The notes under the pieces are model-generated. The model was not told the origin of the DNA, made no database searches, and worked only from the letters and a program-made list of their open reading frames with translations. A stretch of DNA of 64,000 bases from contig JBAZUL010000001.1 in assembly GCA_041661405.1 (NCBI GenBank), positions 28,403-92,402 on the forward strand. The letters run 5' to 3'. This document shows, piece by piece, positions 1 to 64,000 of this stretch. The DNA comes from Patescibacteria group bacterium. Lineage in GTDB: Bacteria > Patescibacteriota > Patescibacteriia > Patescibacteriales > JBAZCA01. Positions within the stretch are counted from its first letter, which is position 1. Each line of letters begins with the position of its first letter. Made by a program: the position numbers and the translations under genes.

Positions 1-358
1 CGTGCTGAGGATCCCGGCCGGTGGCAAAAGCGTTTGGCGCCGTATCGTCAATAATATAGATTTTCGGCACAGGCAATCCGGCGGTGATGCAAAGATTTTC
101 CACAATATGGTAAAGCTCGCGGTTGGAATCGTGATCCACCGGCTTGGCCGAACTCATGGCTAAAACGATTTTGTCGGAAAACCAGTAGCTAATAAACGAA
201 GAAATTACACTAAAACCTACGGCAATATATAAAATTGCCGAGTCATTCATGGCCTGCGAAATTACATAGCCAATAATCATGATAAACACGAAAAACCCGG
301 TTATTAAAAGCCAGGTTTTTCTTTTATTTGAATCAGAATGAGTGTAGAGAGTAGACAT
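1..358 (-). CDS. htpX: Zinc metalloprotease HtpX (M48 family), N-terminal part; gene runs off the left edge
   Basis: Own translation of the minus strand from ATG at 358: MSTLYTHSDSNKRKTWLLITGFFVFIMIIGYV...PKIYIIDDTAPNAFATGRDPQH. It has two N-terminal TM helices and the NAFATGR motif typical of HtpX, and sits next to lemA. Absent from the ORF track because it is truncated. Confidence 0.8.
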   Translation of the reverse strand, partial: MSTLYTHSDSNKRKTWLLITGFFVFIMIIGYVISQAMNDSAILYIAVGFSVISSFISYWFSDKIVLAMSSAKPVDHDSNRELYHIVENLCITAGLPVPKIYIIDDTAPNAFATGRDPQH

Positions 359-428
359 AACACGTAACATGAAACACGCAACACATAATAATAATCTTAT
401 TCTATGTTATGTGTTATGAGTTATGTTA
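357..428. repeat. Heptad-built hairpin (between the lemA stop and the htpX start)
   Basis: Left arm aacacgt aacatga aacacgc aacacat. Right arm tatgtta tgtgtta tgagtta. The arms are imperfectly complementary and each has a 7-nt period. Confidence 0.7.
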
Positions 429-430
429 AA

Positions 431-982
431 CTAAAATTTCACCTTAACCGCTTCTTTTTCGGCTTCGTCAGCGGCGAAAAATTCTCGGGGTTTAAAACCG
501 AGCATGTTGCCGATAAAGTTAGTCGGAAAAACCTGCAGTTTGGTATTGAAATCGCGGACATTGCCGTTATAGAATCTCCGGGCGGCCATGATTTTGTCTT
601 CTGTGTCAGTCAGCTCCCTTTGCAGTTCAAGAAAATTCTGGTTGGCTTTTAAATCCGGATAGGCTTCCGCCAAGGCGAAGATTGATTTTAAAGTTTGCGA
701 TAAAGCGTTTTCGGCTTTGGCTTTCTCTTCGGCTCCTCCGGCGGACATGGCCGCGTTCCGGGCTTTAATTACCGAGTCCAGAGTTTCGCGCTCGTGCTTG
801 GCGTAGCCTTTCACGGTTTCCACGAGGTTGGGTATAAGGTCATACCTTCTCTTTAGCTGGACGTCAATGTCCGACCAGGCTTCGTCAACTCGGACTTTTA
901 AACGGATTAGGCCGTTGTAAAGCCCAATGATCGCCACAACCGCGACCGCCAAAACTCCCAAGACGATAAATGTAATTTCCAT
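431..982 (-). CDS. lemA: LemA family membrane protein
   Basis: 183 aa with an N-terminal TM helix, then a LemA-like region (LIRLKVRVDEAWSDIDVQLKRRYDLIPNLVETVKGYAKHE ... RRFYNGNVRDFN). Confidence 0.9.
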   Translation of the reverse strand: MEITFIVLGVLAVAVVAIIGLYNGLIRLKVRVDEAWSDIDVQLKRRYDLIPNLVETVKGYAKHERETLDSVIKARNAAMSAGGAEEKAKAENALSQTLKSIFALAEAYPDLKANQNFLELQRELTDTEDKIMAARRFYNGNVRDFNTKLQVFPTNFIGNMLGFKPREFFAADEAEKEAVKVKF

Positions 983-1008
983 AGGTTGTTTAGTTCTTTG
1001 GGAACTGG

Positions 1009-1860
1009 TTATGAGTTAATATTATTTTCAAAATATTCTTCTTTTAACGAACCGTTTACATGGTCAATTGAATTCCAGGGTAAAATTATCACCACCGGCT
1101 TGGCTTTTTTACAGGCTTTTTCCATTATGCGATAATCACTTGATACTTCTCTTGCTCTTAAAGCGGCATCTGCTTTATGGGGTTCATCCACTTTAGCGAC
1201 TTCACTTTTCAGCCAACTCTCTAACTTTTTTTCGTTATCCAGAAAGGCGGGTTCACATAAAAAACCGACACACTTACCTTGAACCGCCAATTGTTTTCCT
1301 CCCGTTCTCCCCCAAAAATCAACTCTATTAAATGCATCTTTTGACGGAGCGGCCAGACTTGGCGATAAGCCTTTAGCTTCCATATACTTATACACTCCAA
1401 CCTGCCCGATTATTCCTTTTTTATGACCTGGCCATTTCGGAGATGAACTATTTGATTCAAGCCGATCAGCAATCCTGCCGCATAAACTAAAAAGATCAGA
1501 TAAATAATCTCTATTGCCGCCATGAGTTAATACAAATTTCGTTCCAATGTTCATAAATCTGGCAAAAGACAAGTTCAGTGTTCTACTTTCCGCCTCTCTG
1601 GCATCACCACTCAACTGAACCCCGTGCAAAGAATCATATCTATACTGATCTATTAAATCGCGTATCATCAATACTATAAATTCAGTTTCTTTATCGTGAT
1701 TGGAAAATTCTGCCAGAAATTTTTGCCGAATTTCCTTAAATTTTTCCAAACTTAGAGATTCAACGGCCGGCAAAGCCGAGAGCGCTTCTTCAATTTTTCT
1801 AAATCTTTCGTTATAATCATCCGCCATTGCAACTCGTTCTTGAATGGGAGCTTCTTTCAT
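1009..1860 (-). CDS. Hypothetical protein, no recognisable domain
   Basis: 283-aa uninterrupted ORF. Its start abuts the stop of the upstream gene at 1860. Visibly more AT-rich than flanking housekeeping genes. Confidence 0.5.
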   Translation of the reverse strand: MKEAPIQERVAMADDYNERFRKIEEALSALPAVESLSLEKFKEIRQKFLAEFSNHDKETEFIVLMIRDLIDQYRYDSLHGVQLSGDAREAESRTLNLSFARFMNIGTKFVLTHGGNRDYLSDLFSLCGRIADRLESNSSSPKWPGHKKGIIGQVGVYKYMEAKGLSPSLAAPSKDAFNRVDFWGRTGGKQLAVQGKCVGFLCEPAFLDNEKKLESWLKSEVAKVDEPHKADAALRAREVSSDYRIMEKACKKAKPVVIILPWNSIDHVNGSLKEEYFENNINS

Positions 1861-3122
1861 TATTTTATCCTTACATTTAATAAAACATTCTTTCCCCTCG
1901 CTTTAGTCGCGTAATAGCCGGTTAACAGCCCTACAGTTTTAAAAACATCGGATTCTTTTTTTATGCTGTCCATTTTTAACTCGGCCAAATTGATTTTTTC
2001 CGGAATTAACGTCTCAATCAAATCATTCTTAATTCGTAATTCGTAATTCGTAATTCTAACGAGCGTCGTCGGTCCGGTTAGCTCATCTAATTTTACCACA
2101 ATATCCCCATTTTTAGCTAGCTTTTCCAGTTTTTCGCTTTCGTCCCGATCCCGACCGACAATAACCATGACCCAATGAAAATTTATATCGGCTTCTATTC
2201 TGACATCTTTCAGATTTTTTCCAATAAGCGATTTTAATGAATTTTTTAAAGACAAGGTAATCTTTGGCGTATTTTGGCGTATTTTCGCGTCCCCGGCCAT
2301 TTCTAATTTCAGCCAAAATACCCGGCCATATTTTAAGAGTTCAACGTCTTCAGTTTTGCAGTCAGGACAATGGGTAATAATGTCCAAAACTTTTTTTCCG
2401 CCTTCCGGATCGGTTAATAAGCAACCTCCGGCGGGCGAAGGGTAATTTTTAATGCCAAATTTTTTGGCTAATTTCATCTGTGCTTCCCTTGACCGCCCTT
2501 TAATATCCAATAACCTTTCCCTCGTAACAAATCCATTTTTTTCCGCGTAAGTTTCCGGAAGAAGTTTTGCTGACAAAGGCCTTAAAACTTCCACTCCGGC
2601 CATTTTCGCGACCTTTTCCAAAGCTTCTTTATTCTGGGAAAACGGCCGCTGGCCGAGCACTTCTCCGGTCGCGATAAAATCGGAAAGTCTTTTATCACTT
2701 AAGTTGTCCGGAAACTTAATTCTCTCCCCCTTGGCAAGGGGGAGTCCGATCGCCGAAGGCGAGCGGGAGGGGGTGTGTTTTCCGGATGGGGGTGAGGTTA
2801 GTTCCGCGGACGCTTTTTTTAGATATTTCCCGGCCTCGCGGATCATCAGACTGTGGCAATCTATGCAAGGATTCATATTTTTTCCATAACCGCAGGACGG
2901 ACATTTTACGATTGACAAAATCTTTTCCGAAATATTTTCTTCAATTAAATCAATGCCGATTATTTTCGCGCTTTCCCGCGCCCGGCCGCAATCAAAAAAA
3001 TTACTGGAAAAACAAATCCCAATAACTTTTATCCCCTGATCCATGAGCACCCGGGCGGCGAGCATTGAATCCAGTCCGCCGGAAAAGAGAACCAGAGCCC
3101 TTACTGCTTTGCTTTTTCCCAT
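1860..3122 (-). CDS. PP-loop ATP pyrophosphatase, ThiI/MnmA-like tRNA thiolation enzyme lacking a THUMP domain
   Basis: N-terminal SGGLDS PP-loop. NPCIDCHSLMIREAG and ATGEVLGQRPFSQ resemble ThiI/MnmA adenylation-domain motifs. GGCLLTDP lies near the C-terminal third. The gene carries two in-frame repeat insertions (see repeats at 2030 and 2722). Confidence 0.65.
   Translation of the reverse strand: MGKSKAVRALVLFSGGLDSMLAARVLMDQGIKVIGICFSSNFFDCGRARESAKIIGIDLIEENISEKILSIVKCPSCGYGKNMNPCIDCHSLMIREAGKYLKKASAELTSPPSGKHTPSRSPSAIGLPLAKGERIKFPDNLSDKRLSDFIATGEVLGQRPFSQNKEALEKVAKMAGVEVLRPLSAKLLPETYAEKNGFVTRERLLDIKGRSREAQMKLAKKFGIKNYPSPAGGCLLTDPEGGKKVLDIITHCPDCKTEDVELLKYGRVFWLKLEMAGDAKIRQNTPKITLSLKNSLKSLIGKNLKDVRIEADINFHWVMVIVGRDRDESEKLEKLAKNGDIVVKLDELTGPTTLVRITNYELRIKNDLIETLIPEKINLAELKMDSIKKESDVFKTVGLLTGYYATKARGKNVLLNVRIK
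2030..2057. repeat. In-frame heptanucleotide tandem array (TAATTCG x3 + TAATTCT) inside the PP-loop ATPase gene
   Basis: The plus strand reads taattcg taattcg taattcg taattct. It encodes RITNYELRIKN on the minus strand. Confidence 0.85.
2722..2800 (+). repeat. GC palindrome + GGGGTGAGG element (type 3), in-frame inside the PP-loop ATPase gene
   Basis: CTCCCCCTTggcAAGGGGGAG, then TCGCCgaaGGCGA, then GGATGGGGGTGAGGTT. Translated on the minus strand as ELTSPPSGKHTPSRSPSAIGLPLAKGE. Confidence 0.7.
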
Positions 3123-3208
3123 ATTTTATAGAAAATTATCAGCTGAAATATTCGCATACTGACTATTGAAGACGCTTAAGCTTAACGAATGTTTCATTAA
3201 ATCACTTA

Positions 3209-4732
3209 TCACCCCTTATTTATTAGCCCAGCCAACCTCTCCCTGAGCCCCGGCCAAGTGCTGTAATATTCAAAACCGCTGCGGCTTCTAATTTTTTCGT
3301 AAACCATCATTTGCAATTCATCATCCTTGAAAACCAAACGTTCAACCGGATTATGCAGTTTACCTCCGGCAAACAGGCTGTAACGATCAATGTAGGAATC
3401 CAGTATTTCCCTTATATTTATACCCTGATTATACTTTGATAATTTCCATATAGCTTCTAAATATTTATTTTCCCATTGCTGTCCGGGAACCTTATTAATT
3501 TGACTGATTAAATTTTCCGGGATTGATCCGTAATAATCATTCTGCATTATTAGCGTAAGGGAGCGGCTCAGGAAATGGCAACGTTGGAAACTATAATCCT
3601 CGCGTTCCTCTAGTAAATCAGCCAATTTTGTCTTTAATTTTTTCGGCAGGGACAAAAAAGCCGGGCTTTTCCTAAGCTGTTCATAATTTTCCGCTTTATA
3701 AATGAGTCTTGATTCGTCATATTCATCAAAAAATTCGTCCAGCTGACTGGGCTTTAAACTTAATTTTTCATCAACTCTTTCCCTTGCAACTACTCTCTCA
3801 ACCAGTTCTTTGCTTATAAACTCCCCATAAAAATCCATAATTTTCATTAAACTTTTTTCAGTTACTATCCCTGCCTTTGCCAGCTCAAAAGCTATCGGTT
3901 CAGCTCTTGGGAGAGTGTAATCAAAATCATCCGCCCGCCCCTCCTCTTCGTTAAAATTTGCCCAAGTAACATCCGAAAAGGAGACCTGGACTTTTTTCGG
4001 ATCGTCAATATTGAAAAAAATATTCCAAGCGTGAGGATTGTCATTAGCCCTAAGGGGTGAGGTGGCGCTATAGTCAAAACCCATTTCATACAAACAATAT
4101 GAATTCTTTAGTGTCCCGGCGGGAGACTGGCAGGCTTTTAACGCGCTAAAAACTGTTTTTACGGTTGAAGCGAAAGTCCTGCAAACTCCGTTGCCAATCC
4201 AGTTTGGGTTATCCAAATTTTTCAGCCCCTGTTCCAATATCTCTATGGCCGTGCATTGATCCGAATAGGTGAGAAACTCCCTTTGATCCCCGACCATTTC
4301 TTTGGAAGCCTCATACGATTCAAACTCGTTATATTTAGTTAACTTTCTAACTATGGCTAACGATAACCCAAACAACTGTTTCGGCTCTAAAACGTCTAAT
4401 CTTGCTACGTTAAAATTCCGGGCGATATTTGCTCCTTCCCTCTTTAAAAAATCTTCCACAAACTTGTATATCTTTGCCTCCCACCCTTCTTCTTCAACCG
4501 TATTCTCAAAAACATAATTTTCTCTCGCGTTATGATCTCTCTCCTGCGCGATATACCTTTGATTCAAGATAGCCGCGATTGAATCCGGAATCGGTAATGT
4601 TTTTTCTGAACCTTGAGGATTAAAGCTGTCCCATTCTGAAAAAACAACTCTTGTGCTGTCTTTCAATTCTAAATCCAGTAACGGCTCCTTTTCTTTTTCC
4701 GATTGTCGCTCGCTTAAATTTTCAACCCCCAT
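3209..4732 (-). CDS. Transglutaminase-like cysteine peptidase domain protein
   Basis: 507 aa. GNGVCRTFA (Cys), NPHAWNIFF (His) and VSFSDVTW (Asp) match the Cys-His-Asp order and spacing of the transglutaminase-like core. No signal peptide seen. AT-rich. Confidence 0.55.
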   Translation of the reverse strand: MGVENLSERQSEKEKEPLLDLELKDSTRVVFSEWDSFNPQGSEKTLPIPDSIAAILNQRYIAQERDHNARENYVFENTVEEEGWEAKIYKFVEDFLKREGANIARNFNVARLDVLEPKQLFGLSLAIVRKLTKYNEFESYEASKEMVGDQREFLTYSDQCTAIEILEQGLKNLDNPNWIGNGVCRTFASTVKTVFSALKACQSPAGTLKNSYCLYEMGFDYSATSPLRANDNPHAWNIFFNIDDPKKVQVSFSDVTWANFNEEEGRADDFDYTLPRAEPIAFELAKAGIVTEKSLMKIMDFYGEFISKELVERVVARERVDEKLSLKPSQLDEFFDEYDESRLIYKAENYEQLRKSPAFLSLPKKLKTKLADLLEEREDYSFQRCHFLSRSLTLIMQNDYYGSIPENLISQINKVPGQQWENKYLEAIWKLSKYNQGINIREILDSYIDRYSLFAGGKLHNPVERLVFKDDELQMMVYEKIRSRSGFEYYSTWPGLRERLAGLINKG

Positions 4733-4771
4733 AAGCCATTGCCCTTTATAAAAAATAGAAAAACAACTAAC

Positions 4772-7700
4772 CTATCTCCTAGCTACCCCCAGCCAAACCT
4801 CCGCCCCCTCCACCTTAACATTTTTCTCCGCCAGCGCGCCTTCAATTTTTCCTTCGGCCAGACTGTCGGCTAGAGTATCTTTCAATATTCCGTCCTTATA
4901 ATTTTCAATCGCTTTTTTCACTTCTTCGCCGGATGTTTCATAATAAATTTCAATCCGGTCTTTAATTGTCAGTCCGGCATCTTTCCGAAGGCCGTTAACT
5001 AGCCGGACGATCTCGCGCTTAACACCCTCGGCTTTCAGCTCAGGGGTTATTTCCGTGTCTAATTCAACTTCCATATTGCCTTTATCATCTTTAAATACAA
5101 CTTCTTTCACATTCACTTCGTCTTTAACTAGCTCCAAAAATTCATGATCAATTGATAATTTATAATTAATAATTAATAATTGATTTAATGGTTGTCTTAC
5201 TTTTATCCCGGCCTCGTCTCTTTTTGCCAGCGCCAACTCTACGATATTTCTTACATCTTCCATCTTGGCGATTATTTGACTATCAACTCTCCCCGCCTCC
5301 GGCCAGCCTTCCAGATGCACGGATTTTTCTTCATCCTTAAAATCATTGCCGGTTACTTTCTGCCAAATTTGCTCGGCAATGAACGGCGTAAACGGCGCCA
5401 TAACTTTTGATAACTGCAATAACGCGAATCGCGTCGTATTGAGAGCCGCTTCTTTGTCTTTTTCATCATCAGCTTTAAACCGGTCTCTTGATCTTCTTAT
5501 ATACCAGGTTGATAGGTCATCAACAAAATCGGCAATCGGCCGGGTCGCTTGCGGCAAGTTATAATTTTCCATAGCCTTGGTAACTTCTTTTATAAGCTCA
5601 TTCAGCCTCGCCAATATCCATTGATCAAGAATATTTTTTTCCCTCTCCTTACTAATGAGAGGGTCGGGGTGAGGTTTGGAGGCAGAAGAGGCAAACATTT
5701 CGTAAAACTTATAGACATTCCAGACCAACATGTTTATTTTTCTAAGCGAATCCGCGACTCCTTTTTCAAAAAAATTAAGGTTTTCGGCGAGCATTACCGG
5801 CGAAGTTAAGAGATAATAGCGCAAAGCGTCAGCCCCGTATTTTTCAAAAATCAAAGTCGGATCCGGATAATTCTGGAGCCGTTTGGACATTTTTTTCCCG
5901 TCCTCGGCAAGCACGATTCCGTTGACAATAACATTTTTAAAAGCCGGTTTTTCTTTTATCGCCGTAGCAATGATGTGGAGGTAATAAAACCAGGCGCGGG
6001 TCTGATCAACGCCTTCGGCAATGAACTGGGCCGGAAAATTCTTTTCAAATTTTTTTTTATTCTCAAAAGGATAATGCTCCTGCGCGTAAGGCATGGACCC
6101 GGAATCAAACCAGGTATCTAAAACATCCGGAATCCTTTTCATTGTTCCTTTGCATTTTTCGCAGGAGAAAGTTATCTCATCAACAATATGCTTATGAATA
6201 TCAGTAATTTTCTGCCCGCTTAACTCTTCCAGTTCTTTAACCGAACCGATAACCTTTAGCTCTTCGCATTTTTCGCATTTCCAAATCGGAATAACCGAGG
6301 CCCAAAATCTTTGGCGGGATATAGACCAGTCGCGGGCGCCGGAAAGCCAATTGCCAAACCGGCCTTCCTTAATATGACCGGGCGACCAATTAATCTCTTC
6401 CGCCAGTTTCAAAGCCTTATCTTTGATGGCCAAAACTTTTACGAACCAGGAAGTGGTAGCGTAATTAATGAGCGGCGTTTCACAGCGCCAGCAATGCGGG
6501 TAGCTATGCTCAAATTTTTCTTTACTGAATAATAAATTTTTCTTCGCGAGGTATTTTATAATCTCCACGTCTGTCGCTAGAACATCATCTTTTGGCTTAA
6601 CATTCATGCCGGAAAAATCACCGGCTTCATCCTTAATACTGCCATCCATCCGAACGTGCTGGATAAAGGGCAGATTAAATTTTTTTCCAAGGTTGCGGTC
6701 GTCTTCGCCAAAAGCCGGAGCGATGTGGACGACTCCGGTTCCGTCTTCAGTCGTAACAAAATCGCCCGGATAAATTTTCCAGCCGTTCTCCCGATTTTCC
6801 AATTTTTCATTTTCAGCGTAATAGGGAAAAAGCGGTTTGTATTTTTTACCGACCAGTTCTTTTCCTTTAATATTATCCTCTATACTCCAGAAACGAGCAT
6901 CGGGTTTATTTGTTTGATTTTTAAATCGGTAACCATGCTCCGTTTTTTCCAATGAATCTTTTGAGGTTATAAAAAGACTGTTTTTCTCCTTGGCATAAAA
7001 ATCATCATTTCCTTCACTTTCAGTAAATTCGGCTTCAGGCTGAACTCTAATTTTTACATACTCAATATCCTCCCCTACCGCCAAAGCCGCGTTGCCGATT
7101 AAAGTCCAAGGTGTCGTTGTCCAGGCTAAGACATAAGTTCCTGGTTCGTCTTCCAATTCAAATTTTACTGTCGCCGTCAAATCTTTAATCATCTTATAGC
7201 CCTCGGCCACTTCCTGCTGGGAAAGCGTGGTCTCGCATCTCGGACAAATATGCATAGAGCGGTAATCTTCGTAAACCAATCCCCTGTCCCACAGTTCCTT
7301 AAAAACCGACCAAACCGACTCCATGAACGGAAGATCCATGGTTTTATAAGAATTCTCCATGTCCGCCCAGCGCCCTAAGCGCGGTATTACTTTTTTCCAC
7401 TCATCAACATAAGCCAAAACCTTGGAACGGCATTTTTCGTTAAACGCGGCCACGCCCATTTCCTCAATATCCTTCTTGCTCTTAGAGCCCATTTCCTTTT
7501 CAACGATGTTTTCAATCGGCAGGCCATGGCAATCCCAGCCCCATTTCCGCTCCACCCTAAAACCCCGCATTGTCCAAAAACGAGGAACAGCGTCTTTCAT
7601 AACCGAAGCGACAATATGGCCGTAATGCGGAGTACCGGTCGCGAACGGCGGGCCATCGTAAAAAACATAATCGCCTTTGGGTTTTTCACCAGCCGGTTTT

Positions 7701-7837
7701 TCTACCGATTTTTCAAAAGTTTTCGCCCGATTCCAAAATTCCAAGACTTCCTCTTCCATTTTCGGAAATGGACTTATTCCGCGAAGCCCTGCCGAGGCGG
7801 GATTGACTGAGGCTTTTTTATCTTTTTCATTAGTCAT
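4772..7837 (-). CDS. ileS: Isoleucine--tRNA ligase
   Basis: 1021 aa with HIGH-type motif PHYGHIVA and KMSKS-type KMSKR. Class I editing-type synthetase architecture with CxxC pairs. Confidence 0.97.
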   Translation of the reverse strand: MTNEKDKKASVNPASAGLRGISPFPKMEEEVLEFWNRAKTFEKSVEKPAGEKPKGDYVFYDGPPFATGTPHYGHIVASVMKDAVPRFWTMRGFRVERKWGWDCHGLPIENIVEKEMGSKSKKDIEEMGVAAFNEKCRSKVLAYVDEWKKVIPRLGRWADMENSYKTMDLPFMESVWSVFKELWDRGLVYEDYRSMHICPRCETTLSQQEVAEGYKMIKDLTATVKFELEDEPGTYVLAWTTTPWTLIGNAALAVGEDIEYVKIRVQPEAEFTESEGNDDFYAKEKNSLFITSKDSLEKTEHGYRFKNQTNKPDARFWSIEDNIKGKELVGKKYKPLFPYYAENEKLENRENGWKIYPGDFVTTEDGTGVVHIAPAFGEDDRNLGKKFNLPFIQHVRMDGSIKDEAGDFSGMNVKPKDDVLATDVEIIKYLAKKNLLFSKEKFEHSYPHCWRCETPLINYATTSWFVKVLAIKDKALKLAEEINWSPGHIKEGRFGNWLSGARDWSISRQRFWASVIPIWKCEKCEELKVIGSVKELEELSGQKITDIHKHIVDEITFSCEKCKGTMKRIPDVLDTWFDSGSMPYAQEHYPFENKKKFEKNFPAQFIAEGVDQTRAWFYYLHIIATAIKEKPAFKNVIVNGIVLAEDGKKMSKRLQNYPDPTLIFEKYGADALRYYLLTSPVMLAENLNFFEKGVADSLRKINMLVWNVYKFYEMFASSASKPHPDPLISKEREKNILDQWILARLNELIKEVTKAMENYNLPQATRPIADFVDDLSTWYIRRSRDRFKADDEKDKEAALNTTRFALLQLSKVMAPFTPFIAEQIWQKVTGNDFKDEEKSVHLEGWPEAGRVDSQIIAKMEDVRNIVELALAKRDEAGIKVRQPLNQLLIINYKLSIDHEFLELVKDEVNVKEVVFKDDKGNMEVELDTEITPELKAEGVKREIVRLVNGLRKDAGLTIKDRIEIYYETSGEEVKKAIENYKDGILKDTLADSLAEGKIEGALAEKNVKVEGAEVWLGVARR
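5151..5185. repeat. In-frame heptad array (ATTGATA ATTTATA ATTAATA ATTAATA ATTGATT) inside ileS
   Basis: Five 7-nt units on the plus strand. They encode ..NQLLIINYKLSID.. in IleRS. Confidence 0.7.
5641..5676 (+). repeat. GC palindrome + GGGGTGAGG element (type 3), in-frame inside ileS
   Basis: CCCTCTCcttactaatGAGAGGG followed by TCGGGGTGAGGTTT. Encodes KPHPDPLISKEREK in IleRS. Confidence 0.65.
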
Positions 7838-7868
7838 AATGGCGAAAATTTACTGAATTATATGGTTT

Positions 7869-7897
7869 ATTCTATTCTAAAATTAGCTGAATGTCAA
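7869..7897 (-). promoter_or_regulatory. Predicted sigma70-type promoter of ileS
   Basis: The minus strand reads TTGACA - 17 nt - TAGAAT, about 30 nt upstream of the ATG at 7837. Confidence 0.6.
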
Positions 7898-7963
7898 AAC
7901 GCCGAGCGTGTGAGCAAGGCATCTCGAACCCCGCATTTTGCGGGGAAGGGATCTCGCGCATAC
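7892..7963 (+). repeat. Promoter-associated structured repeat, type 1, copy R1
   Basis: TGTCAAAACGCCGAGCGTGTGAGCAAGGCATCTCGAA-CCCCGCattttGCGGGG-AAGGGATCTCGCGCATACG. The left terminus is the -35 of the ileS promoter. Confidence 0.7.
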
Positions 7964-8040
7964 GAACAGACGTCCTAAGCCGCATACACTTATATTATAC
8001 AGGTATTGTTATAACTTGTTGAACCCGCTGAACAAAAATC

Positions 8041-8070
8041 TTGACATAACTCCCTATTTATGCTTAAATT
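8041..8070 (+). promoter_or_regulatory. Predicted promoter reading toward the lipoprotein gene
   Basis: TTGACA - 18 nt - TAAATT. The transcript would run through the type 2 hairpin element. Confidence 0.4.
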
Positions 8071-8199
8071 AAGGGTCATTTCCAAAACCTTTATTGATTG
8101 GCTGACAATCAGGAATGATCGTTATTATTCCATAAAAGCAGTGGAAATGCGCTCTTTAAAAAACGCAAAACTCGCGCAAGCCAGAAGAATTATACTATT

Positions 8200-8312
8200 G
8201 TCATCCTGAACGGAGCGGAGCCCGCCCGAACGACGTTCAGTCGGGCGGGGATCTCGCATTCAAAACAACTAACCCGAGATTCTTCACTCCACTATGTTTC
8301 GTTCAGAATGAC
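8200..8312. repeat. Terminal-inverted-repeat hairpin element, type 2, copy 1
   Basis: GTCATCCTGAACG...CGTTCAGAATGAC termini. Internal hairpins CCCGCCCGA..TCGGGCGGG and ATCTCG..CGAGAT. Lies between a predicted promoter (8041) and the lipoprotein gene. Confidence 0.7.
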
Positions 8313-8420
8313 GGCTGTTTTATGTCTTTTGACTTGTGTGAGTTTTGTTTTATTTCTTTTTATGTTTACATCTTAAGGGCCGGCGGTGTTATCCACCCGC
8401 TTGGCTCAAGGAGAAGGTTC

Positions 8421-8759
8421 GTGAAAAGTTTCACAAGGTTTTTTTTGGCTATGATTCTCTGCGCGGGTTTGGCCTGCGCGGGGTGTGCAACTAGCCCAAC
8501 AGGCCACGTATTCGTGGCCGTAAACCTGACCGGGCAGGAAGCAACTGTATATCACCCGGAAATTAACCAACGCTTACCCCTCCCTCCGAAAAACGGGTAT
8601 CAGTTCCTGCATTTTAGGAACGTGCCCGAGCGCCTCATCTTTTTCAATAAAGAGGGGCGGATCGTCTGGCAGCCGGTGCCAGACAGAGAAAAAATGTATA
8701 ATAAAAAAGTCTTCCTCGGCAGGGAGGTAGACTTAAAATTCAATTTTACCGGCCAATAA
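8421..8759 (+). CDS. Putative lipoprotein
   Basis: The track ORF is 8322..8759. The likely start is an in-frame GTG at 8421, preceded by AAGGAGAAGG. The N-terminus VKSFTRFFLAMILCAGLACAGC has a lipobox-like LACAGC. No homolog recognised. Confidence 0.55.
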   Translation: MKSFTRFFLAMILCAGLACAGCATSPTGHVFVAVNLTGQEATVYHPEINQRLPLPPKNGYQFLHFRNVPERLIFFNKEGRIVWQPVPDREKMYNKKVFLGREVDLKFNFTGQ

Positions 8760-8816
8760 ACCAAAAGGGAACGCCTACCACGTTCCCTTGATTTCATTTA
8801 GATAATTTTTCAAGGT

Positions 8817-9230
8817 CTACTCTTGATACCCACCGCCGCCTGTTCCGCCCCACGGTAAAGCGTTAAAGACAAAATAAGTTATAGAATAAGAGGCAATTAT
8901 GATAATGAGGCCGATGACGGCGTGGCGGATCTGGTCCAGCGATTCTTTGGTTTTCTGCTCGTCGCCGCGGGCGTTCAAATATTTCCAGCCGGCTAAAATA
9001 ATAAGGATGATAAAAATAATTCCAAGCAAAGCCATAAATCCAAGAACAAGTGAAGCGATTACGGCGCCAATGCTGGCCGTGCTACCGGTCTCATAACCGC
9101 CTTCTTTGGCCACATCGCTGGCAAAAGTTTTGACATCGTTGGCGAATGAACTGTTAAGAAATTGCGCCGAGCAGAAAAGCGGAAACAGGGAAAGTATCAG
9201 ATACCAAATTTTAACCGCGATTTTTTTCAT
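8817..9230 (-). CDS. TrbC/VirB2-like (T4SS-pilin-type) small membrane protein, paralog 1 of 6
   Basis: Signal peptide, variable region, then two TM helices flanking the conserved loop AGWKYLNARGDEQKTKESLDQIRHAVIGLIIII. Gly-rich C-terminus. Confidence 0.75.
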   Translation of the reverse strand: MKKIAVKIWYLILSLFPLFCSAQFLNSSFANDVKTFASDVAKEGGYETGSTASIGAVIASLVLGFMALLGIIFIILIILAGWKYLNARGDEQKTKESLDQIRHAVIGLIIIIASYSITYFVFNALPWGGTGGGGYQE

Positions 9231-9231
9231 G

Positions 9232-9660
9232 TTATTTTATTATATACGTCGCCACGAAAGCCCAAAGGGCGAACGCGCTGATAATAATAATCAGCCCGAT
9301 TATCGCCTGGCGGATGGTGGCCAGGGACTTTTTTACTTTTTCCTCTTCGCCGTGGGCGGACATGTATGTATAACCGGCGTAAATTATGAAAATCAAAAAC
9401 ATAACTCCGAGGACTGACAAAAACCCGCCGATAGCCGAGCCAAAAATTTTTCTTAAAGTGGTGGCGTCCGTATTTTCGGCATAACCGGCGCCCTCCGCCA
9501 CCAGCTTCATTTTTTCCGTTAAAGCATTTTTTGTCCCAGTATTTCCGGTTTGCGCCAAGGTTAAATTTGGCAAAACAGCCAGACTAAAAAATACCAAACT
9601 CATAAAGAATATCCGCATCGCGTAAATTTTTCCTTTATCAAAAATTAAATTCATAATCAC
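9232..9660 (-). CDS. TrbC/VirB2-like small membrane protein, paralog 2 of 6
   Basis: Same architecture, with loop AGYTYMSAHGEEEKVKKSLATIRQAIIGLIIII. The start could instead be the Met at 9618 (MRIFFMSLVFF signal peptide). Confidence 0.75.
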   Translation of the reverse strand: MIMNLIFDKGKIYAMRIFFMSLVFFSLAVLPNLTLAQTGNTGTKNALTEKMKLVAEGAGYAENTDATTLRKIFGSAIGGFLSVLGVMFLIFIIYAGYTYMSAHGEEEKVKKSLATIRQAIIGLIIIISAFALWAFVATYIIK

Positions 9661-10058
9661 TTTAATAAAAACGATAAAGCGCCGGTCGCAAAAATGGAAA
9701 GCGCGTAAGCCGCCACTACGATTAACAGTCCGATGGTCGCATTCCTTAATATGCTCTGAGCCTTTTTAACTCTTTCTTCATTGCCCATGGACTGCATCCA
9801 CTCAAACCCGCCGTAGATAATAAGGCATAAAAATATAATACCCAGCGCGTAAAGCATAAGCTGGACTATCTGGCCGATGTATTTATATATCGCGTCCGGT
9901 TCAGAATCCTCTTTGTAACCGGCGCCTTGATTAAAAGTTTTTAAATTCTTGTCAAAAGCGTCATTTAGGGCTTGCGCCTGAAGCGGCCGGATATTGACGG
10001 CGGCGAGTGCCGTTGATCCTATAACCAATATAAAAAAAAGATGTAGGAGATATTTCAT
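9657..10058 (-). CDS. TrbC/VirB2-like small membrane protein, paralog 3 of 6
   Basis: Signal peptide MKYLLHLFFILVIGSTALA and loop GGFEWMQSMGNEERVKKAQSILRNATIGLLIVV. Its stop overlaps the paralog 2 start. Confidence 0.75.
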   Translation of the reverse strand: MKYLLHLFFILVIGSTALAAVNIRPLQAQALNDAFDKNLKTFNQGAGYKEDSEPDAIYKYIGQIVQLMLYALGIIFLCLIIYGGFEWMQSMGNEERVKKAQSILRNATIGLLIVVAAYALSIFATGALSFLLK

Positions 10059-10062
10059 AGGC

Positions 10063-10551
10063 TTATTTCGCGGCCAGGATGCTTCCGATATAAGCAGTGA
10101 TCGCGTAGGCGCCGAGAATAATAATCAGGCCGATCATGGCGTCGTTAAACATCTGCTGAGCTTTTTTAACTTCTTCGGCATTGCCCCGGGCCATCATCCA
10201 CATGAATCCGGCGTAAATCATGAGCCCGAGAAATATTATACCCAGGAAAGATAAGCCAATCCCGACGAAATATCCCGCCCGCTGGTATAAGTCAACTGTT
10301 CCCGGCTCAGCGCCGTAACCTTCTTTAAAAGTTTCTAACAACCCGGCCGTTGTCTTTCCAGTGAGTCCGGTGGTAGGTGGAGCAGTAGTCTCGGCCAAAA
10401 CCGCCGAAACCTGAAAAATGAAAAAAAATAAAAAAACCGCGAGAGGGATTAATGCCTGGCGAAAATTAAAGAATGATTTCATAAACAATATTCGCTCTGA
10501 ATATTTATAGTCCGTTACTGCCTTAAACACCACTGATAAAGTCATGTCCAA
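10063..10551 (-). CDS. TrbC/VirB2-like small membrane protein, paralog 4 of 6
   Basis: Loop AGFMWMMARGNAEEVKKAQQMFNDAMIGLIIIL. The likely true start is the Met at 10482 (MKSFFNFRQALIPLAVFLFFF signal peptide). Confidence 0.75.
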   Translation of the reverse strand: MDMTLSVVFKAVTDYKYSERILFMKSFFNFRQALIPLAVFLFFFIFQVSAVLAETTAPPTTGLTGKTTAGLLETFKEGYGAEPGTVDLYQRAGYFVGIGLSFLGIIFLGLMIYAGFMWMMARGNAEEVKKAQQMFNDAMIGLIIILGAYAITAYIGSILAAK

Positions 10552-10611
10552 AGCAATGGGCCCGTCCGCCTCTGGTTGGAAATCATTATAGACAGGCCCG
10601 AAAATTTTATA

Positions 10612-11007
10612 TTATACTGCGGGTGTTCCGCCGGTTGCCTCAAAAACCGTTTTTATCAGGAACTGGGTGATGCCGAAAGCGGCGAGTATTATTACCAAAC
10701 CGACAGCGCCGGCCTGAATAAGTTTTCTCGCTTCCGTGATTTTATCGTCATTTCCCTGCGCGGTCATCCATTTAAAACCGCCGATGAGGATGATAATCAC
10801 GGCAATCAGGCCGAGGAACCCTAAGATAACCCTGATTACGTTTACGATGATGCTTTTCGGGTCTTCATTGCCCAAGCCGATATTACTGGCGTCGTTTAAT
10901 CCGAGGTCATTAGTCGTAAGCGCCTGAGCGTTAACGGTTACGGCAATGGACAAAAGCGGAACAATAACCAGCATAGCCATCATCAGTTGAATAAGTTTTT
11001 TCTTCAT
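10612..11007 (-). CDS. TrbC/VirB2-like small membrane protein, paralog 5 of 6
   Basis: Signal peptide and loop GGFKWMTAQGNDDKITEARKLIQAGAVGLVIIL. Most similar to paralog 6. Confidence 0.75.
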   Translation of the reverse strand: MKKKLIQLMMAMLVIVPLLSIAVTVNAQALTTNDLGLNDASNIGLGNEDPKSIIVNVIRVILGFLGLIAVIIILIGGFKWMTAQGNDDKITEARKLIQAGAVGLVIILAAFGITQFLIKTVFEATGGTPAV

Positions 11008-11071
11008 AATTCACCCCCTCTCCTTTCTAAAGAGAAAAATTACAGTCTCTTTTATTAATAGTAAAAACAAA

Positions 11072-11461
11072 CTAATCGTTGACAACGTTGTTTTGGATAG
11101 TGGTAATGAGGAAATTGGTGATGGCAAAAGCCGCTAAAACAATTAAAAGTCCGATCGCTCCGTTGACTATATACTTCCTGCCCTGAGTCACCTTATCATC
11201 ATTCCCGCCGGCCGTCATCCAGATAAATCCGCCGATCAGGATGATAATCACGGCGACGATAGCCAGGAAGCTTAAAGCTACCTGGATAATGTTAACCACG
11301 ACATTTTTCGGATTGGCGTTCTGTAAGCCGATATTGTTGGCAAAGTTAAGGCCAAAACTGCCAAGATTATCCTGCGCTAAAACTGCCGTAGACGGCAGAA
11401 GAACAGCCGCTAAAAGAAGCGCCGCCGCCGTTAATTTAATTTTCTTTGTCCAGTTGTCCAT
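11072..11461 (-). CDS. TrbC/VirB2-like small membrane protein, paralog 6 of 6
   Basis: Signal peptide and loop GGFIWMTAGGNDDKVTQGRKYIVNGAIGLLIVL. First gene of the minus-strand array. Confidence 0.75.
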   Translation of the reverse strand: MDNWTKKIKLTAAALLLAAVLLPSTAVLAQDNLGSFGLNFANNIGLQNANPKNVVVNIIQVALSFLAIVAVIIILIGGFIWMTAGGNDDKVTQGRKYIVNGAIGLLIVLAAFAITNFLITTIQNNVVND

Positions 11462-11570
11462 AATTTTTCTTCTTTTAAATTTAAAAGAATATAGTAAATA
11501 GTTAAATAAATTATCTATCTTTTATAATTTTAGCATTTCCGGAATCTTGTTGCAATGGCGGCAGAGTATC

Positions 11571-11651
11571 ATGTATTATGTATACAGCATTATGTATATC
11601 TTCTATCGCAACGGCAAACACGCGTAATGCATAATACTTTATACAAAATAC
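11571..11651. repeat. Heptad-built hairpin in the leader of the 11679 gene
   Basis: atgtatt atgtata cagcatt atgtata ... acgcgta atgcata atacttt atacaaa atacaaa. The arms are imperfectly complementary. Confidence 0.65.
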
Positions 11652-11678
11652 AAAAAACCCAAATTCAAAAATACATCC

Positions 11679-13373
11679 ATGACTAGCTTTTCCAAACCGT
11701 TCAAAAAAATCTTTAGCGTCTTTTCCTTTAAACGCCTGTTCTGGGCGCTTTTTTACGTTTTTCTCTTTTGCCTCTTATTAAATAATTCTTTCAGCTATCT
11801 TGACCCTGATCTCGGCTGGCACTTAAAAGCCGGGGAAGACATTCTAAGGGAAAAATCCGTGCCTCATCTCAACTATTATAATTATACCCTAGAAGGCAAA
11901 ACTTGGGTAGACCATGAATGGCTCTTAAACCTGGTCGCATTTTTGATTTATTCACTATCCGGCAATATGGGCTTAAATATTCTTTTCGCCCTGCTGGCGC
12001 TCGCCGCGCTGGCCGCTTTGCATGTTTTCGCGAAAAAAAGCCTTATCGGCCCGGAGGACAGTCCGGGCAATGTTTTTTTAACGGTCTTTTTCCTGATCTT
12101 CGGGGTTATCGCCGCTTCGCCGCACCTCGGAGTCCGGATGCAGGAAATCGCCCTTTTATGTGTTTCTCTCTTATATGCCATTCTGTACCGGTACGATAAA
12201 AAAAGGGATTTAAAAATTTTATTCGCGCTTCCCCTGCTTTTTTATTTCTGGGCGTCGGCGCACGCGAGTTTCCTGATCGGGCTTTTTCTCCTTTTCTTCC
12301 GGATCGTTATCATGTTCCTGAAAAATATCCTGATAAAATACTTTCCCGGCTCAAGGGTGAGCGCTTTTTTCGGACTGGAAGCGTTATCGGACAAAAAGCG
12401 AATATCGCCCTTAATCGCCTTAAGTGGCTTAAGCGTCGGCGCCACGCTCCTAACGCCTTACGGCCTTGAACTTTACGGTTTTTTAAGCGATTATGGCAAT
12501 ACTTTTTACATGACCCATATAGCGGAGTGGCTGCCAGCCTGGTATCTGCCGATCGCTTACTGGCAGATGGCTTTTATGGCTTTTGCCTTGGCCGGCTTCT
12601 TGCTTTATTTCCTAAATAAAAATAAAAAGGAAAAACCGGGTTTGTGGGAGGTTTCTATCTTTTTCCTTTTCATGGCCTTGGCTTTTAAATCCAAAAGGCA
12701 TTTTCCACTGTTTTTTTTCAGTTCATTGCCTTTAATATTAAAAAGCTACGCCAGCGTACTTCGGCCGGATTTTGGCCAGGAAACGCGTTTCGGCGGCGAA
12801 TTCAGGGAAATTAAAACCAGCGCGCGTTCCAGTTTTTTTAGCAACGCGCCGAAATTCCCCCGGGCAATGCTTTTAATTACCATAGCTTTTGTTTCTTTGA
12901 GCCTGCTCTTAAAAACCAACTTTGCCGGCGATTCCTTTCAATATTTCTGCCGCGATTACCCTTGCGGGGCAACCGCCTTCCTGAAAGCCAATCCCCAATA
13001 CGAAAACCTAAACCTCTTTAACGAATACGCCTGGGGCGGCTACCTTATCTGGACTTATCCGGAAAAAAAGCTTTTTATTGACGGCCGCCTGCCGCAGTTG
13101 CCTTTTAAAAACCACACATTCTTAGAGGAGTATTTTGAACTGCTGGATAAAGATAAGCTCGCCGCGAAACTTAACGAATATGATATCCGGCTGGTTCTAA
13201 TCCGGGCTGAAGAAAGGAAGATAAAATTCAATTTTATTGAAAAGAAGTTTTTCGGGCTGGATGAAGAAAAGGAAAACAAGGACAAGAATGAACTGGCAGA
13301 ATTTTTAAAAAGTTCGGGAGACTGGGAAAATGTTTACCAAGACCAAACGGCGGCGGTTTACTTAAAAAAATAA
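11679..13373 (+). CDS. Polytopic membrane protein, putative GT-C-type glycosyltransferase
   Basis: 564 aa. Many predicted TM helices followed by a soluble C-terminal domain, with an acidic first-loop motif YLDPDLGWHLKAGED. The call rests on architecture and on the adjacent polyprenyl-phosphate sugar synthases. Confidence 0.5.
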   Translation: MTSFSKPFKKIFSVFSFKRLFWALFYVFLFCLLLNNSFSYLDPDLGWHLKAGEDILREKSVPHLNYYNYTLEGKTWVDHEWLLNLVAFLIYSLSGNMGLNILFALLALAALAALHVFAKKSLIGPEDSPGNVFLTVFFLIFGVIAASPHLGVRMQEIALLCVSLLYAILYRYDKKRDLKILFALPLLFYFWASAHASFLIGLFLLFFRIVIMFLKNILIKYFPGSRVSAFFGLEALSDKKRISPLIALSGLSVGATLLTPYGLELYGFLSDYGNTFYMTHIAEWLPAWYLPIAYWQMAFMAFALAGFLLYFLNKNKKEKPGLWEVSIFFLFMALAFKSKRHFPLFFFSSLPLILKSYASVLRPDFGQETRFGGEFREIKTSARSSFFSNAPKFPRAMLLITIAFVSLSLLLKTNFAGDSFQYFCRDYPCGATAFLKANPQYENLNLFNEYAWGGYLIWTYPEKKLFIDGRLPQLPFKNHTFLEEYFELLDKDKLAAKLNEYDIRLVLIRAEERKIKFNFIEKKFFGLDEEKENKDKNELAEFLKSSGDWENVYQDQTAAVYLKK

Positions 13374-13374
13374 A

Positions 13375-14097
13375 ATGAAAAACCTGTTTTTAATTCCCAC
13401 CTATAACGAGAAAAAAAATATCGGCCGATTGATTAAAGTAATCTTTTCCCTGCCCGGAGAAAACGAAATCCTTGTGATTGATGATAGCTCGCCGGATGGG
13501 ACCGGCGGGCTGGTTTCAGAGATGGCAAAATCCGATTGCCGGATTTCACTTCTTTCCCGGAGAAAAAAGGAAGGGCTTGGGAAAGCTTATCTTGACGGCT
13601 TCGGCAAAGCGCTCTGCCGGCCGGAAATCGGAAAAATTATCATGATGGACGCCGACTTTTCCCATGATCCGGCCTGCGTCCCGGCAATGATTGAGGATAG
13701 TCGCGGAGGCGGAGCGGTTATCGGCTCTCGCTATATTCCGGGCGGCGGAATATCGAACTGGAAAGGATGGCGAAAGCATTTAAGCCAATGGGCGAATATT
13801 TATTGCGGCCTTATCTGCCGCCTGCCGATCCGGGATTATACGGCCGGCTTTTATGTCATCAACACCGAAATTTTGAAAAAGCTGGATTTTTCCAAAATTT
13901 CCTCCTCTGGATACGCTTTTCAGATTGAACTGAAATACCGCCTCTGGCGCGCCGGAGCCGAACTGAAAGAATTTCCCATAATTTTCAAGGAGCGGGCAAA
14001 CGGCGAATCAAAAATGTCCGGCCATATAATTCGCGAAGGCTTGATGGCGCCATGGAAAATTTGGCTCGGGGAAAAAAATAGACGCGGAAAATTTTAA
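13375..14097 (+). CDS. Polyprenol/dolichol-phosphate mannosyltransferase-like GT2 enzyme
   Basis: 240 aa. LIPTYNEKKNIGRLI ... VIDDSSPDGT ... MDADFSHDP ... YAFQIE matches Dpm1/Ppm1-type GT2 motifs. Confidence 0.85.
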   Translation: MKNLFLIPTYNEKKNIGRLIKVIFSLPGENEILVIDDSSPDGTGGLVSEMAKSDCRISLLSRRKKEGLGKAYLDGFGKALCRPEIGKIIMMDADFSHDPACVPAMIEDSRGGGAVIGSRYIPGGGISNWKGWRKHLSQWANIYCGLICRLPIRDYTAGFYVINTEILKKLDFSKISSSGYAFQIELKYRLWRAGAELKEFPIIFKERANGESKMSGHIIREGLMAPWKIWLGEKNRRGKF

Positions 14098-14149
14098 ATT
14101 TTACCGGAAGCCGGTTATCACGCGTCAAAAAAAATTTAAAACTTAATCT

Positions 14150-14905
14150 ATGAAAAACCGGGAAGAAAACAAAAAAATTTCAGTTGAATTCTGCATTCCT
14201 GTTTTTAATGAAGAAAAAATATTGGAAAAGAATGTCAAAAGGCTTTTTGATTATTGCGTCCGAAAAAATTTTTCCTTTGACTGGAAAATCATAATCTTAA
14301 ACAACGGCTCTACCGACGGATCTTACGCGATAGGGGAAAAAATGAAGCGCGCCGAAATTAATATCTTAAACATCAGCGAAAAAGGCAGGGGGCGGGCAAT
14401 AAAAAACTATTGGGAAAAAAGCCGGGCCGACATTGTCGCTTACATGGACATTGATCTCGCGGTTTCCCTGGATAACATCACGGACCTGATTAAGCCTTTA
14501 ATCGTAGAGGGGTTTGATCTTACTATAGGCTCCCGCCTCCTTCCCGAATCAAAAATTGAACGGGCCTTTATTCGCGAGCTAAGCTCCCAAACCTACAACC
14601 TGCTTTCCCGCCTTATCTGCGGTCATAAATTCTCGGATCTGCAATGCGGATTTAAGGCAATGAAAACCGACGTTTTCCGGCGACTTTCACCCCTTATCCG
14701 CGATTCCAAATGGTTTTTTGACACCGAACTGGTTGTTTTTGCCAGCCATTACGGCTGTAAAATAAAAGAGGTTCCGGTTGAATGGTCGGAAAACCGTTAT
14801 GATAAGAGAAAAAGCAAAGTGAATCTTTTTAGGGACACGGCAGTATTCTTAATCAACCTCATAAAATTAAGAATAAAGCTAACCGGGCTGGATAAAAACA
14901 AATGA
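14150..14905 (+). CDS. GT2 family glycosyltransferase (polyprenyl-phosphate hexosyltransferase-like)
   Basis: 251 aa. IPVFNEEKIL, NNGSTDGS and MDIDLA (DxD) motifs, with a C-terminal amphipathic/TM tail. Confidence 0.8.
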   Translation: MKNREENKKISVEFCIPVFNEEKILEKNVKRLFDYCVRKNFSFDWKIIILNNGSTDGSYAIGEKMKRAEINILNISEKGRGRAIKNYWEKSRADIVAYMDIDLAVSLDNITDLIKPLIVEGFDLTIGSRLLPESKIERAFIRELSSQTYNLLSRLICGHKFSDLQCGFKAMKTDVFRRLSPLIRDSKWFFDTELVVFASHYGCKIKEVPVEWSENRYDKRKSKVNLFRDTAVFLINLIKLRIKLTGLDKNK

Positions 14906-16305
14906 AATTCTTAAAACCGTTTTCTTCATGCCGGATAAAAATTGAATCGCTGTGGTGGCTGGTTCTGTTCGCCATTCTTCTTTTATTCCACTTAAACCAT
15001 CCCATAGACAGCGATGAGGGCGTAATTCTGGAGGGAGCCTGGAAGCTCTGGAATAAAAAAAGGCTCTACACTGACTTTTTTGAATTCGTTCCTCCGGGCG
15101 GTTTTTACTTTGTCTATTGGATCTGGAAAATTTTCGGGGTCGGATATTTCGCCCCGAAAATAGCTTCCATAATAATAATCTTCTTAAGCGGCGCAGGAAT
15201 ATTTAAAATTTCCGGACTGCTGAAGAAAACCGCCTTTAATTATCTGCCTCCCCTGATTTTCGTTTTCCTCTCCATGTATTGGCCGCTTATAAACCATAAT
15301 ACCTACAATATCTTTTTTATAATCTGGTCGGTTTATTTTTTCATCCGAGCCTTAATTTCGGGGTCAAAAAACCATTACGCGCTGGCCGGACTGGCGGCCG
15401 GAATTTCCGTTTTATTTCTCCAGCAGAAAGGGGCGATTTTAATCATTTCTTCTTTCGCCCTGCTGGTTTTATTCTCCCTGCTTTACAGGAAGCTTGATTA
15501 TCTGAAAATGTCTTTATATTACGGCTTGTCGTTCTTGCCGCCCCTGCTTATTTTATTAAAATGGCCTTTGGATTTGATTTATAAAAATCTGGCGATTTTT
15601 CCTTTAGCAAACGGCGCGGAAATAAATAAACTGCCTTTGAACTTTTTTTTTCTGGCTTTATTCATGATTGCGGCAATCTTCACGGCCTATATATCGCTGG
15701 AAAAATTTTCCCTGCCGATAAAATACCTGGCCGGAATCCAGGCGGCTCTCTTCGCCACGACGCTGGTGCGTCCGGATCTAAACCATATAAACCTTGTAAT
15801 TTTTCCGGCTCTCTGTCTTATTCCATCGGTTTTTAGCAATCCGATTTTATTTAATAGTACTAAATCCATTATTGGAGCCGCATCCTTATCCGCGGCGAGC
15901 ATTCTTCTTTGTGTCTCCGTTTTTCCTTTGGCTAATTTTCTGATTTTTACGCCTTCTTTTTTATTTTCCAATGAATCGGCCGTGATTAATTATATTAGAA
16001 AAAATTGCCAGGATCCCGGCAATTATCTTTATGCCGGGCCATTCCTGCCCGGCTTATATTTTGAAACTGGAATGATGAATCCCACTCCTTATTCTTTTTT
16101 AATAACCAATCATCAGACCGAAAGCCAGTTTGCCGAAGCGAGAAATATATTGGCCAAAGTCCGGCCCCGATGCGCTATCCTTAATTATTCCATGGTAGAA
16201 GGATTCCGCTACAACCAAAATAATCCAGTGGATAGTTTTATCAGGAACAATTATCATCAAGTTTTCCGGGAACGCAATGCCTTGGTTTACAAAATTAATG
16301 AATAA
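14902..16305 (+). CDS. Polytopic membrane protein, putative GT-C-type (ArnT/PMT-like) glycosyltransferase
   Basis: 467 aa, roughly a dozen hydrophobic segments. First-loop acidic motif HPIDSDEGVILEGAWKL. Start overlaps the stop of the GT2 gene. Confidence 0.5.
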   Translation: MKFLKPFSSCRIKIESLWWLVLFAILLLFHLNHPIDSDEGVILEGAWKLWNKKRLYTDFFEFVPPGGFYFVYWIWKIFGVGYFAPKIASIIIIFLSGAGIFKISGLLKKTAFNYLPPLIFVFLSMYWPLINHNTYNIFFIIWSVYFFIRALISGSKNHYALAGLAAGISVLFLQQKGAILIISSFALLVLFSLLYRKLDYLKMSLYYGLSFLPPLLILLKWPLDLIYKNLAIFPLANGAEINKLPLNFFFLALFMIAAIFTAYISLEKFSLPIKYLAGIQAALFATTLVRPDLNHINLVIFPALCLIPSVFSNPILFNSTKSIIGAASLSAASILLCVSVFPLANFLIFTPSFLFSNESAVINYIRKNCQDPGNYLYAGPFLPGLYFETGMMNPTPYSFLITNHQTESQFAEARNILAKVRPRCAILNYSMVEGFRYNQNNPVDSFIRNNYHQVFRERNALVYKINE

Positions 16306-16330
16306 TCATGAAGAATTTTATCCGCTATTC

Positions 16331-16359
16331 TTGAAATTCGCCCTTACTAATGATATATT
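16331..16359 (+). promoter_or_regulatory. Predicted promoter of trpS
   Basis: TTGAAA - 17 nt - TATATT. Confidence 0.55.
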
Positions 16360-16423
16360 GCAATCAGCCCGGCAACGAATTCTAACTGATAATATTCTCC
16401 GGCTTATCTAAAACATCAATCTT

Positions 16424-17428
16424 ATGGCGCAAAAACCATTATCCAAGCCAATCATCTTTTCCGGCATCCAGCCTTCGGGCAATCTGCATCTCGGCAATTA
16501 TCTCGGGGCGATTGTCCAATGGGTGGAACTGCAGGATCAATACGACTGCATTTTCTGCGTCGTGGATTATCACGCCATAACCGTTAAGCAGGATCCGAAA
16601 ATCCTGAACGAAAAAATCGTTGAAATCGCGAAAATTTATTTAGCCTCTGGCATTGACCCGAAAAAATCCATTATTTTTCAGCAGTCGGCCCGGCCGGAGC
16701 ATACGGAATTGGCGTGGGTGTTGAATTGCGTGGCTCGTATCTCGGATCTGGATAAAATGACCCAGTTTAAAGATAAGGCCGGAAAAAATCAGGAATCCGT
16801 AAGCGTGGGATTATACGACTATCCGGTTCTAATGGCCGCTGATATTTTACTTTATGACACAGACTTAGTGCCGGTCGGCGAAGACCAGTCCCAGCACGTT
16901 GAACTGGCGCGGACTCTTGGGCGGCGGTTTAATAAGCAATTCGGCGAAACATTCAAAATCCCGGAAGTAAAAATTAAGGAAGAATCGGCCAGGATTATGG
17001 GCTTGGACGACCCGCTGAAAAAGATGAGTAAAAGCGCGGCCAGTGAAATGAATTATATCGCCCTGACTGACGCGCCGGAAAAAGCCGCGAAAAAAATCAT
17101 GCGAGCCGTAACCGATTCAGGTTCGGAAATAAAATACGATAAAGAGAATAAGCCGGCTATCGCCAACTTAATGACCATTTATTCACTTCTCTCAAACACA
17201 TCTTTTAAAGACATTGAAAAAAAATACTCAGGCAAAGGCTATGGGGACTTTAAAAAAGACCTGGCGGAAATCGTAAAAAAATTCCTCGCCGGATTTCAGG
17301 AAAAATACAATTCCATTTCGGATGAGGAAGTAAAAAATATTCTCAGGGCGGGCGCGGAAAAACTGGCGCCGATCGCGGCAAGGAACATGGAAAAAGTGAA
17401 AAAAAATATCGGCGTGCTGTTAAAATAA
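16424..17428 (+). CDS. trpS: Tryptophan--tRNA ligase
   Basis: 334 aa with HIGH-type GNLHLGNYLG and KMSKS. Confidence 0.95.
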   Translation: MAQKPLSKPIIFSGIQPSGNLHLGNYLGAIVQWVELQDQYDCIFCVVDYHAITVKQDPKILNEKIVEIAKIYLASGIDPKKSIIFQQSARPEHTELAWVLNCVARISDLDKMTQFKDKAGKNQESVSVGLYDYPVLMAADILLYDTDLVPVGEDQSQHVELARTLGRRFNKQFGETFKIPEVKIKEESARIMGLDDPLKKMSKSAASEMNYIALTDAPEKAAKKIMRAVTDSGSEIKYDKENKPAIANLMTIYSLLSNTSFKDIEKKYSGKGYGDFKKDLAEIVKKFLAGFQEKYNSISDEEVKNILRAGAEKLAPIAARNMEKVKKNIGVLLK

Positions 17429-17451
17429 TCTTCAAAAATAACCGCTTAAAA

Positions 17452-17490
17452 AATCACCCCGCGCTTATCAGGATGCGGGGTGATTTTTTT
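17452..17490. terminator. Bidirectional rho-independent terminator between trpS and valS
   Basis: ATCACCCCGC-gcttatcaggat-GCGGGGTGAT, flanked by an A run and a T run. Confidence 0.8.
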
Positions 17491-17517
17491 ATCTCATTTT
17501 TCTTAATACCAGGTAAT

Positions 17518-20178
17518 TTATCTTTTATTTTTCAGCTTTTCCAGTTCAGCCTGCCAGCCTGCCAGCTTTTCTTTTTCCTTTTTAACAATTTCCTCCGGCG
17601 CTTTTTCCGTAAATTCCTTATTCCGCAGCCGCGCGCTTAAACCGCTTATCAGTTTTTCCAACTTTTCCACTTCTTTTTTTATCCGCTCTTTTTCCTTTTC
17701 TTCGTCAATCGCGCCGACTAAATAAATTTCAATACTGCCGACCGCGGCATGGATCGCTTTTTCAATTTTTTCTCCGCCCGCTTTTACTTCCAGCTCGCTG
17801 ATTCCGGTCCGAAGCCCTTTTATCAGCGCTTCCTGGGATTTAATCAATTCCAGCATATCCCCTGCGTAAATGATTGCTTTAACTTTTTTTGCCGGTTCTA
17901 CTTTATTTTCCGCCCGCGCGTTTCTTATGGACTTAATAATTTCAATTACCGCGTCAAACCCGTCCGCTTCATATTCTGCCGCGTCTTCCTCCGGCCAAGC
18001 GGTTATCATGAGCGGCTTTTCGGCGCCTGAATTTTTCCAGGCCGCCTCGGTAACGAACGGAATAAACGGATGCCAGAGTTTTAAGAGACCCTTAAGAACA
18101 TAGCTGAGCACATTATTTTTTTCGGAAGTTTTTTCAAACTTGCTTATTTCAAGATACCAGTCGGCGAACTCGCTCCGGGTAAAATCCCTTAACTTTTCGC
18201 CGGCTTGGGAAAACCGGAAATTATCAAGATCCTCGTTAATCTCTTTTACCAAAGCCTGAAATTCTGACAAGATCCATTTGTCAGCCAGAGTAAGATCCGC
18301 GGCCTTAAATTCCGAATCCGCAGCGCCGTCTTTCCGGCTGGCAAATACGAATAATGAAATGTTCCAAAGTTTGGTGATAAAATTCCTCGCGCCGATTATT
18401 TTCTCCTCATAAAATTTTGAATCATTCCCCGGGGAAACGCCTAAAAGCAGGCTTAACCGGAGGGAGTCGGTGCCAAAATCCCTTATAACATCCAAAGGAT
18501 CAATATTATTGCCGGATGATTTTGAAAACTTCCGGCCCTTTTCGTCGCGCAACATGCCATGAATATAAACGTCGCGGAAAGGAATTTCGTCCAGGGCATA
18601 AGTCGTCATTAAAATCATCCGCGCCATCCAGAAAAATAAAATCTCATAGCCCATCTGCATCCAGGCGGTCGGATGGAAGGTCTTCAGGTCATCTTTCATC
18701 TGCGTAGCGCCAGCATTGTCAACGTCGCGAGGCTTGCCCCGCGAAGCTTCAGCGGAGTGGGGCCAGCCGAGAGTGGAAAATGTCCAGAGCGCCGAAGAAT
18801 ACCAGGTATCCAGCGTGTCTTCATCCTGCGTCCAATCTCCGCCTTTTGGCGCTTCAACTCCGCAATAAACTTCGTCGCCTTTGTACCACACGGGTATGCG
18901 ATGCCCCCACCAAATCTGTCTTGAAATACACCAGTCGCGCAAGTTATCAATCCAGTTAAAGTAAATTTTCTCAAAACGCTCAGGCGTGATTGTGATTTTT
19001 TGATTTGGATCGCCCTTATGGCCGATCTTAACCGCTTCCTTCATCAAATCTTTCAGGCTCTTTCCCTTGTCCGGTATTTCTTTATTGACATTAACAAACC
19101 ACTGTTCTTTAATCTGCGGCTCAATCAGTCCGTTACTTCTATCTCCTTTGGCCACCCGATGGATATAATTTTCTTCCGCTTTAACCAGCAGGCTTTTTTC
19201 TTTTAATTTTTCTATTATCTTCGGCCTGGCCTCAAAAATATTCATTCCGGCGAATTCGCCCGCGACCGGCATTAATTTGCCATCGTAATCAATAATTTGC
19301 TCTCCCTTCAAATTGTGCCTTTCCGCGATTTCAAAATCAACCATGTCGTGCCATGGCGTTATTGTCATGACTCCGGTTCCGAACTCCGGATCAATAACGC
19401 TATCCTTAATTATTGTTGCTTTTACCTTTCCATTAATCCATTCGCATTCAAATTTATCGCCATGCTTATATTGCGCGTACCGCTTATCATCCGGATGCAT
19501 GACAACATATTTATCGCCGAATTTAGTTTCCGGGCGGGCTGTAGCAATAATAAACGGCCCGTATTTAAGATAATAAAATGAAGCTTTTTCTTCTTGCCAG
19601 ACTATCTCGTCATCCGAGATCGTAGTTTGCAGGGTTGCGTCCCAATTGACAATCCTTTTCCCCCGGTAAATCAAACCGTCGTCGTGCATTTTTTTAAAAA
19701 CCGTATTAACGGCCAGGTTGCGTTTGTCGTCAAAAGTGTAAGTAAGCCGCGACCAGTCGCAGGAGGTTCCCATTTTTCGGATCTGGGAAAGGATGGTGGC
19801 TTTAGATTCTTCGGCGTATTTTTTTACTTCCTTTAACAGCCCCTCGCGCCCGAGCTCTTTTCTCGGATTTTTCACTCCCTTTTCCATTAACAGTTTTTCC
19901 ACCTTGGCCTGCGTGGCTACGGCCGCGTGATCGGTTCCGGGCAAAAGCAAAACTTTTTTCCCGCGCATCCGCTGATAGCGGGCCATGACATCCATTAATG
20001 AATTTTCCAGGGCATGGCCTAAATGCAAAACTCCGGTAACATTCGGCGGCGGCATCATTATAGAGTAAGGCTCACCTTCAATATTATCCGGATTAAAAAA
20101 ACCCGACTGTTCCCATTTTTCGTAAATTTTATCTTCATGCTCGGCCGGGTTGTAATTTTTCGGCGATTCTTTTTTCAT
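17518..20178 (-). CDS. valS: Valine--tRNA ligase
   Basis: 886 aa. PPPNVTGVLHLGHAL, KFSKSSGN and a C-terminal coiled coil. Confidence 0.97.
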   Translation of the reverse strand: MKKESPKNYNPAEHEDKIYEKWEQSGFFNPDNIEGEPYSIMMPPPNVTGVLHLGHALENSLMDVMARYQRMRGKKVLLLPGTDHAAVATQAKVEKLLMEKGVKNPRKELGREGLLKEVKKYAEESKATILSQIRKMGTSCDWSRLTYTFDDKRNLAVNTVFKKMHDDGLIYRGKRIVNWDATLQTTISDDEIVWQEEKASFYYLKYGPFIIATARPETKFGDKYVVMHPDDKRYAQYKHGDKFECEWINGKVKATIIKDSVIDPEFGTGVMTITPWHDMVDFEIAERHNLKGEQIIDYDGKLMPVAGEFAGMNIFEARPKIIEKLKEKSLLVKAEENYIHRVAKGDRSNGLIEPQIKEQWFVNVNKEIPDKGKSLKDLMKEAVKIGHKGDPNQKITITPERFEKIYFNWIDNLRDWCISRQIWWGHRIPVWYKGDEVYCGVEAPKGGDWTQDEDTLDTWYSSALWTFSTLGWPHSAEASRGKPRDVDNAGATQMKDDLKTFHPTAWMQMGYEILFFWMARMILMTTYALDEIPFRDVYIHGMLRDEKGRKFSKSSGNNIDPLDVIRDFGTDSLRLSLLLGVSPGNDSKFYEEKIIGARNFITKLWNISLFVFASRKDGAADSEFKAADLTLADKWILSEFQALVKEINEDLDNFRFSQAGEKLRDFTRSEFADWYLEISKFEKTSEKNNVLSYVLKGLLKLWHPFIPFVTEAAWKNSGAEKPLMITAWPEEDAAEYEADGFDAVIEIIKSIRNARAENKVEPAKKVKAIIYAGDMLELIKSQEALIKGLRTGISELEVKAGGEKIEKAIHAAVGSIEIYLVGAIDEEKEKERIKKEVEKLEKLISGLSARLRNKEFTEKAPEEIVKKEKEKLAGWQAELEKLKNKR

Positions 20179-20339
20179 ATTAGGGATCTAATGCTAACTA
20201 ATTATTTCGCTTAGATTTGCAAGGTTAGTCCGTTTGATTATATAATAGAGTTAAACGGACTAGTATTCCCATTCTATTTAATTCTAGCCAAATAGTCAAT
20301 TTATTTCCTAAATTCTAACTTAAAATAAAGCCAATAATT

Positions 20340-20690
20340 ATGCAGGTAAAAAGATTCCACAACATCTTTGACATGGAAAATTGCGGCAAAAAAATAGGTG
20401 ACCGCGCAATTGTCCGGGAGTTCATTGAAAAACTCGCGGAAGAAATAGACATGAACATCCTTGAAGGTCCGATCATTGCCGAAGGGTTGCCGCATTCTCC
20501 GGGTTTTAGCGTCCTTGCTATCATTGATTTTTCCCATATTTCCATCCATACCTTTACCCGGCAAAAAGAAGCCTTGATTGATGTTTTTTCCTGCAAGGAA
20601 TACGACAAGGAAAAAGTCCATGGCTTATGCAAAAAATATTTTGGCACTAAAAATACAAAAATCCGCGCCCGAGAAGTTTGGTGGGGGTAG
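20340..20690 (+). CDS. S-adenosylmethionine decarboxylase-related protein (SpeH/SpeD small type)
   Basis: 116 aa. AIIDFSHISIHTFTRQKEALIDVFSCKE aligns with the ESHxxxHTWPE...DxFTCG core of pyruvoyl AdoMetDC, but the cleavage dipeptide reads FS rather than ES. Confidence 0.6.
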   Translation: MQVKRFHNIFDMENCGKKIGDRAIVREFIEKLAEEIDMNILEGPIIAEGLPHSPGFSVLAIIDFSHISIHTFTRQKEALIDVFSCKEYDKEKVHGLCKKYFGTKNTKIRAREVWWG

Positions 20691-20775
20691 CCCGTAAAGA
20701 CCGGCGGCCGAAATTTTATAGGATAAAACAACTCACAAAAATCAGCGCTCAGCCTATTTTGTCTGAGGCGCGAAA

Positions 20776-20806
20776 AAACGGCTTTACCGGCCGTTTTTTT
20801 TCGTTT
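20776..20806. terminator. Terminator-like hairpin between the AdoMetDC-like gene and pyrH
   Basis: AAAACGGC-tttaccg-GCCGTTTT with a long T run. Confidence 0.55.
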
Positions 20807-20819
20807 TTTCACTCTTAAA

Positions 20820-21527
20820 CTACCTGATAATCGTCCCGATGCATTTCTTCCCGGCGAGGCAGTCTTTTAAATTAGCGAGGTTTTTGCCGTTCATGATTAT
20901 TATTTCCATACCGAGCTTATGGGCTTCGCGGGACGCGATCGGATCAAAGGGGGCATTGAGGCCCGGATCCCATTTGTCGCCGACTATTTTCCGGAAATCA
21001 CTCCAGGAAATATTTTCAATCTTTTTCGCGCCCCTGAATTTTTTTGGATCTTTGTCGTAAACGTGGGAAATATTGGAAAGGTTGATGATGGTTTTCGCCC
21101 CGAGCCTTCTCGCGAGAACCACCGCGTCGTGGTCGGTTGAAAATCCCGGACGCCAGCCGGCGGCGACCATGAGTCCTTCGCCTTTTTTAAAATGCTTGCT
21201 TAAATCTTCTTTGGTATTGGGATTTTTATTGATCCGCGGATGGGCGTAATCCCGGAAAATCGTTTTTATGAGATGGGCGTTTAAGCGGGTGGTGTGGATG
21301 CCGAGCCAGTCCCGGTCGTCGTTCGTTAATTTCGTCACCTTGCTCGCCGCCTGCTGATAATCCCGGCAGGTTTTTCCTCCGCCGGTGACGATTATGAAGC
21401 GGTCACCGTCTTTTACCCGCTCAATTATCAATTGCCGGAATTTTTTTAAAAATTTCCAGTCAATGCCGCCCGCGGGGACGATTAGCGATCCGCCCAAAGA
21501 AATCACGTAAGTTTTTTGTTCTATCAT
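20820..21527 (-). CDS. pyrH: UMP kinase, archaeal-type (amino acid kinase fold)
   Basis: 235 aa. YVISLGGSLIVP ... IIVTGGGKTCRDY ... STDHDAVVLARRLGA ... VYDKDPKK resembles archaeal PyrH. Confidence 0.7.
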   Translation of the reverse strand: MIEQKTYVISLGGSLIVPAGGIDWKFLKKFRQLIIERVKDGDRFIIVTGGGKTCRDYQQAASKVTKLTNDDRDWLGIHTTRLNAHLIKTIFRDYAHPRINKNPNTKEDLSKHFKKGEGLMVAAGWRPGFSTDHDAVVLARRLGAKTIINLSNISHVYDKDPKKFRGAKKIENISWSDFRKIVGDKWDPGLNAPFDPIASREAHKLGMEIIIMNGKNLANLKDCLAGKKCIGTIIR

Positions 21528-21612
21528 AATAAATTGTTAACCGGCTTAATAACTCAACTGGCTCTTAAGCCAGTATAACAAAACTATAATTATATGCAAA
21601 ATTGCGTAATAA

Positions 21613-22329
21613 TCAGCCGACTATCAGGTAATGATTGAATTTATCTTTATAATTTTTTTTAACTTCCAGTCCGGCTTTACGGGCTATTTTTTTTAATTCG
21701 CGCCTGGTAAAGGCGTGGTAATAGCGGAGGCTCATAAGATTCCGGCCTTTCCAGGAAAAGAGTATGTCTCCAAAATCGTATTCATACCGGCCGATCAATT
21801 TTAGTAAAATACTTTTTATTAGCTCTAGGTAAAATCTTTTTTGCCTCCAGATGTTCCAGTTGGTGATAAATATCTTTCCTCCTGGCTTAAGGTAATTTTT
21901 GGCTTGGCGCAAAAATTCGATTCGGAGCTTCAAGCCCGGGATATGGTGCAATACCGCCACCAAGAAAATATAATCAAACTTCCGGCCCGCGATTTCTTTA
22001 ATTTTATTGAGTACCAATATGTCGCCGACGATAAATTTAACATCCCGTTTTTCCTGGTTATAGTTTTCCCGCGCGTGATTGATGATTCCCGCTGAATTAT
22101 CAATACCAACATAACTTATTTTTTTTTCATCCATTGCATTCAAAAGCCGGCCGTTGCCGCAGCCTAAATCCAGCACCGCCGATCCGTCTTTTACAGTTTG
22201 GGTGAATTTAACCATTTCACCCCAAAGCGGCTGCCAGTTTTTCATCCGGGTTTGGTGGAACTCTTCGACAATTTCTTCGTAATTGCGTTTTACTATAGCG
22301 AGTAATTTTTCCTGAGAATTTTTCTTCAT
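21613..22329 (-). CDS. Trm9-like class I SAM-dependent methyltransferase
   Basis: 238 aa. NYEEIVEEFHQTRMKNWQPLW, LDLGCGNGR, FDYIFLVAVLHHIP, LKPGGKIFITNWN and RYYHAFTRRELKKIARKAG parallel yeast Trm9 motifs recalled from memory. Confidence 0.65.
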   Translation of the reverse strand: MKKNSQEKLLAIVKRNYEEIVEEFHQTRMKNWQPLWGEMVKFTQTVKDGSAVLDLGCGNGRLLNAMDEKKISYVGIDNSAGIINHARENYNQEKRDVKFIVGDILVLNKIKEIAGRKFDYIFLVAVLHHIPGLKLRIEFLRQAKNYLKPGGKIFITNWNIWRQKRFYLELIKSILLKLIGRYEYDFGDILFSWKGRNLMSLRYYHAFTRRELKKIARKAGLEVKKNYKDKFNHYLIVG

Positions 22330-22365
22330 TGAAGTATTAATATATTATTTTTTCCACGTTCCACG

Positions 22366-24474
22366 TTACTCATTACGCGCTTTCTTATGTTTGGCAACGC
22401 AAAACCTGATTTCGCCATAACTAATATCATCACCGACCAACTCTTTTATCGGCTTAAGTTTCTCGCCGCCAACGAGCTTTAAGGCCGCTAAAATTTTCTT
22501 TTCCGACTTTTCCGGAAGCCATTCGCTCACATCTTGAATCAACCCCCTTTCGTAGAGATAGCAAATATGATTTTCAATTGTCTCGGGCTTTAGCTCCCTT
22601 TCTTCGGCAATCTCTTCCAGGCTTTTTCCTTCTTTATACAATTCATAAGTAACGAGCTGGGTAAGTTTGGTTTCCAATTTTACGGACAGCTCGCTTCTTT
22701 CTTTACGGCCATATCCGGCTCCGGCGGTTTCCAATTCTCTTTTTGGCGCAATATTTTTTCTCGCGTAACCGGAACCGACCAGGCAATTATCACATTTGCC
22801 GCAGGCTCCGGGTTCTTCTTCGCCAAAGTAATCAAGAATATATTTTTGCCGGCAGTCAAAATGGTAAACATAATTTTCCATGGCTTCCAATTTTTCATAA
22901 GCCCGCTTGAGTTTTTCTTTGATCGCGCTAAAATCCAGCTTTACATCTTCCTTATTAACCCTTTTCAGGATGCGAATCTCCGTGCCTTTAAAAGGCGGAC
23001 GATATTCTAAGAAGCCGTCTTCGGCCGATTTGCGCAGGGCCCGGTTAAGGCTGTCTTTTTTTAGGCCTAAGGCCCCGGCCGCTTCTTCGGCGTTAAAATC
23101 CAGACCCTCGTTTATTTTTCGGCCATAATAGTCAAAAAGTTTTTCCATGGTTTCAATCCGTCTCGCTGACCGCGCCGATACGAGATTGGCCATCTTCCGC
23201 GTATCATCAAGAAACTTTAAATAGGCATTGCCGCTTTTTTCCCGCGCCCGGGTGAGATAACCTTCCCGTTCCAATATTTTCAAGGCTGTGCCGATAGCCA
23301 TATCCGGGGCGTCTAAGCCGGCGAGCATTTCCTTTAAGGACGAATAAGTAACGAGTATTGGATCAGTGTCCATGGAACATAATATTTCGTATAAATCCAG
23401 AGTCATCTCCGGCGAAGGATTGTCGCCTTTAATAAAAAACTCCCTTAAATAGCGGTCGCGGGGCGAGTAAAGAAGGAGACATAAAGCCGGTTTGCCGTCA
23501 CGTCCGGCCCGGCCGGCTTCCTGATAATAGGCTTCAATCGTGCCGGGCATGTCATGGTGGATGACAAAACGGATGTCTTTTTTATCAATCCCCAGGCCGA
23601 AAGCGTTGGTCGCGACTATTACTCTCGCCTTGCCGGACATGAAGTCGTCCTGCACCCATTTCCGCTCTTCAGCTTCCATGCCGGCGTGATAGCCGGCCGC
23701 CTCTATGCCCTGATTTAAAAGTTCGGTTAAAATTTCGTCAGCTTTAGCCCGGGTGCCGGCGTAAACTATGCCCCCGCCTTCGTTCATGGAATTAATGGTA
23801 TTGGCGATAATCTGAATTTTCACGGCCGAATTCGCCTGAATGGCGCCGAACTGGAGGCCGGGGCGGCTAAAGCCGGTAATGACCGAAACCGGATTTTCCA
23901 TTTTCAGCTGCTTTTTTATGTCTTCGCGGACTTCAGGCGTGGCCGTAGCTGTTAAGGCGATTACCGGCGGTCGGCCGACAGCGGAAATGGCTGACCAGAG
24001 TTTCATGTAGCTTGGCCGGAAATCATGCCCCCATTCGCTGATGCAATGGGCTTCATCAATGGCAAAAAGGCTCACTTTCAGTTCTTTTAAAGCGGCCATA
24101 AATTCGGCGTTGTAAAACCGCTCCGGCGCGATATAGAGAAGTTTTACGATTCCGGTTCGCGCATCATTTAAGTTTCTTAAAATTTCTTCCGGTGTCAGGG
24201 AGCTGTTAATAAAGGCCGCCGGAATATTTCTTCTTTGTAATCCGTCCACCTGATCTTTCATCAAAGCAATTAACGGAGAAATAACGATGGTTAAGCCGTC
24301 CATGATAAGAGCCGGCAGTTGGTAGCACAAGGATTTTCCACCGCCGGTCGGCATGATCACGAGCGCGTCTTTTCCTTCCAGGGCGGCGCTAATCGCCCGT
24401 TCCTGCCCGGGCCGAAAATGGTCGTAATTAAAATATGTTTTTAACGCTTCGCTGATTTTATTATTTTCCGGCAT
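22366..24474 (-). CDS. recQ: ATP-dependent DNA helicase RecQ
   Basis: 702 aa with helicase motifs PTGGGKSLCYQLPA, DEAHCISEWGHDFRP and QEAGRAGRDG. It has the Zn-binding CGKCDNC and C-terminal winged-helix/HTH-like extensions. Confidence 0.93.
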   Translation of the reverse strand: MPENNKISEALKTYFNYDHFRPGQERAISAALEGKDALVIMPTGGGKSLCYQLPALIMDGLTIVISPLIALMKDQVDGLQRRNIPAAFINSSLTPEEILRNLNDARTGIVKLLYIAPERFYNAEFMAALKELKVSLFAIDEAHCISEWGHDFRPSYMKLWSAISAVGRPPVIALTATATPEVREDIKKQLKMENPVSVITGFSRPGLQFGAIQANSAVKIQIIANTINSMNEGGGIVYAGTRAKADEILTELLNQGIEAAGYHAGMEAEERKWVQDDFMSGKARVIVATNAFGLGIDKKDIRFVIHHDMPGTIEAYYQEAGRAGRDGKPALCLLLYSPRDRYLREFFIKGDNPSPEMTLDLYEILCSMDTDPILVTYSSLKEMLAGLDAPDMAIGTALKILEREGYLTRAREKSGNAYLKFLDDTRKMANLVSARSARRIETMEKLFDYYGRKINEGLDFNAEEAAGALGLKKDSLNRALRKSAEDGFLEYRPPFKGTEIRILKRVNKEDVKLDFSAIKEKLKRAYEKLEAMENYVYHFDCRQKYILDYFGEEEPGACGKCDNCLVGSGYARKNIAPKRELETAGAGYGRKERSELSVKLETKLTQLVTYELYKEGKSLEEIAEERELKPETIENHICYLYERGLIQDVSEWLPEKSEKKILAALKLVGGEKLKPIKELVGDDISYGEIRFCVAKHKKARNE

Positions 24475-24584
24475 GGAGATTCTGTAATTCGCGATTTTTT
24501 TAAAGCTATTCTTACATTACCAGCAATAAATTTTTCCGTCAAAAAAACCGCCCATAAGCGGACAGCTGAATAAAAAAATGGAAT

Positions 24585-25415
24585 TTATGTATTTTTTGGA
24601 GACCTGTTTTTTAAATATTTTTTTAAATCGTCTATCATGGATCCCTCTGCATACTCATGACTAAAAAGATTTGCCCGCTCACTAAGGCTTTTAATATCCA
24701 GATATCCTTTCCATTTTTCTCTATAATTCCTGTCGCCATTCAAATATGGATTTAATAATCCATCGGCGGTTATTAGACATAATGAATATACTAGCTTAAC
24801 CCTGTTCCAATCAAACAAGTTCGAATCTGTTAAGTTCTTTTCTAGCGGGATATTATCAAAATCTCCGACAATCACATAAAGAGTTTTTTTATCTTCATTA
24901 TAACCATAAAAGTAGCTATCTGGATTTGGAATACTGATTCGGGATTCGGAAGATCTTTTCAGTATTTCAAAGCAATTCTCATAGAAATCGTCAATGTTGG
25001 ATATTTCGATTATTGGATTGTTTTTTAATTTTACTGAGTCTACACTATTATTCGCGGTACCGAAAAAAAGTTCACCCTTCTTAAGGCCGCCCAAAGACAT
25101 AAAAATTTCATAGGGATTCTTTTTATTTATCCGATAAGTAGAAAACGTCGGCACCATAGCCGCTTTCAACATCAGAAATTTCTCTAAGGATTCCCTGGCG
25201 TATTTTGATCCCGCTTCTCCTTTCCTGGAAAAATCTTTTATCGCCAGCCATAATTCCCGACCTGCCAAATCTATCAGCGCTTCATAGATATCGCCATAAT
25301 CACCTAAACCGATAAGATTTTTTTCAAGCACTTTTATTTCGCTCGGCCTTCCTGAATCTTCAAAATCCTTCGCCAATATCGCTCTTTCATGCAATAATCT
25401 TTCGCTTTCTTGCAT
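24585..25415 (-). CDS. Hypothetical protein with weak protein-kinase-like motifs
   Basis: 276 aa, AT-rich. LIGLGDYGDIYEA...LAIKDF resembles the GxGxxG...AxK ATP-binding pattern, and VIVGDFDN resembles a DFG-like motif. No clear HRD catalytic loop. Confidence 0.4.
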   Translation of the reverse strand: MQESERLLHERAILAKDFEDSGRPSEIKVLEKNLIGLGDYGDIYEALIDLAGRELWLAIKDFSRKGEAGSKYARESLEKFLMLKAAMVPTFSTYRINKKNPYEIFMSLGGLKKGELFFGTANNSVDSVKLKNNPIIEISNIDDFYENCFEILKRSSESRISIPNPDSYFYGYNEDKKTLYVIVGDFDNIPLEKNLTDSNLFDWNRVKLVYSLCLITADGLLNPYLNGDRNYREKWKGYLDIKSLSERANLFSHEYAEGSMIDDLKKYLKNRSPKNT

Positions 25416-25420
25416 ACGAT

Positions 25421-26284
25421 TTACACAACTTTCTGGCTCATATTTTGTCTCCTCTTGTAAAGCTCCAGCGTATTTCTCAAAGTTATCGCCACAGTCATCG
25501 GCCCGACGCCACCGGGAACGGGCGTTATATAGCCGTCCAAATCTTTTACGTTTTCAAAATCCACGTCCCCGTAAGTTGAGCCCTGATCTCTCGTAATCCC
25601 GACGTCAATAACGATCGCGCCGTTTTTTACCATGTTTTTCTTTATGAATTTCGGCCGGCCGATAACCGGGATTAAAATATCAGCCTTCGCGGTTTTCGCC
25701 GCCAGCTCCGGATCATCCGGGTGCGCCTTTTCCGCTTCTGCTCCGCGCAAAGAAAAAACCTTGGCCAGATTGCCGCCGAAAATTTCCGATTTTGACACTA
25801 TAACAACTTTTCTGCCGCGGACATCGCAATCAAGGCTCTTTAGCATTTCAAAAATAACGCCGTAAACCGGCGGCAGGATAATTTTTGCATCAGCCCCGGC
25901 AATTATCCCGGCGATATTGTCCGGATGAAAGCAGTCAACGTCCTTTTTCGGATCAATCCGGCCGACCACTTCGTCGGTATCGTAACCCATGCCTTTTGGC
26001 AAAGGCAGTTGGACTAAAATCGCGTCAATTGTTTCGTCCTTGTTTAAAAAATCAATAGTCTTTAAAAGCTCGGTCTGGCCGGTATTAGCCGGACATTTAT
26101 ATAAATGAGTATCCACCCCGACCTTTTTTCCGGCTTCAAGTTTTTTCCGGACATAAAGATCCGAGTCCGGATTATCGCCGACTAAAACTACCGCCAGATT
26201 CGGGTGATGACCGAGGCGCAGAACCTCGGCCACGGTATAGTCATTAACCTTTTCCGCCAATTTTTTTCCGTCAATTAGTTTCAT
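25421..26284 (-). CDS. folD: Bifunctional methylenetetrahydrofolate dehydrogenase/cyclohydrolase
   Basis: 287 aa. YVRKKLEAGKKVG, LVQLPLP and TPVPGGVGPMT motifs. Confidence 0.95.
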   Translation of the reverse strand: MKLIDGKKLAEKVNDYTVAEVLRLGHHPNLAVVLVGDNPDSDLYVRKKLEAGKKVGVDTHLYKCPANTGQTELLKTIDFLNKDETIDAILVQLPLPKGMGYDTDEVVGRIDPKKDVDCFHPDNIAGIIAGADAKIILPPVYGVIFEMLKSLDCDVRGRKVVIVSKSEIFGGNLAKVFSLRGAEAEKAHPDDPELAAKTAKADILIPVIGRPKFIKKNMVKNGAIVIDVGITRDQGSTYGDVDFENVKDLDGYITPVPGGVGPMTVAITLRNTLELYKRRQNMSQKVV

Positions 26285-26326
26285 TTACTCTTAATTTAGC
26301 CATTTATGTATAAATTAAACGTTAAG

Positions 26327-26377
26327 CTCCCCCCGCCCGCGACGGTCAGGGGCGGGAGAGGGGTTGGGGGTGAGGGT
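26327..26377 (+). repeat. GC palindrome + GGGGTGAGG element (type 3), intergenic copy between folD and glyA
   Basis: CCCCGCCCgcgacggtcaGGGGCGGG, then AGAGGGGTTGGGGGTGAGGGTC. Confidence 0.65.
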
Positions 26378-26378
26378 C

Positions 26379-27623
26379 TTAGATTGAAGGAATCGGGAAC
26401 GCAAGGCACATGTCGCGCACTTCTTTTTTTATCTGCTCAAGCACTTCGGACTCATCACGGTGCTCAATCGCGGCGTTAATCCAGGTAACAATTTTTTTGA
26501 TTTCTTCTTCTTTCATACCCCGGGTAGTTATGGCCGGAGTGCCGAAACGGACGCCGGACGGATTGGCCGGCGGATTGGGATCGTTAGGAATGGTTGAGCG
26601 GCTGGACGAAATCCCTACTTTATCCAGGATTATTTCCGTATCCTTACCTCTCAGATCTTTTGAAGTCATATCAACGACCATGAGATGGTTGTCGGTTCCG
26701 TCGGATACAATGCGATAACCCAGTTTTTTCAATTCCTCGGCCATGAGCTTGGCGTTCTTTATCACTTGCGCCGCGTATTCCTTAAACTCCGGCTGGAGCG
26801 CTTCGCCGTAAGCGACGGCTTTGGCGGCTTGGATGTGGTCGTGCGGCCCGCCCTGCATGCCCGGGAATACCGCCCGATCCACCTGCTTGGCGAATTGCTC
26901 TTTGCACATGATCATGGCGCCGCGCGGCCCGCGAAGTGTCTTATGGGTAGTAGTCGTAACAACGTCAAACAAAGGCACCGGATTGTTCATTAACCCGGCG
27001 GCAATCAGTCCGGCTGTATGGGCGATATCGGCGAAAGTAAACGCCCCGACTTCATCGGCGATTTCTTTGAATTTTTGCCAGTCAATTTCCCGGCTATAGG
27101 CGCTGTAGCCGGCGACAATCATTTTCGGTTTTTCTCTTAAAGCCACTTCCCGGACTTTTTCCATGTCTAATTTCCCGACTTCCGGGTCAAGCTCATATTG
27201 GACAAAATTGTAAAGCATGCCGGAAAAATTTACCGGGTGGCCGTGTGAAAGGTGGCCGCCGTGATCCAGGCGCAAACCGAGCACTTTATCACCCGGTTTT
27301 AAAAAAGCGAAGTAAACCGCCGCGTTGGCCGGAGAACCGGAAAGAGGCTGGACGTTAACATGCTCGGCATTAAATAATTTTTTCGCCCGATCAATAGCGA
27401 TGTCGTCCACTTCGTCAATGTTCTGATTACCGCCGTAATAGCGGTGTCCGCCATAGCCTTCGGAATATTTATTGGTCAGAACCGTGGCCATGGCTTCCAT
27501 AACCGCTTTTGACGCGTAATTTTCCGAAGCAATAAGCTCCATTTCTTCCGACTGCCGCTTCATTTCCTTTTTTACCGCGTTCATGATCGCGGGGTCGCTT
27601 TGGGCTAAATTTGGGTAGTCCAT
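26379..27623 (-). CDS. glyA: Serine hydroxymethyltransferase
   Basis: 414 aa. ELIASENY and VTTTTHKTLRGPRG (PLP lysine motif). Confidence 0.97.
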   Translation of the reverse strand: MDYPNLAQSDPAIMNAVKKEMKRQSEEMELIASENYASKAVMEAMATVLTNKYSEGYGGHRYYGGNQNIDEVDDIAIDRAKKLFNAEHVNVQPLSGSPANAAVYFAFLKPGDKVLGLRLDHGGHLSHGHPVNFSGMLYNFVQYELDPEVGKLDMEKVREVALREKPKMIVAGYSAYSREIDWQKFKEIADEVGAFTFADIAHTAGLIAAGLMNNPVPLFDVVTTTTHKTLRGPRGAMIMCKEQFAKQVDRAVFPGMQGGPHDHIQAAKAVAYGEALQPEFKEYAAQVIKNAKLMAEELKKLGYRIVSDGTDNHLMVVDMTSKDLRGKDTEIILDKVGISSSRSTIPNDPNPPANPSGVRFGTPAITTRGMKEEEIKKIVTWINAAIEHRDESEVLEQIKKEVRDMCLAFPIPSI

Positions 27624-27630
27624 ATAACAA

Positions 27631-27700
27631 ATAACAGACGACAGATAACAGAAAGCAGAAAATATCGCCGATTATCTGCTGTCTATTAGCTGTTATCTAA
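27631..27700. repeat. Heptad-built hairpin in the glyA 5' leader
   Basis: ataacag acgacag ataacag aaagcag (loop aaaatatcgccgat) tatctgc tgtctat tagctgt tatctaa. The arms are ~80 percent complementary by eye. Confidence 0.75.
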
Positions 27701-27718
27701 GATTAATTTTCTACTTTA

Positions 27719-27747
27719 ATCCTAAGCCAATCACGGCCATTTGTCAA
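27719..27747 (-). promoter_or_regulatory. Predicted promoter of glyA
   Basis: The minus strand reads TTGACA - 17 nt - TAGGAT. Confidence 0.55.
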
Positions 27748-27806
27748 AATGATTTGCGTGCGAGCAAATCATCCCGTAGCCGAAGGCGTGCGGGAACTCT
27801 CGCACA
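27742..27806 (+). repeat. Promoter-associated structured repeat, type 1, copy R2
   Basis: TGTCAAAATGATTTGCGTGCGAGCAAATCATCCCGTAGCCgaaGGCGTGCGGGAACTCTCGCACA. The left terminus is the -35 of the glyA promoter. Confidence 0.7.
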
Positions 27807-27872
27807 ATAAGACTATTCCGCCATCAGAACTCACGGCAATTCCAGTGAGTAAGGAACAAAAATTTTTGTTCC

Positions 27873-28460
27873 TTACAATTTCCTGTAAGTCATCTTCTTC
27901 AGCCCTTTCCACCAATCGGTAAATTTGGTTTTTTTCATCTCCCTAATAAGCATTTTAGCTGATTTGGTCTCCAGAGCTTTTTCCACGTTTTTAATCCAGT
28001 CCTCAGTGAATTTAAAACCTACATCCGCGTATTCTTTGGCCTGGAACGCGGTTTCCAGCCAGTCGGCGTCTTTGGCGATTATGCCTTCTTCCGTATTCCG
28101 GTTTTCAAATTCATTAAAATACTCTTTCCATCTTTTCTCAATTTCGCCGCCAAGATTTTTTAACTGATCACTAAAAGCATGGGCTTCGGCCGTCTTAACG
28201 GAAAAATAGCGGGCCGAAACTTTATTCTGGTCTCCGACCCGGGCTTCGCCGTTGTCATGTATTAAAATCATGGCCGCCACTTTTTCCGGATTAGCGTTGC
28301 CTTCCATGACCGCGAGAATATAGCCGATCTGGGCGGCGCGCATTACATGCTCGGCGACTGTATCAGGATTTTTAACGCCAGCCAGCTGGAAGCCCGAATG
28401 CCTCTGGCGCTTTAACTGGCTCATTTCAAAAATGTGGTTAACAATATTTTTGACATTCAT
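27873..28460 (-). CDS. HD domain phosphohydrolase (YfbR-like 5'-nucleotidase family)
   Basis: 195 aa. VAEHVMRAA ... LIHDNGEARVGD gives the H...HD...D metal-binding pattern. Confidence 0.7.
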   Translation of the reverse strand: MNVKNIVNHIFEMSQLKRQRHSGFQLAGVKNPDTVAEHVMRAAQIGYILAVMEGNANPEKVAAMILIHDNGEARVGDQNKVSARYFSVKTAEAHAFSDQLKNLGGEIEKRWKEYFNEFENRNTEEGIIAKDADWLETAFQAKEYADVGFKFTEDWIKNVEKALETKSAKMLIREMKKTKFTDWWKGLKKMTYRKL

Positions 28461-28494
28461 AAATTGATTTTAATTTTATTGCAATTTCATTATA

Positions 28495-29874
28495 TCACAT
28501 TTTTCCCAAAAACCTCTTCTTCCTTAAAAGCCGGTGATAGCCAATGGCAAAGCGGTGCGCTTCGTCGCGGACCCGCTTGATTAAATGCAGAGCCGGCGAC
28601 GCGAGCGGCAGTTCCAGGGGCATTTTTTCTCCGGCGAAAAACAGCTTGTCCGGCGCGATAGCTGATCTTAAACCTTCACCCTTTGAAATGGCAATCACCG
28701 GAATATCCAGCTTATGTTTTTTTAATATTCTTACCGCCACGTTCAACTGTGCCTTGCCGCCGTCAATAATAACGAGATCCGGCAATGGCCAGCGTTCCTT
28801 CGCGGCGTTGTCGCTTAAATCAGCGGCTGACCTTCTGAATCTCCTTACCAAAATTTCTTCCAGCATTTTTATGTCCCCGCCTTTGGCTTTTAATCCGCTA
28901 AACCGCGTTTCATCGGCTTTAATCTTAAACTTCCGGTATTCGTTCCGATCCGGTTCGCCGCCGGAAAATACCACCATTGACCCGACCGCCTCTTTGCCGA
29001 AAATATTAGAAATATCATAACCCTCAATCCGTTCCGGACGCTTAGGCAGGCTAAGAATTTTAGCCAGCTCCACGACATCATTGGCGTATTTTTCCCCAAT
29101 ACTTAAAACTCCGGACATATCAAGCACGCGCTCAATATTTTCCAGCCGGAATTTTAAGAGATTTAATTTGTTTTCCAGGCCGATCCTTACCGCGCCCTCG
29201 TCAGTCGCCAATGAAGCTTTATCCATGGATTTAATTTCTCTTTCCAGATTCCTGATTTCTAATTTCAAATTCCTGACAATGTCTTTTTTCTTTCCCTCCA
29301 AAAACTTTATTGCCTGTTTGATATAATCAAGATAATCTTTGCGGGATATTTTTTCTTCGCACATCCCGGCGCATTTGCCGACGTGATAATAGAGGCAGGC
29401 GCGTTTAGGCAAATTAAAGCAGGACCGGTAAGGCCAGATCCGGCGGATAATTTTCAGGGTCTCGCGCACCGCCAGTCCCGATGTGAACGGCCCGAAATAC
29501 CGGCCGGACTTATCAAGCGTCCGGGTGGAATAAATCCGCGGCCATTCCTCTTCAACGGAAACCTTGATATAGAGAAACCTTTTGTCGTCGCGCGACAGGA
29601 TATTGTATTTGGGCTGGTATTTTTTTATCAGGTTGGCTTCAAGTAAAAACGCCTCTACTTCGCTATCAACTATAATCCATTTTACGGTGGCGATTTCCAA
29701 AACCATCCGCTCTTTGGCCGGGCCGAGCGCCGAACCTTTTTGCCAATAGGAAAGCACGCGGGATTTCAGGTTAACTGCTTTGCCCACGTAAATTATTTTT
29801 CCGCCCGCGTCAAAAAATTCATAACAACCGGGAGTTTCGGGGATATTCAGGTTTTTTGCCTGTTTAAGGGTCAT
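28495..29874 (-). CDS. uvrC: Excinuclease ABC subunit C, short form lacking the C-terminal (HhH)2 domain
   Basis: 459 aa. N-terminal GIY-YIG (GCYEFFDAGGKIIYVGKAVNLKSRV). The protein ends at DEAHRFAIGYHRLLRKKR, where full-length UvrC continues into the HhH domain. Confidence 0.9.
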   Translation of the reverse strand: MTLKQAKNLNIPETPGCYEFFDAGGKIIYVGKAVNLKSRVLSYWQKGSALGPAKERMVLEIATVKWIIVDSEVEAFLLEANLIKKYQPKYNILSRDDKRFLYIKVSVEEEWPRIYSTRTLDKSGRYFGPFTSGLAVRETLKIIRRIWPYRSCFNLPKRACLYYHVGKCAGMCEEKISRKDYLDYIKQAIKFLEGKKKDIVRNLKLEIRNLEREIKSMDKASLATDEGAVRIGLENKLNLLKFRLENIERVLDMSGVLSIGEKYANDVVELAKILSLPKRPERIEGYDISNIFGKEAVGSMVVFSGGEPDRNEYRKFKIKADETRFSGLKAKGGDIKMLEEILVRRFRRSAADLSDNAAKERWPLPDLVIIDGGKAQLNVAVRILKKHKLDIPVIAISKGEGLRSAIAPDKLFFAGEKMPLELPLASPALHLIKRVRDEAHRFAIGYHRLLRKKRFLGKM

Positions 29875-29954
29875 AAATAACCAAATTAATAAATTTAATG
29901 ATTAAAAATTTATTAAAAATTGTAAATTGAAAATTATTCTACCATTTTTCCAAT

Positions 29955-29992
29955 AAAAAACAACCCCTGGTTGCCGGGATTGTTCTTTATTT
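29955..29992 (-). terminator. Terminator downstream of the ferredoxin gene
   Basis: The minus strand has hairpin AACAATCCCGG-caac-CAGGGGTTGTT followed by TTTTT. Confidence 0.6.
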
Positions 29993-30010
29993 TCCGCGTC
30001 ATCTTCGCGT

Positions 30011-30196
30011 TTAATCCTCTTCCACGCTAATCGCCTGAACCGGGCAGGAAGCGGCCGCGTTTTTCGCGCATTCATTTATTTCTCCGTCAGCCGGTTCGGC
30101 TTTTCCGGTTTCGTCGTTCATGTTGAAATGATCCGGGCAAAGCGCCGCGCAAGCCCCGCAGCCGATGCAAGTGTCTTCGTTGATTTTTACTGGCAT
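30011..30196 (-). CDS. 4Fe-4S ferredoxin
   Basis: 61 aa. CIGCGACAALCP plus a second cysteine pair near the C-terminus. Confidence 0.85.
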   Translation of the reverse strand: MPVKINEDTCIGCGACAALCPDHFNMNDETGKAEPADGEINECAKNAAASCPVQAISVEED

Positions 30197-30234
30197 GTTT
30201 TTAAAGGAATAATAAATTTTTAATCTCTATAAAC

Positions 30235-30263
30235 ATTCTCTTATAAAAAACAGGTTAAGTCAA
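30235..30263 (-). promoter_or_regulatory. Predicted promoter of the ferredoxin gene
   Basis: The minus strand reads TTGACT - 17 nt - GAGAAT. Confidence 0.5.
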
Positions 30264-30321
30264 ACTGATTCGCGCGCAAGTAAATCATCCTGAGCCAAAA
30301 AACAAAGGATCTGCTTTGACA
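30259..30321 (+). repeat. Degenerate type 1 repeat with both termini (GTCAAA ... TTTGACA)
   Basis: GTCAAACTGATTCGCGCGCAAGTAAATCATCCTGAGCC...GGATCTGCTTTGACA. The termini coincide with the -35 boxes of the divergent ferredoxin and proS promoters. Confidence 0.55.
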
Positions 30322-30344
30322 ATTCGCGTTTTTTCCAATAACAT
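30316..30344 (+). promoter_or_regulatory. Predicted promoter of proS-proC-proA
   Basis: TTGACA - 17 nt - TAACAT, with TAGGAT immediately after as an alternative -10. Confidence 0.5.
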
Positions 30345-30364
30345 TAGGATAATAAGCAAAACCT

Positions 30365-31603
30365 ATGAAACAATCAGAATTATTTACAAAAACCTTGCGC
30401 GAAGCGCCGGCTGACGAACAAAGCTACAATGCCCGGGCGCTTATCCAGGGAGGATTTATCAACAAAGAAATGGCCGGCGTTTATGACTTCCTGCCGCTCG
30501 GGCTTCGGGTGCTGAATAAAATCATCGCCATTATAAGGGAAGAGATTAATGGCATCGGCGGTCAGGAAACTTTTCTCGCGTCGCTCCAGAATCCGGAACT
30601 TTGGAAAAAAACCAACCGCTGGGACGACGCGGTTTATGATGTCTGGTTTAAAACCAAATTGAAAAACGACACCGAACTCGGGCTGGCGACGACGCACGAA
30701 GAGCCGCTAACCAACCTTTTAAGAAGACATATTTCCTCATACAAAGACCTGCCGAAATCAATTTACCATTTTCAGACAAAATTCCGGAACGAAACCCGGG
30801 CCAAATCCGGACTCATGCGGCTTCGGGAGTTTATCATGAAAGACGCCTATTCTTTCCACGCCGACGAAGAGGATTTGAATGATTATTACGAAAAAATGAA
30901 AGCGGCCTATACGAATATTTTTAAACGGGCGGGTCTCGGGCATCTCACTTACCTTACTTTCGCTTCGGGCGGGACGTTTTCCAAATATTCCCACGAGTTT
31001 CAGGCCCTTACTTCGGCCGGCGAAGATATTATTTACATCTGCGAAAAATGCCGCGTCGCCCTTAACCGGGAAATTATTGAAGACGTCCAGCATAAATGCA
31101 CCGAATGCGGCAATGATAAGCTAAAAGAAGAAAAGGCCGTGGAAGTGGGAAATATTTTTAAACTGAAAACTAAATACTCGCGTCCTTTAGGCCTCGTTTT
31201 CATGGACGAAGAAGGAGTTTCAAAAGACGTGGTCATGGGCTGTTATGGCATCGGCCCCCAAAGGCTCATGGGGACGGTTGTTGAAACATTGCATGACGAA
31301 AAAGGCATAATCTGGCCCGAGGCGATCGCCCCTTTCCGGGCGCACTTGCTGAGTCTTAATAAAAACGACGAAGCGAAAAAAATCTACGACGATTTAAGCG
31401 CCGCCGGCGTTGAAGTTCTTTTTGACGATCGCGAGCTTACCGCCGGAGAAAAATTCGCCGACGCCGATTTAATCGGCATCCCTTACCGGATCGTGGTGAG
31501 CGAAAAATCCATTAAGGCCGGAGGGGTAGAGGTAAAAAAAAGAAACGAAAAAGAAGCTAAAATAGTTGAAACAAAAGACATTGTCGCAGTGCTAAAACAA
31601 TGA
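30365..31603 (+). CDS. proS: Proline--tRNA ligase, minimal form without an INS editing domain
   Basis: 412 aa. Class II motifs (FRNETRAKSGLMRLREFIMKDAYSF; GCYGIGPQRL). CEKC-x17-CTEC zinc-ribbon-like insertion and a C-terminal anticodon-binding domain. Confidence 0.9.
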   Translation: MKQSELFTKTLREAPADEQSYNARALIQGGFINKEMAGVYDFLPLGLRVLNKIIAIIREEINGIGGQETFLASLQNPELWKKTNRWDDAVYDVWFKTKLKNDTELGLATTHEEPLTNLLRRHISSYKDLPKSIYHFQTKFRNETRAKSGLMRLREFIMKDAYSFHADEEDLNDYYEKMKAAYTNIFKRAGLGHLTYLTFASGGTFSKYSHEFQALTSAGEDIIYICEKCRVALNREIIEDVQHKCTECGNDKLKEEKAVEVGNIFKLKTKYSRPLGLVFMDEEGVSKDVVMGCYGIGPQRLMGTVVETLHDEKGIIWPEAIAPFRAHLLSLNKNDEAKKIYDDLSAAGVEVLFDDRELTAGEKFADADLIGIPYRIVVSEKSIKAGGVEVKKRNEKEAKIVETKDIVAVLKQ

Positions 31604-32394
31604 ACATAACCAAAAGACTATCCATCGGCATCTTCGGCTTTGGCCACATGGGTCAGGCTATTTTTAAATTGCTAAAAGCCGATGAAAAATTCGGCAGTTG
31701 CCGGTTTTTTATCTGTTCTCTTGGCGTAAACAAAGTCAAAGGCGCGGAATGCGTTCTTAGCCTAAAAACTCTCGGCGAAAAATCCGATATAATCTTTTTC
31801 TGCGTTAAGCCGCAGGAATTTAAAAACTTGGCCGTAGAAAAAATCGGCTCGCCAAAAACCATTATCATTTCCATCATGGCTGGCGTTAAATTAAGCGCTG
31901 TTCGCCGGATGTCCAATACGAAAAAAATCATCCGCGCCATGCCCAACCTTGCCCTGGCGATCGGAGAAAGCATGACCGGCTGGCACGCTGACAAAAAACA
32001 ATTTTCCCGGACAGAACTGCTGACGATAAAAAATATTTTTAAAACTTTCGGCCAGGACATTTTCTTAAAAGACGAAAAACAGATTAACGCCGTTACCGCC
32101 GTTTCCGGTTCGGGTCCGGCTTATGTTTTTCTTTTCATAAACGCCCTGGCAAGCGCGGCCATAAAGCTCGGTTTTAGCCGAAGCGAGGCTCTCTTACTCG
32201 TCAGGCAAACTTTCGCCGGGTCGCTCAAATATTCAGAAGGCGAAAATGATTTAGCCGGACTGATAAAAAAAGTAACCTCAAAAAAAGGCACGACCGAAGC
32301 GGCCTTAAAAAGTTTAAACTCCGGCCGATTTTACAAACAATGGGAACAAGCCGTAAAAAAAGCTTATGAAAGAGCTGAGGAATTATCAAAATAG
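31600..32394 (+). CDS. proC: Pyrroline-5-carboxylate reductase
   Basis: 264 aa. N-terminal GFGHMG Rossmann motif, RAMPN and GSGPAYVF motifs. Start overlaps the proS stop. Confidence 0.85.
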   Translation: MNITKRLSIGIFGFGHMGQAIFKLLKADEKFGSCRFFICSLGVNKVKGAECVLSLKTLGEKSDIIFFCVKPQEFKNLAVEKIGSPKTIIISIMAGVKLSAVRRMSNTKKIIRAMPNLALAIGESMTGWHADKKQFSRTELLTIKNIFKTFGQDIFLKDEKQINAVTAVSGSGPAYVFLFINALASAAIKLGFSRSEALLLVRQTFAGSLKYSEGENDLAGLIKKVTSKKGTTEAALKSLNSGRFYKQWEQAVKKAYERAEELSK

Positions 32395-33718
32395 ACAACA
32401 AACGACCCGCTTCGCCGGAGCGAGAGCGAGGCGAGCAGAAAACCTGCCTCGTCGGCAGGCAGGCAGACAACAGAAAAAAATCTTATCGGTTAAACATGCT
32501 TCAGCCGGACTTATTCATCTTTCTTTAAAACAAAAAAGTGAAGCGCTCAGCTCTTTGGCAATCGCTTTAGTAAAAAATTCCGCTCAAATTCTTAAAGCCA
32601 ATAAAGCCGATATCAAGGCCGCGAAAAAATACGGTAAAAGCGATAGTTTTATTGAACGCCTGGCTTTAGACAAAGAAAAAATAAAAAACATGGCTGATTC
32701 GCTCAGAGCAATGGCAAAACTTCCCGATTATATCGGCGAGGTCATGGAAGAAAAAAGCCGGCCGTCAGGAATCAGGATTAAAAAAGTCCGGGCGCCCCTG
32801 GGGCTCGTCGCCATAATTTACGAATCCCGACCGAACGTTACGGTTGACGCTTTTTCTTTGGCTTTTAAAAGCGGAAATGGAATAATCCTAAAAGGCGGCA
32901 AAGAAATAAAAAATACTAACTTAGAGCTCGTAAAAATCATCAAAGCCGCGCTTAAAAAACACGGTGTCAATCCCGAAATAATCCTTGATTTGACCGGCCT
33001 CGGAAACCCGGAAACCCTAGAACTGATGGCTGACAAAAATATTGACTGCTTAATTCCCCGCGGCGGCAAAGGCCTTATAGAGTTCGTCCGCGAGAACGCC
33101 AAAATTCCGGTTATCATTACCGGCGCTTCGGTCGTCCATGCTTATGTTGACGAAGACGCGGATTTAGAACTCGCCCGGCGGGTAATTATTAACGCTAAGA
33201 CCCGGAGAGTTTCAATCTGCAACGCTTTGGATGTTTTACTTTTACACAAAAAAATCAGCCAGCCCGTACTGGGATTACTGGCCAAAGATTTATCGGCCAA
33301 AGGCGTAGAAATTAGAGCGAACCAGACTGCTTACCGAATTTTAAAAAAACTTAACTACCCAAAATTAAAACCAGCCGGAACGGCTGATTTTGATACGGAA
33401 TTTTTGGATTACATTCTGGCGGTAAAAATCGTGAATGATTTGGATAAAGCGATAAAGCACATTCAAACGCATACTTTAGGCCACAGCGAGGCCATAATCA
33501 CCAGGTCAAAATCCAAAGCCGAAAAATTTTTTAAAGCCATAGACGCGGCCTGCCTTTACCATAACACTTCAACCCAATTTTCCGACGGCGGCGAATTTGG
33601 ATTAGGCTCGGAAATCGGCATCTCCACCCAAAAACTCCATGCCCGCGGCCCCTTTGCCCATGAAGCGCTCACGACCTACAAATACATTATTGAGAGTAAG
33701 GGAATAACCAGAAGGTAA
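32366..33718 (+). CDS. proA: Gamma-glutamyl phosphate reductase
   Basis: 450 aa as listed in the track. YESRPNVT, CNALDVLL and HSEAIIT motifs. The first ~35 aa are Arg-rich, encoded by palindromic repeat sequence, and have no in-frame ATG after them, so the start is uncertain. Confidence 0.88.
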   Translation: MKELRNYQNRQQTTRFAGARARRAENLPRRQAGRQQKKILSVKHASAGLIHLSLKQKSEALSSLAIALVKNSAQILKANKADIKAAKKYGKSDSFIERLALDKEKIKNMADSLRAMAKLPDYIGEVMEEKSRPSGIRIKKVRAPLGLVAIIYESRPNVTVDAFSLAFKSGNGIILKGGKEIKNTNLELVKIIKAALKKHGVNPEIILDLTGLGNPETLELMADKNIDCLIPRGGKGLIEFVRENAKIPVIITGASVVHAYVDEDADLELARRVIINAKTRRVSICNALDVLLLHKKISQPVLGLLAKDLSAKGVEIRANQTAYRILKKLNYPKLKPAGTADFDTEFLDYILAVKIVNDLDKAIKHIQTHTLGHSEAIITRSKSKAEKFFKAIDAACLYHNTSTQFSDGGEFGLGSEIGISTQKLHARGPFAHEALTTYKYIIESKGITRR

Positions 33719-33729
33719 ATTTTAAAGAA

Positions 33730-34857
33730 TTATTTTTCAAACACCAAGTAATCATAATGCACGGCGATCTTTTTTCCGCCTTCGGTTCTTTCCCCTTCAT
33801 TATGCGAGTCCTTGTATTTTCTTATCTCTTCTAGCAATTCTTCGCGCCCGTAGCGGCACTGGCCTTTGGCTAGAATTGTCCCGTCAACATCGCAAACCGC
33901 GACCACGTCGCCTTTTTTAAAATCGCCTTCCGCGCCCTCAATGCCGGAAAGTAAAACCGAGGCTAACTGCCTCTTTTTTAATATTTCAGAAAGATAACAG
34001 CTGGTAATTATCCTGCCTTTGGGATGGGCGGCTAAAGAGAGCCAGCCTTTCAAGGGCTTTATTTTCTTTTTTATTGCCTTAAAATGAGTGCCAATTTTTT
34101 CGTTACGGAGAATCATCTTTGACAATATCGTCGGCTCAAAACCGCTCGCGATGTCCATCCCGATCCCGAGGGAAGTAATTTGCGCGGCGGTTATTAATTT
34201 GCTTTTCATCCCTCCCCGGCCGACCGCGCTTTTTCCCGCTCCCATACTCTTTATCATTTTTTCAATATCCTCCAGCTCGCCTAAAAGCCGGGCGTCTTTT
34301 TCTTTCGGATCCTTGTCGTAAACTCCGGCCACGTTGGTTAAGATGATCAGCCTGTCGACCACTAGCATAGCGGCGATCATGGCCGAGAGCTGGTCATTAT
34401 CGGAAAAATCCAGTTCTTCCGGCGACAATACGTCGTTTTCATTAAAAATCGGGATGACACCGAGGCTTACGAGATTTTCCGTTACCGTCCGCAGACTCAG
34501 GTATTTTTGCCGGTCGGAAAAATCCGACCGGGTTACTAAAATCTGCGCGCAATTTAACCCGTGCTTTTTAAACTCAGCCTTATAAACAGCCATCAGTTCC
34601 GGCTGTCCGACCGCGGCGAGCATCTGCTCCCGGATCAATCTTTTTGACTGGCCGCCTTCTTTAACCCGAAATTCGCCGGTGAGTTCTTTTGCCGTCCGGC
34701 CGCTCGCGACCGCGCCGGAGGAAACCATAATAATCCGTTTCCCGGCTTTAATAACCCCGGCGGCATCACCAACCAGGCTGGCGATTACCTCGCGATTTAA
34801 ATCGCCATCGCCATTAGCAATCAGCTGAGAGCCGATTTTTACTACGATCTTTTCCAT
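33730..34857 (-). CDS. proB: Glutamate 5-kinase with C-terminal PUA domain
   Basis: 375 aa. VVKIGSQLI, MVSSGAV and NENDV motifs, with a PUA-like C-terminus. Confidence 0.92.
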   Translation of the reverse strand: MEKIVVKIGSQLIANGDGDLNREVIASLVGDAAGVIKAGKRIIMVSSGAVASGRTAKELTGEFRVKEGGQSKRLIREQMLAAVGQPELMAVYKAEFKKHGLNCAQILVTRSDFSDRQKYLSLRTVTENLVSLGVIPIFNENDVLSPEELDFSDNDQLSAMIAAMLVVDRLIILTNVAGVYDKDPKEKDARLLGELEDIEKMIKSMGAGKSAVGRGGMKSKLITAAQITSLGIGMDIASGFEPTILSKMILRNEKIGTHFKAIKKKIKPLKGWLSLAAHPKGRIITSCYLSEILKKRQLASVLLSGIEGAEGDFKKGDVVAVCDVDGTILAKGQCRYGREELLEEIRKYKDSHNEGERTEGGKKIAVHYDYLVFEK

Positions 34858-34917
34858 ACATTTAAGGCGCCCGTTTTAAGACGCCAGAAGCTATTTTTGT
34901 GGGTTTAAGAGGGCTCG

Positions 34918-34976
34918 CCCCGCACGCCTATCCCGCCCCGGCGGGACGGGATGCCTCGCTCACACGCTCGGTAAAC
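34918..34976 (-). repeat. Promoter-associated structured repeat, type 1, copy in reverse orientation (no promoter seen)
   Basis: The minus strand reads TTTACCGAGCGTGTGAGCGAGGCATCCCG-hairpin-..GCGTGCGGGG, matching the left arm of copies at 7892, 37838 and 40132. Confidence 0.6.
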
Positions 34977-34990
34977 CATGCGGACAATTG

Positions 34991-35059
34991 TGGGCGGCAT
35001 AGGATTCGAACCTATTACCTCGTCGATGTCAATCCCGAGGACTCGGGACTCTAACCAAC
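34991..35059 (-). pseudogene. tRNA-Val-like fragment X, 3' portion (T arm and acceptor 3' strand)
   Basis: The minus strand reads GTTGGTTAGAGTCCCGAGTCCTCGGGATTGACATCGACGAGGTAATAGGTTCGAATCCTATGCCGCCCA. The acceptor 3' strand is complementary to GGGCGGC at 36405-36411. No canonical anticodon stem can be drawn. Confidence 0.55.
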
Positions 35060-35129
35060 GTTTACGCATCATCTGAAGTTTTCATCCCGCTTAGTAAGAT
35101 GAATTTAATTATTCGTCCTCGATAACAAA

Positions 35130-35978
35130 TTAATCGTATTTAATATATAGTCCAACGCCAACTTCTTTTAAATTTGTTACTTTTGATAAAGCGATTTTTG
35201 AATCTAAATCAACGCAATGACAAGCATGTAATTTAGACGTTTTCAGTTCTTGGAAATAATTGAGAGTGCCTGAGAGTTGTTTTTCTGAGGGTTGCATTAA
35301 ATGAAAACCACCAATAACGTCTAAAACTTTTTCTTCACCACAAACCTTTTTGGCGTATTCAACAATATTACAGATACCTGAATGAGAGCAACCAGTTATG
35401 ATAATAAGACCCTCTTTACCTTTGTAAGCTAGTGCAGTGTCATCAAGCAAATAGTCAGGTTCCATCTTCCCATCAATATGAATTTCTCCAACAGGTGATT
35501 TGTTTTCAAAGTCATTGCTTCTTTCTATTTCACCAAGAAAAACAAGTTTATCTGTAAGCCAAAAAGGTTCTTTGTGTGATTCAATTTGAAAATGCTTATC
35601 TAATTTTGATTGCGGAATAGTACAACCTATCTCTTTTAGACCATCAGCTGACCTTGTTTCAAAAATCGCTGGGTGAGCAATTAGTTTAGGATCTTTGTGG
35701 GGGATAGACTCAATCTTTGCCTCAGTATATAGCTTTAAAAGCGGATCAAGCCCCCAAGTGTGATCCATATGTGCATGGGAGAGAACGATAAAATCGCTTT
35801 GTAGCAAATTTAAATTAAGTTTTTGCGCATTAATAATAAAGGCGTTGGAATAACCAACATCGAATAATATTTGCCTAGATTCATCTTCTATTAAATAAGA
35901 TACTCCCGGTTCACCAAGAAAGTATCTATCTATTAAAGTATTGTTGTCGATTAATACTGTTAGCTTCATAAATTTCAC
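35130..35978 (-). CDS. MBL-fold metallo-hydrolase (COG1237-like)
   Basis: 282 aa with HAHMDHTWG (HxHxDH) and later His/Asp/Cys ligand positions. AT-rich. Confidence 0.8.
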   Translation of the reverse strand: MKFMKLTVLIDNNTLIDRYFLGEPGVSYLIEDESRQILFDVGYSNAFIINAQKLNLNLLQSDFIVLSHAHMDHTWGLDPLLKLYTEAKIESIPHKDPKLIAHPAIFETRSADGLKEIGCTIPQSKLDKHFQIESHKEPFWLTDKLVFLGEIERSNDFENKSPVGEIHIDGKMEPDYLLDDTALAYKGKEGLIIITGCSHSGICNIVEYAKKVCGEEKVLDVIGGFHLMQPSEKQLSGTLNYFQELKTSKLHACHCVDLDSKIALSKVTNLKEVGVGLYIKYD

Positions 35979-36011
35979 TTAGAAAAATGGATATAATTTC
36001 GTATAACTGAA

Positions 36012-36260
36012 CTATATTCTGCAAAGATTTTTATAAAATAGTTTGCTTTTTTGCGCTTTCAAAAATTTTTCTCTTCTCATAGCATTTCCTCTATCTTTAA
36101 ATTTTTCTTCATAAACCTTAATCCATTCGCCATCATATTTTGCCGTATATGTTGATAAACCCGAATTGTGCTCAATCAGCCTCTTTTTAACATCATATGT
36201 TTGACCAATATAAAATTTGTCATGCTTTTTATTATGTATTAAATAGACATAATAATTCAT
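36012..36260 (-). CDS. Small GIY-YIG nuclease family protein
   Basis: 82 aa. YYVYLI...KFYIGQT...RLIEHN...GEW...R(E)KFLK matches the GIY-YIG core. The ATG (36260-36258) lies one nucleotide after the tRNA-Val discriminator base. Confidence 0.85.
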   Translation of the reverse strand: MNYYVYLIHNKKHDKFYIGQTYDVKKRLIEHNSGLSTYTAKYDGEWIKVYEEKFKDRGNAMRREKFLKAQKSKLFYKNLCRI

Positions 36261-36261
36261 G

Positions 36262-36335
36262 TGGGTTTAAGAGGGCTCGAACCTCTGACCTCCACGATGT
36301 CAACGTGGCGCTCTAACCAACTGAGCTATAAACCC
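36262..36335 (-). tRNA. tRNA-Val (anticodon GAC)
   Basis: Manual cloverleaf: GGGTTTA TA GCTC AGTTGGTTA GAGC G CCACG TTGACAT CGTGG AGGTC AGAGG TTCGAGC CCTCT TAAACCC A. 74 nt, no encoded CCA. Confidence 0.9.
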
Positions 36336-36355
36336 AAAAAAATATTTAATTTATT

Positions 36356-36411
36356 CCTCCACGATGTCAATCCCGAGGACTCGGGACTCTAACCAACTGA
36401 GCTAGCCGCCC
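36356..36411 (-). pseudogene. tRNA-Val-like fragment X, 5' portion with a palindrome in place of the anticodon-stem 5' strand
   Basis: GGGCGGC TA GCTC AGTTGGTTA GAG then the palindrome TCCCGAGTCCTCGGGA, then TTGACATCGTGGAGG. It shares a 36-nt repeat (36362-36397) with 35024-35059. Confidence 0.55.
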
Positions 36412-36432
36412 AATACGATTATAAACTCAATG

Positions 36433-36506
36433 TGCGCCCAGATGGACTTGAACCATCGACCCCGGCTTTATAAGAGCCGTGCTCTAACCAGCTGAGCTAT
36501 GGGCGC
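36433..36506 (-). tRNA. tRNA-Ile (anticodon UAU)
   Basis: Manual cloverleaf: GCGCCCA TA GCTC AGCTGGTTA GAGC A CGGCT CTTATAA AGCCG GGGTC GATGG TTCAAGT CCATC TGGGCGC A. 74 nt. Confidence 0.85.
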
Positions 36507-36520
36507 AATGTTTTATCTTT

Positions 36521-36583
36521 CTTTTTTCAGAGGCGTGCTCCCTGCCTGCCGGCAGGCAGGTAACCAGCTGAGCTATGGGCGCC
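36521..36583 (-). pseudogene. Partial duplicate of the tRNA-Ile 5' half interrupted by a 20-nt perfect palindrome
   Basis: GCGCCCATAGCTCAGCTGGTTA + CCTGCCTGCCGGCAGGCAGG + GAGCACGCCTCTGAAAAAAG. It has no T arm and no acceptor 3' strand. Confidence 0.6.
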
Positions 36584-36635
36584 ATATATCAAATCCACCT
36601 CCACAAACGAACTTATATTCAGGTTAACACTAATA

Positions 36636-37781
36636 TTATACCTTTTCAAGAATAACTTTCAATTTCTCTTCCAGCATCCCGATTATCCGCTTTTCGCCGT
36701 CAGCAAAGGGCTCGTTCAAATCAAACTTGACGAGAGTTTTTCCTCCGGCCGGATTGTATTCCGCCGCGAGTTCCATGGAATTAAGGTTCCTGGCGGCGTG
36801 CAAAAAGACCCGGGTTTTTCCTTCTTCATTCTCAAAAATCAGGGCAATGACTTTTGCGGCCGGAACGTTCGTTATCATCTCTTCTATCACTTCTTCAAGG
36901 TCGGCTTCAACCGATCCGGTTTTTAAAAAATCGCTTTGCCCGAGAACTGACCAGATAAGCCGGTCGTTTAACGAACTTTCCAGGCGGGCGAGCACCCGGC
37001 CCCAAAGTTTTAACACGTTAAAAGAACGGGAGCGGAAAAGCTGGTTAATAATTTCGTCCTTCCGGGCGCCGGAAGCTATCAGGTCCGAAGCCGTTTCCAG
37101 CACCCGCGGAGTGATGGTTCTGGATCTAAAATTCCTTGTGCCCGAAATTATGCCTGCCAAAAGGCAAGTGGCGATATCCTCGTCCATGAGACCCTCGCCG
37201 AGCGTTTTAAAAAACGGAAAAAGAATTTCCGCGAGCGAAACCGCCGTGAGCTCTATTAAGTTAACCTGGCCGAAACTCTCGTTGTCCGGGCCGTTATCAA
37301 TATTTATGAGCGGGGTCTTATAAAAAAAGTCCGGGTTGTTCTCAAAAATCCGTCCAAGCGATTCAAGATCCGGAGCGCCGACCGCGACAACGAGGTCATA
37401 CTTATATCCGCAGGCGCAGGAAGTAACTTCCCGGCCGGTAAAAACTCCTTCTTTGGGGGTGATGATAAAATCCAGCCGTCCGTCTTCAATTACGTATTTA
37501 ACCTGATCAACTTTGGTTTGGGAAATATCAAGCGATACGATTAAATTCTGCAAACCCTCAACCGCTTCTTTAATTTCCATAAAACCGGGCAAAAAACTCA
37601 GGTCTTTTCTGCCGACGGCACCCTCTATAATCAGGTCCGCGCTTTTGCCCATCTTTTTTAAATACAAAAAAAGAGCCAGGGCGTTAGCCGGAGCGTCTTT
37701 ATTATCATCCCGCGGGGCGACAATGAGAATATTTTCGGATTTTTTAATCTGTTCTTCGGCTTGCTTTCTTTCTGATAACAT
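36636..37781 (-). CDS. DHH/DHHA1 family (NrnA-like) protein with degenerate catalytic motifs
   Basis: 381 aa with an NrnA-like layout. The position expected for DHH reads DNG (LINIDNGPDNESFG), and motif I reads APRDDNKDAPANALAL. Confidence 0.6.
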   Translation of the reverse strand: MLSERKQAEEQIKKSENILIVAPRDDNKDAPANALALFLYLKKMGKSADLIIEGAVGRKDLSFLPGFMEIKEAVEGLQNLIVSLDISQTKVDQVKYVIEDGRLDFIITPKEGVFTGREVTSCACGYKYDLVVAVGAPDLESLGRIFENNPDFFYKTPLINIDNGPDNESFGQVNLIELTAVSLAEILFPFFKTLGEGLMDEDIATCLLAGIISGTRNFRSRTITPRVLETASDLIASGARKDEIINQLFRSRSFNVLKLWGRVLARLESSLNDRLIWSVLGQSDFLKTGSVEADLEEVIEEMITNVPAAKVIALIFENEEGKTRVFLHAARNLNSMELAAEYNPAGGKTLVKFDLNEPFADGEKRIIGMLEEKLKVILEKV

Positions 37782-37814
37782 AGTTTAACAATGGGGAGTT
37801 TCACGCGACACTTT

Positions 37815-37843
37815 AATATATACAAAAACCGACTGACTGTCAA
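37815..37843 (-). promoter_or_regulatory. Predicted promoter of the DHH-like gene
   Basis: The minus strand reads TTGACA - 17 nt - TATATT. Confidence 0.6.
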
Positions 37844-37900
37844 ACGCCGAGCGTGTGAGCAAGGCGTCCCGCAGCCAAAGGCATGCGGGATCTCTGCGCA
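37838..37900 (+). repeat. Promoter-associated structured repeat, type 1, copy R4
   Basis: TGTCAAACGCCGAGCGTGTGAGCAAGGCGTCCCGCAGCCaaaGGCATGCGGGATCTCTGCGCA. The left terminus is the -35 of the promoter for the 36636..37781 gene. Confidence 0.7.
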
Positions 37901-37919
37901 AATATTGAACTTACGACTT

Positions 37920-39761
37920 CTAGGTCTCCAGTAATTTCTTTGACAGCTCTTTTATAATCGTTTTCGGGGTTATTCCGTGGGCAATATTATACTCTTCCTG
38001 CCTTTTCCGGCGGCGGTTGGTTTCCGAGATGGCAAAACTCATGGCCGGGGTGGTCTTCTCGGCGTACATGATGACTTTGCCGTCAACGTTTCTCGCCGCC
38101 CGGCCGATAGTCTGCAGAAGTGAAGTTTCATTCCTTAAAAATCCGGACATGTCCGCGTCCAATATGGCGACGAGCGAAACTTCGGGAAGATCAAGCCCTT
38201 CGCGAAGCAGGTTGATCCCAACGATGACGTCCACTTTTCCGCTTCTTAAATCATTTAAAATATCCACCCGGTCCAGGGTGTCAATTTCTGAGTGCAAATA
38301 TTTAACCTTTATAAGGTTTTCGGTAAGGTACTCGGCAAGCTCTTCAGCCATCCTTTTAGTCAGGGTGGTAACGAGCGCCCGCTGTTTTTTCTCCACCCTC
38401 AACTTAATTTCCCGAATCAAATCTTCCAGCTGGTTTTTCCCCGGCCGGACTTCAATTGCCGGATCCATGAGCCCGGTCGGCCGGATGATCTGCTCGGCTA
38501 TTTGCTTTGAATTGCTGATTTCAAAAACCGACGGCGTGGCGCTCACGTAAATCACCTTATTTATCTTTTCCCTAAATTCGTCAAAATTAAGCGGCCGGTT
38601 ATCTTTAGCGCTCGGCAGGCGGAAGCCGAAACTGACAAGGGTTTCTTTTCTTGACTGGTCGCCCGCGTACATGCCCCGGATCTGCGGCAGGGTAACATGC
38701 GACTCGTCAATGAACAAAAGATAATCTTTTGGAAAAAAATCAATAAGCGTTGAAGGCGGCGATCCCGGCTCCCGGCCGGATAAATGGCGCGAATAATTTT
38801 CAATGCCGTTGCAGTAGCCGACCTGTTCAATCATTTCCAGATCATAATTAGTTTTCCGCTCAAGGCGATAGGCTTCCACGTCCTTTTTTTCTTTTTTTAA
38901 AATCTCAAGCCTTAGAGAGAGTTCCTGCCGGATGCCGGTAATAGCGCCTTTTATTTTTGCTTCCGGCGCCATGTAATGTTTGGCCGGAAGAATCATAACT
39001 TTTTCCAGTTCCACGCCGTCCTTTTCGTAAAGCCCTTCCATCCAGGGTTTTTTCGGGTCTTCCGGGTGAACCGCGAACTGGGTGATCTTTTCAATCGTAT
39101 CGCCGGCCATGGCGATCCGGACGATAAACTCGCCGTTGACGAGAAAAATGTCAATCGTATCGCCTCTTACCCGGAATTTTCCCCGGTAAAATTCTTTTTC
39201 ATTCCGCTCAAACTGAATTTTTACCAGTTCGGCTAAAATCATATTGCGCTTCATTTTCTGCCCGCGGAAAAAAAACCGCCCCAAAGCGAGATAGTCTTCT
39301 TTTTCGCCGATGCCGTAGATGCAGGAAACGCTGGCAATAACTATCACGTCGTCCCGGAATAATAATGACTGAGTGGAAGCGTGCCGCAGGCGGTCAATTT
39401 CCTCGTTAATGGTCGCTTCTTTTTCAATGTAGGTGTCAGTATGCGGAATATAGGCTTCAGGCTGGTAATAATCGTAATAGGAAACAAAATAATGCACGGC
39501 GTTTTCCGGAAAAAAATGCCGGAACTCCCCGTAAAGTTGGGCGGCCAAAGTTTTGTTATGGGAGATTATGAGGGTCGGTTTTTGCGTTTTTTCTATGATC
39601 CCGGCCATGGTAAAAGTTTTGCCCGAGCCGGTCACCCCGAGCAAAGTCTGGTCTTTGTAGCCCTTGCGAAGACCCGCCGTTAGCGTTTCAATCGCTTTAG
39701 GCTGATCCCCGGCCGGTTTGTATTCTGAATGGATTTTAAATTTCATAACTTCATTAAACAT
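37920..39761 (-). CDS. uvrB: Excinuclease ABC subunit B, short form lacking the C-terminal UVR domain
   Basis: 613 aa. [12 protein letters not shown] Walker [10 protein letters not shown] and QTIGRAARN. The protein ends shortly after HGITPKTI, where full-length UvrB has ~50 more residues. Confidence 0.93.
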
Positions 39762-39771
39762 TGATCAATAA

Positions 39772-40062
39772 TCAATTTGCTAACTTCAGCATGGTTTCAT
39801 AATTATCTTCCTCCGCTTTTTTTACCCGATGCTCATACCCGCACTTCTCGCATTTATAGACTATTCTCGTCTCCCCATGTTTCAATTCCAGCCCCATAGG
39901 TTTCATAAGCCCCCGGCAATCGGCCACCCGGTCGCCCGGGTTTACGTCAACATGCCGCGACCAAAGGCAAACCGGGCAATGGTCTGTATAGCCGTCGCCC
40001 TTCACCTTTGCCCCGCAGTTTCCGCACGCAAAGTCTTCAATAGTTCTTTGAAACTTTCGCAT
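39772..40062 (-). CDS. RNHCP domain-containing small zinc-ribbon protein
   Basis: 96 aa. FACGNCG ... HCPVCLWSRHVD ... CRGLMKP ... YKCEKCG. Contains the HCP motif and four Cys pairs. Confidence 0.65.
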   Translation of the reverse strand: MRKFQRTIEDFACGNCGAKVKGDGYTDHCPVCLWSRHVDVNPGDRVADCRGLMKPMGLELKHGETRIVYKCEKCGYEHRVKKAEEDNYETMLKLAN

Positions 40063-40108
40063 ACCTTAATTAACCTGGCATTAATTCATAAACTACTTGA
40101 AAGGATTG

Positions 40109-40137
40109 ATTATATCATGCTAATCTAAGCATGTAAA
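40109..40137 (-). promoter_or_regulatory. Predicted promoter of the RNHCP-uvrB unit
   Basis: The minus strand reads TTTACA - 17 nt - TATAAT. Confidence 0.6.
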
Positions 40138-40185
40138 TGCCGAGCGTGCGAGCGAGGCATCCCGCCGGCGAAGCTGGCGGGATCT
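40132..40185 (+). repeat. Promoter-associated structured repeat, type 1, copy R5
   Basis: TGTAAATGCCGAGCGTGCGAGCGAGGCATCCCGCCggcgaagctGGCGGGATCT. The left terminus is the -35 (TTTACA) of the RNHCP gene promoter. The right end lies 6 nt before tRNA-Val(CAC). Confidence 0.7.
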
Positions 40186-40191
40186 AACATA

Positions 40192-40265
40192 GGACAATTA
40201 GCTCAGTTGGTTAGAGCGCACGCTTCACACGCGTGAGGTCGGAGGTTCGAGCCCTCCATTGTCCA
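40192..40265 (+). tRNA. tRNA-Val (anticodon CAC)
   Basis: GGACAAT TA GCTC AGTTGGTTA GAGC G CACGC TTCACAC GCGTG AGGTC GGAGG TTCGAGC CCTCC ATTGTCC A. 74 nt. Confidence 0.9.
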
Positions 40266-40269
40266 CTTT

Positions 40270-40306
40270 TCAAAAAGACATTCTATAAAGAATGCCTTTT
40301 TTTATT
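40270..40306. terminator. Bidirectional terminator between tRNA-Val(CAC) and clpP
   Basis: GACATTCT-ataa-AGAATGCC followed by TTTTTTT. An A run lies on the other side. Confidence 0.65.
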
Positions 40307-40325
40307 TCTATTGTCTGTTGCCTAA

Positions 40326-40904
40326 TCACTTCGTAATAATCTTATCAATAATCCCGTATTTTTTCGCTTCTTCGGCGCTCATAAAATTATCGCGGTCAGT
40401 ATCATGCTCAATCGTGGCGAGCTTCTGCCCGGTATGGCCGGCTAAGATATTATTCAGCCGGTCTTTTAATTTCAGTATCCGCTCGGCGCCGATTTTTATG
40501 TCCGTCGCCTGCCCCTCAATCCCGCCCATGATCTGATGGATCATGATTTCCGAATTAGGGAGAGCGAATCTCTTTCCTTTGGCTCCGGCGGCCAGTAAAA
40601 ACGCGCCCATGCTCGCGGCGAGTCCGACGCAAATCGTTGAAACGTCGGGCTTGATATATTGCATGGTGTCGTAAATCGCTAACCCTGATGAAACCGAACC
40701 GCCCGGGGAATTAATATAAAACTTAATTTCCTTGTCTTTGTCGGCGGCGGCTAAAAAGAGGAGTTGGGCGATGACGATATTGGCCGTATGGTCGCCGATC
40801 GGCTCGCCCAAAAATATGATCCGGTCTTTTAAAAGCCGGGAATAGATGTCGTAAGCCCGTTCGCCGTGGGTGGATTTTTCAATGACTGTTGGTATTAATG
40901 GCAT
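40326..40904 (-). CDS. clpP: ATP-dependent Clp protease proteolytic subunit
   Basis: 192 aa. [19 protein letters not shown] (catalytic Ser) and MIHQ (His). Confidence 0.96.
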
Positions 40905-40940
40905 AAGATTGAAAGTTAAAATTATTTTTATCCTGATTCT

Positions 40941-40969
40941 ACTTTAATTGAATAACCCCATCTTGTCAA
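40941..40969 (-). promoter_or_regulatory. Predicted promoter of clpP
   Basis: The minus strand reads TTGACA - 17 nt - TAAAGT. Confidence 0.5.
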
Positions 40970-41392
40970 AATTTCCTTAATTTTTTATGAACATGCCCGA
41001 TCCGCGATACTAAACAATTTTGTTAACTATTCTGAATTACGCGATCCCCGGATTTTAATATTTCTTGTTCCATGTTCTATGTTGCGTGTTTATGTATATT
41101 TACCACCCCATTTTTCCCTTTCCCTCGCAATATCTTGACAACCCCCTCTCTCTTGTGCGAGAATTTATTTTAGATGAGCCGGGGTTCAATGTTGACCTTA
41201 CCCTCCAAGAGACGCAATGTCTCTTTTCTTGTGGGAAGCTCGTAGCATCCACCTCGACTCAGGCTTATACCTGTCCTTTACATTTAACGTGACTTTTACT
41301 TCTAGGGGAAGTGACCTCCCCGCAGACACATAGCCACAGGAAAGGCTATGATCAGGTCGCAAAAACCCAACAACTCAATGGAGGTTTTTTTC

Positions 41393-41995
41393 GTGAAAAG
41401 GATCCTCGTCGCACTCGCAATCGGTGCCCTGCTCCTGTTCCCACTGGTGGGAACGGTCGTAGCGGAGCCCATCGGCGCACCCCAACCGGCGGCAGTAGTC
41501 GCCGTTGCAACACCCAATGTTTGTTCCACCCTGACGAACATCTCGGATGTCGGCTATTACCCGGGTCCCGCATCGCTGAGTGGCGCCCATTTTCTGAAAC
41601 TCTCAAACAATGATGCAAGACCCGTGGTCCTGACCGCCCCGTTGATTTCCTTGGCTGGCCAGACCTACATCGATCAAGCAGCTCAGTCCCAGAAGCTGGA
41701 AGCCAGCGCATGCGTGACCGGAGTGGTCGATTTCGCGCAGGCTTTCCCCGTGGCAAGGAACAACCTGGTGATCTCATGTGAAGGAGCGGCCATCTTCCCG
41801 GCCGAGCTTGCCCTGACGACGTTGACCTGGAATTCCTGCATCGGACAGATCACCGAAAACCCCTTTACTCTCACTTTCCTGTTGGCCGATCCCGCTGACG
41901 GTCTCTCTCTGGCCACCGTGCTCAAGTTGCCGATTCAGACCTCCTCCACTCTGACGGGCGAATGCTTTGGCTATGGGACTCTGGCCGCCATCTAG
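41393..41995 (+). CDS. Secreted hypothetical protein (GC-rich island)
   Basis: The track ORF is 41348..41995. The likely start is GTG at 41393, 8 nt after GGAGG (41380-41384). Signal peptide VKRILVALAIGALLLFPLVGTVVA, five Cys, no recognisable domain. GC clearly higher than surroundings. Confidence 0.6.
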   Translation: MKRILVALAIGALLLFPLVGTVVAEPIGAPQPAAVVAVATPNVCSTLTNISDVGYYPGPASLSGAHFLKLSNNDARPVVLTAPLISLAGQTYIDQAAQSQKLEASACVTGVVDFAQAFPVARNNLVISCEGAAIFPAELALTTLTWNSCIGQITENPFTLTFLLADPADGLSLATVLKLPIQTSSTLTGECFGYGTLAAI

Positions 41996-42005
41996 GCGAG
42001 AAGTG

Positions 42006-42090
42006 GGTGAAAGTTCACGTTTAAGTAGTTCTTTTTTAATTCGCCCGACACTAAAGGGCCACTCGCAAATACCAGCGAGAAACGTGAATT
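42006..42090. repeat. 17-bp inverted repeat GGTGAAAGTTCACGTTT / AAACGTGAATTTTCACC
   Basis: One mismatch. The arms enclose ~50 nt immediately after the secreted-protein gene. Confidence 0.6.
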
Positions 42091-42095
42091 TTCAC

Positions 42096-42136
42096 CCCGA
42101 CAAGAAAACCAATTTCTTCTCGGGGTTTTCTTTTGT
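42096..42136 (+). terminator. Terminator after the secreted-protein gene
   Basis: CCCCGACAAGAAA-acca-ATTTCTTCTCGGGG followed by TTTTCTTTTG. Confidence 0.7.
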
Positions 42137-42244
42137 CTGAACCACTGATTCTCACTGATTTACCTGATTACATGGATAGCATTTAGTTTGTTTATTTTAA
42201 ATCAGTGAAATCATCATAATCACGTGAAAATCAGTGGTTCAGAC
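42135..42244. repeat. Nested inverted repeat (GTCTGAACCACTGATT ... AATCAGTGGTTCAGAC)
   Basis: Perfect 16-bp outer arms. Inner arms are CTCACTGATTT / AAATCAGTGAAA. The element is about 110 nt. Confidence 0.7.
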
Positions 42245-42281
42245 AATCTCAGCGAAATCAACAGCTCAGACAATAAATAAA

Positions 42282-42310
42282 TTGACTTTTGCCTTTGTAA
42301 AGGTTAATAT
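42282..42310 (+). promoter_or_regulatory. Predicted promoter of the HEPN-MNT operon (leaderless transcript likely)
   Basis: TTGACT - 17 nt - TAATAT. The -10 ends 6 nt before the ATG at 42317, and no Shine-Dalgarno sequence is possible. Confidence 0.6.
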
Positions 42311-42316
42311 TTAAAC

Positions 42317-42718
42317 ATGAAGAATAAAGGAGAACAAATAAAATATTGGAAAGCCTCGGCTGAAAAAGACTGGAAAGCAGCCAATTTTCTTTACGCGAGA
42401 AAATATTATTGCCACTCCCTGTTTCTTTGCCATTTGGCTTTGGAAAAATCGCTCAAAGGGCTGGTGATACTGAAGACCGGGGAACCGGCTCCTTACATCC
42501 ACCGGCTTGACCAGCTTGCCTCGCTATCAGGGATTGAATTAACCGGGAACCAACTTAAAAACTTTAAAATTATTTCCGCTTTTAACATTTCCGGGCGATA
42601 CGATGATTATAAATTTTCTTTTTATAAGCAATGTACGCCCGCCTATTCAAAAGAATATTTGAATATCACTAAGGAACTATTTATATGGCTCAAAAAAAAT
42701 TACCCAAAAGAATATTGA
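42317..42718 (+). CDS. HEPN domain protein (toxin-like partner of a minimal nucleotidyltransferase)
   Basis: 133 aa. YYCHSLFLCHLALEKSLKGLV ... YIHRLDQLA ... NISGRYDDY matches the helical HEPN pattern found with MNT partners. Confidence 0.75.
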   Translation: MKNKGEQIKYWKASAEKDWKAANFLYARKYYCHSLFLCHLALEKSLKGLVILKTGEPAPYIHRLDQLASLSGIELTGNQLKNFKIISAFNISGRYDDYKFSFYKQCTPAYSKEYLNITKELFIWLKKNYPKEY

Positions 42719-43014
42719 ACGAAATAAAGGAATACGTAAAGATTTTAAAATCGGAAAAATTGCCGATTGATAAAGTCATCCTTTACGGTTCGTTCGCCAA
42801 AGGCAAACAGCACGAATGGAGCGATGTTGATCTCTGCGTTGTTTCTCCTGAATTCGCCAACGCTTTCAAAGCTATGGAATATCTGCTCTCAAAAACGCCG
42901 ACGGTCTCCCGCCACCCGATTGAGCCGATCGGCTTTCGTTCCGCCGATTTAAAAGACAATTCCAGCTCCCTTATCAGGGAAATAAACCTCTATGGCATAG
43001 AAGTCGCCGTTTAA
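42685..43014 (+). CDS. Minimal nucleotidyltransferase (MNT) domain protein
   Basis: 109 aa. ILYGSFAKGKQHEWSDVDLCVV gives the GS-x-G ... DxD pol-beta-type NTase motif. Overlaps the HEPN gene by 34 nt. Confidence 0.8.
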   Translation: MAQKKLPKRILNEIKEYVKILKSEKLPIDKVILYGSFAKGKQHEWSDVDLCVVSPEFANAFKAMEYLLSKTPTVSRHPIEPIGFRSADLKDNSSSLIREINLYGIEVAV

Positions 43015-43017
43015 AAT

Positions 43018-43278
43018 ATGCGGAATAATCACTGCGAAATTTGCGCTCCGACCAAAAAAGCGAAGCCGGCCGGAGAATTGCCCGAAAGCTGGATAAAAGC
43101 CGCTGGAATTTTGAAAGGCAAAAAAATTGATGCCCTTAAATTCCAGAAAAAAATAAGGAAAGAATGGGAAACGAGAATGAAGAAGCTGGAAGTTATGCGT
43201 AAATCAATAATTAGCTCTAAAAACAGTAAAAAATCTTTTTTTAAGGGATCGGATCTAATAAAAGACGCTTTAAAATAA
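43018..43278 (+). CDS. Small Lys-rich hypothetical protein, third gene of the HEPN-MNT operon
   Basis: 86 aa. Starts 4 nt after the MNT stop. No domain recognised. Confidence 0.45.
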   Translation: MRNNHCEICAPTKKAKPAGELPESWIKAAGILKGKKIDALKFQKKIRKEWETRMKKLEVMRKSIISSKNSKKSFFKGSDLIKDALK

Positions 43279-43309
43279 AATTTCTATTGCTCTTTTAGCG
43301 CTTCGCTTC

Positions 43310-44899
43310 TTAAGCGAACTTCTTCTCCATATACGTCCCTCTGAGCCTGTATCCAAACTTCCGGTAATAACCCCGCGCCCCGACTCCGGAAATAATCATC
43401 ATTTTTTTAAAACCATTCTGCCGGGCGATTTTCTCCGCTTCGGCGAGTAGCATCTTCCCGAGACCCGAATGTTGAACCCGGCCGGCCGCTCCGACCGGCG
43501 CCAGCTCGCCGTAAACGTGCAATTCGCGGATAATGGCGGCCACGCCCGATAGCCTCAGCCGGCAAAACCCGTAAATAATTTTCCCAGCCTGTGCCGAGCT
43601 TGCCGAGACAGAATCCACGCTTATAAAATACTCATCTCCTCCCGATGCCTTATAATTTAAAATTCTTAATTCATAATTCTTAATTTTTAATTCTTTTGGC
43701 TCCCGGCATCTTATGCAATCGCACTTCACGCCAAGGTCTTTCATTACCTGGCGCAAATTAGTTATCTTATTGCCGGCCATGATGGACTCGCCCGGAATGT
43801 CGCGGATTAATCTTATTATCCGAACATAAGGCGGAACAGCTTTTTTACAGTCAATTATCAATTGCTTTAAAACTTTATCGCTGTACGTCTTATATTTTCC
43901 GGCTTTCCACCATCTAAAAAGCAAACTGCCGCGCGTGACCACGGTCGGATAAAATTTAATCTGATCCGGCTGGAATCGTTCGTCTGAAAAGAGCTTTTTA
44001 AACATAGCTAAATCCTTTTTGGCCGTTGCCCCGGGCAGTCCGGGCATGAGATGGTAAGTTACTTTAAAACCGAAATCTTTTAATAGCTTTGTCGCCTTAA
44101 CAGTTTCCGCGACCCCGTGTCCGCGTTTATTTATTTTCAGGATTTTATCGTCAATCGCCTGAACGCCTAATTCCACGCGGGTGCAACCGAGTTCCCGCAT
44201 CTCGCGCAATTCTTTTTCATCAATATAATCAGGCCGGGTTTCAAGGGTTAACCCGATAATCTTATATTTAGCCTTTTCGTTTTTCTTTTGCTCGCCTTGC
44301 AACTGACGACTAAGAACGGAAATTTTTAACTTAGCATTGTATTTCTGTTTTTTGTTGTCTGTTTTCTGTTGTCTAAAATTGTTCGCCGCCCGAAAACACT
44401 CCTTAATATACCAATATTTATACGCCGTTGGTAGAACGCTCCATGTTCCGCCAATCACGATAATTTCTATCTTTTCCGGCTCATGCCCGTTGGCTTCAAG
44501 GGCGCTAAGCCTCAGCTGGACTTGCAAATACGGATTATAATTACAGCGGATAGCCCGCATCACCGCCGGTTCGTTGGATAAATAACTCTGCGGCACGTCC
44601 TTTTCCGTCGGGCAGTAAACGCATTTTCCCGGGCACGCGTAAGGCATGGTAAGAACCGCGACCGGCGCGATACCGGACATGGTTCTTATTTCCCGCTTGC
44701 GGAGTATCCGCCTTAAAATGGCGCTACTAGAACCTGACCCTTTTAACTCTCTTAAAATATCCGAATTTTTAAAAATCGGCAAACCGTATTTTTTTGCGAT
44801 TTTTCTCTTAGCCGCCATCAGCTCCGAGGCTGTTGTTATCGGCGATTTTATCAATTCATTCACAGCTTCCTGAAAATCGTTTTTTATTGAATTTTTCAT
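43310..44899 (-). CDS. elp3: Elp3-type radical SAM / GNAT tRNA uridine(34) acetyltransferase
   Basis: 529 aa. Radical SAM cluster motif CPGKCVYCP and a C-terminal GNAT region (LHVYG...HSGLGKMLLAEAEKIARQNGFKKMMIISGVGARGYYRKFGY). Carries an in-frame heptad-repeat insertion. Confidence 0.85.
   Translation of the reverse strand: MKNSIKNDFQEAVNELIKSPITTASELMAAKRKIAKKYGLPIFKNSDILRELKGSGSSSAILRRILRKREIRTMSGIAPVAVLTMPYACPGKCVYCPTEKDVPQSYLSNEPAVMRAIRCNYNPYLQVQLRLSALEANGHEPEKIEIIVIGGTWSVLPTAYKYWYIKECFRAANNFRQQKTDNKKQKYNAKLKISVLSRQLQGEQKKNEKAKYKIIGLTLETRPDYIDEKELREMRELGCTRVELGVQAIDDKILKINKRGHGVAETVKATKLLKDFGFKVTYHLMPGLPGATAKKDLAMFKKLFSDERFQPDQIKFYPTVVTRGSLLFRWWKAGKYKTYSDKVLKQLIIDCKKAVPPYVRIIRLIRDIPGESIMAGNKITNLRQVMKDLGVKCDCIRCREPKELKIKNYELRILNYKASGGDEYFISVDSVSASSAQAGKIIYGFCRLRLSGVAAIIRELHVYGELAPVGAAGRVQHSGLGKMLLAEAEKIARQNGFKKMMIISGVGARGYYRKFGYRLRGTYMEKKFA
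43661..43695. repeat. In-frame heptad array (AATTCTT AATTCAT AATTCTT AATTTTT AATTCTT) inside elp3
   Basis: Five 7-nt units. They encode KELKIKNYELRILNYK on the minus strand. Confidence 0.8.
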
Positions 44900-44985
44900 T
44901 GATTTTTATAATATCCTCTGGTAATATATTAACATCACTCTTGAGCTAAGGATTCTTTAAAGTTTAATTATTAAACCATAAATTT

Positions 44986-46110
44986 ATGCGCAAAGCAATC
45001 TTAATCTTCATGATTTCGCTCGCTTTCGCCATCCCGGCAGGAGTCTCGGCTTACGAGATCCGGAAAGGCGATACTGTCATCGTCCCTAAAGACGAAATAA
45101 TTGACGGCAATCTATACGTAGCCGGAGCCAATATCAATATTGACGGCCATGTCAAAGGCGACGTTTTCTGCGCCGGGCAGTCAATAAACTTAAGCGGAAC
45201 AGTTGACGGCTCGGTTTTCTGCGCCGGGCAGAATATCAATCTTAACGGCAAAGTCGCCGGGAGTGCCCGGATGGCCGCTTCCACCATCAACATTAACGGC
45301 GAAATCGGGCAAAACGCTAACGCCTTTGCCGCCTCAATAAGCGTATCGGAAAAATCAAAAATCGGCTGGGATATGTTTATGGGCGCGGCGGGCGCCAACC
45401 TATCGGGCGAAATCGGCGGCGACCTCCATGGCGGCGGGGCGAACATTTCCTTAAACTCTAAAGTCGGAAAAAACGTCAACCTGGCTTTAGGCGAAAAAAA
45501 AGATACGAGCTTTACGATCGGCGACAAAGCGCAAATCGGCGGCGACCTTACTTACCGGTCGGGCGAAGACGCGGAAATATCCGGCCAGGCTAAAATCGCC
45601 GGCGAGACCATCCGCAAAGAATTTACGGCCGGGATTAAAAAATCCGGTCCGGCCGCGCGCGCCGGAATGATTGTTTTTTCAATTTTTTCTTCCCTCATAA
45701 TCGGCTTGGTTCTCGTTAGCGTTTTCCGGAAAAATATCATCGTTGTCACCGATATCATGCTTGATAAAATCGCGGCCTCAATCGGCGTCGGTTTCCTCGC
45801 TCTGGTTCTCGCGCCGTTCGTTTTCGTCATCCTCGCGATTACGATAATCGGCCTCCCGCTTTCGCTTATCCTCCTGGCGCTCTGGATTATCACCCTTTAT
45901 GTTTCCAAAATTATCACCGGCATATTCCTCGGCCGGGTGCTTATAGAAAAATACTGGGCCGTTAAAAAAGAGTCGCTTATCTGGCCCATGATAATCGGCG
46001 TTACCGTAACGAGCCTTATCTGCTTTATCCCGTTTATCGGCTGGCTATTAGGGCTTATCGCCGTACTTTGGGCGCTCGGAGGAATGATTCTGACCTTGAA
46101 AAAATCTTAA
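44986..46110 (+). CDS. Membrane protein with bactofilin-like beta-helical repeats and C-terminal TM bundle
   Basis: 374 aa. Signal peptide, repeated G-x-V-x-G-D/S-hydrophobic units (GHVKGDVFCAGQSINLSGTVDGSVFCAGQNINLNGKVAGSA...), then ~4 TM helices. Confidence 0.6.
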   Translation: MRKAILIFMISLAFAIPAGVSAYEIRKGDTVIVPKDEIIDGNLYVAGANINIDGHVKGDVFCAGQSINLSGTVDGSVFCAGQNINLNGKVAGSARMAASTININGEIGQNANAFAASISVSEKSKIGWDMFMGAAGANLSGEIGGDLHGGGANISLNSKVGKNVNLALGEKKDTSFTIGDKAQIGGDLTYRSGEDAEISGQAKIAGETIRKEFTAGIKKSGPAARAGMIVFSIFSSLIIGLVLVSVFRKNIIVVTDIMLDKIAASIGVGFLALVLAPFVFVILAITIIGLPLSLILLALWIITLYVSKIITGIFLGRVLIEKYWAVKKESLIWPMIIGVTVTSLICFIPFIGWLLGLIAVLWALGGMILTLKKS

Positions 46111-46129
46111 GCTCATCCCTTTAAGCTTA

Positions 46130-46167
46130 AAAACCGCTCCGCCCTCAATCGGGCGGGGCGGTTTTTA
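46130..46167 (+). terminator. Terminator after the beta-helical membrane protein gene
   Basis: AACCGCTCCGCCC-tcaat-CGGGCGGGGCGGTT followed by TTTTAT. Confidence 0.75.
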
Positions 46168-46279
46168 TTATCGCCCCTTTTGGCAGGGTGAAAAATGACA
46201 AAAATAAAAAATGATAGTATAATATCAAAAGGCCTCATCAATAATTTCTTAACAACTTCGGGGCGGTTCGTTTAAATTT

Positions 46280-47596
46280 ATGGTTAAACTAACTCTAAAA
46301 AACAAGATTATCTTCACCGTCGCTTTTTCCATCCTGATTTTCGGCGCGGTTATCGTAACCGCTGTTTCCCGGTACGCGAAAAACAACATCCTCGCCCATA
46401 AACGGGAATATTTCAATACCGCTCTGGTCGCGCAAACCCGCGAAACTTCGCGAATGATTTTAAATTCCCTTAACCTCGTTAAAACTATCGCCGCCCAGGA
46501 AAAAACCGTCAGTTATCTCGGCGGGGGAAAAATACCGCAGGATTCTTCGGTTCTGGAAATGCTTAAACAATATAATATCAACGGCGACTATACCGCGATT
46601 TATCTAATGGACGATTCCGGCCGGGTAATCGCGACAACCGACGACCGTTATCTCGGGCTGGATCTTAATTTCCGCGGCTACTTTAAGAATGCCATGGCCG
46701 GCGACGGGACGATTGACCTTTTTACCGGCCTGATAAATAAAACTATCGGCTACTATTTTTCCTTTCCCGTAAAAGACTCGGACGGCAGGGTAATCGGAGT
46801 GGCGGCCGCTAAATTAAAGGCCGGCACGATTAACGAAACTATAAGTCTTGAAGCGGAGAAAGAAGGGGCGAATATAATGCTAACCGACCGGGATGGCGTG
46901 GTTGTTTTTTCCAACGACTCTTCCAGACTCTACAAAAGCCTCGGACGGCTTGATCCTGGAAAGCTTGAGGAAATCAGCGCCGACCAGCGCTATGACGGCG
47001 TGGTGGAAAGCGTCCTTCCGTTAAATTACGATTTAATCCAGCAAAAAATCAGCGGCATTAGCCAATCGGAAATTTTTGAATTTACCAGTTCCAATGACAA
47101 CCGGCCAAAAATCGCCGGACTGGCTAAAATTGACGGCTTTCCCTTCTACCTTTTCGTTGAAGAAGACCTGTCAAATTTCAGCCGTTCGGCCGCCTATCTC
47201 TCCTTTTTTCTTTCCGGCCTGATTGTTCTCGCGACCGCTCTCCTTGTTGCTATCATATATTTAATCCTTCACGGCTTTTTAAAACCGATCGCCCGGCTGA
47301 AGAAATTCAGTCATGAAATAAGCCAGGGCGATTTTGACGAAAGCCTTGAATTGAAAACCGGAGACGAACTTGAGGATCTGGCTCGTTCGCTAAATGAAAT
47401 GAAAGCGAAGCTAAAAAATTTCTACGGCAATCTCCAAAAAGAGATAAAAGAAGAAGCGGGTATGATCAGGAGAAAGACCCGCGAAGCCCAGCTAAAAGGC
47501 GACGAGCTGGCTGAAACGAGAAAAAACCTCCACAATATTCTAAAAAAGAAAAAAATCCCCTTGGCCGGAAAAGAAAACCCGAAGCTTGAAAAATAG
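46280..47596 (+). CDS. Membrane sensor-like protein: periplasmic Cache-like domain + HAMP, no recognisable output domain
   Basis: 438 aa. TM1, a ~270-aa extracytoplasmic region, TM2, a HAMP-like segment (KPIARLKKFSHEISQGDFDESLELKTGDELEDLARSLNEM), then only a ~70-aa charged coiled coil. Confidence 0.55.
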   Translation: MVKLTLKNKIIFTVAFSILIFGAVIVTAVSRYAKNNILAHKREYFNTALVAQTRETSRMILNSLNLVKTIAAQEKTVSYLGGGKIPQDSSVLEMLKQYNINGDYTAIYLMDDSGRVIATTDDRYLGLDLNFRGYFKNAMAGDGTIDLFTGLINKTIGYYFSFPVKDSDGRVIGVAAAKLKAGTINETISLEAEKEGANIMLTDRDGVVVFSNDSSRLYKSLGRLDPGKLEEISADQRYDGVVESVLPLNYDLIQQKISGISQSEIFEFTSSNDNRPKIAGLAKIDGFPFYLFVEEDLSNFSRSAAYLSFFLSGLIVLATALLVAIIYLILHGFLKPIARLKKFSHEISQGDFDESLELKTGDELEDLARSLNEMKAKLKNFYGNLQKEIKEEAGMIRRKTREAQLKGDELAETRKNLHNILKKKKIPLAGKENPKLEK

Positions 47597-47707
47597 GTTC
47601 AGAGCGTATATAATGCTTTCATTAATAAAATCACCGTCTTGTTTTTCTCTCTTTGACGCCTAATCTATTTCGCGAACGCAATTAGCAAAATTAATCAGCA
47701 ATAAGCT

Positions 47708-49138
47708 ATGAAAGTAAATCCTTATATTTTCCGCGGCTACGACTTGCGGGGCTTGGTCAATATTGATTTAACCCCCGAAATCGTAGAACATATCGGCCGG
47801 GCTCACGGCACTTATTTAAAAAAAAATAATATTAAAGAGGCGCTCGTTGGTTATGATTGCCGAGCCACCAGCAAAGAATACGCCCGGGCGCTTATAAAAG
47901 GCATGAGCTGGGCGGGGGTGAACACAGTGAACATCGGCATGACCATGGTCGGCACTTTTTATTGGGCGCAATATTTTTTAAATTTAAAGGGCGGCGCTTT
48001 TGTTACCGCCTCCCATAACCCGGCCGAATACAACGGAATAAAATTCGCCATTGATCTTTCCGAAACCCTTGTCAGCGACGGTATGCAAGAACTTTTGAGG
48101 ATGGTTCAGGATGAAGATTACGAAAAAGGCGAGACCGAAGGAACAGTTGAGGAGAAAGATATTTTAAGGGATTATATTGATGACTTAAAAAAAAGAATAA
48201 CTATTACTAAAAAATTCCGGGTAGTTATTGACCCGAGCTGTTCAACCGCCGGGGCGATAATGCCGAAAGTCTTAAGAGAGTTCGGTTTGGATGTGATTGA
48301 AAAAAACTGCGCCATTGATCCGACTTTCCCTCTCGGCACGCCTGATCCGACGGAAATCGCCGTGGCAGAAAGATTAAAGAAGGAAGTGCTGGAAGAAAAA
48401 GCCGATATCGGTTTTACTTATGATGCCGACGGGGATCGGATCGGAATAGTGGATGAAAAAGGCGGAATTATCTGGAACGATGTTTTATTGGCTCTTTTAG
48501 TTATTGACGTTTTAGATAAACATCCAGGCGATAAAATAATGTATAACCTCCTTTGTTCCAAAGCAGTAGAGGAAACTATAATAAAACACGGCGGCCAACC
48601 GTTTATCTGGCGCGTCGGCCATTCTTTTTTAAAGAAAAAAAATCAGGAAGTAAAGGCGGCTTTTATCGGCGAACTTTCGGGACACTTCTTTTTCTCGGCC
48701 GATTTTTATAATCATGACGACGGTTGTTATACGACCATAAGGCTCCTGGATTATTTATCAAGAAGCGGGCAAACATTATCCGGGGCAGTGTCCAATCTTC
48801 CGGAATATATCTCTAGCCCAGAAATAAAATTATCCTGCGCTGACAGCGAAAAAGTGGCTCTAATGGAAAAAATCTCCCCGATTTTAAGGAAAGATTTTCC
48901 CGGCGCGAAAGTTATTGACGATGAGCGGGCGGGTGACGGAATCAGGCTGGATTTGGATGATGGCATGTTTGTCATCCGTTATTCCCAAAACGGGCCTTAC
49001 ATTACCGTAAAGTTTGAGGCGAAAAGCCGGGATAAGTATGACAGCCTGAAAAATTACATTAATAATTTGCTTCACGGATTTCCGGAAATCGGCTGGAATA
49101 ATGAAAACGCCGTCAATATTGAAGCCTTAATCCAATAA
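47708..49138 (+). CDS. Phosphomannomutase/phosphoglucomutase family enzyme
   Basis: 476 aa. Active-site TASHNPAEYNGIK, metal loop YDADGDR and GELSGH sugar-binding loop. Confidence 0.9.
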   Translation: MKVNPYIFRGYDLRGLVNIDLTPEIVEHIGRAHGTYLKKNNIKEALVGYDCRATSKEYARALIKGMSWAGVNTVNIGMTMVGTFYWAQYFLNLKGGAFVTASHNPAEYNGIKFAIDLSETLVSDGMQELLRMVQDEDYEKGETEGTVEEKDILRDYIDDLKKRITITKKFRVVIDPSCSTAGAIMPKVLREFGLDVIEKNCAIDPTFPLGTPDPTEIAVAERLKKEVLEEKADIGFTYDADGDRIGIVDEKGGIIWNDVLLALLVIDVLDKHPGDKIMYNLLCSKAVEETIIKHGGQPFIWRVGHSFLKKKNQEVKAAFIGELSGHFFFSADFYNHDDGCYTTIRLLDYLSRSGQTLSGAVSNLPEYISSPEIKLSCADSEKVALMEKISPILRKDFPGAKVIDDERAGDGIRLDLDDGMFVIRYSQNGPYITVKFEAKSRDKYDSLKNYINNLLHGFPEIGWNNENAVNIEALIQ

Positions 49139-49139
49139 G

Positions 49140-49919
49140 ATGAACTTTCTTCACGCCCTTATCTTCGGCCTCGTTGAAGGCATTACCGAATTCCTTCCGG
49201 TTTCTTCGACCGGCCATCTCATGCTCACGGCCAAGATTCTCGGCCTCGGACAAACCGAATTTTTAAAAACTTTTGAAATTTCCATCCAGCTCGGAGCCAT
49301 CCTCTCAGTCGTAGCTTTATACTGGAGAAAGCTCCTTGTTAATTTTGAAGTAATGAAACGGATTGCCGCGGCTTTTATCCCAACCGGCGTTATCGGCCTG
49401 GTTTTTTATAAAATCGTTAAAACCTATTTGCTTGAAAGCGCCCCCATTGTCATTTGGTCGCTTCTTATCGGCGGAATATTCATGATTGCTTTTGAAAAAT
49501 GGCGCGCCGGACAGCCGGAAATCCCTGAACAAAGACTTGAAGACCTGCCTTATAAAAAATGCGTGGCTGTCGGAATTTTCCAGGCCCTCGCTATGGTCCC
49601 GGGCGTTTCCCGCTCCGCGGCGACGATTTTAGGCGGCCTTTACCTCGGTTTAAGCCGCAAAGCAATCGTTGAATTTTCTTTCCTTTTAGCCGTACCGACC
49701 ATGCTCGCCGCCACCGGCCTGGATCTCTTTAAAAACTACGGCGCGTTTAACGGCGGAGAAGCCGCTTTCCTCGCCATCGGTTTTATCACTTCCTTCGCCA
49801 CCGCCATCTTTGCCATAAAATTCATGATTAGCTACATAAAAAAACACACTTTCATGGCTTTCGGAATTTATCGCGTCGCGATCGCGATTTTATTTTTACT
49901 GACCGCGTTCCTGGGATGA
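49140..49919 (+). CDS. uppP: Undecaprenyl-diphosphate phosphatase
   Basis: 259 aa. GLVEGITEFLPVSSTGHL and PGVSRSAATI motifs, polytopic. Confidence 0.93.
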   Translation: MNFLHALIFGLVEGITEFLPVSSTGHLMLTAKILGLGQTEFLKTFEISIQLGAILSVVALYWRKLLVNFEVMKRIAAAFIPTGVIGLVFYKIVKTYLLESAPIVIWSLLIGGIFMIAFEKWRAGQPEIPEQRLEDLPYKKCVAVGIFQALAMVPGVSRSAATILGGLYLGLSRKAIVEFSFLLAVPTMLAATGLDLFKNYGAFNGGEAAFLAIGFITSFATAIFAIKFMISYIKKHTFMAFGIYRVAIAILFLLTAFLG

Positions 49920-49982
49920 CGCGCCAAAAACAAAATTTAATTTACGGGTCTTGGATTTTTTCCGGACCCGCACGCGCCAAAT

Positions 49983-50303
49983 ATGGAAAAATTAAACTGC
50001 TGGGAATTACTGCGTTGCGGCCGCGAGCCGGGTGGGTTAAAAGTTCATGAGCTCGGTTACTGCCCGGTCCCTCAAAACGGCGCCGGAAACGGAATTAACA
50101 ACGGAAAATACCGGGGAAGAATCTGCTGGTCCGTTGCCGGAACTTTCTGCCTCGGCGAGGTTCAGGGAACTTTCGCGAAAAAGAGAAAAACCTGCGCCAT
50201 GTGTCCGCATTATCTCATGGTTAAGGACGAGGAAGGAGTAAATTTCTCAAAACTATTGCCCGGACAGACTTTCCCGGAAGAGGCCTCGGCTAAAGCCAAT
50301 TGA
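49983..50303 (+). CDS. Small cysteine-rich protein with two CW motifs
   Basis: 106 aa. NCWELLRCGREPGG ... YCP ... RICWSVAGTFC ... KTCAMCP, seven Cys. Resembles proteins I recall being annotated as two-CW domain proteins. Function unknown. Confidence 0.55.
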   Translation: MEKLNCWELLRCGREPGGLKVHELGYCPVPQNGAGNGINNGKYRGRICWSVAGTFCLGEVQGTFAKKRKTCAMCPHYLMVKDEEGVNFSKLLPGQTFPEEASAKAN

Positions 50304-50438
50304 CTAGTCACCGTTAAATCTCACTCAACAAAAAACCGGCCCAACTGAAGCGGCCTGTTTTTTTGTAACGCTGAATATGATAAAAGGAATACTGACGGAA
50401 ATCTAAAACAGAAACCCAATTGTAAATTGTCAATTTAT

Positions 50439-50515
50439 TGGTGGCTGGGGAGAGGCTCGAACTCTCGACCTTGGCGTTATGAGTGCCACGCTCTAACCAG
50501 CTGAGCTACCCAGCC
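50439..50515 (-). tRNA. tRNA with CAU anticodon (elongator Met or lysidine-type Ile2), CCA encoded
   Basis: GGCTGGG TA GCTC AGCTGGTTA GAGC G TGGCA CTCATAA CGCCA AGGTC GAGAG TTCGAGC CTCTC CCCAGCC ACCA. G1-C72 is paired and the anticodon stem lacks three G-C pairs, so it is not an initiator. Confidence 0.85.
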
Positions 50516-50536
50516 ATACAATTGCCATTTTCTATG

Positions 50537-50608
50537 TGCGCCCGGCAGGAATTGAACCCACACCACTTGGTCCGAAGCCAAGTACTCTATCCGTTGAGCT
50601 ACGGGCGC
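50537..50608 (-). tRNA. tRNA-Arg (anticodon UCG)
   Basis: GCGCCCG TA GCTC AACGGATA GAGT A CTTGG CTTCGGA CCAAG TGGT GTGGG TTCAATT CCTGC CGGGCGC A. 72 nt, with two G-U pairs in the T stem. Confidence 0.8.
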
Positions 50609-50639
50609 GTTTCTCCGGAACGTAATTTATTCATTTTTA

Positions 50640-50665
50640 AATAGTCCCGAGTGCTCGGGACTATT
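50640..50665. repeat. GC palindrome AATAGTCCCGAG..CTCGGGACTATT
   Basis: 12-bp perfect arms just upstream of the tRNA-Arg/CAU pair. Same core (GTCCCGAG..CTCGGGAC) as the palindrome inside tRNA-like fragment X. Confidence 0.7.
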
Positions 50666-50743
50666 CTGATATTAAAACAAAATATCCGGTTTAGTCAAAT
50701 AAAAATATGAAATCTTTAAACGCGCGCCGTAATTTCGCAAGGC

Positions 50744-51028
50744 CTAAATTTTTCCTTTGAGGGCGTCTTTTAAAGTCTTGCCGGTTTTAAATTTGGCGAC
50801 TGTCACCTCGGGAATCTGGATCCTTTCGCTCGGCTTTTGCGGATTGACGCCGCCTCGCGAATGGCGCTTTCTCGGAATAAAAGTCCCGAAACCGGCGATT
50901 CGGACTTCGTTGCCGGATTTGAGTTCGCTGATGATTACTTTAACCAATGCCTCAAGCATTGCCTCGGCGTCTTTTCTCGTTGACGGCGCTTCGGCCGCGA
51001 TCCGCTCAATTAATTGGGCTTTATTCAT
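50744..51028 (-). CDS. hup: DNA-binding protein HU
   Basis: 94 aa. MNKAQLIERIA ... GFGTF ... R.GRNPQT-like arm (RHSRGGVNPQKP) ... KFKTGKTLKDAL. Confidence 0.93.
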   Translation of the reverse strand: MNKAQLIERIAAEAPSTRKDAEAMLEALVKVIISELKSGNEVRIAGFGTFIPRKRHSRGGVNPQKPSERIQIPEVTVAKFKTGKTLKDALKGKI

Positions 51029-51032
51029 AAGT

Positions 51033-51108
51033 TTATGAAGAATTATGAATCAAGAATTATGAATTACGGGTTGTGATTCCCTTGATTCATTATTCATAAT
51101 TCATTATT
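51033..51108. repeat. Heptad-built hairpin between the ymdB stop and the HU start
   Basis: aattatg aatcaag aattatg aattacg (loop) tgattca ttattca taattca ttattca. Confidence 0.7.
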
Positions 51109-51910
51109 CAATTTGAATAATCTCGTTTATCCTTTTTATACTTTTTGCTTTGCCGGTCTTTTCGTCTATCCCGACAACCGCTCCGCTTAAAATGGCTTTT
51201 CCTTTTTCCGGAATCACATGGCTTCTTTTTATCTGGTCAAGATAGGTTTTTAAGATATCTTCCTTTTCCACTCCGAGCGACCCCCCGCTAAAACCGGTCA
51301 TGCCGACGTCGGTCAGGTAGGCGGTCCCGGCCGAGGTGATTTCTTCGTCCGCGGTTTGGATATGGGTATGGGTGCCGAGAAGGGCGCTGGCTTTTCCGTC
51401 AACGTAATATTTCATCGCCACCTTTTCCGAAGTGGTCTCGGCATGCATATCAATAATAATAGCAGATAACTTTTTTGTCCGCAAGCTAGCATTAGCAAAA
51501 ATCCCGTCAATTTCCCGGAAAGGGCAGTCAAAATCTTTTTTCATGAAAACCCGGCCGATCAGGCTGATAAGAAGCACCCTGAATTTACCTTTTTCAATAA
51601 TCGCGCAGCCCCGGCCCGGCGCCAAAGGCGGCCAGTTAGCCGGACGGAGAATCGGAAGACTGCCGGCGTAGACTTCTTCAATACCCTTTAACCGGTCAAA
51701 AGCATGGTCGCCTCCGGTAAAATAATCAACGCCGGCGGCATTAAGCTCTTCCAGGGTTTTTTTTGAAACGCCTTTGCCGTGGGCGACATTATCGGCGTTG
51801 GCGATTACAATATCGGCTTTATATCGCTTTTTTATTTTCGGCAACAAAATCTTTACAGCTTCGCGGCCGATTTTCCCGCTTATGTCGCCGATAAAAAGTA
51901 TGTTTAACAT
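51104..51910 (-). CDS. ymdB: YmdB-like metallophosphoesterase (2',3'-cyclic-nucleotide phosphodiesterase family)
   Basis: 268 aa. LFIGDISGKIGREAV, NADNVAHGKG, GGDH and HAETTSEK motifs. Located downstream of rny as in Firmicutes. Confidence 0.85.
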   Translation of the reverse strand: MLNILFIGDISGKIGREAVKILLPKIKKRYKADIVIANADNVAHGKGVSKKTLEELNAAGVDYFTGGDHAFDRLKGIEEVYAGSLPILRPANWPPLAPGRGCAIIEKGKFRVLLISLIGRVFMKKDFDCPFREIDGIFANASLRTKKLSAIIIDMHAETTSEKVAMKYYVDGKASALLGTHTHIQTADEEITSAGTAYLTDVGMTGFSGGSLGVEKEDILKTYLDQIKRSHVIPEKGKAILSGAVVGIDEKTGKAKSIKRINEIIQIE

Positions 51911-52038
51911 AATAAAAGTTATAAAGTTAAAAGTCCATAAAGTAATAGTAAAACCTAATAACTATTACTTTAATTTTCCGCCAGATTAAACGGATTCAAT
52001 CGTTCGGGTGATTAGCTTTCAACTTTATACTATTTTGT

Positions 52039-53553
52039 CTATCTCGCGTATTCAATCACCCGCATTTCCCGGATGACGTTTACTTTAATTTCTCCCGGGT
52101 ATTTCAGCTCTTCTTCAATTTTTCTAGCGACATTTCGGGCCAGATTGTAAGCTTCAACGTCATTAACGGTTTCTGGGGTAACAAAGATGCGGACTTCACG
52201 GCCGGCCTGGATAGCGTAAACTTTTTCCACGCCGGGAAATGAAGAAGCGATCCGTTCCAGTTCCTCAAGCCTCTGTAAATACCGCTCGTAAGTATCGCTC
52301 CGGGCGCCCGGGCGGCTCGCTGAAATCGCGTCTGCTACCTTTACGATTACGGCGATCAGTCCTTTTGGCCGGTCGTCGTGGTGGGTTTCAATCGGATCAA
52401 TTAATTCCTGGGGCAGGTTGAATTTTCTCGCGATGTCGCGGCCGATTTCCGGATGAGTGCCTTTAACTTCATGATCCACGGCCTTGCCGATATCATGCAA
52501 AAGTCCGCTCTTTTTAGCGAGCGTCACGTCCGCTCCCAATTCTTCGGCAAGTAAAGCGGCTAAGTGCGCCACTTCAACCGAATGGTGCAGGGCGTTTTGC
52601 CCGTAGCTGGTCCGATATTTTAGCCGCCCGAGGATCTGAGTCAGTTTCGGATCCAGTCCGGCTACGCCGACATCAAACATAGCCGCTTCACCGGCCTTTT
52701 TAATGTCAATGGACAGCTCTCTTTTTGATTCTTCAATCGCGTCTTCAATCTTGGTCGGATGGATCCGGCCGTCCAGGATAAGTTTATCCAAAGTTTTTTT
52801 GGCAATGTGCCTCCTGATCGGGGAAAACCCGGAAATAGTTATGGCGTTCGGCGTGTCATCAACGATGATTTCGGTGCCGGTGAGCTTCTCAATGGTTTTT
52901 ATATTCCTGCCTTCGCGGCCGATAATCCGGCCTTTCATTTCGTCGCTCGGCAGATCAACGACCGTAGTCGTTACCTCCGGAGTATAGGTGGAAACGAGCC
53001 TCTGCATGCTCTCGGCCATCAGATTCCTTGCCCGCTCTTCCCAAACTTCAGTGGACTCGCATTCCAGCTTATGGATGCGGACCATCAAGTCTTCCCGGGT
53101 TTGTTCTTCAACTTTTTTAAAAAGTTCTTCCTTGGCCGCGTCTTTGTCCATGCCGGCGATTTCCTCAAGTTTTTTTACCTGCTCGGCCTTGATTTCGCCG
53201 ACTTTAGCTTTGATTTCCTCTACCCGGCTCACTTTGTCATAAAGAGACTGTTGTTTTTCCTGTAATTCCAAAAGTTTTTGGGAAAAAACATTTTCCCGTT
53301 TTTCCAGCCGCACCTGCACGCCCTTGATTTCCTGGCGGCGGCGTTCTTCGTCCCTTTTGGCGTCTTCAATGATTTTTAAAGCTTTGTCCTGGGCTTTTAA
53401 AAGCACTTCAGTGTGCTTTGATTTGGCTTCATTTAAAATTTTCTCGGCCTTATCTTCTGCTCCTTTAACCCGCCTGGCGGTCTGCCTTTTATTCGCGAAA
53501 AAACCCGCGAAAAAGCCGGCCACTGCCAGTATCGCCGCTATCAAATATTCCAT
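52039..53553 (-). CDS. rny: Ribonuclease Y
   Basis: 504 aa. N-terminal TM helix, coiled coil, KH domain (GRIIGREGRNI) and HD domain (LLHDIGKA). Confidence 0.95.
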   Translation of the reverse strand: MEYLIAAILAVAGFFAGFFANKRQTARRVKGAEDKAEKILNEAKSKHTEVLLKAQDKALKIIEDAKRDEERRRQEIKGVQVRLEKRENVFSQKLLELQEKQQSLYDKVSRVEEIKAKVGEIKAEQVKKLEEIAGMDKDAAKEELFKKVEEQTREDLMVRIHKLECESTEVWEERARNLMAESMQRLVSTYTPEVTTTVVDLPSDEMKGRIIGREGRNIKTIEKLTGTEIIVDDTPNAITISGFSPIRRHIAKKTLDKLILDGRIHPTKIEDAIEESKRELSIDIKKAGEAAMFDVGVAGLDPKLTQILGRLKYRTSYGQNALHHSVEVAHLAALLAEELGADVTLAKKSGLLHDIGKAVDHEVKGTHPEIGRDIARKFNLPQELIDPIETHHDDRPKGLIAVIVKVADAISASRPGARSDTYERYLQRLEELERIASSFPGVEKVYAIQAGREVRIFVTPETVNDVEAYNLARNVARKIEEELKYPGEIKVNVIREMRVIEYAR

Positions 53554-53573
53554 AGGATCTTAATTCTGTTTTA

Positions 53574-53751
53574 AGAAGCTGTTTAAATAACTATTTCGTC
53601 GCGAGGCTTTTCCGCTTTGAGCGAGACGAGAAAGACGAGCAAAATAATACGAATCGTAGCCTGAGCTACGGTGAGTATTATTTTGCGAAGTCTGACGAAG
53701 TCGCAGCCGAAGCAGAAAAGCCGCAGCAGAAAAAGTTTTTAAACAGCTTCT
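53574..53751. repeat. Rod-like imperfect inverted repeat of about 180 nt directly upstream of the rny start
   Basis: Paired blocks are 53574-53587/53738-53751, 53605-53612/53715-53722 (GGCTTTTC/GAAAAGCC), 53639-53650/53675-53686 (12 bp), and an apical CGTAGC-ctga-GCTACG. A large, partly paired internal loop sits in between. Confidence 0.7.
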
Positions 53752-54061
53752 AAGAGGTTTTATTTTCCTTGAAACGCGGTTCGCGGAAAAATCCGGTTTA
53801 TAGGGAGAAAGTTTTGAGAATTATTCCGGCCAAATTAAAATCGGGCTAATTTTCATTGCCTTTTTTAAAGAGTGGCGGGCTAAAAACAGTTTGGGGGTTC
53901 AATTCCGCCCCGTTTTTAACCGTAAAATCGTTTTTTTTGCCAGCCGAATTACTAAAAACTACGCTGATATTCTCAAAAAAATTCATAGCATTTCCGAAAA
54001 ATTCCTCTAATAACAGACATTTTATTAATTACTGTATTTAAGCTACCATATCGCCCCGGTT

Positions 54062-54117
54062 TTGACAAGTAATTTGCATGTGAGCAAATTATCCCGCAGC
54101 CGCAGGCGTGCGGGATC
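54062..54117 (+). repeat. Promoter-associated structured repeat, type 1, copy R6
   Basis: TTGACAAGTAATTTGCATGTGAGCAAATTATCCCGCAGCCgcaGGCGTGCGGGATCC. Confidence 0.6.
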
Positions 54118-54123
54118 CATTCT

Positions 54124-54194
54124 GGTGAGCAAATTATCCCGAATCCCGCATTTGCGGGGGAAAAATCTCTCGCTCGCGCGCTCGGCGTTTGACT
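54124..54194 (+). repeat. Type 1 repeat copy R7 carrying the opposite terminus
   Basis: GGTGAGCAAATTATCCCGAATCCCGCAtttGCGGGGGAAAAATCTCTCGCTCGCGCGCTCGGCGTTTGACT. The right terminus is the -35 of the infB promoter. Confidence 0.65.
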
Positions 54195-54217
54195 TACCCC
54201 TGAATTTCCCGTAAACT
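54189..54217 (+). promoter_or_regulatory. Predicted promoter of infB
   Basis: TTGACT - 17 nt - TAAACT. Confidence 0.55.
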
Positions 54218-54230
54218 TAAAGAAAATTTC

Positions 54231-54306
54231 CTAGCGAACAGCGTATAGCTTTTAGCGTTTAGCATTTTGACTAGCTTTATTCTGAATGCTGAACGCTAAA
54301 CCCTAA
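54231..54306. repeat. Heptad-built hairpin in the infB 5' leader
   Basis: tagcgaa cagcgta tagcttt tagcgtt tagcatt (loop) tctgaat gctgaac gctaaac. Confidence 0.75.
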
Positions 54307-54318
54307 CTTTTTAAAATC

Positions 54319-56283
54319 ATGAACATATCCGAATTAGCCAGACGCCTCCGGATTAATCCGGTTGAACTCAGGGAAAAATTGCCGCAACTCGGTTTTGATA
54401 TTGGCCAAAAAGCCATAAAAATTGACGATCGAGCGGCAGCTAAAATTATCCAATCCTGGCCGTCGCTTTTAAGGCGGCTCCGGGAGAACGCGAGCGTGTC
54501 GGGCGAACAGCAGAATCAGGCGCAAAAAGAGGAAAAGAAAAAGCTTAAATTACCCGGCCATATTACGGTTCGCGATTTTGCCGAACTGGCCGGACTTCCC
54601 GTCAGCCGGGTGCTTGCCCAGCTCATGAAAAGCGGAATTTTCATCTCTCTAAACGAGGAAATAGATTTTGACACCGCCGCCATAATCGGCGCCGATCTCG
54701 GGCTAGAAATAGAAAAAGGCGCTGAAGAAAAAAGTGAAACCATAAATGAAAAAGTTTCGGTTGAAGATGTCGTAAAGCTGGAATCGGCCGAGAACTTAAA
54801 ACCCCGGCCGCCGGTAATCGTCGTCATGGGCCATGTTGATCACGGAAAAACCAAACTTTTGGACGCTATCCGCCGAACCAACGTCGTGGACAAAGAAGCC
54901 GGAGGCATTACCCAGCATATCGGCGCTTATCAGGTTGAACGCCGCGATCGCCTGATTACTTTTATTGATACTCCCGGGCATGAAGCTTTTACCGCCATGC
55001 GGAGCCGGGGCGCTAAAGTCGCCGATATCGCTATTCTGGTGGTAGCGGCCGACGATGGCGTTATGCCGCAAACGACCGAAGCTTTTCAAATCATCAAAGC
55101 CGCCGGAACGCCTTTTGTCGTGGCGATTAACAAAATTGACAAACCTGACGCCGACATCAATAAAACCAAGCAGGAGCTTTCAACTAAATTAAATATCACT
55201 CCCGAGGACTGGGGAGGAAAAACCGTAACCGTTCCGGTCTCAGCCAAAGACGGAACCGGAATTGAAGAACTCCTGGATATTATCCTTTTAACCGCCGACC
55301 TGGACGCGGAAAAAATAAAATCCAATCCCGACGCTCCGGCTCTGGGCACGATCATTGAATCCCACATTGACAAAGGCGAAGGTCCGGTGGCGACGATCCT
55401 GATCCAAAACGGAACTTTGAAAATCGGCGGCTCTTTAACACGGGACGGCATCATGTTCGGCAAAGTCCGAGCCTTAAAAAATTATCTCGGCGAAACGGTG
55501 AGCGCGGCCGCGCCTTCCACGCCAGTAAAAATCATCGGCTTGAAAATCGCTCCCGAAGTCGGGGATGTTTTAACCGTAGGCGAAGGCCGGCGGGTGGACA
55601 TGCGAAATTTAAGGACGCCAAAACGCGCCCGGATAGAAAAAGAAAAAACGGGTGAAGGGGCCGAAGCTCAAAAAACAATCAACATAATCATCAAGAGCGA
55701 CGTATTGGGGTCGGCCGAAGCCATTGACGAGTCGCTGGAAAAAATCTCAAATCCCGAAGTAAAAATAGTTACTATTACCAAAGGACTCGGCAACATATCC
55801 GAATCCGACATAACGCGGGCATCGGCGACTAACGCCCAAATTATCGGCTTTAACGTAAAAATTTCGTCCGGGCTGGAAGAGCTGGCGCGGACGAAAAAAG
55901 TCAAAATCACGATCTACAGCATTATTTACAACCTGATTAACGACGTAAAACAGCAGATGGAAGATCTCTTTGAACCAATAATCAAGCGGACTGACCTCGG
56001 AAAATTAAAAGTCCTCGCTTCCTTTAAAATTGAAAAAACTTATCAGGTAATCGGCGGAAAAGTCCTTGCCGGAAAAATTGAAAAGAACTCGCTGATTGAG
56101 GTGATTCGCGGCGATGAAATAAAAATCCGGGGAAAACTCGCGAGTTTGCAGATCCAGAAGCAGGAAGTGCCGGATTGCTCCGAAGGCCAAGAATGCGGAA
56201 TTAAATTTGAAGGCGAGCCAATAATTGAAGCCGGGGATATCCTCCAATTTTACAAAGAAGAAAAAATCAAGAAGAAATTTTAA
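54319..56283 (+). CDS. infB: Translation initiation factor IF-2
   Basis: 654 aa. [20 protein letters not shown] and NKID GTPase motifs, plus IF-2 C-terminal domains. Confidence 0.97.
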
Positions 56284-56315
56284 CCGCGGGTAAAACCTCC
56301 ATAGCGTAAAACACA

Positions 56316-56346
56316 CCGCCCCGCATTTTGCGAGGCGTTTTTTTTC
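56316..56346. terminator. Bidirectional terminator between infB and the MFS gene
   Basis: CGCCCCGCA-tttt-GCGAGGCG followed by TTTTTTTT. Confidence 0.7.
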
Positions 56347-56357
56347 TGATTTCCGTT

Positions 56358-57536
56358 TCAGTCTCTCGCCTTCCTTAACGCCAGACTAAACAAAACCAGG
56401 GAGCTTACTCCGACTATGGTTCCGAATAAAAAAGTCGCCCCAGGATTGATCCGAGCCCAAAGTCCTCCGGCGATTAATCCGGCCGGCAGAGCCGCCAGCC
56501 CGGTAAAAGCGTGAAATGTCCCGAGCGCTGTTCCTTTCAATTCCGCCGGTGAAAGGTCGGAAACAAAAGCCCTTTGCGCGCCGTCAACCAGCGCGAAGAA
56601 TATTCCGAAGAGAATAAATGAAATTATCGTATAGGCCATTCCGGAAAAAAGATACAGCCCGAATGACAGCACGCTAAACATCGCGTAGCCTGTTAAAATA
56701 ATTGGTTTTCTTCCGAACTTGTCCGAGAGCGATCCGGCTTTCATTGAAAAAAGCGTATAAACCAGGTAAAACATGGCGTAAAGCATGATTACTTTTTCAT
56801 TGTCCAGTCCGCCGTCTTTCGCCCGGAGCATTAAAAACGCGTAATTGTAATTTCCCAAAGTAAAAATCGTGGAGATTAAAATGAATAATTTTAATTCTTT
56901 GGTAAGCCCGCCAAACCCGATTTTCAGAGAAATTTTTTTCTTTGCGGATTCATGCCGTTCCGGCTCGCGGACAAAGGAAATTATTGCCACGGAAATTATT
57001 CCCGGGATAATGGCCAGCTTGAATAAATCTATAAAACCGAAAAGCGGCAGGAGAAGAAACGCGAGCGCCGCTCCGCCGACCGACCCGAGCCCGTCCATGG
57101 CCCGGTGAAAACCGTAGGCCTTGCCTAGGTTCGCTTGGTCGTTTGATTCGGCGATAATCGCGTCCCGCGGCGCGTCCCGCAAACCCTTTCCCACCCGGTC
57201 GGCGATTCTTATGCCCAGTACGGCAAACCAGGATCCGGCGTAAGCCAAAACCGGTTTCATCGCCGCCGACAGGCTGTAGCCGAAAAAGACGAAGGGTTTG
57301 CGTCTTTTTATTTTATCCGACCAATAGCCGGAAACCACCTTTAAGAGCGAAGCGGTCGCTTCGGCCGCGCCCTCAATCAACCCAACCGCGATCGCCCCGC
57401 CGCCGAGCACCGATGTAATGTACAAAGGTAGGAGCGGAAAAACCATCTGCCCGCTTAAGTCAGTCAAAAGGCTCACCACTCCGAGGATTATTACGTTCCG
57501 CGAAATTCCGGAAAATATTTTCTTAAAAGTATTCAT
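56358..57536 (-). CDS. MFS transporter
   Basis: 392 aa, ~12 TM segments. DKIKRRKP and DKFGRKP loop motifs (the MFS D-R/K-x-G-R-R/K type). Confidence 0.85.
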   Translation of the reverse strand: MNTFKKIFSGISRNVIILGVVSLLTDLSGQMVFPLLPLYITSVLGGGAIAVGLIEGAAEATASLLKVVSGYWSDKIKRRKPFVFFGYSLSAAMKPVLAYAGSWFAVLGIRIADRVGKGLRDAPRDAIIAESNDQANLGKAYGFHRAMDGLGSVGGAALAFLLLPLFGFIDLFKLAIIPGIISVAIISFVREPERHESAKKKISLKIGFGGLTKELKLFILISTIFTLGNYNYAFLMLRAKDGGLDNEKVIMLYAMFYLVYTLFSMKAGSLSDKFGRKPIILTGYAMFSVLSFGLYLFSGMAYTIISFILFGIFFALVDGAQRAFVSDLSPAELKGTALGTFHAFTGLAALPAGLIAGGLWARINPGATFLFGTIVGVSSLVLFSLALRKARD

Positions 57537-57604
57537 ACCGGCTGATTTTTACGTCTCATCATTAAACTTCCATTAAAATAACCGAAACCAGTGCCTAAAG
57601 CAAA

Positions 57605-57635
57605 TGAAAAAACCGCCGGAAAGGCGGTTTTTTTG
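57605..57635. terminator. Bidirectional terminator downstream of the tRNA-Leu/tRNA-Val unit
   Basis: AACCGCC-ggaaa-GGCGGTT, flanked by A and T runs. Confidence 0.8.
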
Positions 57636-57709
57636 TGGACAATGTAGGACTCGAACCTACAACCCCCTCGGTGTAAACGAGGTGCTCTAGCCAATTGAGC
57701 TAATTGTCC
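57636..57709 (-). tRNA. tRNA-Val (anticodon UAC)
   Basis: GGACAAT TA GCTC AATTGGCTA GAGC A CCTCG TTTACAC CGAGG GGGTT GTAGG TTCGAGT CCTAC ATTGTCC A. 74 nt. Confidence 0.9.
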
Positions 57710-57757
57710 CTTCCTGTGGGCTAGACCCTGCAAATGCGGGGAACCTCCACCTTCCTG
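57710..57757 (-). pseudogene. Partial duplicate of the tRNA-Leu 3' end with a GC hairpin replacing T loop/stem sequence
   Basis: The minus strand reads GTGGAGGTTC-CCCGCATTTGCAGGG-TCTAGCCCACAGGAAGG. The real tRNA-Leu end reads GTGGAGGTTCGAGTCCTCTCTCGCCCACAGGAAGG. Confidence 0.55.
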
Positions 57758-57841
57758 TGGGCGAGAGAGGACTCGAACCTCCACGGCGGTTAAGCCACAA
57801 GCCCCTCAAGCTTGCGTGTCTACCGGTTTCACCACTCGCCC
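57758..57841 (-). tRNA. tRNA-Leu (anticodon GAG), long variable arm
   Basis: GGGCGAG TG GTG AAACCGGTAGA CAC G CAAGC TTGAGGG GCTTG TGGCTTAACCGCCGT GGAGG TTCGAGT CCTCT CTCGCCC A. 84 nt. Confidence 0.85.
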
Positions 57842-57923
57842 CTGTTAGTCCTAACACGCGCACTAGCGCGACTTAATGTCCGCGTTTTTTAAGAGTCCCG
57901 AATGCTGGCGCGCGAAGGCCGGT

Positions 57924-58289
57924 TTATTTAGCGACCTTTTTCTCTTTGAGCTTTTTCTTGTAACCGCGATTTAAAAAATATAATTTTGCCCGGTTGACGT
58001 TTGCCTGTCTTTTTACTTCAACTTTGGTAATAGTCGGGAGATTAACCGGAAAAATTTTTTCCACCTGCACGCCATCGGAAACTTTCCGGATAGTTACGGT
58101 ACCGCCGGCTTCCTTTTTGCGGCGGCAGGCGATTACCAGTCCTTCAAAATACTGGACCCTTTCTTTTTCCTCGCCTTTGATCGAGAGTTCTTTGATCTTT
58201 TGGTGCACGCGAACGGTCATGCCCGGCGCTAAATCTTTTAAGCCAACGTTTTTCTTGGCGGCCGCTGAAGCGGTTTTTACTGTTGTCAT
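57924..58289 (-). CDS. rplS: 50S ribosomal protein L19
   Basis: 121 aa. PGMTVRVHQKIKE...ERVQYFEGLVIA...GTVTIRK...GVQVEKIFPVNLP. Confidence 0.95.
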   Translation of the reverse strand: MTTVKTASAAAKKNVGLKDLAPGMTVRVHQKIKELSIKGEEKERVQYFEGLVIACRRKKEAGGTVTIRKVSDGVQVEKIFPVNLPTITKVEVKRQANVNRAKLYFLNRGYKKKLKEKKVAK

Positions 58290-58399
58290 AATGGGTTTAT
58301 CAACTAAACAATTAAATTTATCGGTTAATCAAAAATAATCCCGTCCCGCCCGCGCGAACTGGCGCGCAGCCGCGAAACCGGATATTTAAAACTAGCTTG

Positions 58400-58427
58400 A
58401 TTATACTGCTTTTTGGGAATTAGTCAA
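58400..58427 (-). promoter_or_regulatory. Predicted promoter of rplS
   Basis: The minus strand reads TTGACT - 16 nt - TATAAT. The ~100-nt leader contains a GC-rich hairpin. Confidence 0.55.
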
Positions 58428-58648
58428 CCGGTGGATCGTTTTTTTGCCCAAAAATTGCTTAATTACCCGCTAAAATTATTCTGCGGGCTAAAGAGCCGTT
58501 TACCGGGGGCGGGCGGGCTTGATTTTAGCCGGCTATCATGTTATCATTGGAATGATTAATCAAAGAATAATTATTAATTCTTTCCTTTTCTTGGTTTTCA
58601 GGGTTGTTTATAAAAAAGCGCCCATTTCTGGGAAAACGGAAAATCACT

Positions 58649-59038
58649 ATGCTAGACCGAGACACTAAACAGAAAGTTATTAATAAATTTAAGGTCCATG
58701 CCACCGATACAGGGTCTTCCCAGGTCCAAATTGCCATTTTGACCGAAGAAATTAAAAGGCTCACTGACCATCTAAAATCCCACAAACATGACCATTCCTC
58801 GCGCCGGGGACTTTTAAAAAAAGTTAGTGAAAGGCGGAAACTCTTAAAATTCTTGCAAAAAGAAAGCCAAGAAGCGTTTAATGAGCTGGCTAAAAAACTG
58901 AAATTGAAAATCGCCAAAAAAATGATTGAAGACGAAGAAGAGGAAAGAAGGCGGCTGGAAGAAGAAATGACGCCGAAAGTTGAGGCCGAAGAAGAAACCG
59001 TTGAGGAAGCCGGCGAAGAAAGTAAAAAAGAAGAGTAA
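58649..59038 (+). CDS. rpsO: 30S ribosomal protein S15 with an acidic C-terminal extension
   Basis: The track ORF starts at 58604. The S15 homology begins at the Met at 58649 (MLDRDTKQKVINKFKVHATDTGSSQVQIAILTEEIKRLTDHLKSHKHDHSSRRGLLKKVSERRKLL). About 45 extra Glu/Lys-rich residues follow the S15 core. Confidence 0.9.
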   Translation: MLDRDTKQKVINKFKVHATDTGSSQVQIAILTEEIKRLTDHLKSHKHDHSSRRGLLKKVSERRKLLKFLQKESQEAFNELAKKLKLKIAKKMIEDEEEERRRLEEEMTPKVEAEEETVEEAGEESKKEE

Positions 59039-59131
59039 ACTCAATACAAAGATAATCATTCGCGGCATTCGCATGCATTCGCGCATTGGCATTATTTTTA
59101 CACTAACAATAAATTATCTCTAACCGCATTC

Positions 59132-59650
59132 ATGAAAAAGCATAAAGAACAACGGGTGGGAATTTTGATTGACGTGGCCAATATGTACCACTCAGCCAAA
59201 AACCTTTATAAAAAACGGGTTAACTTTGAAGAAATCCTGAAAGAAGGGGTGGCCGGAAGAAAATTAATCCGGGCCGTCGCTTACGTGATCCGGGCCGAAA
59301 CCGAGGAGGAAACCCATTTTTTTGAAGCGCTTTCCCAGCAGGGTTTTGAAGTGAAGATGAAAGATCTGCAGATTTTCGCCGGCGGAATAAAAAAAGCCGA
59401 CTGGGACGTCGGCATAGCGATTGACGCGGTAAAGCTCGGCAATAAACTGGATGTCATAGTGCTGGTGTCTGGCGACGGCGACTACGTGCCGCTCGTTAAT
59501 TATCTGCAGAACACGATGGGTTGCGTCGTTGAAGTGATGGCTTTCCGCCAGACCGCTTCATCAAAGCTCATAGAAGAGGCTGACGATTTTATCAACTTAA
59601 GCGAAGACAAAAAGTTTTTACTGTCCCAGGGCAACCGATTTTTCAATTAA
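59132..59650 (+). CDS. NYN (LabA-like) domain protein, putative ribonuclease
   Basis: 172 aa. VGILIDVANMYHSAKN ... DWDVGIAIDA ... LVSGDGDYVPLV matches the acidic residues of the NYN/PIN-like fold. Confidence 0.75.
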   Translation: MKKHKEQRVGILIDVANMYHSAKNLYKKRVNFEEILKEGVAGRKLIRAVAYVIRAETEEETHFFEALSQQGFEVKMKDLQIFAGGIKKADWDVGIAIDAVKLGNKLDVIVLVSGDGDYVPLVNYLQNTMGCVVEVMAFRQTASSKLIEEADDFINLSEDKKFLLSQGNRFFN

Positions 59651-59777
59651 CCCGGGAATTGACTTATTCGCGCTCTTTAAATATTTATCAGCAACTTAAT
59701 TTAACGTTTGGCTGTCAGATACATAGTCTGTGAGATTTACCTCATGGCCTCTAATCTGTCGGCCAGGCATAACCAAA

Positions 59778-59897
59778 GTCATCCTGAATAAAGCGAAGCG
59801 GAATGAAGGATCTCGCGAATAAAGCCGATGCGCGACATTCAAGCCTTATTTATATAGCTCAAAATCCTTCGCTTCACTCCGTTGCGCTCAGGATGAC
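59778..59897. repeat. Terminal-inverted-repeat hairpin element, type 2, copy 2, ending 8 nt before the pnp start codon
   Basis: GTCATCCTGA...TCAGGATGAC termini. It shares GTCATCCTGAA, GGATCTCGC and CTTCACTCC blocks with the copy at 8200-8312. Confidence 0.7.
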
Positions 59898-59905
59898 GCA
59901 AAAAT

Positions 59906-62176
59906 ATGAACACGGAAAAAGTGTTTACCACGGAATGGCTTGGCCGCCCTCTTACAATTAAAACCGGCCGGTTGGCAAAACAGGCGCTAGCCGCGGTTAC
60001 CGTCCAATACGGCGAAACCGTAGTTTTGGCGACGGTCGTTGAAGCTAAAAACCAACGGGCTGGAATTGATTATTTCCCCTTGATGGTTGATTTTGAAGAA
60101 CGGCTTTACGCCGCTGGCGTGATTAAAGGTTCGCGCTGGGTAAAAAGGGAAGGCCGCCCGACTGATGACGCGATCTTGGCCGGCCGGATGATTGACCGCT
60201 CAATCCGGCCGTTGTTTGACGAGGCCTCAAAAAAAGACGTTCAAGTGATATTAACCACCCTGTCGGCTGACCGGGAAAATGACCATGATATCGTGGCTTT
60301 GAACGCCGCTTCGGCTGTTTTATCTATCTCAGGCCTCGGCTGGAACGGCCCGATCGGCGGAGTCCGGATTGGCCGCGTTGAAGGACAATTTATTTTTAAT
60401 CCGACTTATGAGCAAAGGGAAAAAAGCGATCTGGATTTAATCGTTGCCGGGACAAAGGAACGGATTATTATGATTGAAGCCGGAGCTTCGGAAGTTAAGG
60501 AAGAAGATATGTATGAAGCTATTTTGGCCGGACAAAAGGAATTGCAAAACGCGATAAAACTCATTGAAGAATTAAAAGAAAAAGCCGGCAAAAAACCGGC
60601 CTCGGTTGAGCCGAAGAAAAAAAATCTTGACGAAGAGGAAATGAAGCTGGAAGTGGAAAAAGAAACCGCTTTTGAGCTGGCGAAAAAATGGCTGGCGGAA
60701 AATACGGTCGCCATCCTCTTTGATAAAGAGCATTATACCAAGGGCGAAAGAAAGCTCGCCGTTGCCGCTATTAAAGAAAAGCTGGAAGAATATTTGGCCG
60801 AAGAAAAAATAAGCAAGGACTTAAGAGCCAAAGCCGTTAAGGAACTGGTAGAGCCGGCGATAGAAGCCGAAGTAACCCGCGGCATCCTTGAAAAGAAACA
60901 GCGGGTTGACGGAAGAAAATTGGATGAAATAAGAGAATTGGAAGCCTCTACCAGTATTCTGCCGAGAAACCACGGCTCAGGACTCTTCAGCCGCGGCGAA
61001 ACCCAGGTCTTGTCCGTTATTACTTTAGGCGCCCCGGGACTGGAGCAGTCTTTGGAAGGCATTGAAGGAGTGGGCACAAAAAGATTCATGCATCACTATA
61101 CTTTTCCTCCTTATTCAGTCGGCGAGGTTAAACCGATATTTTCGGCTGGGCGGAGGGAAATCGGCCACGGCGCCCTCGCGGAAAAAGCTTTGTCCACGAT
61201 GATTCCGCCTAAAGAGGAATTCCCCTATACCATCCGCGTTGTTTCCGAAACTTTGAGTTCTAACGGCTCTTCTTCCATGGCTTCAACCTGCGGCTCATCG
61301 CTCGCTTTGATGGATGCCGGCGTGCCGATTAAAAAAGCCGTGGCCGGAATCGCCATGGGTCTTGCTTCCAACCCCGACATGAGTAAGTGGGAAGTCTTAA
61401 CTGACTTGCAGGATTTGGAAGACGGCAAAGGCGGCATGGATTTTAAAATCGCCGGCACCCGCGACGGGATTACCGCTATCCAGCTGGATACGAAAACTAT
61501 CGGTCTGGACGCCGCGATCATAAAAAAAACTTTGGAGCAGGGGAAAAAAGCCCGGCTGGAAATACTGGATATAATGGAAAAAGACATTAAAGAACCGCGG
61601 GCCGAATTATCTAAATACGCCCCGCGCATTACCACCTTAAAAATTGATCCGGAAAAAATCCGCGAAGTTATCGGCTCCGGCGGAAAAATCATCAACGCCA
61701 TTATCGCCGCTACCGGAGTTTCCATTGATATTGACGACGACGGACTGGTCATGATCTGCGGCACTGACGCGGAAAAAGCTAAAGAAGCTTACGAATGGGT
61801 GAATAATATCGTCCGCGAAGTCCAGCCCGGAGAAATTTTTACCGGCAAAGTCGTCCGCATGCTGGATTTCGGCGCTTTTGTTGAAATACTGCCTAACCGG
61901 GACGGCATGGTGCATGTCTCGGAAATGGCTCCTTACCGGGTCGGAAAACCTTCTGACTTCCTCTCTCTCGGCGATATGGTGAGCGTTCAAATAAAAGAAA
62001 TTGACGATCAGGGTCGCGTTAACCTTACGATGAAAATCCCTGAAAACGAAGCGCTCTGGGTCGGAGAAAAAGGCAAGCAGGAAGGCAACGGCTTTGGTGG
62101 AGGCGACAACGGCCACCGTCCGCGAAGAGCGTTTGGCGGCGGTGATCGCGGCAGCCGGCCTCCGAGAAGATTCTAA
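59906..62176 (+). CDS. pnp: Polyribonucleotide nucleotidyltransferase (PNPase) with Arg/Gly-rich C-terminal tail
   Basis: 756 aa. Two RNase PH domains, KH (GSGGKIINAI) and S1 (GEIFTGKVVRMLDFGAFVEI). Tail: GNGFGGGDNGHRPRRAFGGGDRGSRPPRRF. Confidence 0.97.
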   Translation: MNTEKVFTTEWLGRPLTIKTGRLAKQALAAVTVQYGETVVLATVVEAKNQRAGIDYFPLMVDFEERLYAAGVIKGSRWVKREGRPTDDAILAGRMIDRSIRPLFDEASKKDVQVILTTLSADRENDHDIVALNAASAVLSISGLGWNGPIGGVRIGRVEGQFIFNPTYEQREKSDLDLIVAGTKERIIMIEAGASEVKEEDMYEAILAGQKELQNAIKLIEELKEKAGKKPASVEPKKKNLDEEEMKLEVEKETAFELAKKWLAENTVAILFDKEHYTKGERKLAVAAIKEKLEEYLAEEKISKDLRAKAVKELVEPAIEAEVTRGILEKKQRVDGRKLDEIRELEASTSILPRNHGSGLFSRGETQVLSVITLGAPGLEQSLEGIEGVGTKRFMHHYTFPPYSVGEVKPIFSAGRREIGHGALAEKALSTMIPPKEEFPYTIRVVSETLSSNGSSSMASTCGSSLALMDAGVPIKKAVAGIAMGLASNPDMSKWEVLTDLQDLEDGKGGMDFKIAGTRDGITAIQLDTKTIGLDAAIIKKTLEQGKKARLEILDIMEKDIKEPRAELSKYAPRITTLKIDPEKIREVIGSGGKIINAIIAATGVSIDIDDDGLVMICGTDAEKAKEAYEWVNNIVREVQPGEIFTGKVVRMLDFGAFVEILPNRDGMVHVSEMAPYRVGKPSDFLSLGDMVSVQIKEIDDQGRVNLTMKIPENEALWVGEKGKQEGNGFGGGDNGHRPRRAFGGGDRGSRPPRRF

Positions 62177-62199
62177 TCTAATAACATTTTCTCCATACA

Positions 62200-62234
62200 G
62201 AAAACCCGCTTCTAACAAGAGGCGGGTTTTTCTT
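62200..62234 (+). terminator. Terminator after pnp
   Basis: AAACCCGC-ttctaacaagag-GCGGGTTT followed by TTTCTT. Confidence 0.7.
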
Positions 62235-62268
62235 GACCGCGTTCGCCACTAAGCTATAATGGATTTAT

Positions 62269-63186
62269 ATGCAATCAGAAATAAGAAAACAATATTTTTT
62301 AAACAAATACGTCATAATTACGCCCGGCCGGGCGCGGCGGCCGCATGAAATCATGGAGCAAAGCCAGGCAATTTCGGATTTTAAGTGCGAATTCTGCCCG
62401 GACACCATAGATAAAAAACAGCTTATAAAAACCTATGGCAAGGGAAAAACCTGGAAAATAGCGGCCTTAAGAAATAAATATCCGGCCGTAGCCTTGGACA
62501 ACAAAAAAGCTTACGGCATCCAGGAAGTGATTATTGACACTCCGGAGCATGATATAAAATTTTCCGAACTTAGCGTTCCGGACATCGCCTATTATTTTGA
62601 CGTTATGGCCGACCGGCTGAAAGAAATAACCAAAGACAAAAAAATTGAATACGTCTTGCAGTTTAAAAACCACGGTTCAAAAGCCGGCGCGACTATCCGG
62701 CACGAGCATTCCCAGATTTTCGCCACTAACATCCTGCCGCCGGATATTTCCGGCGAATTACAGCAGGCCGAGAATTATAAAATTGAACATAACGCCTGCC
62801 CTTACTGCGGAATTTTAAAAAATGAATTAAAAAGCCCGCGAAAAATTTGCGAAGACAAATTTATTGGCGCGTTCGCCCCTTACGCTTCAGAGTATCATTA
62901 CGAAGCCTGGATTTTTCCGAAAAGGCACCTGGATAATATTTCCGTCCTCACCCGGGAAGAAAAAAAATCCCTGGCCGCCTGCCTGAAAAAAATCCTGGCT
63001 AAAATAGACTCGCTCGGCCTGGCCTATAATTTTTTCATGCATCAGGTCGTAAAAGACAGCGGCCAGCACTTTTATATCAAAGTCCAGCCGCGCGACAAAA
63101 ACGTCTGGGCCGGCATTGAACTGGGGTCAGGACTCGTCATCAACTCAATCGCTCCGGAAAAAGCCGCTAAATTTTACCGGAGCTGA
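62269..63186 (+). CDS. galT: Galactose-1-phosphate uridylyltransferase-like HIT-family nucleotidyltransferase
   Basis: 305 aa. N-terminal CEFCP zinc motif and the HxHxQ active site in GATIRHEHSQIFA. A second half-domain has a CPYC motif. Confidence 0.75.
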   Translation: MQSEIRKQYFLNKYVIITPGRARRPHEIMEQSQAISDFKCEFCPDTIDKKQLIKTYGKGKTWKIAALRNKYPAVALDNKKAYGIQEVIIDTPEHDIKFSELSVPDIAYYFDVMADRLKEITKDKKIEYVLQFKNHGSKAGATIRHEHSQIFATNILPPDISGELQQAENYKIEHNACPYCGILKNELKSPRKICEDKFIGAFAPYASEYHYEAWIFPKRHLDNISVLTREEKKSLAACLKKILAKIDSLGLAYNFFMHQVVKDSGQHFYIKVQPRDKNVWAGIELGSGLVINSIAPEKAAKFYRS

Positions 63187-63231
63187 TTTTTTGCCGATTA
63201 TCGCCATTAACCGCAGCCGGTACGGCTGAAA

Positions 63232-63260
63232 TTGAAAAATCCGCTTAATGCTGTTATACT
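63232..63260 (+). promoter_or_regulatory. Predicted promoter of the PBP1A gene
   Basis: TTGAAA - 17 nt - TATACT. Confidence 0.55.
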
Positions 63261-63337
63261 TTACCTAAAGCGTGAATTATTTTCTAATACATTGCTGAAT
63301 ATTTGATTTTCGGGCATTTAGCCCTTAATTTTAGGTT

Positions 63338-64000
63338 ATGACATTTCGCAATTTAGCCAATAAGACTCGAACCAGCCAAAATTGGCGGGACGGAAAAAAG
63401 TATTACGTCAACGCCCGTTCCGGAGATTCCCGGCGGAAAAAAAGCGTCTCAATCTGGGCTCTGCTTCTTTCCCGGCGAATGCTCAGAGCCTATTTATACC
63501 TGATTATCGGCGGCGGAATCTTCATTTTTATCGGGATAGCTGTTTTATCCCGCGACCTTCCCGACCCGAACCGGCTCATTAACCGGGAAATCGCTCAAAG
63601 CACGAAAATTTACGACCGAACCGGCGAAACCGTGCTCTACGAAGTTTTCGGGGACGAAAAAAGGACTTCAATAAAACTGAACGAAATTCCGGATTACGTC
63701 AAAAACGCCACAATAGCGATTGAAGATAAGGATTATTATAAGCACGGCGGCATTAGTTTATGGGGAATTTTCCGCGGCGTGGTTTTAAGGGTGCTTTCCG
63801 GAAAATCACCGCAAGGCGGATCAACCCTTACCCAGCAATTTATCAAAAACGCCATCCTGACGCCGGAACGCTCAGCCGTCCGCAAACTGAAAGAATGGAT
63901 ATTAGCGTACCGGATTGAAAAAATATTTACCAAAGACGAAATCCTGCAGATGTATTTTAACGAAATTCCTTACGGCTCAACCGCTTATGGCGTTGAATCA
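63338..64000 (+). CDS. Class A penicillin-binding protein (PBP1A-type), N-terminal transglycosylase part; runs off the right edge
   Basis: Own translation from ATG at 63338: basic N-terminus, a TM helix (LYLIIGGGIFIFIGIAVL), and GT51 motifs EDKDYYKHGG, GGSTLTQQ and RKLKEW. Not in the ORF track because it is truncated. Confidence 0.85.
   Translation, partial: MTFRNLANKTRTSQNWRDGKKYYVNARSGDSRRKKSVSIWALLLSRRMLRAYLYLIIGGGIFIFIGIAVLSRDLPDPNRLINREIAQSTKIYDRTGETVLYEVFGDEKRTSIKLNEIPDYVKNATIAIEDKDYYKHGGISLWGIFRGVVLRVLSGKSPQGGSTLTQQFIKNAILTPERSAVRKLKEWILAYRIEKIFTKDEILQMYFNEIPYGSTAYGVES

Follow-up and report, generated by a model that had tools for sequence, protein, structure and literature searches.

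Hairpins built from palindromic heptanucleotide repeats lie at start codons in a lineage of Patescibacteria

We describe hairpins of an uncultured Patescibacteria (CPR) genome that are built from tandem 7-nt units in both arms, lie in the spacers between genes and end at or close to a start codon. The window, i.e. the whole stretch of 64,000 nucleotides that was analysed, contains five of them (Table 1). They represent a palindromic form of the 7-nt microsatellites that are already known from bacteria. With about even confidence, we explain them as palindromic heptanucleotide microsatellites that were generated by slippage and that occlude the initiation region, perhaps serving as coupling or RNase III elements.

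An initial annotation of the window had reported the five hairpins, and a direct check of the sequence recovered all of them with the same positions and 7-nt units. In line with the strict 7-nt periodicity that it had claimed, lag 7 gave the top or joint-top self-match in all ten arms, with values of 0.52-0.81 compared to 0.04-0.59 at the other lags between 3 and 11. In the weakest arm (27669-27700), lag 7 ties with lag 11 (both 0.52). The lag-7 values of the two arms were 0.77 and 0.52 for the glyA hairpin and 0.73 and 0.81 for the infB hairpin. When compared to dinucleotide shuffles, the predicted RNA folds of the five hairpins reached z-scores of -2.2 to -5.5 over both strands. A further, weaker example proposed for the uvrC leader (29880-29940) did not hold up, since lag 7 (0.50) hardly stood out from lag 8 (0.47) and the fold had a z-score of -0.96.

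Period 7 is specifically enriched. In the complete window we found ten period-7 arrays, compared to 0.03 in block shuffles, while each of the other periods from 4 to 13 gave none or one. Within intergenic DNA there were seven arrays versus 0.02 in 200 shuffles (0-1 for other periods), which removes the objection that period 7 might be no commoner than in shuffled intergenic sequence. Period-7 rows are also reported by the tandem-repeat finder TRF, and at least three head-to-tail units, by which heptanucleotide simple sequence repeats (SSRs) are defined, are present.

Table 1. Heptad hairpins, associated promoters and ORF arrays of the window.
Feature	Positions	Strand	Units or boxes	Details
Intercistronic hairpin, YmdB-like gene/HU gene	51033..51112	-		z -5.1
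Intercistronic hairpin	356..428	-	RTGTTAY / RTAACAY	z -2.4 to -2.8
Array with weaker inverted arm	11571..11654	+	(ATGTATW)n	z -3.0; lag-7 0.57, 0.71
glyA leader hairpin	27624..27700	-		MFE -27.5 kcal/mol, z -5.5 on mRNA strand
glyA hairpin, 5' arm (mRNA strand)	27700-27669	-	RTAACAG-like	
glyA hairpin, 3' arm (mRNA strand)		-	CTGCTTT CTGTTAT CTGTCGT CTGTTAT TTGTTAT	
Predicted glyA promoter	27719..27747	-	TTGACA-17-TAGGAT	kept in relative L081
infB leader hairpin	54231..54306	+		MFE -26.7, z -5.3 on mRNA strand
infB hairpin, 5' arm		+	TAGCGAA CAGCGTA TAGCTTT TAGCGTT TAGCATT	
infB hairpin, 3' arm		+	GAATGCT GAACGCT AAACCCT	
Predicted infB promoter	54189..54217	+	TTGACT-17-TAAACT	kept in four species; leader behind it not kept
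Array in ThiI-like ORF	2021..2061	-	AATTACG x4.6	no inverted partner; encodes RITNYELRIKN
Array in class I tRNA-synthetase ORF (Pfam tRNA-synt_1)	5148..5186	-	AATTAAT-like	between anticodon-binding and C-terminal domain matches
Array in uvrC ORF	29242..29271	-	AATYWGR	near residues 201-210
Array in ELP3-like ORF	43660..43696	-	AATTAAG-like x5	between radical-SAM C-terminal and GNAT domain matches
Array in ELP3-like ORF	44342..44374	-	GACAACA / GAAAACA	ACAG/CTGT-containing unit resembles glyA leader arms

Furthermore, we searched relatives that were retrieved via IF2 and the 564-aa protein encoded at 11679 (exact-protein look-ups with HU and glyA returned no match). Species A and C derive from JGI sample 3300014208, species B from 3300027373 and species C also from 3300037810. 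In 810 kb of related Patescibacteria, 80 period-7 arrays were found, compared to 1-9 for any other period between 4 and 13. The non-CPR loci examined carried eight period-7 arrays in 229 kb. Over the window and the relatives, about half of the arrays lie in ORFs, in a single orientation, and about half in spacers. An inverted partner, defined as at least 17 of 21 bases matching, accompanied 25 of 46 intergenic arrays, compared to 1 of 49 ORF arrays and 1 of 300 random pieces, showing that pairing is restricted to spacers. Hairpins are also expected to be few in ORFs for a trivial reason, because one orientation of an AT-rich heptad yields in-frame stop codons.

In the window, all five ORF arrays avoid the interior of Pfam domain matches, lying either outside them or at their edge. 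The tRNA-synthetase among them is, by our reading, isoleucyl. At the same place in the uvrC ORF, species C has an AATTAAG/AATTACG array. We considered whether ORF arrays are lineage-specific insertions and rejected this for uvrC, where the array replaces a stretch whose length differs by few residues in the relatives. Peptides encoded by the ORF arrays are odd, RITNYELRIKN being one example.

Heptamer SSRs are over-represented in bacteria, for which polymerase slippage is a proposed explanation (PMC4692102, citing Mrazek 2007). The arrays described here share with the known heptanucleotide SSRs the tandem 7-nt units, the intergenic enrichment, a period of 7 that stands out and the proposal of slippage. 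However, the known SSRs are long and mostly uniform arrays of few units genome-wide, and they are not hairpins at start codons. Also similar are the GGGAATC repeats of Xanthomonas and the GGGGAYT repeats of Nostoc, intergenic heptamer arrays whose length and sequence vary extensively at the same sites in close species, some of them inverted such that they could form stem-loops (PMC4692102). These repeats are G-rich and quadruplex-forming, with one unit type per genome (PMC4692102), whereas the units found here are rich in AT and change from locus to locus, and spacer arrays are as a rule inverted pairs. No description of heptad hairpins from Patescibacteria came up in our literature search.

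The expression of hmw1A is controlled by a heptamer-repeat hairpin in the 5' UTR that is cut by RNase III (PMC12721329). At hmw1A and hmw2A the number of repeats tunes expression, and changes in copy number need both transcription and folding of the hairpin (PMC12721329). As in the window, the promoter and the start codon are separated by a heptanucleotide SSR that forms an arm of a long imperfect hairpin, with transcription being predicted here. In hmw, at least 11 copies of the single unit ATCTTTC form one arm that pairs with a non-repeat G-rich stretch, at a single virulence locus that has been shown to phase-vary (PMC12721329). In contrast, both arms of the window hairpins consist of repeats, with 3-5 units that are specific to the locus, and these hairpins, predicted from the sequence, belong to housekeeping genes.

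Each of the five hairpins of the window stops 0-27 nt 5' of a start codon, in line with the start-proximal placement noted at the outset. With uniform placement in the spacers, an outcome of at most 27 nt has a probability of ~2.7e-4, the threshold being chosen post hoc. In the relatives, most stems begin within ~25 nt of the upstream stop codon and extend, in most cases, to the following start or close to it. In predicted folds of two relatives, the start codon itself is paired in the base of the stem (folD in L081, -50 kcal/mol, z -11.8; HU in L164, z -5.2). A Shine-Dalgarno signal was undetectable in this genome, with a site at 8 of 59 genes and, in the control window, at 5 of 59. On this basis, the initiation region should be occluded by any stable stem extending to the start codon. 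Longest-ORF calls placed several downstream starts inside hairpins, as gene callers extend into units that carry an ATG.

The glyA stem finishes at -1 of the ATG (27623), and the infB hairpin ends 12 nt 5' of the ATG at 54319. An identical copy of the infB hairpin is carried by JGI contig L167. Both fold better on the mRNA strand than on the opposite strand (glyA, -27.5 vs -19.0; infB, -26.7 vs -20.5). An RNase Y gene lies in the neighbourhood (52039-53553). Where a promoter could be predicted, the hairpins had been described as starting within about 10-15 nt of the expected transcription start site (TSS). Clear conserved promoters were indeed found in front of glyA and infB, and only there; the predicted distances are ~16 nt for glyA (expected TSS at ~27712) and 22-27 nt for infB instead. 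For the gene at 11679, the best promoter predicted on the plus strand has its -10 box, TATTAT (11574-11579), inside the 5' arm rather than upstream of the hairpin as had been suggested. The 5' array, which precedes the 564-aa ORF, is kept in species C and absent from species B. Given the overlap with the predicted -10 box, any action of this array may be at the DNA level.

Location in 5' leaders, as initially described, does not apply to all hairpins either, as those at 357 and 51033 are intercistronic. The 357 hairpin lies between the stop codon of a LemA/MamQ-like ORF (431) and an ATG at 357, which starts an ORF that runs off the window and was read directly from the sequence. At 51033, the stop codon of the YmdB-like gene (51104-51106) falls within the 5' arm, while the ATG of HU is located at 51028. 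The 5' arm of the HU hairpin is (ATGAATW)n, copying the HU start ATGAATA, and its 3' arm is (WATTCAT)n.

The functional reading of the initial annotation was that the hairpins are 5'-terminal stabilisers that protect mRNA from 5'-end-dependent decay. The conserved promoters shortly 5' of the glyA and infB hairpins would fit this, as would the RNase Y encoded next door. Protective stem-loops, as in the ompA, ermC and aprE leaders, sit only a few nt away from the 5' end. The predicted single-stranded tails of ~16 and 22-27 nt, the two intercistronic hairpins and the one overlapping a predicted -10 box all argue against it, and relatives with the same promoters have no hairpin. Moreover, a homologous hairpin pair in the relatives L017 and L097 stands at the 3' end of a gene, ahead of the next promoter. 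We consider stabilisation very unlikely.

The heptads had been called unrelated in sequence. The units do differ by locus, but a GTTAY/RTAAC core is common to the hairpins at 357 and 27631, for which the pattern GTTAYNNGTTAY gave four matches compared to 0.23 expected, and the core is also found in hairpins of the relatives. In addition, AATT-containing and ACAG/CTGT-containing units recur across loci. Such shared cores would be expected if the arrays bound a protein, e.g. S1, a cold-shock protein or a DNA-binding factor that reads a core every 7 nt. A precedent is given by the TAACTGA repeats of marine Beggiatoaceae, some Cyanobacteria and Bacteroidetes, arrays of 2-6 units that mostly lie 5' of a start codon and have been proposed as protein-binding arrays in Beggiatoaceae (PMC4679880). 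Their largest single category ends 1 nt before the start, and Shine-Dalgarno sites are rare in the intergenic regions that contain them (PMC4679880). The window arrays resemble them in their position, 0-27 nt from start codons lacking a Shine-Dalgarno signal, and in their unit, as ATAACAG and RTAACNN are related to (ATAACTG)n, a shifted register of the TAACTGA repeat that is one base away from ATAACAG. Some TAACTGA arrays also overlap the end of the upstream ORF or lie inside ORFs, in the stop-free orientation (PMC4679880). The TAACTGA system, however, has one fixed unit genome-wide, with 169 direct sets, a single inverted one and no predicted hairpin (PMC4679880), whereas the window units vary by locus, with the RTAACNN core in two hairpins only, and the spacer arrays are mostly inverted pairs.

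The variation of the cores between loci (TAGC, ATGT, AATT, GTTA, ACAG) argues against a single factor reading a 7-nt register, which had been offered as an alternative to slippage. A layout of four constant and three variable positions was not statistically supported either, as the least-conserved phases were adjacent in 23 of 54 arrays compared to 18 expected (P = 0.098). Furthermore, pairing of the arms would hide single-stranded sites, and we found no candidate protein. Protein binding is thus very unlikely in our view.

Whole hairpin blocks are present in one species and absent from another, and the hairpins are intergenic palindromes, both of which would suit mobile palindromes of the REP or MITE type or intrinsic terminators. 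REP, BIME and REPIN elements are likewise short extragenic palindromes between genes. REPs are many copies of one sequence that are mobilised by a RAYT transposase. In contrast, inverted-repeat and pattern scans of the 64 kb found no hairpin sequence at a second locus, and we rejected the mobile-element reading on this ground. A single dispersed repeat family was detected, and this is another, GC-rich element. In a terminator scan, none of the five hairpins, whose stems are AT-rich, showed a G+C-rich stem ahead of a T run, while canonical G+C-rich terminators with T runs are present elsewhere in the window; intrinsic terminators were rejected as well. Taken together, this group of explanations is most improbable. 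A search of the window with Rfam covariance models, at the gathering score, gave seven tRNAs and no other family.

When orthologous spacers of close species were compared, heptad hairpins had been gained, lost or swapped while promoters and genes stayed fixed. The promoters of glyA and infB are kept in relatives, whereas the leaders behind them are wholly replaced (leader lengths of 101, 65, 56 and 29 nt for infB and of 95 and 82 nt for glyA). The infB hairpin is absent in species C and in L165, which have the same promoters, and the folD leader has no hairpin in the window but has one in L081. Some sites appear to be in a seed-like state. The glyA leader of L081 looks like a short palindromic seed compared to the expanded form in the window, as does the window tRNA spacer AATTGCCA compared to the AATTNNN hairpin of L161, which is 47 nt longer. 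The lineage-wide arrays, which also occur hairpin-free in ORFs, and the turnover of orthologous spacers support the suggestion that a generative process acts in heptads. Length polymorphism in multiples of 7 was not found between the available genomes, species A, B and C showing no excess. Same-species copies from separate contigs, of which two pairs were available, were identical.

One hairpin shows low divergence. Between the window and species B, the HU hairpin differs at 2 of 75 nt, compared to 17.4% at four-fold sites (P = 8.6e-5). The low divergence continues for ~35 nt into either flanking coding sequence, and recent recombination could account for it. Among the relatives, the HU site also carries a heptad hairpin built from another unit.

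Could the hairpins be a neutral by-product of heptad slippage and a palindrome-forming mutational bias, persisting where they are harmless, in spacers and in ORF stretches outside domains? Complete turnover among close species, whether by gain, loss or replacement, the hairpin-free orthologous sites (infB, folD) and the ORF arrays of similar units would all be expected in that case. Heptamer over-representation is moreover widespread in bacteria (PMC4692102) and was seen in our non-CPR loci too. Over 20 independent hairpins, G-U pairs had no clear bias to the mRNA strand (38 vs 29), so a general signature at the RNA level is lacking; 13 of the 20 fold better in sense and 6 in antisense. Against neutrality stand the start-proximal placement within long spacers, the HU hairpin, which diverges far less than four-fold sites, and the recurrence of a hairpin with a different unit at the HU site. 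Furthermore, stems that occlude the starts of glyA, infB, HU and folD, all housekeeping genes, should carry a cost if they were without purpose. We regard neutrality as possible, though somewhat unlikely.

The explanation that we favour, slippage-generated hairpins that occlude the initiation region, would work as follows. The clade of the window is prone to forming tandem 7-nt arrays. Within ORFs these survive in one orientation only, whereas in transcribed spacers two inverted arrays could give an imperfect stem-loop of 20-30 bp that abuts or contains the start codon and would fold in vivo. Expansion would begin from a short local seed, in many cases a small palindrome close to the start codon, and proceed 7 nt at a time through slipped-strand mispairing. 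New units would be copied from arm to arm as the template switches inside the quasi-palindrome, and deletions would remove whole hairpins again. Together, seed expansion, copying between arms and deletion would produce a recurring architecture at the same sites with changing sequence. For intercistronic hairpins, the stem base lies 0-15 nt past the upstream stop codon, and a terminating ribosome may open the stem and make the following start accessible, leading to translational coupling. For glyA, infB and the long, near-perfect stems, cleavage by RNase III would be the likeliest way to free the start, by analogy with the hmw leader of H. influenzae. The strength of the stem may be tuned by the number of units.

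A bolder version is that cis-regulatory hairpins are built and remodelled by a dedicated process, in which palindromic 7-nt arrays grow in a manner that depends on transcription or structure and become the main post-transcriptional control points, either as RNase III sites or as stop-coupled gates. We hold this to be unlikely. If true, the hairpins would be a self-assembling and fast-evolving regulatory class rather than passive microsatellites; RNase III sites would create mRNAs with short leaders and stop-codon-coupled gates would control the next start.

The over-representation of 7-nt microsatellites has been noted since 2007 and had, as of 2015, never been examined in detail (PMC4692102). 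The lineage studied here offers dense, diverse and young arrays of many units, with seed and expanded states at orthologous sites. The generating mechanism, including the step size of slippage, the copying of palindromes and the dependence on transcription, could be readable from these arrays. Should the hairpins act at the RNA level, a simple and evolvable translation gate would be available to small genomes without Shine-Dalgarno pairing, and the hairpins might also cut polycistronic mRNAs.

All five hairpins of the initial annotation are present at the positions and with the units it described, and as RNA they fold more stably than their dinucleotide shuffles (z −2.2 to −5.5). Lag 7 was the strongest or joint-strongest self-match in all ten arms (0.52–0.81, other lags 0.04–0.59). 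Furthermore, we scanned the window for tandem arrays, requiring at least 17 matches in 21 comparisons after removal of low-complexity sequence. In total, 10 period-7 arrays were found versus 0.03 expected from block shuffles, and each other period from 4 to 13 gave 0–1 arrays. Intergenic DNA held seven of period 7 versus 0.02 in 200 shuffles, clearly exceeding the shuffled intergenic sequence against which the signal was to be judged. The heptad-hairpin observation is real and highly non-random. A weaker sixth example proposed in the uvrC leader did not hold up (lag-7 match 0.50 versus 0.47 at lag 8; fold z −0.96). The glyA and infB leaders folded clearly better on the mRNA strand. Among 20 independent hairpins, the better fold was that of the sense strand in 13 and that of the antisense strand in 6, and their pooled G-U pairs showed no significant sense-strand preference (38 versus 29).

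The host is an uncultured bacterium within the Patescibacteria (CPR). Its serine hydroxymethyltransferase shares 72–83% identity with homologues from Parcubacteria and Falkowbacteria MAGs, and the 564-aa protein encoded at 11679 is identical to one from an NCBI MAG named 'Patescibacteria group bacterium'. The names first given to glyA, infB, uvrC, HU, the YmdB-like phosphoesterase and RNase Y were borne out. No Shine-Dalgarno signal was detectable, SD-like 4-mers being found upstream of 8 of 59 genes compared to 5 of 59 in a control window. Taken over the 59 ORF starts of the window, positions −7 to −1 are strongly G-depleted, and 36 genes have T at −1. Six small paralogous genes in tandem lie divergent from the 11679 gene, whose leader has a heptad array. 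One product of this run matches the Mbov_0395 pilin-like conjugal transfer family, and the products of the corresponding runs in relatives match the Pfam T4SS_pilin family.

Coordinates of the features in the window and, where a locus is named, in relatives
Feature	Coordinates	Strand	Description
357 hairpin	357		occupies spacer from LemA/MamQ-like ORF stop (431) to ATG at 357
11571 array	11571		ends 27 nt 5′ of ATG at 11679
glyA hairpin	27631		stem ends at −1 of ATG
HU hairpin	51033		occupies whole 75-nt spacer after YmdB-like gene, whose stop codon lies within 5′ arm
infB hairpin	54231		stem ends 12 nt 5′ of ATG
glyA	26379–27623	−	predicted promoter TTGACA-17-TAGGAT, conserved in relatives
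uvrC	28495–29874	−	
HU	50744–51028	−	
infB	54319–56283	+	predicted promoter TTGACT-17-TAAACT, conserved in relatives
ORF array	2021–2061		AATTACG x4.6, encodes RITNYELRIKN
Other ORF arrays	5148–5186, 29242–29271, 43660–43696, 44342–44374		
ORF arrays, L168 (species B)	1561–1601, 2557–2599, 16511–16553, 17090–17128		
ORF arrays, L169 (species C)	538–577, 3637–3672, 3764–3794, 4819–4858, 5622–5667, 15041–15072		
Six-paralogue run	8817–11461; L168 7081–9857; L169 6729–9638		
GC-rich element	7885–7965, 27735–27815, 34946–34967, 37835–37910, 40125–40190, 54062–54200		last site holds two copies
GC-rich element, weaker relatives	8205–8270, 30250–30325, 59770–59900		
NYN-domain gene (59132) leader repeat	59053–59105		9–10-nt tandem repeat
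RNase Y/YmdB-like gene spacer	51911–52038		128 nt
tRNA-like sequences	34890–35060, 36350–36425, 36520–36590		
Spacer with two inverted repeats	41996–42316		321 nt
Inverted repeat	42005–42022 with 42080–42097		94% complementary
Inverted repeat	42133–42155 with 42224–42246		96% complementary, 68 nt apart

All five hairpins lie directly 5′ of a start codon; the ATG at 357 opens an ORF that runs off the window. Under uniform placement in spacers that are long enough, 19% of 70-nt elements end within 27 nt upstream of a start. The probability that all five do so is ~2.7e-4, and 1.8e-3 for the three in long spacers alone, the 27-nt threshold being post hoc. The stem begins ~16 nt downstream of the expected TSS in glyA and 22–27 nt downstream in infB, where the heptads start ~8 nt past it. 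The best + strand promoter at the 11571 locus (TTGCAA-18-TATTAT) overlaps the array, the −10 box lying within the 5′ arm; in the close relative species B, TTGCAA is retained upstream of the 11679 orthologue and the array is absent. The HU and 357 hairpins are intercistronic, and a promoter scan upstream of them returned none that was convincing. The role of 5′-terminal stabiliser, as first proposed, is disfavoured, as the predicted TSS-to-stem distances do not fit such elements. Terminators and REP/MITE elements each have a defining feature that the window hairpins lack, and no Rfam family matched them.

The period-7 arrays are not confined to this window. Deduplicated loci of related Patescibacteria (810 kb) contain 80 (9.9 per 100 kb), compared to 0.1–1.1 per 100 kb for the remaining periods in the 4–13 range; eight were found in 229 kb of more distant loci, Fibrobacter among them. 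This directly shows a lineage-wide tendency to make 7-nt arrays, which supports the generative, heptad-based process first suggested. Five arrays of the window lie within ORFs. Those in the class I tRNA-synthetase (which we take to be IleRS), ELP3-like and ThiI-like proteins lie at the margin of Pfam domain hits or beyond them, and that of UvrC is in a weakly conserved region that follows the conserved N-terminal part. Arrays in ORFs encode 7-residue-periodic peptides, and their hosts are housekeeping enzymes. Species B and C, both close relatives, carry perfect (TCTGTCG)x4–5 arrays in class I tRNA-synthetase ORFs; like the glyA leader arms, this unit contains CTGT.

Of 98 arrays, 49 were in ORFs and 46 intergenic. 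An inverted partner, defined by a match of ≥17 of 21 bases no more than 130 nt away, was found for 25 of the 46 intergenic arrays, versus 1 of the 49 in ORFs and 1 of 300 random pieces; inverted pairing is specific to spacers. The hairpins of relatives sit between co-directional genes, most beginning less than ~25 nt past the upstream stop and most finishing at the following start codon or close to it. Several have this codon in the final repeat unit (GTTATG), where it pairs as part of the stem base. An exception to this siting is the homologous pair L017/L097 from relatives, with a hairpin at a gene's 3′ end before the next promoter and 5–6 G-U pairs on the sense strand only. The glyA-folD spacer has heptad hairpins in many relatives, with an uninterrupted 30-bp stem in species C (two G-U pairs, −50 kcal/mol, z −11.8; L081 and L169 identical), and none in the window.

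We compared orthologous spacers between the window (species A; across the infB leader region it is identical to locus L167 of JGI sample 3300014208), species B (L161, L162, L163, L168; IF2 97% identical, four-fold sites 17.4% diverged) and species C (L081, L164, L169; IF2 92% identical). In the HU leader, A and B share the (ATGAATW)n hairpin in the 75-nt spacer, whereas C has a different heptad hairpin (RTAACGC/GCGTTAY; 109-nt spacer, z −5.2). The infB leader is 101 nt with a heptad hairpin in A, 65 nt with a short non-heptad hairpin in B and 56 nt in C; a fourth species (L165) has 29 nt and the same promoter. The 95-nt glyA leader of A has an expanded hairpin, and the 82-nt leader of C a short GCGGATAAT...GTTATCTGC stem (z −1.0), which looks like the unexpanded seed. 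The 21-nt tRNA-tRNA spacer of A has AATTGCCA, and in B 47 additional nt make an AATTNNN hairpin. The 5′ array of the 11679 leader is conserved in C. At these distances, 7-nt indels showed no excess. The HU hairpins of A and B have two differences in 75 positions, none in the stem (P = 8.6e-5 at the four-fold rate of 17.4%), and the flanking coding sequence has no differences over 35 nt on each side. Recent recombination is an alternative to selection for this low divergence.

The unit sequences had been described as unrelated, and they do otherwise differ by locus; however, a GTTAY/RTAAC core and AATT units recur. The core is common to the 357 (RTGTTAY) and glyA (YTGTTAT) hairpins, the HU hairpin of species C (GSGTTAY) and the folD-leader hairpins of relatives (NNGTTAY). 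AATT-containing units are found in the HU hairpin, ORF arrays and the tRNA-spacer hairpin of species B. GTTAYNNGTTAY has four matches in the window versus 0.23 expected, and the HU 5′ arm repeats the HU start, ATGAATA.

The window also has a dispersed GC-rich element of ~65 nt, GTCAAA(A/C)GCCGAGCGTGYGAGCRAGGCATCCCGC-loop-GCGGGATCTC, with a 22-nt core that gives six matches versus 0.01 expected. Its end, TTTGAC when read on the opposite strand, contributes the −35 box (TTGACA or TTGACT) to the predicted promoters of four genes: glyA, infB, the class I tRNA-synthetase (4772–7837) and the gene at 36636–37781; it looks like a portable hairpin-plus-promoter module. The NYN-domain gene leader is repeat-built without period 7 (CATTCGCGG CATTCGCATG CATTCGCG CATTGG); the repeat lies within a 53-nt block absent in species B, and most of it is missing in species C and L165. 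The RNase Y/YmdB-like gene spacer, where the genes are 5 nt apart in species B, holds a period-8/15 array (AAAGTTAT...) and, by eye, an apparent 9-bp hairpin. Each of the tRNA-like sequences, called by neither ARAGORN nor Rfam, seems broken by a short GC-rich palindrome (TCCCGAGGACTCGGGA or CCTGCCTGCCGGCAGGCAGG), and the start of tRNA-Val (36261–36335) is duplicated in one 5′ fragment; these sequences could be decayed copies or tRNA genes that carry inserts. The spacer with two long inverted repeats had no Rfam match.

The best-supported reading is that the hairpins are palindromic heptanucleotide microsatellites. The arrays would arise by slipped-strand mispairing in 7-nt steps, an origin put forward for heptamers in bacteria (PMC4692102, citing Mrazek 2007), and the arms of a quasi-palindrome may copy from each other, adding to slippage. 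In ORFs the stop-free orientation alone can survive, and inverted pairs accumulate in spacers. A purely neutral origin of the hairpins is a strong rival. We infer an effect on translation or processing: the stems should occlude initiation, because they reach or include the start codon in a genome with no detectable Shine-Dalgarno signal. Intercistronic hairpins may mediate translational coupling, which fits their geometry because the stem base begins 0–15 nt past the upstream stop. Long near-perfect stems would be plausible RNase III substrates by analogy with the heptamer-repeat hairpin in the hmw 5′ UTR of Haemophilus influenzae, a shown substrate (PMC12721329) and the closest functional analogue.

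The closest positional analogue are the TAACTGA repeats of Beggiatoaceae, which mostly precede start codons and most often end 1 nt before them; Shine-Dalgarno sites are rare in these regions, and some repeats lie within ORFs in stop-free orientation (PMC4679880). The TAACTGA-type unit (ATAACTG)n is one base off the glyA unit ATAACAG. The heptamer class also holds cyanobacterial STRR arrays and Xanthomonas GGGAATC arrays, some of the latter inverted (PMC4692102). In contrast to known heptamer arrays, the window hairpins have locus-specific units, and inverted pairing is the rule in spacers. Our literature search returned no report of heptad hairpins in Patescibacteria. Heptamer arrays as a class are already known, and the palindromic, locus-specific spacer form is the new element here.

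Follow-up and report, generated by a model that had tools for sequence, protein, structure and literature searches.

A putative Ssn-like nuclease–hairpin cassette lodged in a tRNA-Val gene of a Patescibacteria bacterium

In a 64,000-nt stretch of Patescibacteria DNA, referred to here as the window, the resident tRNA-Val(GAC) gene is interrupted by a 1.3-kb cassette that is almost certainly a recent foreign insertion. Our reading, to which we assign a probability of roughly 0.6 as a whole package, is that the locus holds one copy of an element recurring in Patescibacteria, in which an Ssn-like nuclease gene and its cognate hairpins are lodged in a tRNA gene. The arrangement is a new, tRNA-embedded variant of the Ssn/hairpin module, whose mechanism we infer. 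The resident gene (allele X) is split in the anticodon stem, between positions 25 and 33, and both broken ends bear the same 16-nt palindrome, TCCCGAG-NN-CTCGGGA, with the resulting hairpins (36371–36386 and 35033–35048) flanking the nuclease gene. The segment enclosed by the hairpins contains an intact tRNA-Val(GAC) that differs from X, termed allele T, together with the gene for an 82-aa GIY-YIG nuclease and an MBL-fold gene of foreign origin (Table 1). Situated inside the inserted segment, allele T substitutes for the split resident gene.

Table 1. Features of the tRNA-Val locus and its surroundings, in order of transcription on the minus strand (window positions).
Feature	Position	Strand	Remarks
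Sigma-70-like promoter TTGAAA-16-TATAAT of the tRNA operon	36635..36662	-	11/12 matches; overlaps DHH gene end
Fragment Y: resident tRNA-Ile 5' part, positions 1-22, then palindrome in D loop	36521..36585	-	
Intact tRNA-Ile(UAU)	36432..36506	-	ARAGORN, Rfam; 100% identical to L079
Upstream half of split resident tRNA-Val X, positions 1-25, then hairpin	36349..36412	-	
13-nt A/T-only spacer	36336..36348	-	
Intact tRNA-Val(GAC), allele T, acceptor GGGTTTA/TAAACCC	36262..36335	-	ARAGORN; Rfam 72.3 bits
GIY-YIG nuclease, single-domain, 82 aa, putatively Ssn-like	36012..36260	-	PF01541 E 9e-13
MBL cassette (ORF 35969-35130, 279 aa)	35060..36004	-	PF00753 E 2e-12
Downstream half of split tRNA-Val X	34990..35059	-	Identical to 3' part of L083 tRNA-Val
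GC-rich spacer S, NTS-like hairpin TCCCGCC-GG-GGCGGGA (34931-34946)	34918..34989	-	
Lone 20-nt tRNA-Val 3' end (T loop to discriminator + 2 nt)	34898..34917	-	

The closest relative, L079 (flanking DHH protein 97% identical), has the order DHH, tRNA-Ile, tRNA-Val, proB without an insert. Relatives whose DHH proteins are 97%, 85% and 66% identical all keep the series clpP, RNHCP, uvrB, DHH, tRNA-Ile, tRNA-Val(GAC), proB, with a gap from DHH to proB of only 287–354 nt. The empty site for which an earlier note on this DNA had proposed to search was found in L079, and L080 and L083 likewise lack the insertion, giving a presence/absence polymorphism at a conserved gene. The flanks are 93–95% identical to L079 as far as 36561 and 34902, and about 1.66 kb (36560–34903) stands in place of 165 bp that comprise part of tRNA-Ile, the spacer and tRNA-Val. 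No co-conversion tract of raised divergence was seen in the flanks relative to L079, identity being 88–100% per 150 nt with no trend toward the insertion. The tRNA alleles were swapped together with the cassette: the tRNA-Val acceptor sequence reads GGACGCT in L079 and L080 and GGGCGGC in L083, both unlike allele T, and intact X is the live tRNA-Val(GAC) at the same locus of L083 (6309–6383). The visual impression that the bracketed DNA is richer in AT than its surroundings was borne out by calculation, with a GC content of 0.32 for 35060–36260 versus a window average of 0.45, and a GC3 of 0.24 in both ORFs versus 0.46–0.59 in proB, proA, DHH, uvrB and clpP.

Two direct repeats run through the locus. 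The 20-mer TGTGGGTTTAAGAGGGCTCG is present exactly twice, at 34898–34917 and 36260–36279 (0 matches expected in 100 shuffles with up to 2 mismatches allowed), and can be extended to 25 nt at 92% identity. All tRNAs of the locus are carried by the minus strand, so TGTGGGTTTAAGAGGGCTCG as written has to be reverse-complemented to read as a tRNA 3' end; the copy at 36260–36279 is the 3' end of tRNA-Val(GAC) plus two trailing bases, the bounds of this tRNA being 36261–36335 by ARAGORN and 36262–36335 by Rfam. The second repeat (35024–35059 and 36362–36397) is exact over 36 nt and 95% identical over 42 nt. It belongs to X, whose acceptor strands GGGCGGC and GCCGCCC are complementary and whose intact form is alive in L083, which upholds the earlier identification of X as a broken tRNA-Val-like gene. 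In the upstream half the hairpin TCCCGAGTCCTCGGGA (36386–36371) substitutes for 7 nt, CGCGTCG, and is followed by the anticodon loop and then by a 3' arm, CGTGG, of the type found in the incoming allele, while the downstream half runs from D-loop positions 15–25 through the hairpin TCCCGAGTCCTCGGGA (35048–35033) to X-allele positions 33–76. A functional split or intron-containing tRNA was ruled out for X, as its parts overlap by 36 nt and removal of the hairpin leaves no 5' anticodon arm. The nuclease ATG (36260–36258) is separated from the discriminator A at 36262 by a single base; the stop codon TAG is followed by TTCAGTT, and ATAGTTCAGTT matches tRNA positions 7–17 at 10 of 11 bases. Among the ORFs of at least 50 aa in the insertion, only two had protein-family matches, GIY-YIG and MBL, with no tyrosine or serine recombinase gene among them, and no integrase-like ORF lies within 34860–36640. 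Rfam, at gathering and at permissive thresholds, returned the two tRNAs only, left X and Y unrecognised and gave no intron or riboswitch. These results agree with the earlier note on both repeats and their coordinates, on the intact tRNA-Val at the second 20-mer copy, on the start codon one nucleotide past the discriminator and on two small ORFs of GIY-YIG and MBL-fold type with no integrase, and they support its view that the locus has been rearranged more than once.

Traces of earlier events surround the cassette. Fragment Y contains a 20-nt palindrome, CCTGCCTGCCGGCAGGCAGG (36541–36560), followed by a decayed anticodon arm and AT-rich filler, and collinearity with L079 ends at 36561. The same CCTGCCTGCCGGCAGGCAGG occurs in tRNA copies adjoining GIY-YIG genes in L004, L007, L008, L012 and L059, and Y looks like the footprint of an older cassette that has since lost its nuclease gene. 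The lone 20-mer copy at 34898–34917, placed exactly at the 3' end of the resident tRNA-Val in the empty site of L079, is a relic of an older event as well. A related copy of spacer S is located upstream of tRNA-Val(CAC), at about 40139–40182. The sigma-70-like promoter region, conserved in L079, L080 and L083, is presumed to drive the whole tRNA/GIY-YIG/MBL transcript. The A/T spacer together with TTGACA of the X anticodon loop additionally forms a promoter-like TTGACA-18-AATATT (36370–36341), which we dropped as a general trait, it being present here and unconvincing in Val(UAC) loci.

The 279-aa ORF encodes an MBL-fold protein of the MJ0301/TM1679 type, and its cassette interrupts the downstream tRNA copy within the D loop, GTT standing at either edge. 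Homologs are 85–89% identical, the named one at that level coming from a Chitinispirillaceae MAG, and more distant ones occur in several other phyla and in archaea, in unrelated genomic contexts. The MBL gene was ruled out as a regular partner of the nuclease: in none of the 75 other loci does one adjoin the nuclease ORF, and close homologs lie in unrelated contexts and other phyla.

As to the nuclease itself, PF01541 spans residues 2–73 of the 82-aa protein, with no second domain (Pfam and NCBIfam give a generic GIY-YIG domain only), and the catalytic-type residues Y6, Y17, R27, H31 and E64 are invariant in 14 sequences. A search with a 5-sequence alignment retrieved 885 representatives at E ≤ 1e-10, mostly of 80–130 aa. 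The Ssn nucleases are single-domain GIY-YIG proteins of ~94 aa, each encoded by a gene with its cognate hairpin repeat beside it, often on both sides (Chenal et al. 2025, Nat Commun, PMC11893778). Neisseria SsnA is a site-specific, hairpin-binding ssDNA nuclease that modulates transformation, and Ssn enzymes cut ssDNA a few nt upstream of the hairpin irrespective of loop identity, dsDNA and RNA not being cut (PMC11893778). Taking the N. gonorrhoeae SsnA ortholog as the reference (gonococcal chromosome, L096 298–582), BLASTP gave 30% identity to the window nuclease (E 9e-9) and hhalign a probability of 97.6% (E 4e-12); in the reciprocal search of the window with SsnA, the nuclease ORF was the sole match. 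By sequence score, UPF0213 proteins are about as close as SsnA (E 1e-6 against PDB). A distant member of the family, L023, is 54% identical to SsnA and has NTS-like GTCATTCCTGCGAAGGCAGGAATC on both sides, and at the Neisseria locus both NTS copies turn their cleavage-side flank to the gene, a geometry as in the window. Judged by sequence, the 82-aa protein is probably Ssn-like, and its putative ssDNA specificity, hairpin binding and cut position are extrapolated by analogy from an SsnA that is 30% identical. A phage origin was rejected after tblastn against 50,697 phage records gave no match and IMG/VR likewise contained none; a PADLOC search for defence-system membership gave marginal matches only.

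The hairpin sequences follow the nuclease. Hairpin type tracks protein clade, and in nearly all relatives examined a hairpin lies at most 50 nt from the nuclease ORF. In every Val or Ala locus we found TCCCGA-N4-6-TCGGGA, which substitutes tRNA positions 26–32 in all copies that can be placed on a tRNA and has a second site in the mid T loop, from position 58. In nearly all placeable Asn/Lys copies, TCCGCCAGCTGGCGGA substitutes 3 nt of the D loop, usually positions 14–16. On the gene-proximal side of the hairpin, tRNA homology stops after 8–20 nt in nearly all copies, and on the distal side it usually reaches the tRNA end. Hairpins of the TCC...GGA form number 10 in the window versus 1.4 in shuffles, 3 of them being of the exact cognate type. 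Some copies that were dead already have a second hairpin in the T loop, and hairpins also occur nested in one another or singly in tRNA leaders. Palindromic fill-in of a break was ruled out as the source of the hairpin, whose stem does not repeat the flank in inverted form and is kept across genomes.

Linkage to tRNA genes recurs throughout the family. An intact tRNA abuts the nuclease ORF in 60 of 75 relative loci according to ARAGORN, and inspection added at least 6 loci with an intron-containing or truncated tRNA-Asn. At 14 independent loci the ATG lies −1 to 4 nt past the tRNA, usually 0–1 nt after the discriminator. At 46 loci a tRNA starts near the end of the ORF stop codon, within a range of 23 nt before to 35 nt after it; the commonest start is 10 nt before, where U8-A9-G10 of the tRNA serves as the stop. 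Almost every locus also has a partial tRNA copy disrupted by a hairpin. ORFs fused to tRNA ends occur at Val(UAC), Val(GAC), Ala, Asn and Lys genes and at one Thr(CGU) locus, the latter less closely inspected; tandem arrays (L006, L010, L017) and deleted "ghost" copies also occur. An intervening sequence after anticodon position 35 occurs in the tRNA-Asn that directly follows the nuclease ORF in L031, L034, L050 and L073. The comparison of sequences thus provides signs of mobility and suggests that nuclease–hairpin modules move and target tRNA genes. Of the "tRNA-linked, self-mobilising GIY-YIG cassette" that had been envisaged earlier, the linkage stands (60 of 75 loci) and mobility gains comparative backing. 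Expression by way of the tRNA transcript, likewise proposed before, would be a family trait, since those 14 independent relative loci also have the ATG directly at the tRNA. Searches of the literature turned up no account of Patescibacteria in which GIY-YIG and tRNA genes are fused.

For the mobilisation mechanism we infer a course of events that we hold tentatively, at slightly below even odds. By analogy with SsnA, the nuclease would bind its hairpin in DNA made single-stranded by replication, by busy transcription of the tRNA operon or by DNA uptake, the predicted substrate with flanks being GTTGGTTAGAG-TCCCGAGTCCTCGGGA-TTGACATCG as ssDNA of either strand, and would cut about 8–15 nt from the hairpin foot on the gene-facing side. 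Every breakpoint of tRNA homology is found where the hairpin faces the nuclease gene, nearly all of them 8–15 (8–20) nt from the hairpin foot. To our knowledge, GIY-YIG chemistry involves no covalent intermediate, so that joining steps must be host-mediated and cut-and-paste by the enzyme alone is impossible. The cut ends would be healed by host recombination, with the conserved tRNA segments beside the hairpins acting as homology arms for entry into the corresponding tRNA gene elsewhere, in another genome. Since the target tRNA is lost on insertion, those copies that survive bring a replacement, which would be a whole tRNA in the Val/Ala clade and only the first 13 nt in the Asn/Lys clade. 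A hairpin in the redundant tRNA copy would keep this copy dead and break up a direct repeat able to delete the cassette. The cassette would be read through from the promoter of the tRNA operon, and tRNA 3' processing would yield a nuclease mRNA with practically no leader; where the stop codon instead lies within the next tRNA, tRNA 5' processing would remove the stop. Several points count against this course. At the X junctions just 18 nt and 9 nt are available as homology arms. A naive tRNA gene would offer no hairpin as primary target, and in L006, L013 and L014 the anticodon-arm sequence is the same in the intact tRNA and the disrupted copy. Moreover, ordinary recombination between tRNA-Ile and proB could have brought in the whole block with no part played by the nuclease.

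The latter point leads to an explanation we consider unlikely, namely that the module has a host function, such as limiting or tuning how incoming ssDNA recombines at tRNA loci, and that the block arrived by ordinary homologous recombination with no self-mobilisation at all. It draws on the role of SsnA in transformation, on the novelty relative to L079 being bounded by tRNA-Ile and the tRNA-Val 3' end as a recombination tract would be, and on hairpin-bearing tRNA relics in relatives with no nuclease gene at the locus. It is difficult to reconcile with ORF–tRNA fusions that are exact to the nucleotide at many unrelated tRNA loci, with tandem arrays and ghost copies and with the foreign composition; a resident tRNA that is destroyed and a replacement that is carried along fit a selfish element better than a host function.

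We give somewhat less credence still to a classical free-standing homing endonuclease resembling T4 SegB, which would cut the duplex of an intact tRNA gene, for instance in the anticodon stem, followed by repair from the cassette allele, the hairpins being transmitted immunity substitutions. SegB is a GIY-YIG homing enzyme located and cutting in a tRNA gene cluster (PMC2330249), and the constancy of the 7 nt of tRNA-Val that the hairpin substitutes, the empty/filled polymorphism and the three positions of the replaced arm at which the incoming allele T differs from X would all suit such an enzyme, as would weak homing-endonuclease matches in PHROG and PADLOC. However, the window protein has just 82 aa and lacks the DNA-binding domain of the characterised multi-domain GIY-YIG enzymes, and in L006, L013 and L014 the intact tRNA shares the anticodon-arm sequence of the disrupted copy and would be cut too. 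Immunity leaves the T-loop hairpins in dead copies, the nested hairpins and the solo leader hairpins unexplained, and the hairpin, which changes with the protein clade, is similar to the one recognised by Ssn. The homing reading of the earlier note has accordingly been given up in favor of a probable relative of the hairpin-guided Ssn ssDNA nucleases.

Integration of an islet by an integrase at the tRNA-Val 3' end, with the 20-mer pair as attL/attR, as the earlier note had read this direct repeat around AT-rich DNA, is highly improbable: the resident tRNA-Val is split in the anticodon stem with a palindrome at each broken end, the lone 20-mer matches the position of the resident 3' end in L079, equivalent relics (GC hairpin plus 3'-terminal tRNA fragment) precede proB in L080 and L083, both devoid of a GIY-YIG gene and of the insertion, the bracket holds the 3' half of X with the 5' half outside, no integrase or recombinase ORF is present, and Asn, Lys and Ala genes show this architecture as well, their junctions falling within the tRNA body. 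Just as improbable is a chimeric join in the assembly caused by repeated tRNA sequence; the assembly graph of sample ERZ27249449 forks at 35057, one contig entering unrelated genes along a path that never rejoins proB when traced 10 kb further, but independent contigs span every junction (L001 42260–35057, L002 36314–35060, L003 35196–27730), the window path restores the conserved DHH ... proB synteny, and repeats of 20 and 36 nt are far below k=141.

Set beside known systems, the tRNA-embedded nuclease–hairpin cassette most resembles Ssn/SsnA (PMC11893778). Shared features are a single-domain GIY-YIG protein of 80–95 aa with detectable homology, a gene between short GC-rich hairpins with conserved stem and variable loop, stems one base apart (TCCCGAG in the window, TCCCGCG in the NTS) and a putative cleavage-side flank turned toward the gene. 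The many dispersed intergenic hairpin copies of Ssn genomes may have a counterpart in the further hairpins of the window. The window hairpins differ in being embedded in partial tRNA copies, the ORF being joined directly to a tRNA end by its start or its stop, and a replacement tRNA or tRNA 5' end is carried along; the hosts are Patescibacteria, and neither these nor tRNA are mentioned in PMC11893778. Empty and filled alleles are documented here; in PMC11893778 an IS-like origin is put forward as a hypothesis. GIY-YIG homing endonucleases of the I-TevI or Seg type join a catalytic domain with a DNA-binding domain for a long duplex target, whereas the window protein ends at residue 82. SegB is a larger multi-domain enzyme acting on duplex DNA. 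SegB is likewise encoded among tRNA genes (PMC2330249; PMC13096335), but is a site-specific endonuclease cleaving recipient DNA, for which the abstract describes no hairpin repeats (PMC2330249). With IS200/IS605 and REP/RAYT the cassette shares a small nuclease gene within subterminal hairpins, scattered hairpin-only derivatives and, by analogy, action on ssDNA; the Ssn authors draw the same analogy (PMC11893778). The fold differs, being HUH (Y1) there, whereas the sole nuclease in the window is GIY-YIG. Free-standing GIY-YIG ORFs of fungal mitochondria, such as that in Allomyces atp6, bring a replacement gene end and displace the resident one. They resemble the cassette in that a mobile ORF is fused to a conserved gene end, with a partial duplication of which the incoming copy is functional and the resident one a relic; their targets are protein-coding, their enzymes multi-domain homing endonucleases, and hairpins are not involved. 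A published tRNA insertion in Patescibacteria shares hosts and target gene class with the window cassette, and the intervening sequences in tRNA-Asn of L031, L034, L050 and L073 are a further parallel, but it lies within the tRNA and, according to its paper, would be spliced out as RNA, whereas the cassette is no intron and has a complete tRNA alongside; the paper mentions neither GIY-YIG nor hairpins.

Ssn was described only in 2025, with a biological role established in Neisseria, and its mobility and IS-like origin are put forward there as a hypothesis (PMC11893778). With paired empty and filled alleles, exactly placed junctions and dozens of insertions that arose independently, the loci presented here make movement of an Ssn–hairpin module directly testable. 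Each clade may also offer a new nuclease–hairpin pair for ssDNA tools. Patescibacteria tRNA loci with broken, hairpin-bearing copies and sometimes replaced alleles are of relevance to tRNA annotation, to assembly (as in the graph fork) and to the use of tRNA genes as markers. An ORF bounded by tRNA ends, with its ATG just past a tRNA or its stop formed by U8-A9-G10, would be a compact case of a selfish gene riding on tRNA processing. More speculatively, and with odds we place clearly below even, these loci may represent a previously unrecognised class of mobile elements that invade tRNA genes: an Ssn-type ssDNA nuclease with its hairpin would use the universally conserved tRNA sequence as portable homology arms, kill the resident gene, make the cell dependent on the tRNA or 5' end it brings and be expressed as a parasite of tRNA processing. 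In the Asn/Lys clade, resemblance of the hairpin stem TCCGCCA to the target's own acceptor stem may be a form of mimicry, one that would account for target choice.

Every tRNA at the locus is encoded by the minus strand. The earlier note had read the region as foreign DNA bracketed by a repeat of a tRNA-Val 3’ end, and its observations were borne out. The 20-mer is present exactly twice, with no occurrence expected by chance, and one copy forms the 3’ terminus of a complete tRNA-Val(GAC) (Rfam 72 bits). The second repeat, exact over 36 nt and 95% identical over 42 nt, is part of a broken Val-like gene, X. The ORFs of the insert encode a GIY-YIG domain (82 aa) and an MBL-fold protein (279 aa), a recombinase ORF is absent from the insert, and the nuclease ATG lies one nucleotide past the tRNA-Val discriminator base. 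The insert is compositionally foreign, with a GC content of 0.32 vs 0.45 for the window and a GC3 of 0.24 in both ORFs vs 0.46–0.59 in five neighbouring genes.

The empty site that the earlier note had proposed looking for was found on contigs fetched and compared via homologs of the flanking DHH protein (97%, 85%, and 66% identity). All three relatives share the order clpP, RNHCP, uvrB, DHH, tRNA-Ile(UAU), tRNA-Val(GAC), proB, proA, proC, proS, with a DHH–proB gap of just 287–354 nt in which both the nuclease and the MBL gene are absent. Relative to the 97% relative, L079, flank identity is 93–95% as far as window position 36561 on one side and 34902 on the other, and ~1.66 kb of the window stand in place of 165 bp. 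Intact X was found in L083 (GGGCGGCTAGCTCACTTGGTTAGAGCGCGTCGTTGACATCGACGAGGTAATAGGTTCGAATCCTATGCCGCCCA), and tRNA-Val(GAC) at this single locus occurs as three different alleles among close relatives. The lone 20-mer coincides exactly with the location of the L079 tRNA-Val 3’ end. The two other relatives, L080 and L083, carry a GC hairpin and a 3’-terminal tRNA-Val fragment before proB, both without a nuclease gene; in the light of these relics, the lone 20-mer is likewise a relic, of older date, and does not bound the present insertion, so that an integrase-type footprint formed by the 20-mer pair was not upheld. The tRNA-Ile with UAU anticodon is kept at the locus in all three relatives; such a tRNA-Ile is unusual among bacteria, the majority of which have a CAU gene instead, with modification by TilS.

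Features of the locus in minus-strand reading order (X, split resident tRNA-Val; T, intact incoming tRNA-Val allele; Y, broken tRNA-Ile copy)
Order	Feature	Coordinates	Strand
1	Predicted promoter TTGAAA-16-TATAAT	36662-36635	-
2	Fragment Y, tRNA-Ile 5’ part with 20-nt palindrome inside the D loop	36521-36585	-
3	tRNA-Ile(UAU), intact	36432-36506	-
4	X positions 1–25, hairpin TCCCGAGTCCTCGGGA, anticodon loop and 3’ arm		-
5	Spacer, 13 nt, exclusively A/T		-
6	tRNA-Val(GAC), intact, allele T	36262-36335	-
7	One base, nuclease ORF, stop TAG, then TTCAGTT		-
8	MBL cassette, 945 nt		-
9	tRNA positions 15–25, same hairpin as in 4, X positions 33–76		-
10	GC-rich spacer, 72 nt, bearing another hairpin		-
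11	Lone 20-nt tRNA 3’ end	34898-34917	-
12	proB		

The anatomy of its two parts indicates that resident X was split in the anticodon stem. At both broken ends a 16-nt palindrome substitutes seven X bases (CGCGTCG), and all DNA between the two hairpins is incoming. With the bases that follow the nuclease stop codon, ATAGTTCAGTT agrees with tRNA positions 7–17 at 10 of 11 bases. Fragment Y looks like a type-A cassette (ORF stop joined to a tRNA) with the nuclease gene deleted. It copies the first 22 nt of tRNA-Ile, its D loop holds the perfect palindrome CCTGCCTGCCGGCAGGCAGG, and there follow a decayed anticodon arm and AT filler ending in ...AAGAAAGATAAAACATT immediately before the intact tRNA-Ile. 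The same palindrome occurs in tRNA copies beside GIY-YIG genes at five other loci (L004, L007, L008, L012, L059).

By sequence, the nearest solved structures to the nuclease are UPF0213 proteins (1ywl, 1zg2), then SLX1. Residues Y6, Y17, R27, H31, and E64 are invariant across 14 sequences, align with the tyrosines of GIY and YIG, and correspond to the GIY-YIG catalytic set. Ssn proteins, ~94 aa in length, are enzymes with a single GIY-YIG domain (CDD cd10448), and their genes typically lie between their own hairpin repeats, the Neisseria repeat NTS being CGTCATTCCCGCGMAVGCGGGAATCYRG; the hairpin is bound solely as ssDNA and the cut falls upstream of it, with loop identity irrelevant (Chenal et al. 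2025, PMC11893778). The NTS-ssnA-NTS layout was noted there as IS-like, mobility was not demonstrated, and tRNA or Patescibacteria are not mentioned (PMC11893778). In our set, the most distant locus, L023 (Moraniibacteriota), has GTCATTCCTGCGAAGGCAGGAATC on both sides, and the L023 protein shares 54% identity with a gonococcal protein of 94 aa, which is in turn encoded between NTS copies. The window nuclease is 30% identical to this gonococcal SsnA ortholog (E 9e-9), the family profile matches the ortholog with 97.6% probability, and in an SsnA search of the window the GIY-YIG ORF was the only match. The window stem TCCCGAG is one position off the NTS stem TCCCGCG, and the spacer hairpin at 34931–34946 (GCA-TCCCGCC...) is nearer still. 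The subfamily comprises 885 clusters (50% identity) matching at E ≤ 1e-10.

The association with tRNA genes recurs. A first protein search returned four relatives (60–64% identity) from other Patescibacteria, all abutting tRNA-Val in a locus of cmk, rplS, tRNA-Leu(GAG), tRNA-Val(UAC), and tsaE; the window’s own rplS, tRNA-Leu, tRNA-Val(UAC) locus has no nuclease module. Scans of species-representative genomes and metagenomes added 67 loci, and the arrangements were scored with ARAGORN and an ORF survey. At 14 type-B loci (ORF start joined to the tRNA), the intact tRNA ends between 1 nt past and 4 nt before the ATG; at 46 type-A loci it starts anywhere from 23 nt before the stop codon’s end to 35 nt beyond it. 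The commonest type-A start is 10 nt before the stop end, meaning that the stop codon is the tRNA’s own U8-A9-G10. ARAGORN missed a tRNA-Asn at the ORF of at least six further loci, in which the gene is cut by a contig end or bears intervening sequence after anticodon position 35, the site at which group I introns are reported in PMC13011429. At L031, L034, L050, and L073 (and L053), the tRNA-Asn downstream of the nuclease is interrupted by ~190–260 nt after position 35, in L053 by sequence containing an ORF in which Cys-rich motifs occur; two different elements thus occupy a single tRNA gene. Targets comprise Val(UAC), Val(GAC), Ala(UGC), Asn(GUU), Lys(CUU), and Lys(UUU), with one Thr(CGU) locus in the survey. 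Tandem arrays and internally deleted ‘ghost’ copies occur at eight loci (L006, L010, L011, L017, L027, L033, L051, L059). L017 is a tandem series of tRNA, nuclease, hairpin-tRNA, and nuclease; in L006, L010, and L011, two to three tandem units of a hairpin-bearing 5’ half and a 30-nt nuclease-gene remnant precede the intact tRNA. In L018/L028 (3255–3340), a full-length tRNA-Val has a hairpin for its 5’ anticodon arm and is called tRNA-??? by ARAGORN. Outside Patescibacteria, a 93-aa relative in a Saprospiraceae MAG (L022, 3240–3370) has two hairpins of the TCCCG type after it, TCCCGTCGTACAACGGGA and TCCCGCACTTGCTGCGGGA; since the nearest tRNA, a tRNA-Asn, lies 415 nt upstream, fusion to a tRNA does not extend to every member of the wider family.

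The hairpin belongs to the nuclease module. TCCCGA-N4-6-TCGGGA lies inside a partial tRNA copy at every Val/Ala locus, substituting tRNA positions 26–32 in every placeable copy; at a second site it substitutes the middle of the T loop, from position 58. At Asn/Lys loci the hairpin is TCCGCCAGCTGGCGGA or a near variant, standing for three D-loop nucleotides, mostly positions 14–16, in nearly all placeable copies. In a neighbour-joining tree the Val/Ala clade is apart from the Asn/Lys clade, and hairpin type tracks clade; within the Val/Ala clade, arrangements A and B are intermixed. Stems are conserved and loops variable, both loop orientations occurring within one locus (L010), and hairpins are nested within hairpins in L050 and L059. 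In almost every copy, tRNA homology ends 8–20 nt beyond the hairpin on the nuclease-gene side; homology on the opposite side usually reaches the tRNA end.

Ten TCC...GGA hairpins are present in the 64-kb window vs 1.4 in shuffles, and in the shared 9 kb five in the window vs one in nuclease-free L079. Further examples lie at 37867–37890, 54092–54115, 2725, 41439, and 45648 (e.g., TCCCGCAGCC...GCGGGA); those compared with ORF coordinates are intergenic, and the one between DHH and uvrB is missing from L079. At 57714–57750 (minus strand), a locus without a nuclease gene, the T arm and 3’ end of tRNA-Leu(GAG) are duplicated directly after the gene with the T loop swapped for CCCGCATTTGCAGGG, giving GTGGAGGTTC-hairpin-TCTAGCCCACAGGAAG. 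A solo cognate hairpin, TCCCGAGTGCTCGGGA (50645–50660; stem extended to 11 bp via ATAG/CTAT; DNA fold z = -8.5), lies in the leader of a tRNA-Arg(UCG)/tRNA-Met operon, after a promoter-like TTGACT...TAATAT and 37 nt 5’ of tRNA-Arg. A repeat of ~45 nt, CCGAGCGTG(Y)GAGCGAGGCATCCCG...GGCGGGAT, with an NTS-like hairpin at its end, occurs in the spacer preceding the lone 20-mer (34930–34975) and just upstream of tRNA-Val(CAC) (40139–40182), the hairpin of the latter copy being shared with L079.

The MBL gene is cargo. Its product (35130–35969, minus strand) belongs to a widespread TM1679/MJ0301-like family, and an MBL gene beside the nuclease ORF was found at none of the other nuclease loci examined. 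Homologs reach 85–89% identity, the one named at that level being from a Chitinispirillaceae MAG. More distant homologs (62–77%) occur in Lentisphaeria, Deltaproteobacteria, Bacteroidetes, and archaea; the genomic settings of the homologs are unrelated. This distribution implies recent inter-phylum transfer. Matches of the protein to Pfam Anti-Pycsar_Apyc1 and PADLOC RTasMBL are both weak and tentative.

Between them, three independent contigs account for every junction of the window path. In the same sample (ENA ERZ27249449), the 175-kb contig k141_644275 (L001/L097) equals the window exactly up to 35057, 8 nt 5’ of the hairpin foot, and then runs into at least 10 kb of unrelated AT-rich genes. 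The paths read ...AAACGTT|GGTTAGAG in the window and ...AAACGTT|ATATGAAAT in k141_644275, whose first diverging bases (GTTATATGAAATAAC) are similar to the left end of the MBL cassette (GTTATACGAAATTAT). This fork and the MBL cassette junction (35059/35060) both fall within the 8–20-nt gene-side interval. A chimeric contig, a second copy, or another cargo cassette inserted at this hot spot could each account for the branch. Past the fork, a GC-rich 120-aa ORF, HD_4, YbaK, SSF, Imm5-like, S11 peptidase, radical SAM, and MnmA genes were seen, none of them in the window.

By analogy to SsnA, we infer that the nuclease would bind its own hairpin in single-stranded DNA and cut about ten bases off on the gene side, host recombination healing the cut ends; the conserved tRNA sequence flanking each hairpin would supply homology in a new genome. 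As insertion kills the target tRNA, viable copies would carry a replacement: the Val/Ala clade brings a complete tRNA, and the Asn/Lys clade, where the D loop is the insertion point, the first 13 nt. The hairpin may both keep the spare tRNA copy dead and interrupt a direct repeat able to delete the cassette. Expression would occur by read-through from the tRNA promoter, tRNA 3’ processing yielding a near-leaderless mRNA in type B and RNase P cleavage removing the stop codon in type A; both arrangements would hold nuclease levels low. Against this model count the very short homology arms at the X junctions and the identity of the intact tRNA arm with the disrupted-copy arm in L006, L013, and L014. 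As to the substrate that a naive tRNA gene without a hairpin would offer, acceptor-stem mimicry is a suggestive answer only, and for the Asn/Lys clade: the mean Hamming distance of its stem is 2.7 to Asn and 1–1.5 to Lys acceptor stems vs 3–6 to other tRNAs, and because Ssn enzymes tolerate any loop, a whole tRNA gene as ssDNA might pass as a hairpin. The resemblance fails for the Val clade.

Literature searches returned no earlier description of a tRNA-embedded Ssn-hairpin module. The finding holds up and is of greater interest than an integrase footprint would be: the locus represents a new variant of the Ssn-hairpin module, embedded in tRNA genes, a verdict whose basis includes comparative signs of mobility, replacement of tRNA alleles, and the unusual fusion of ORF and tRNA ends.
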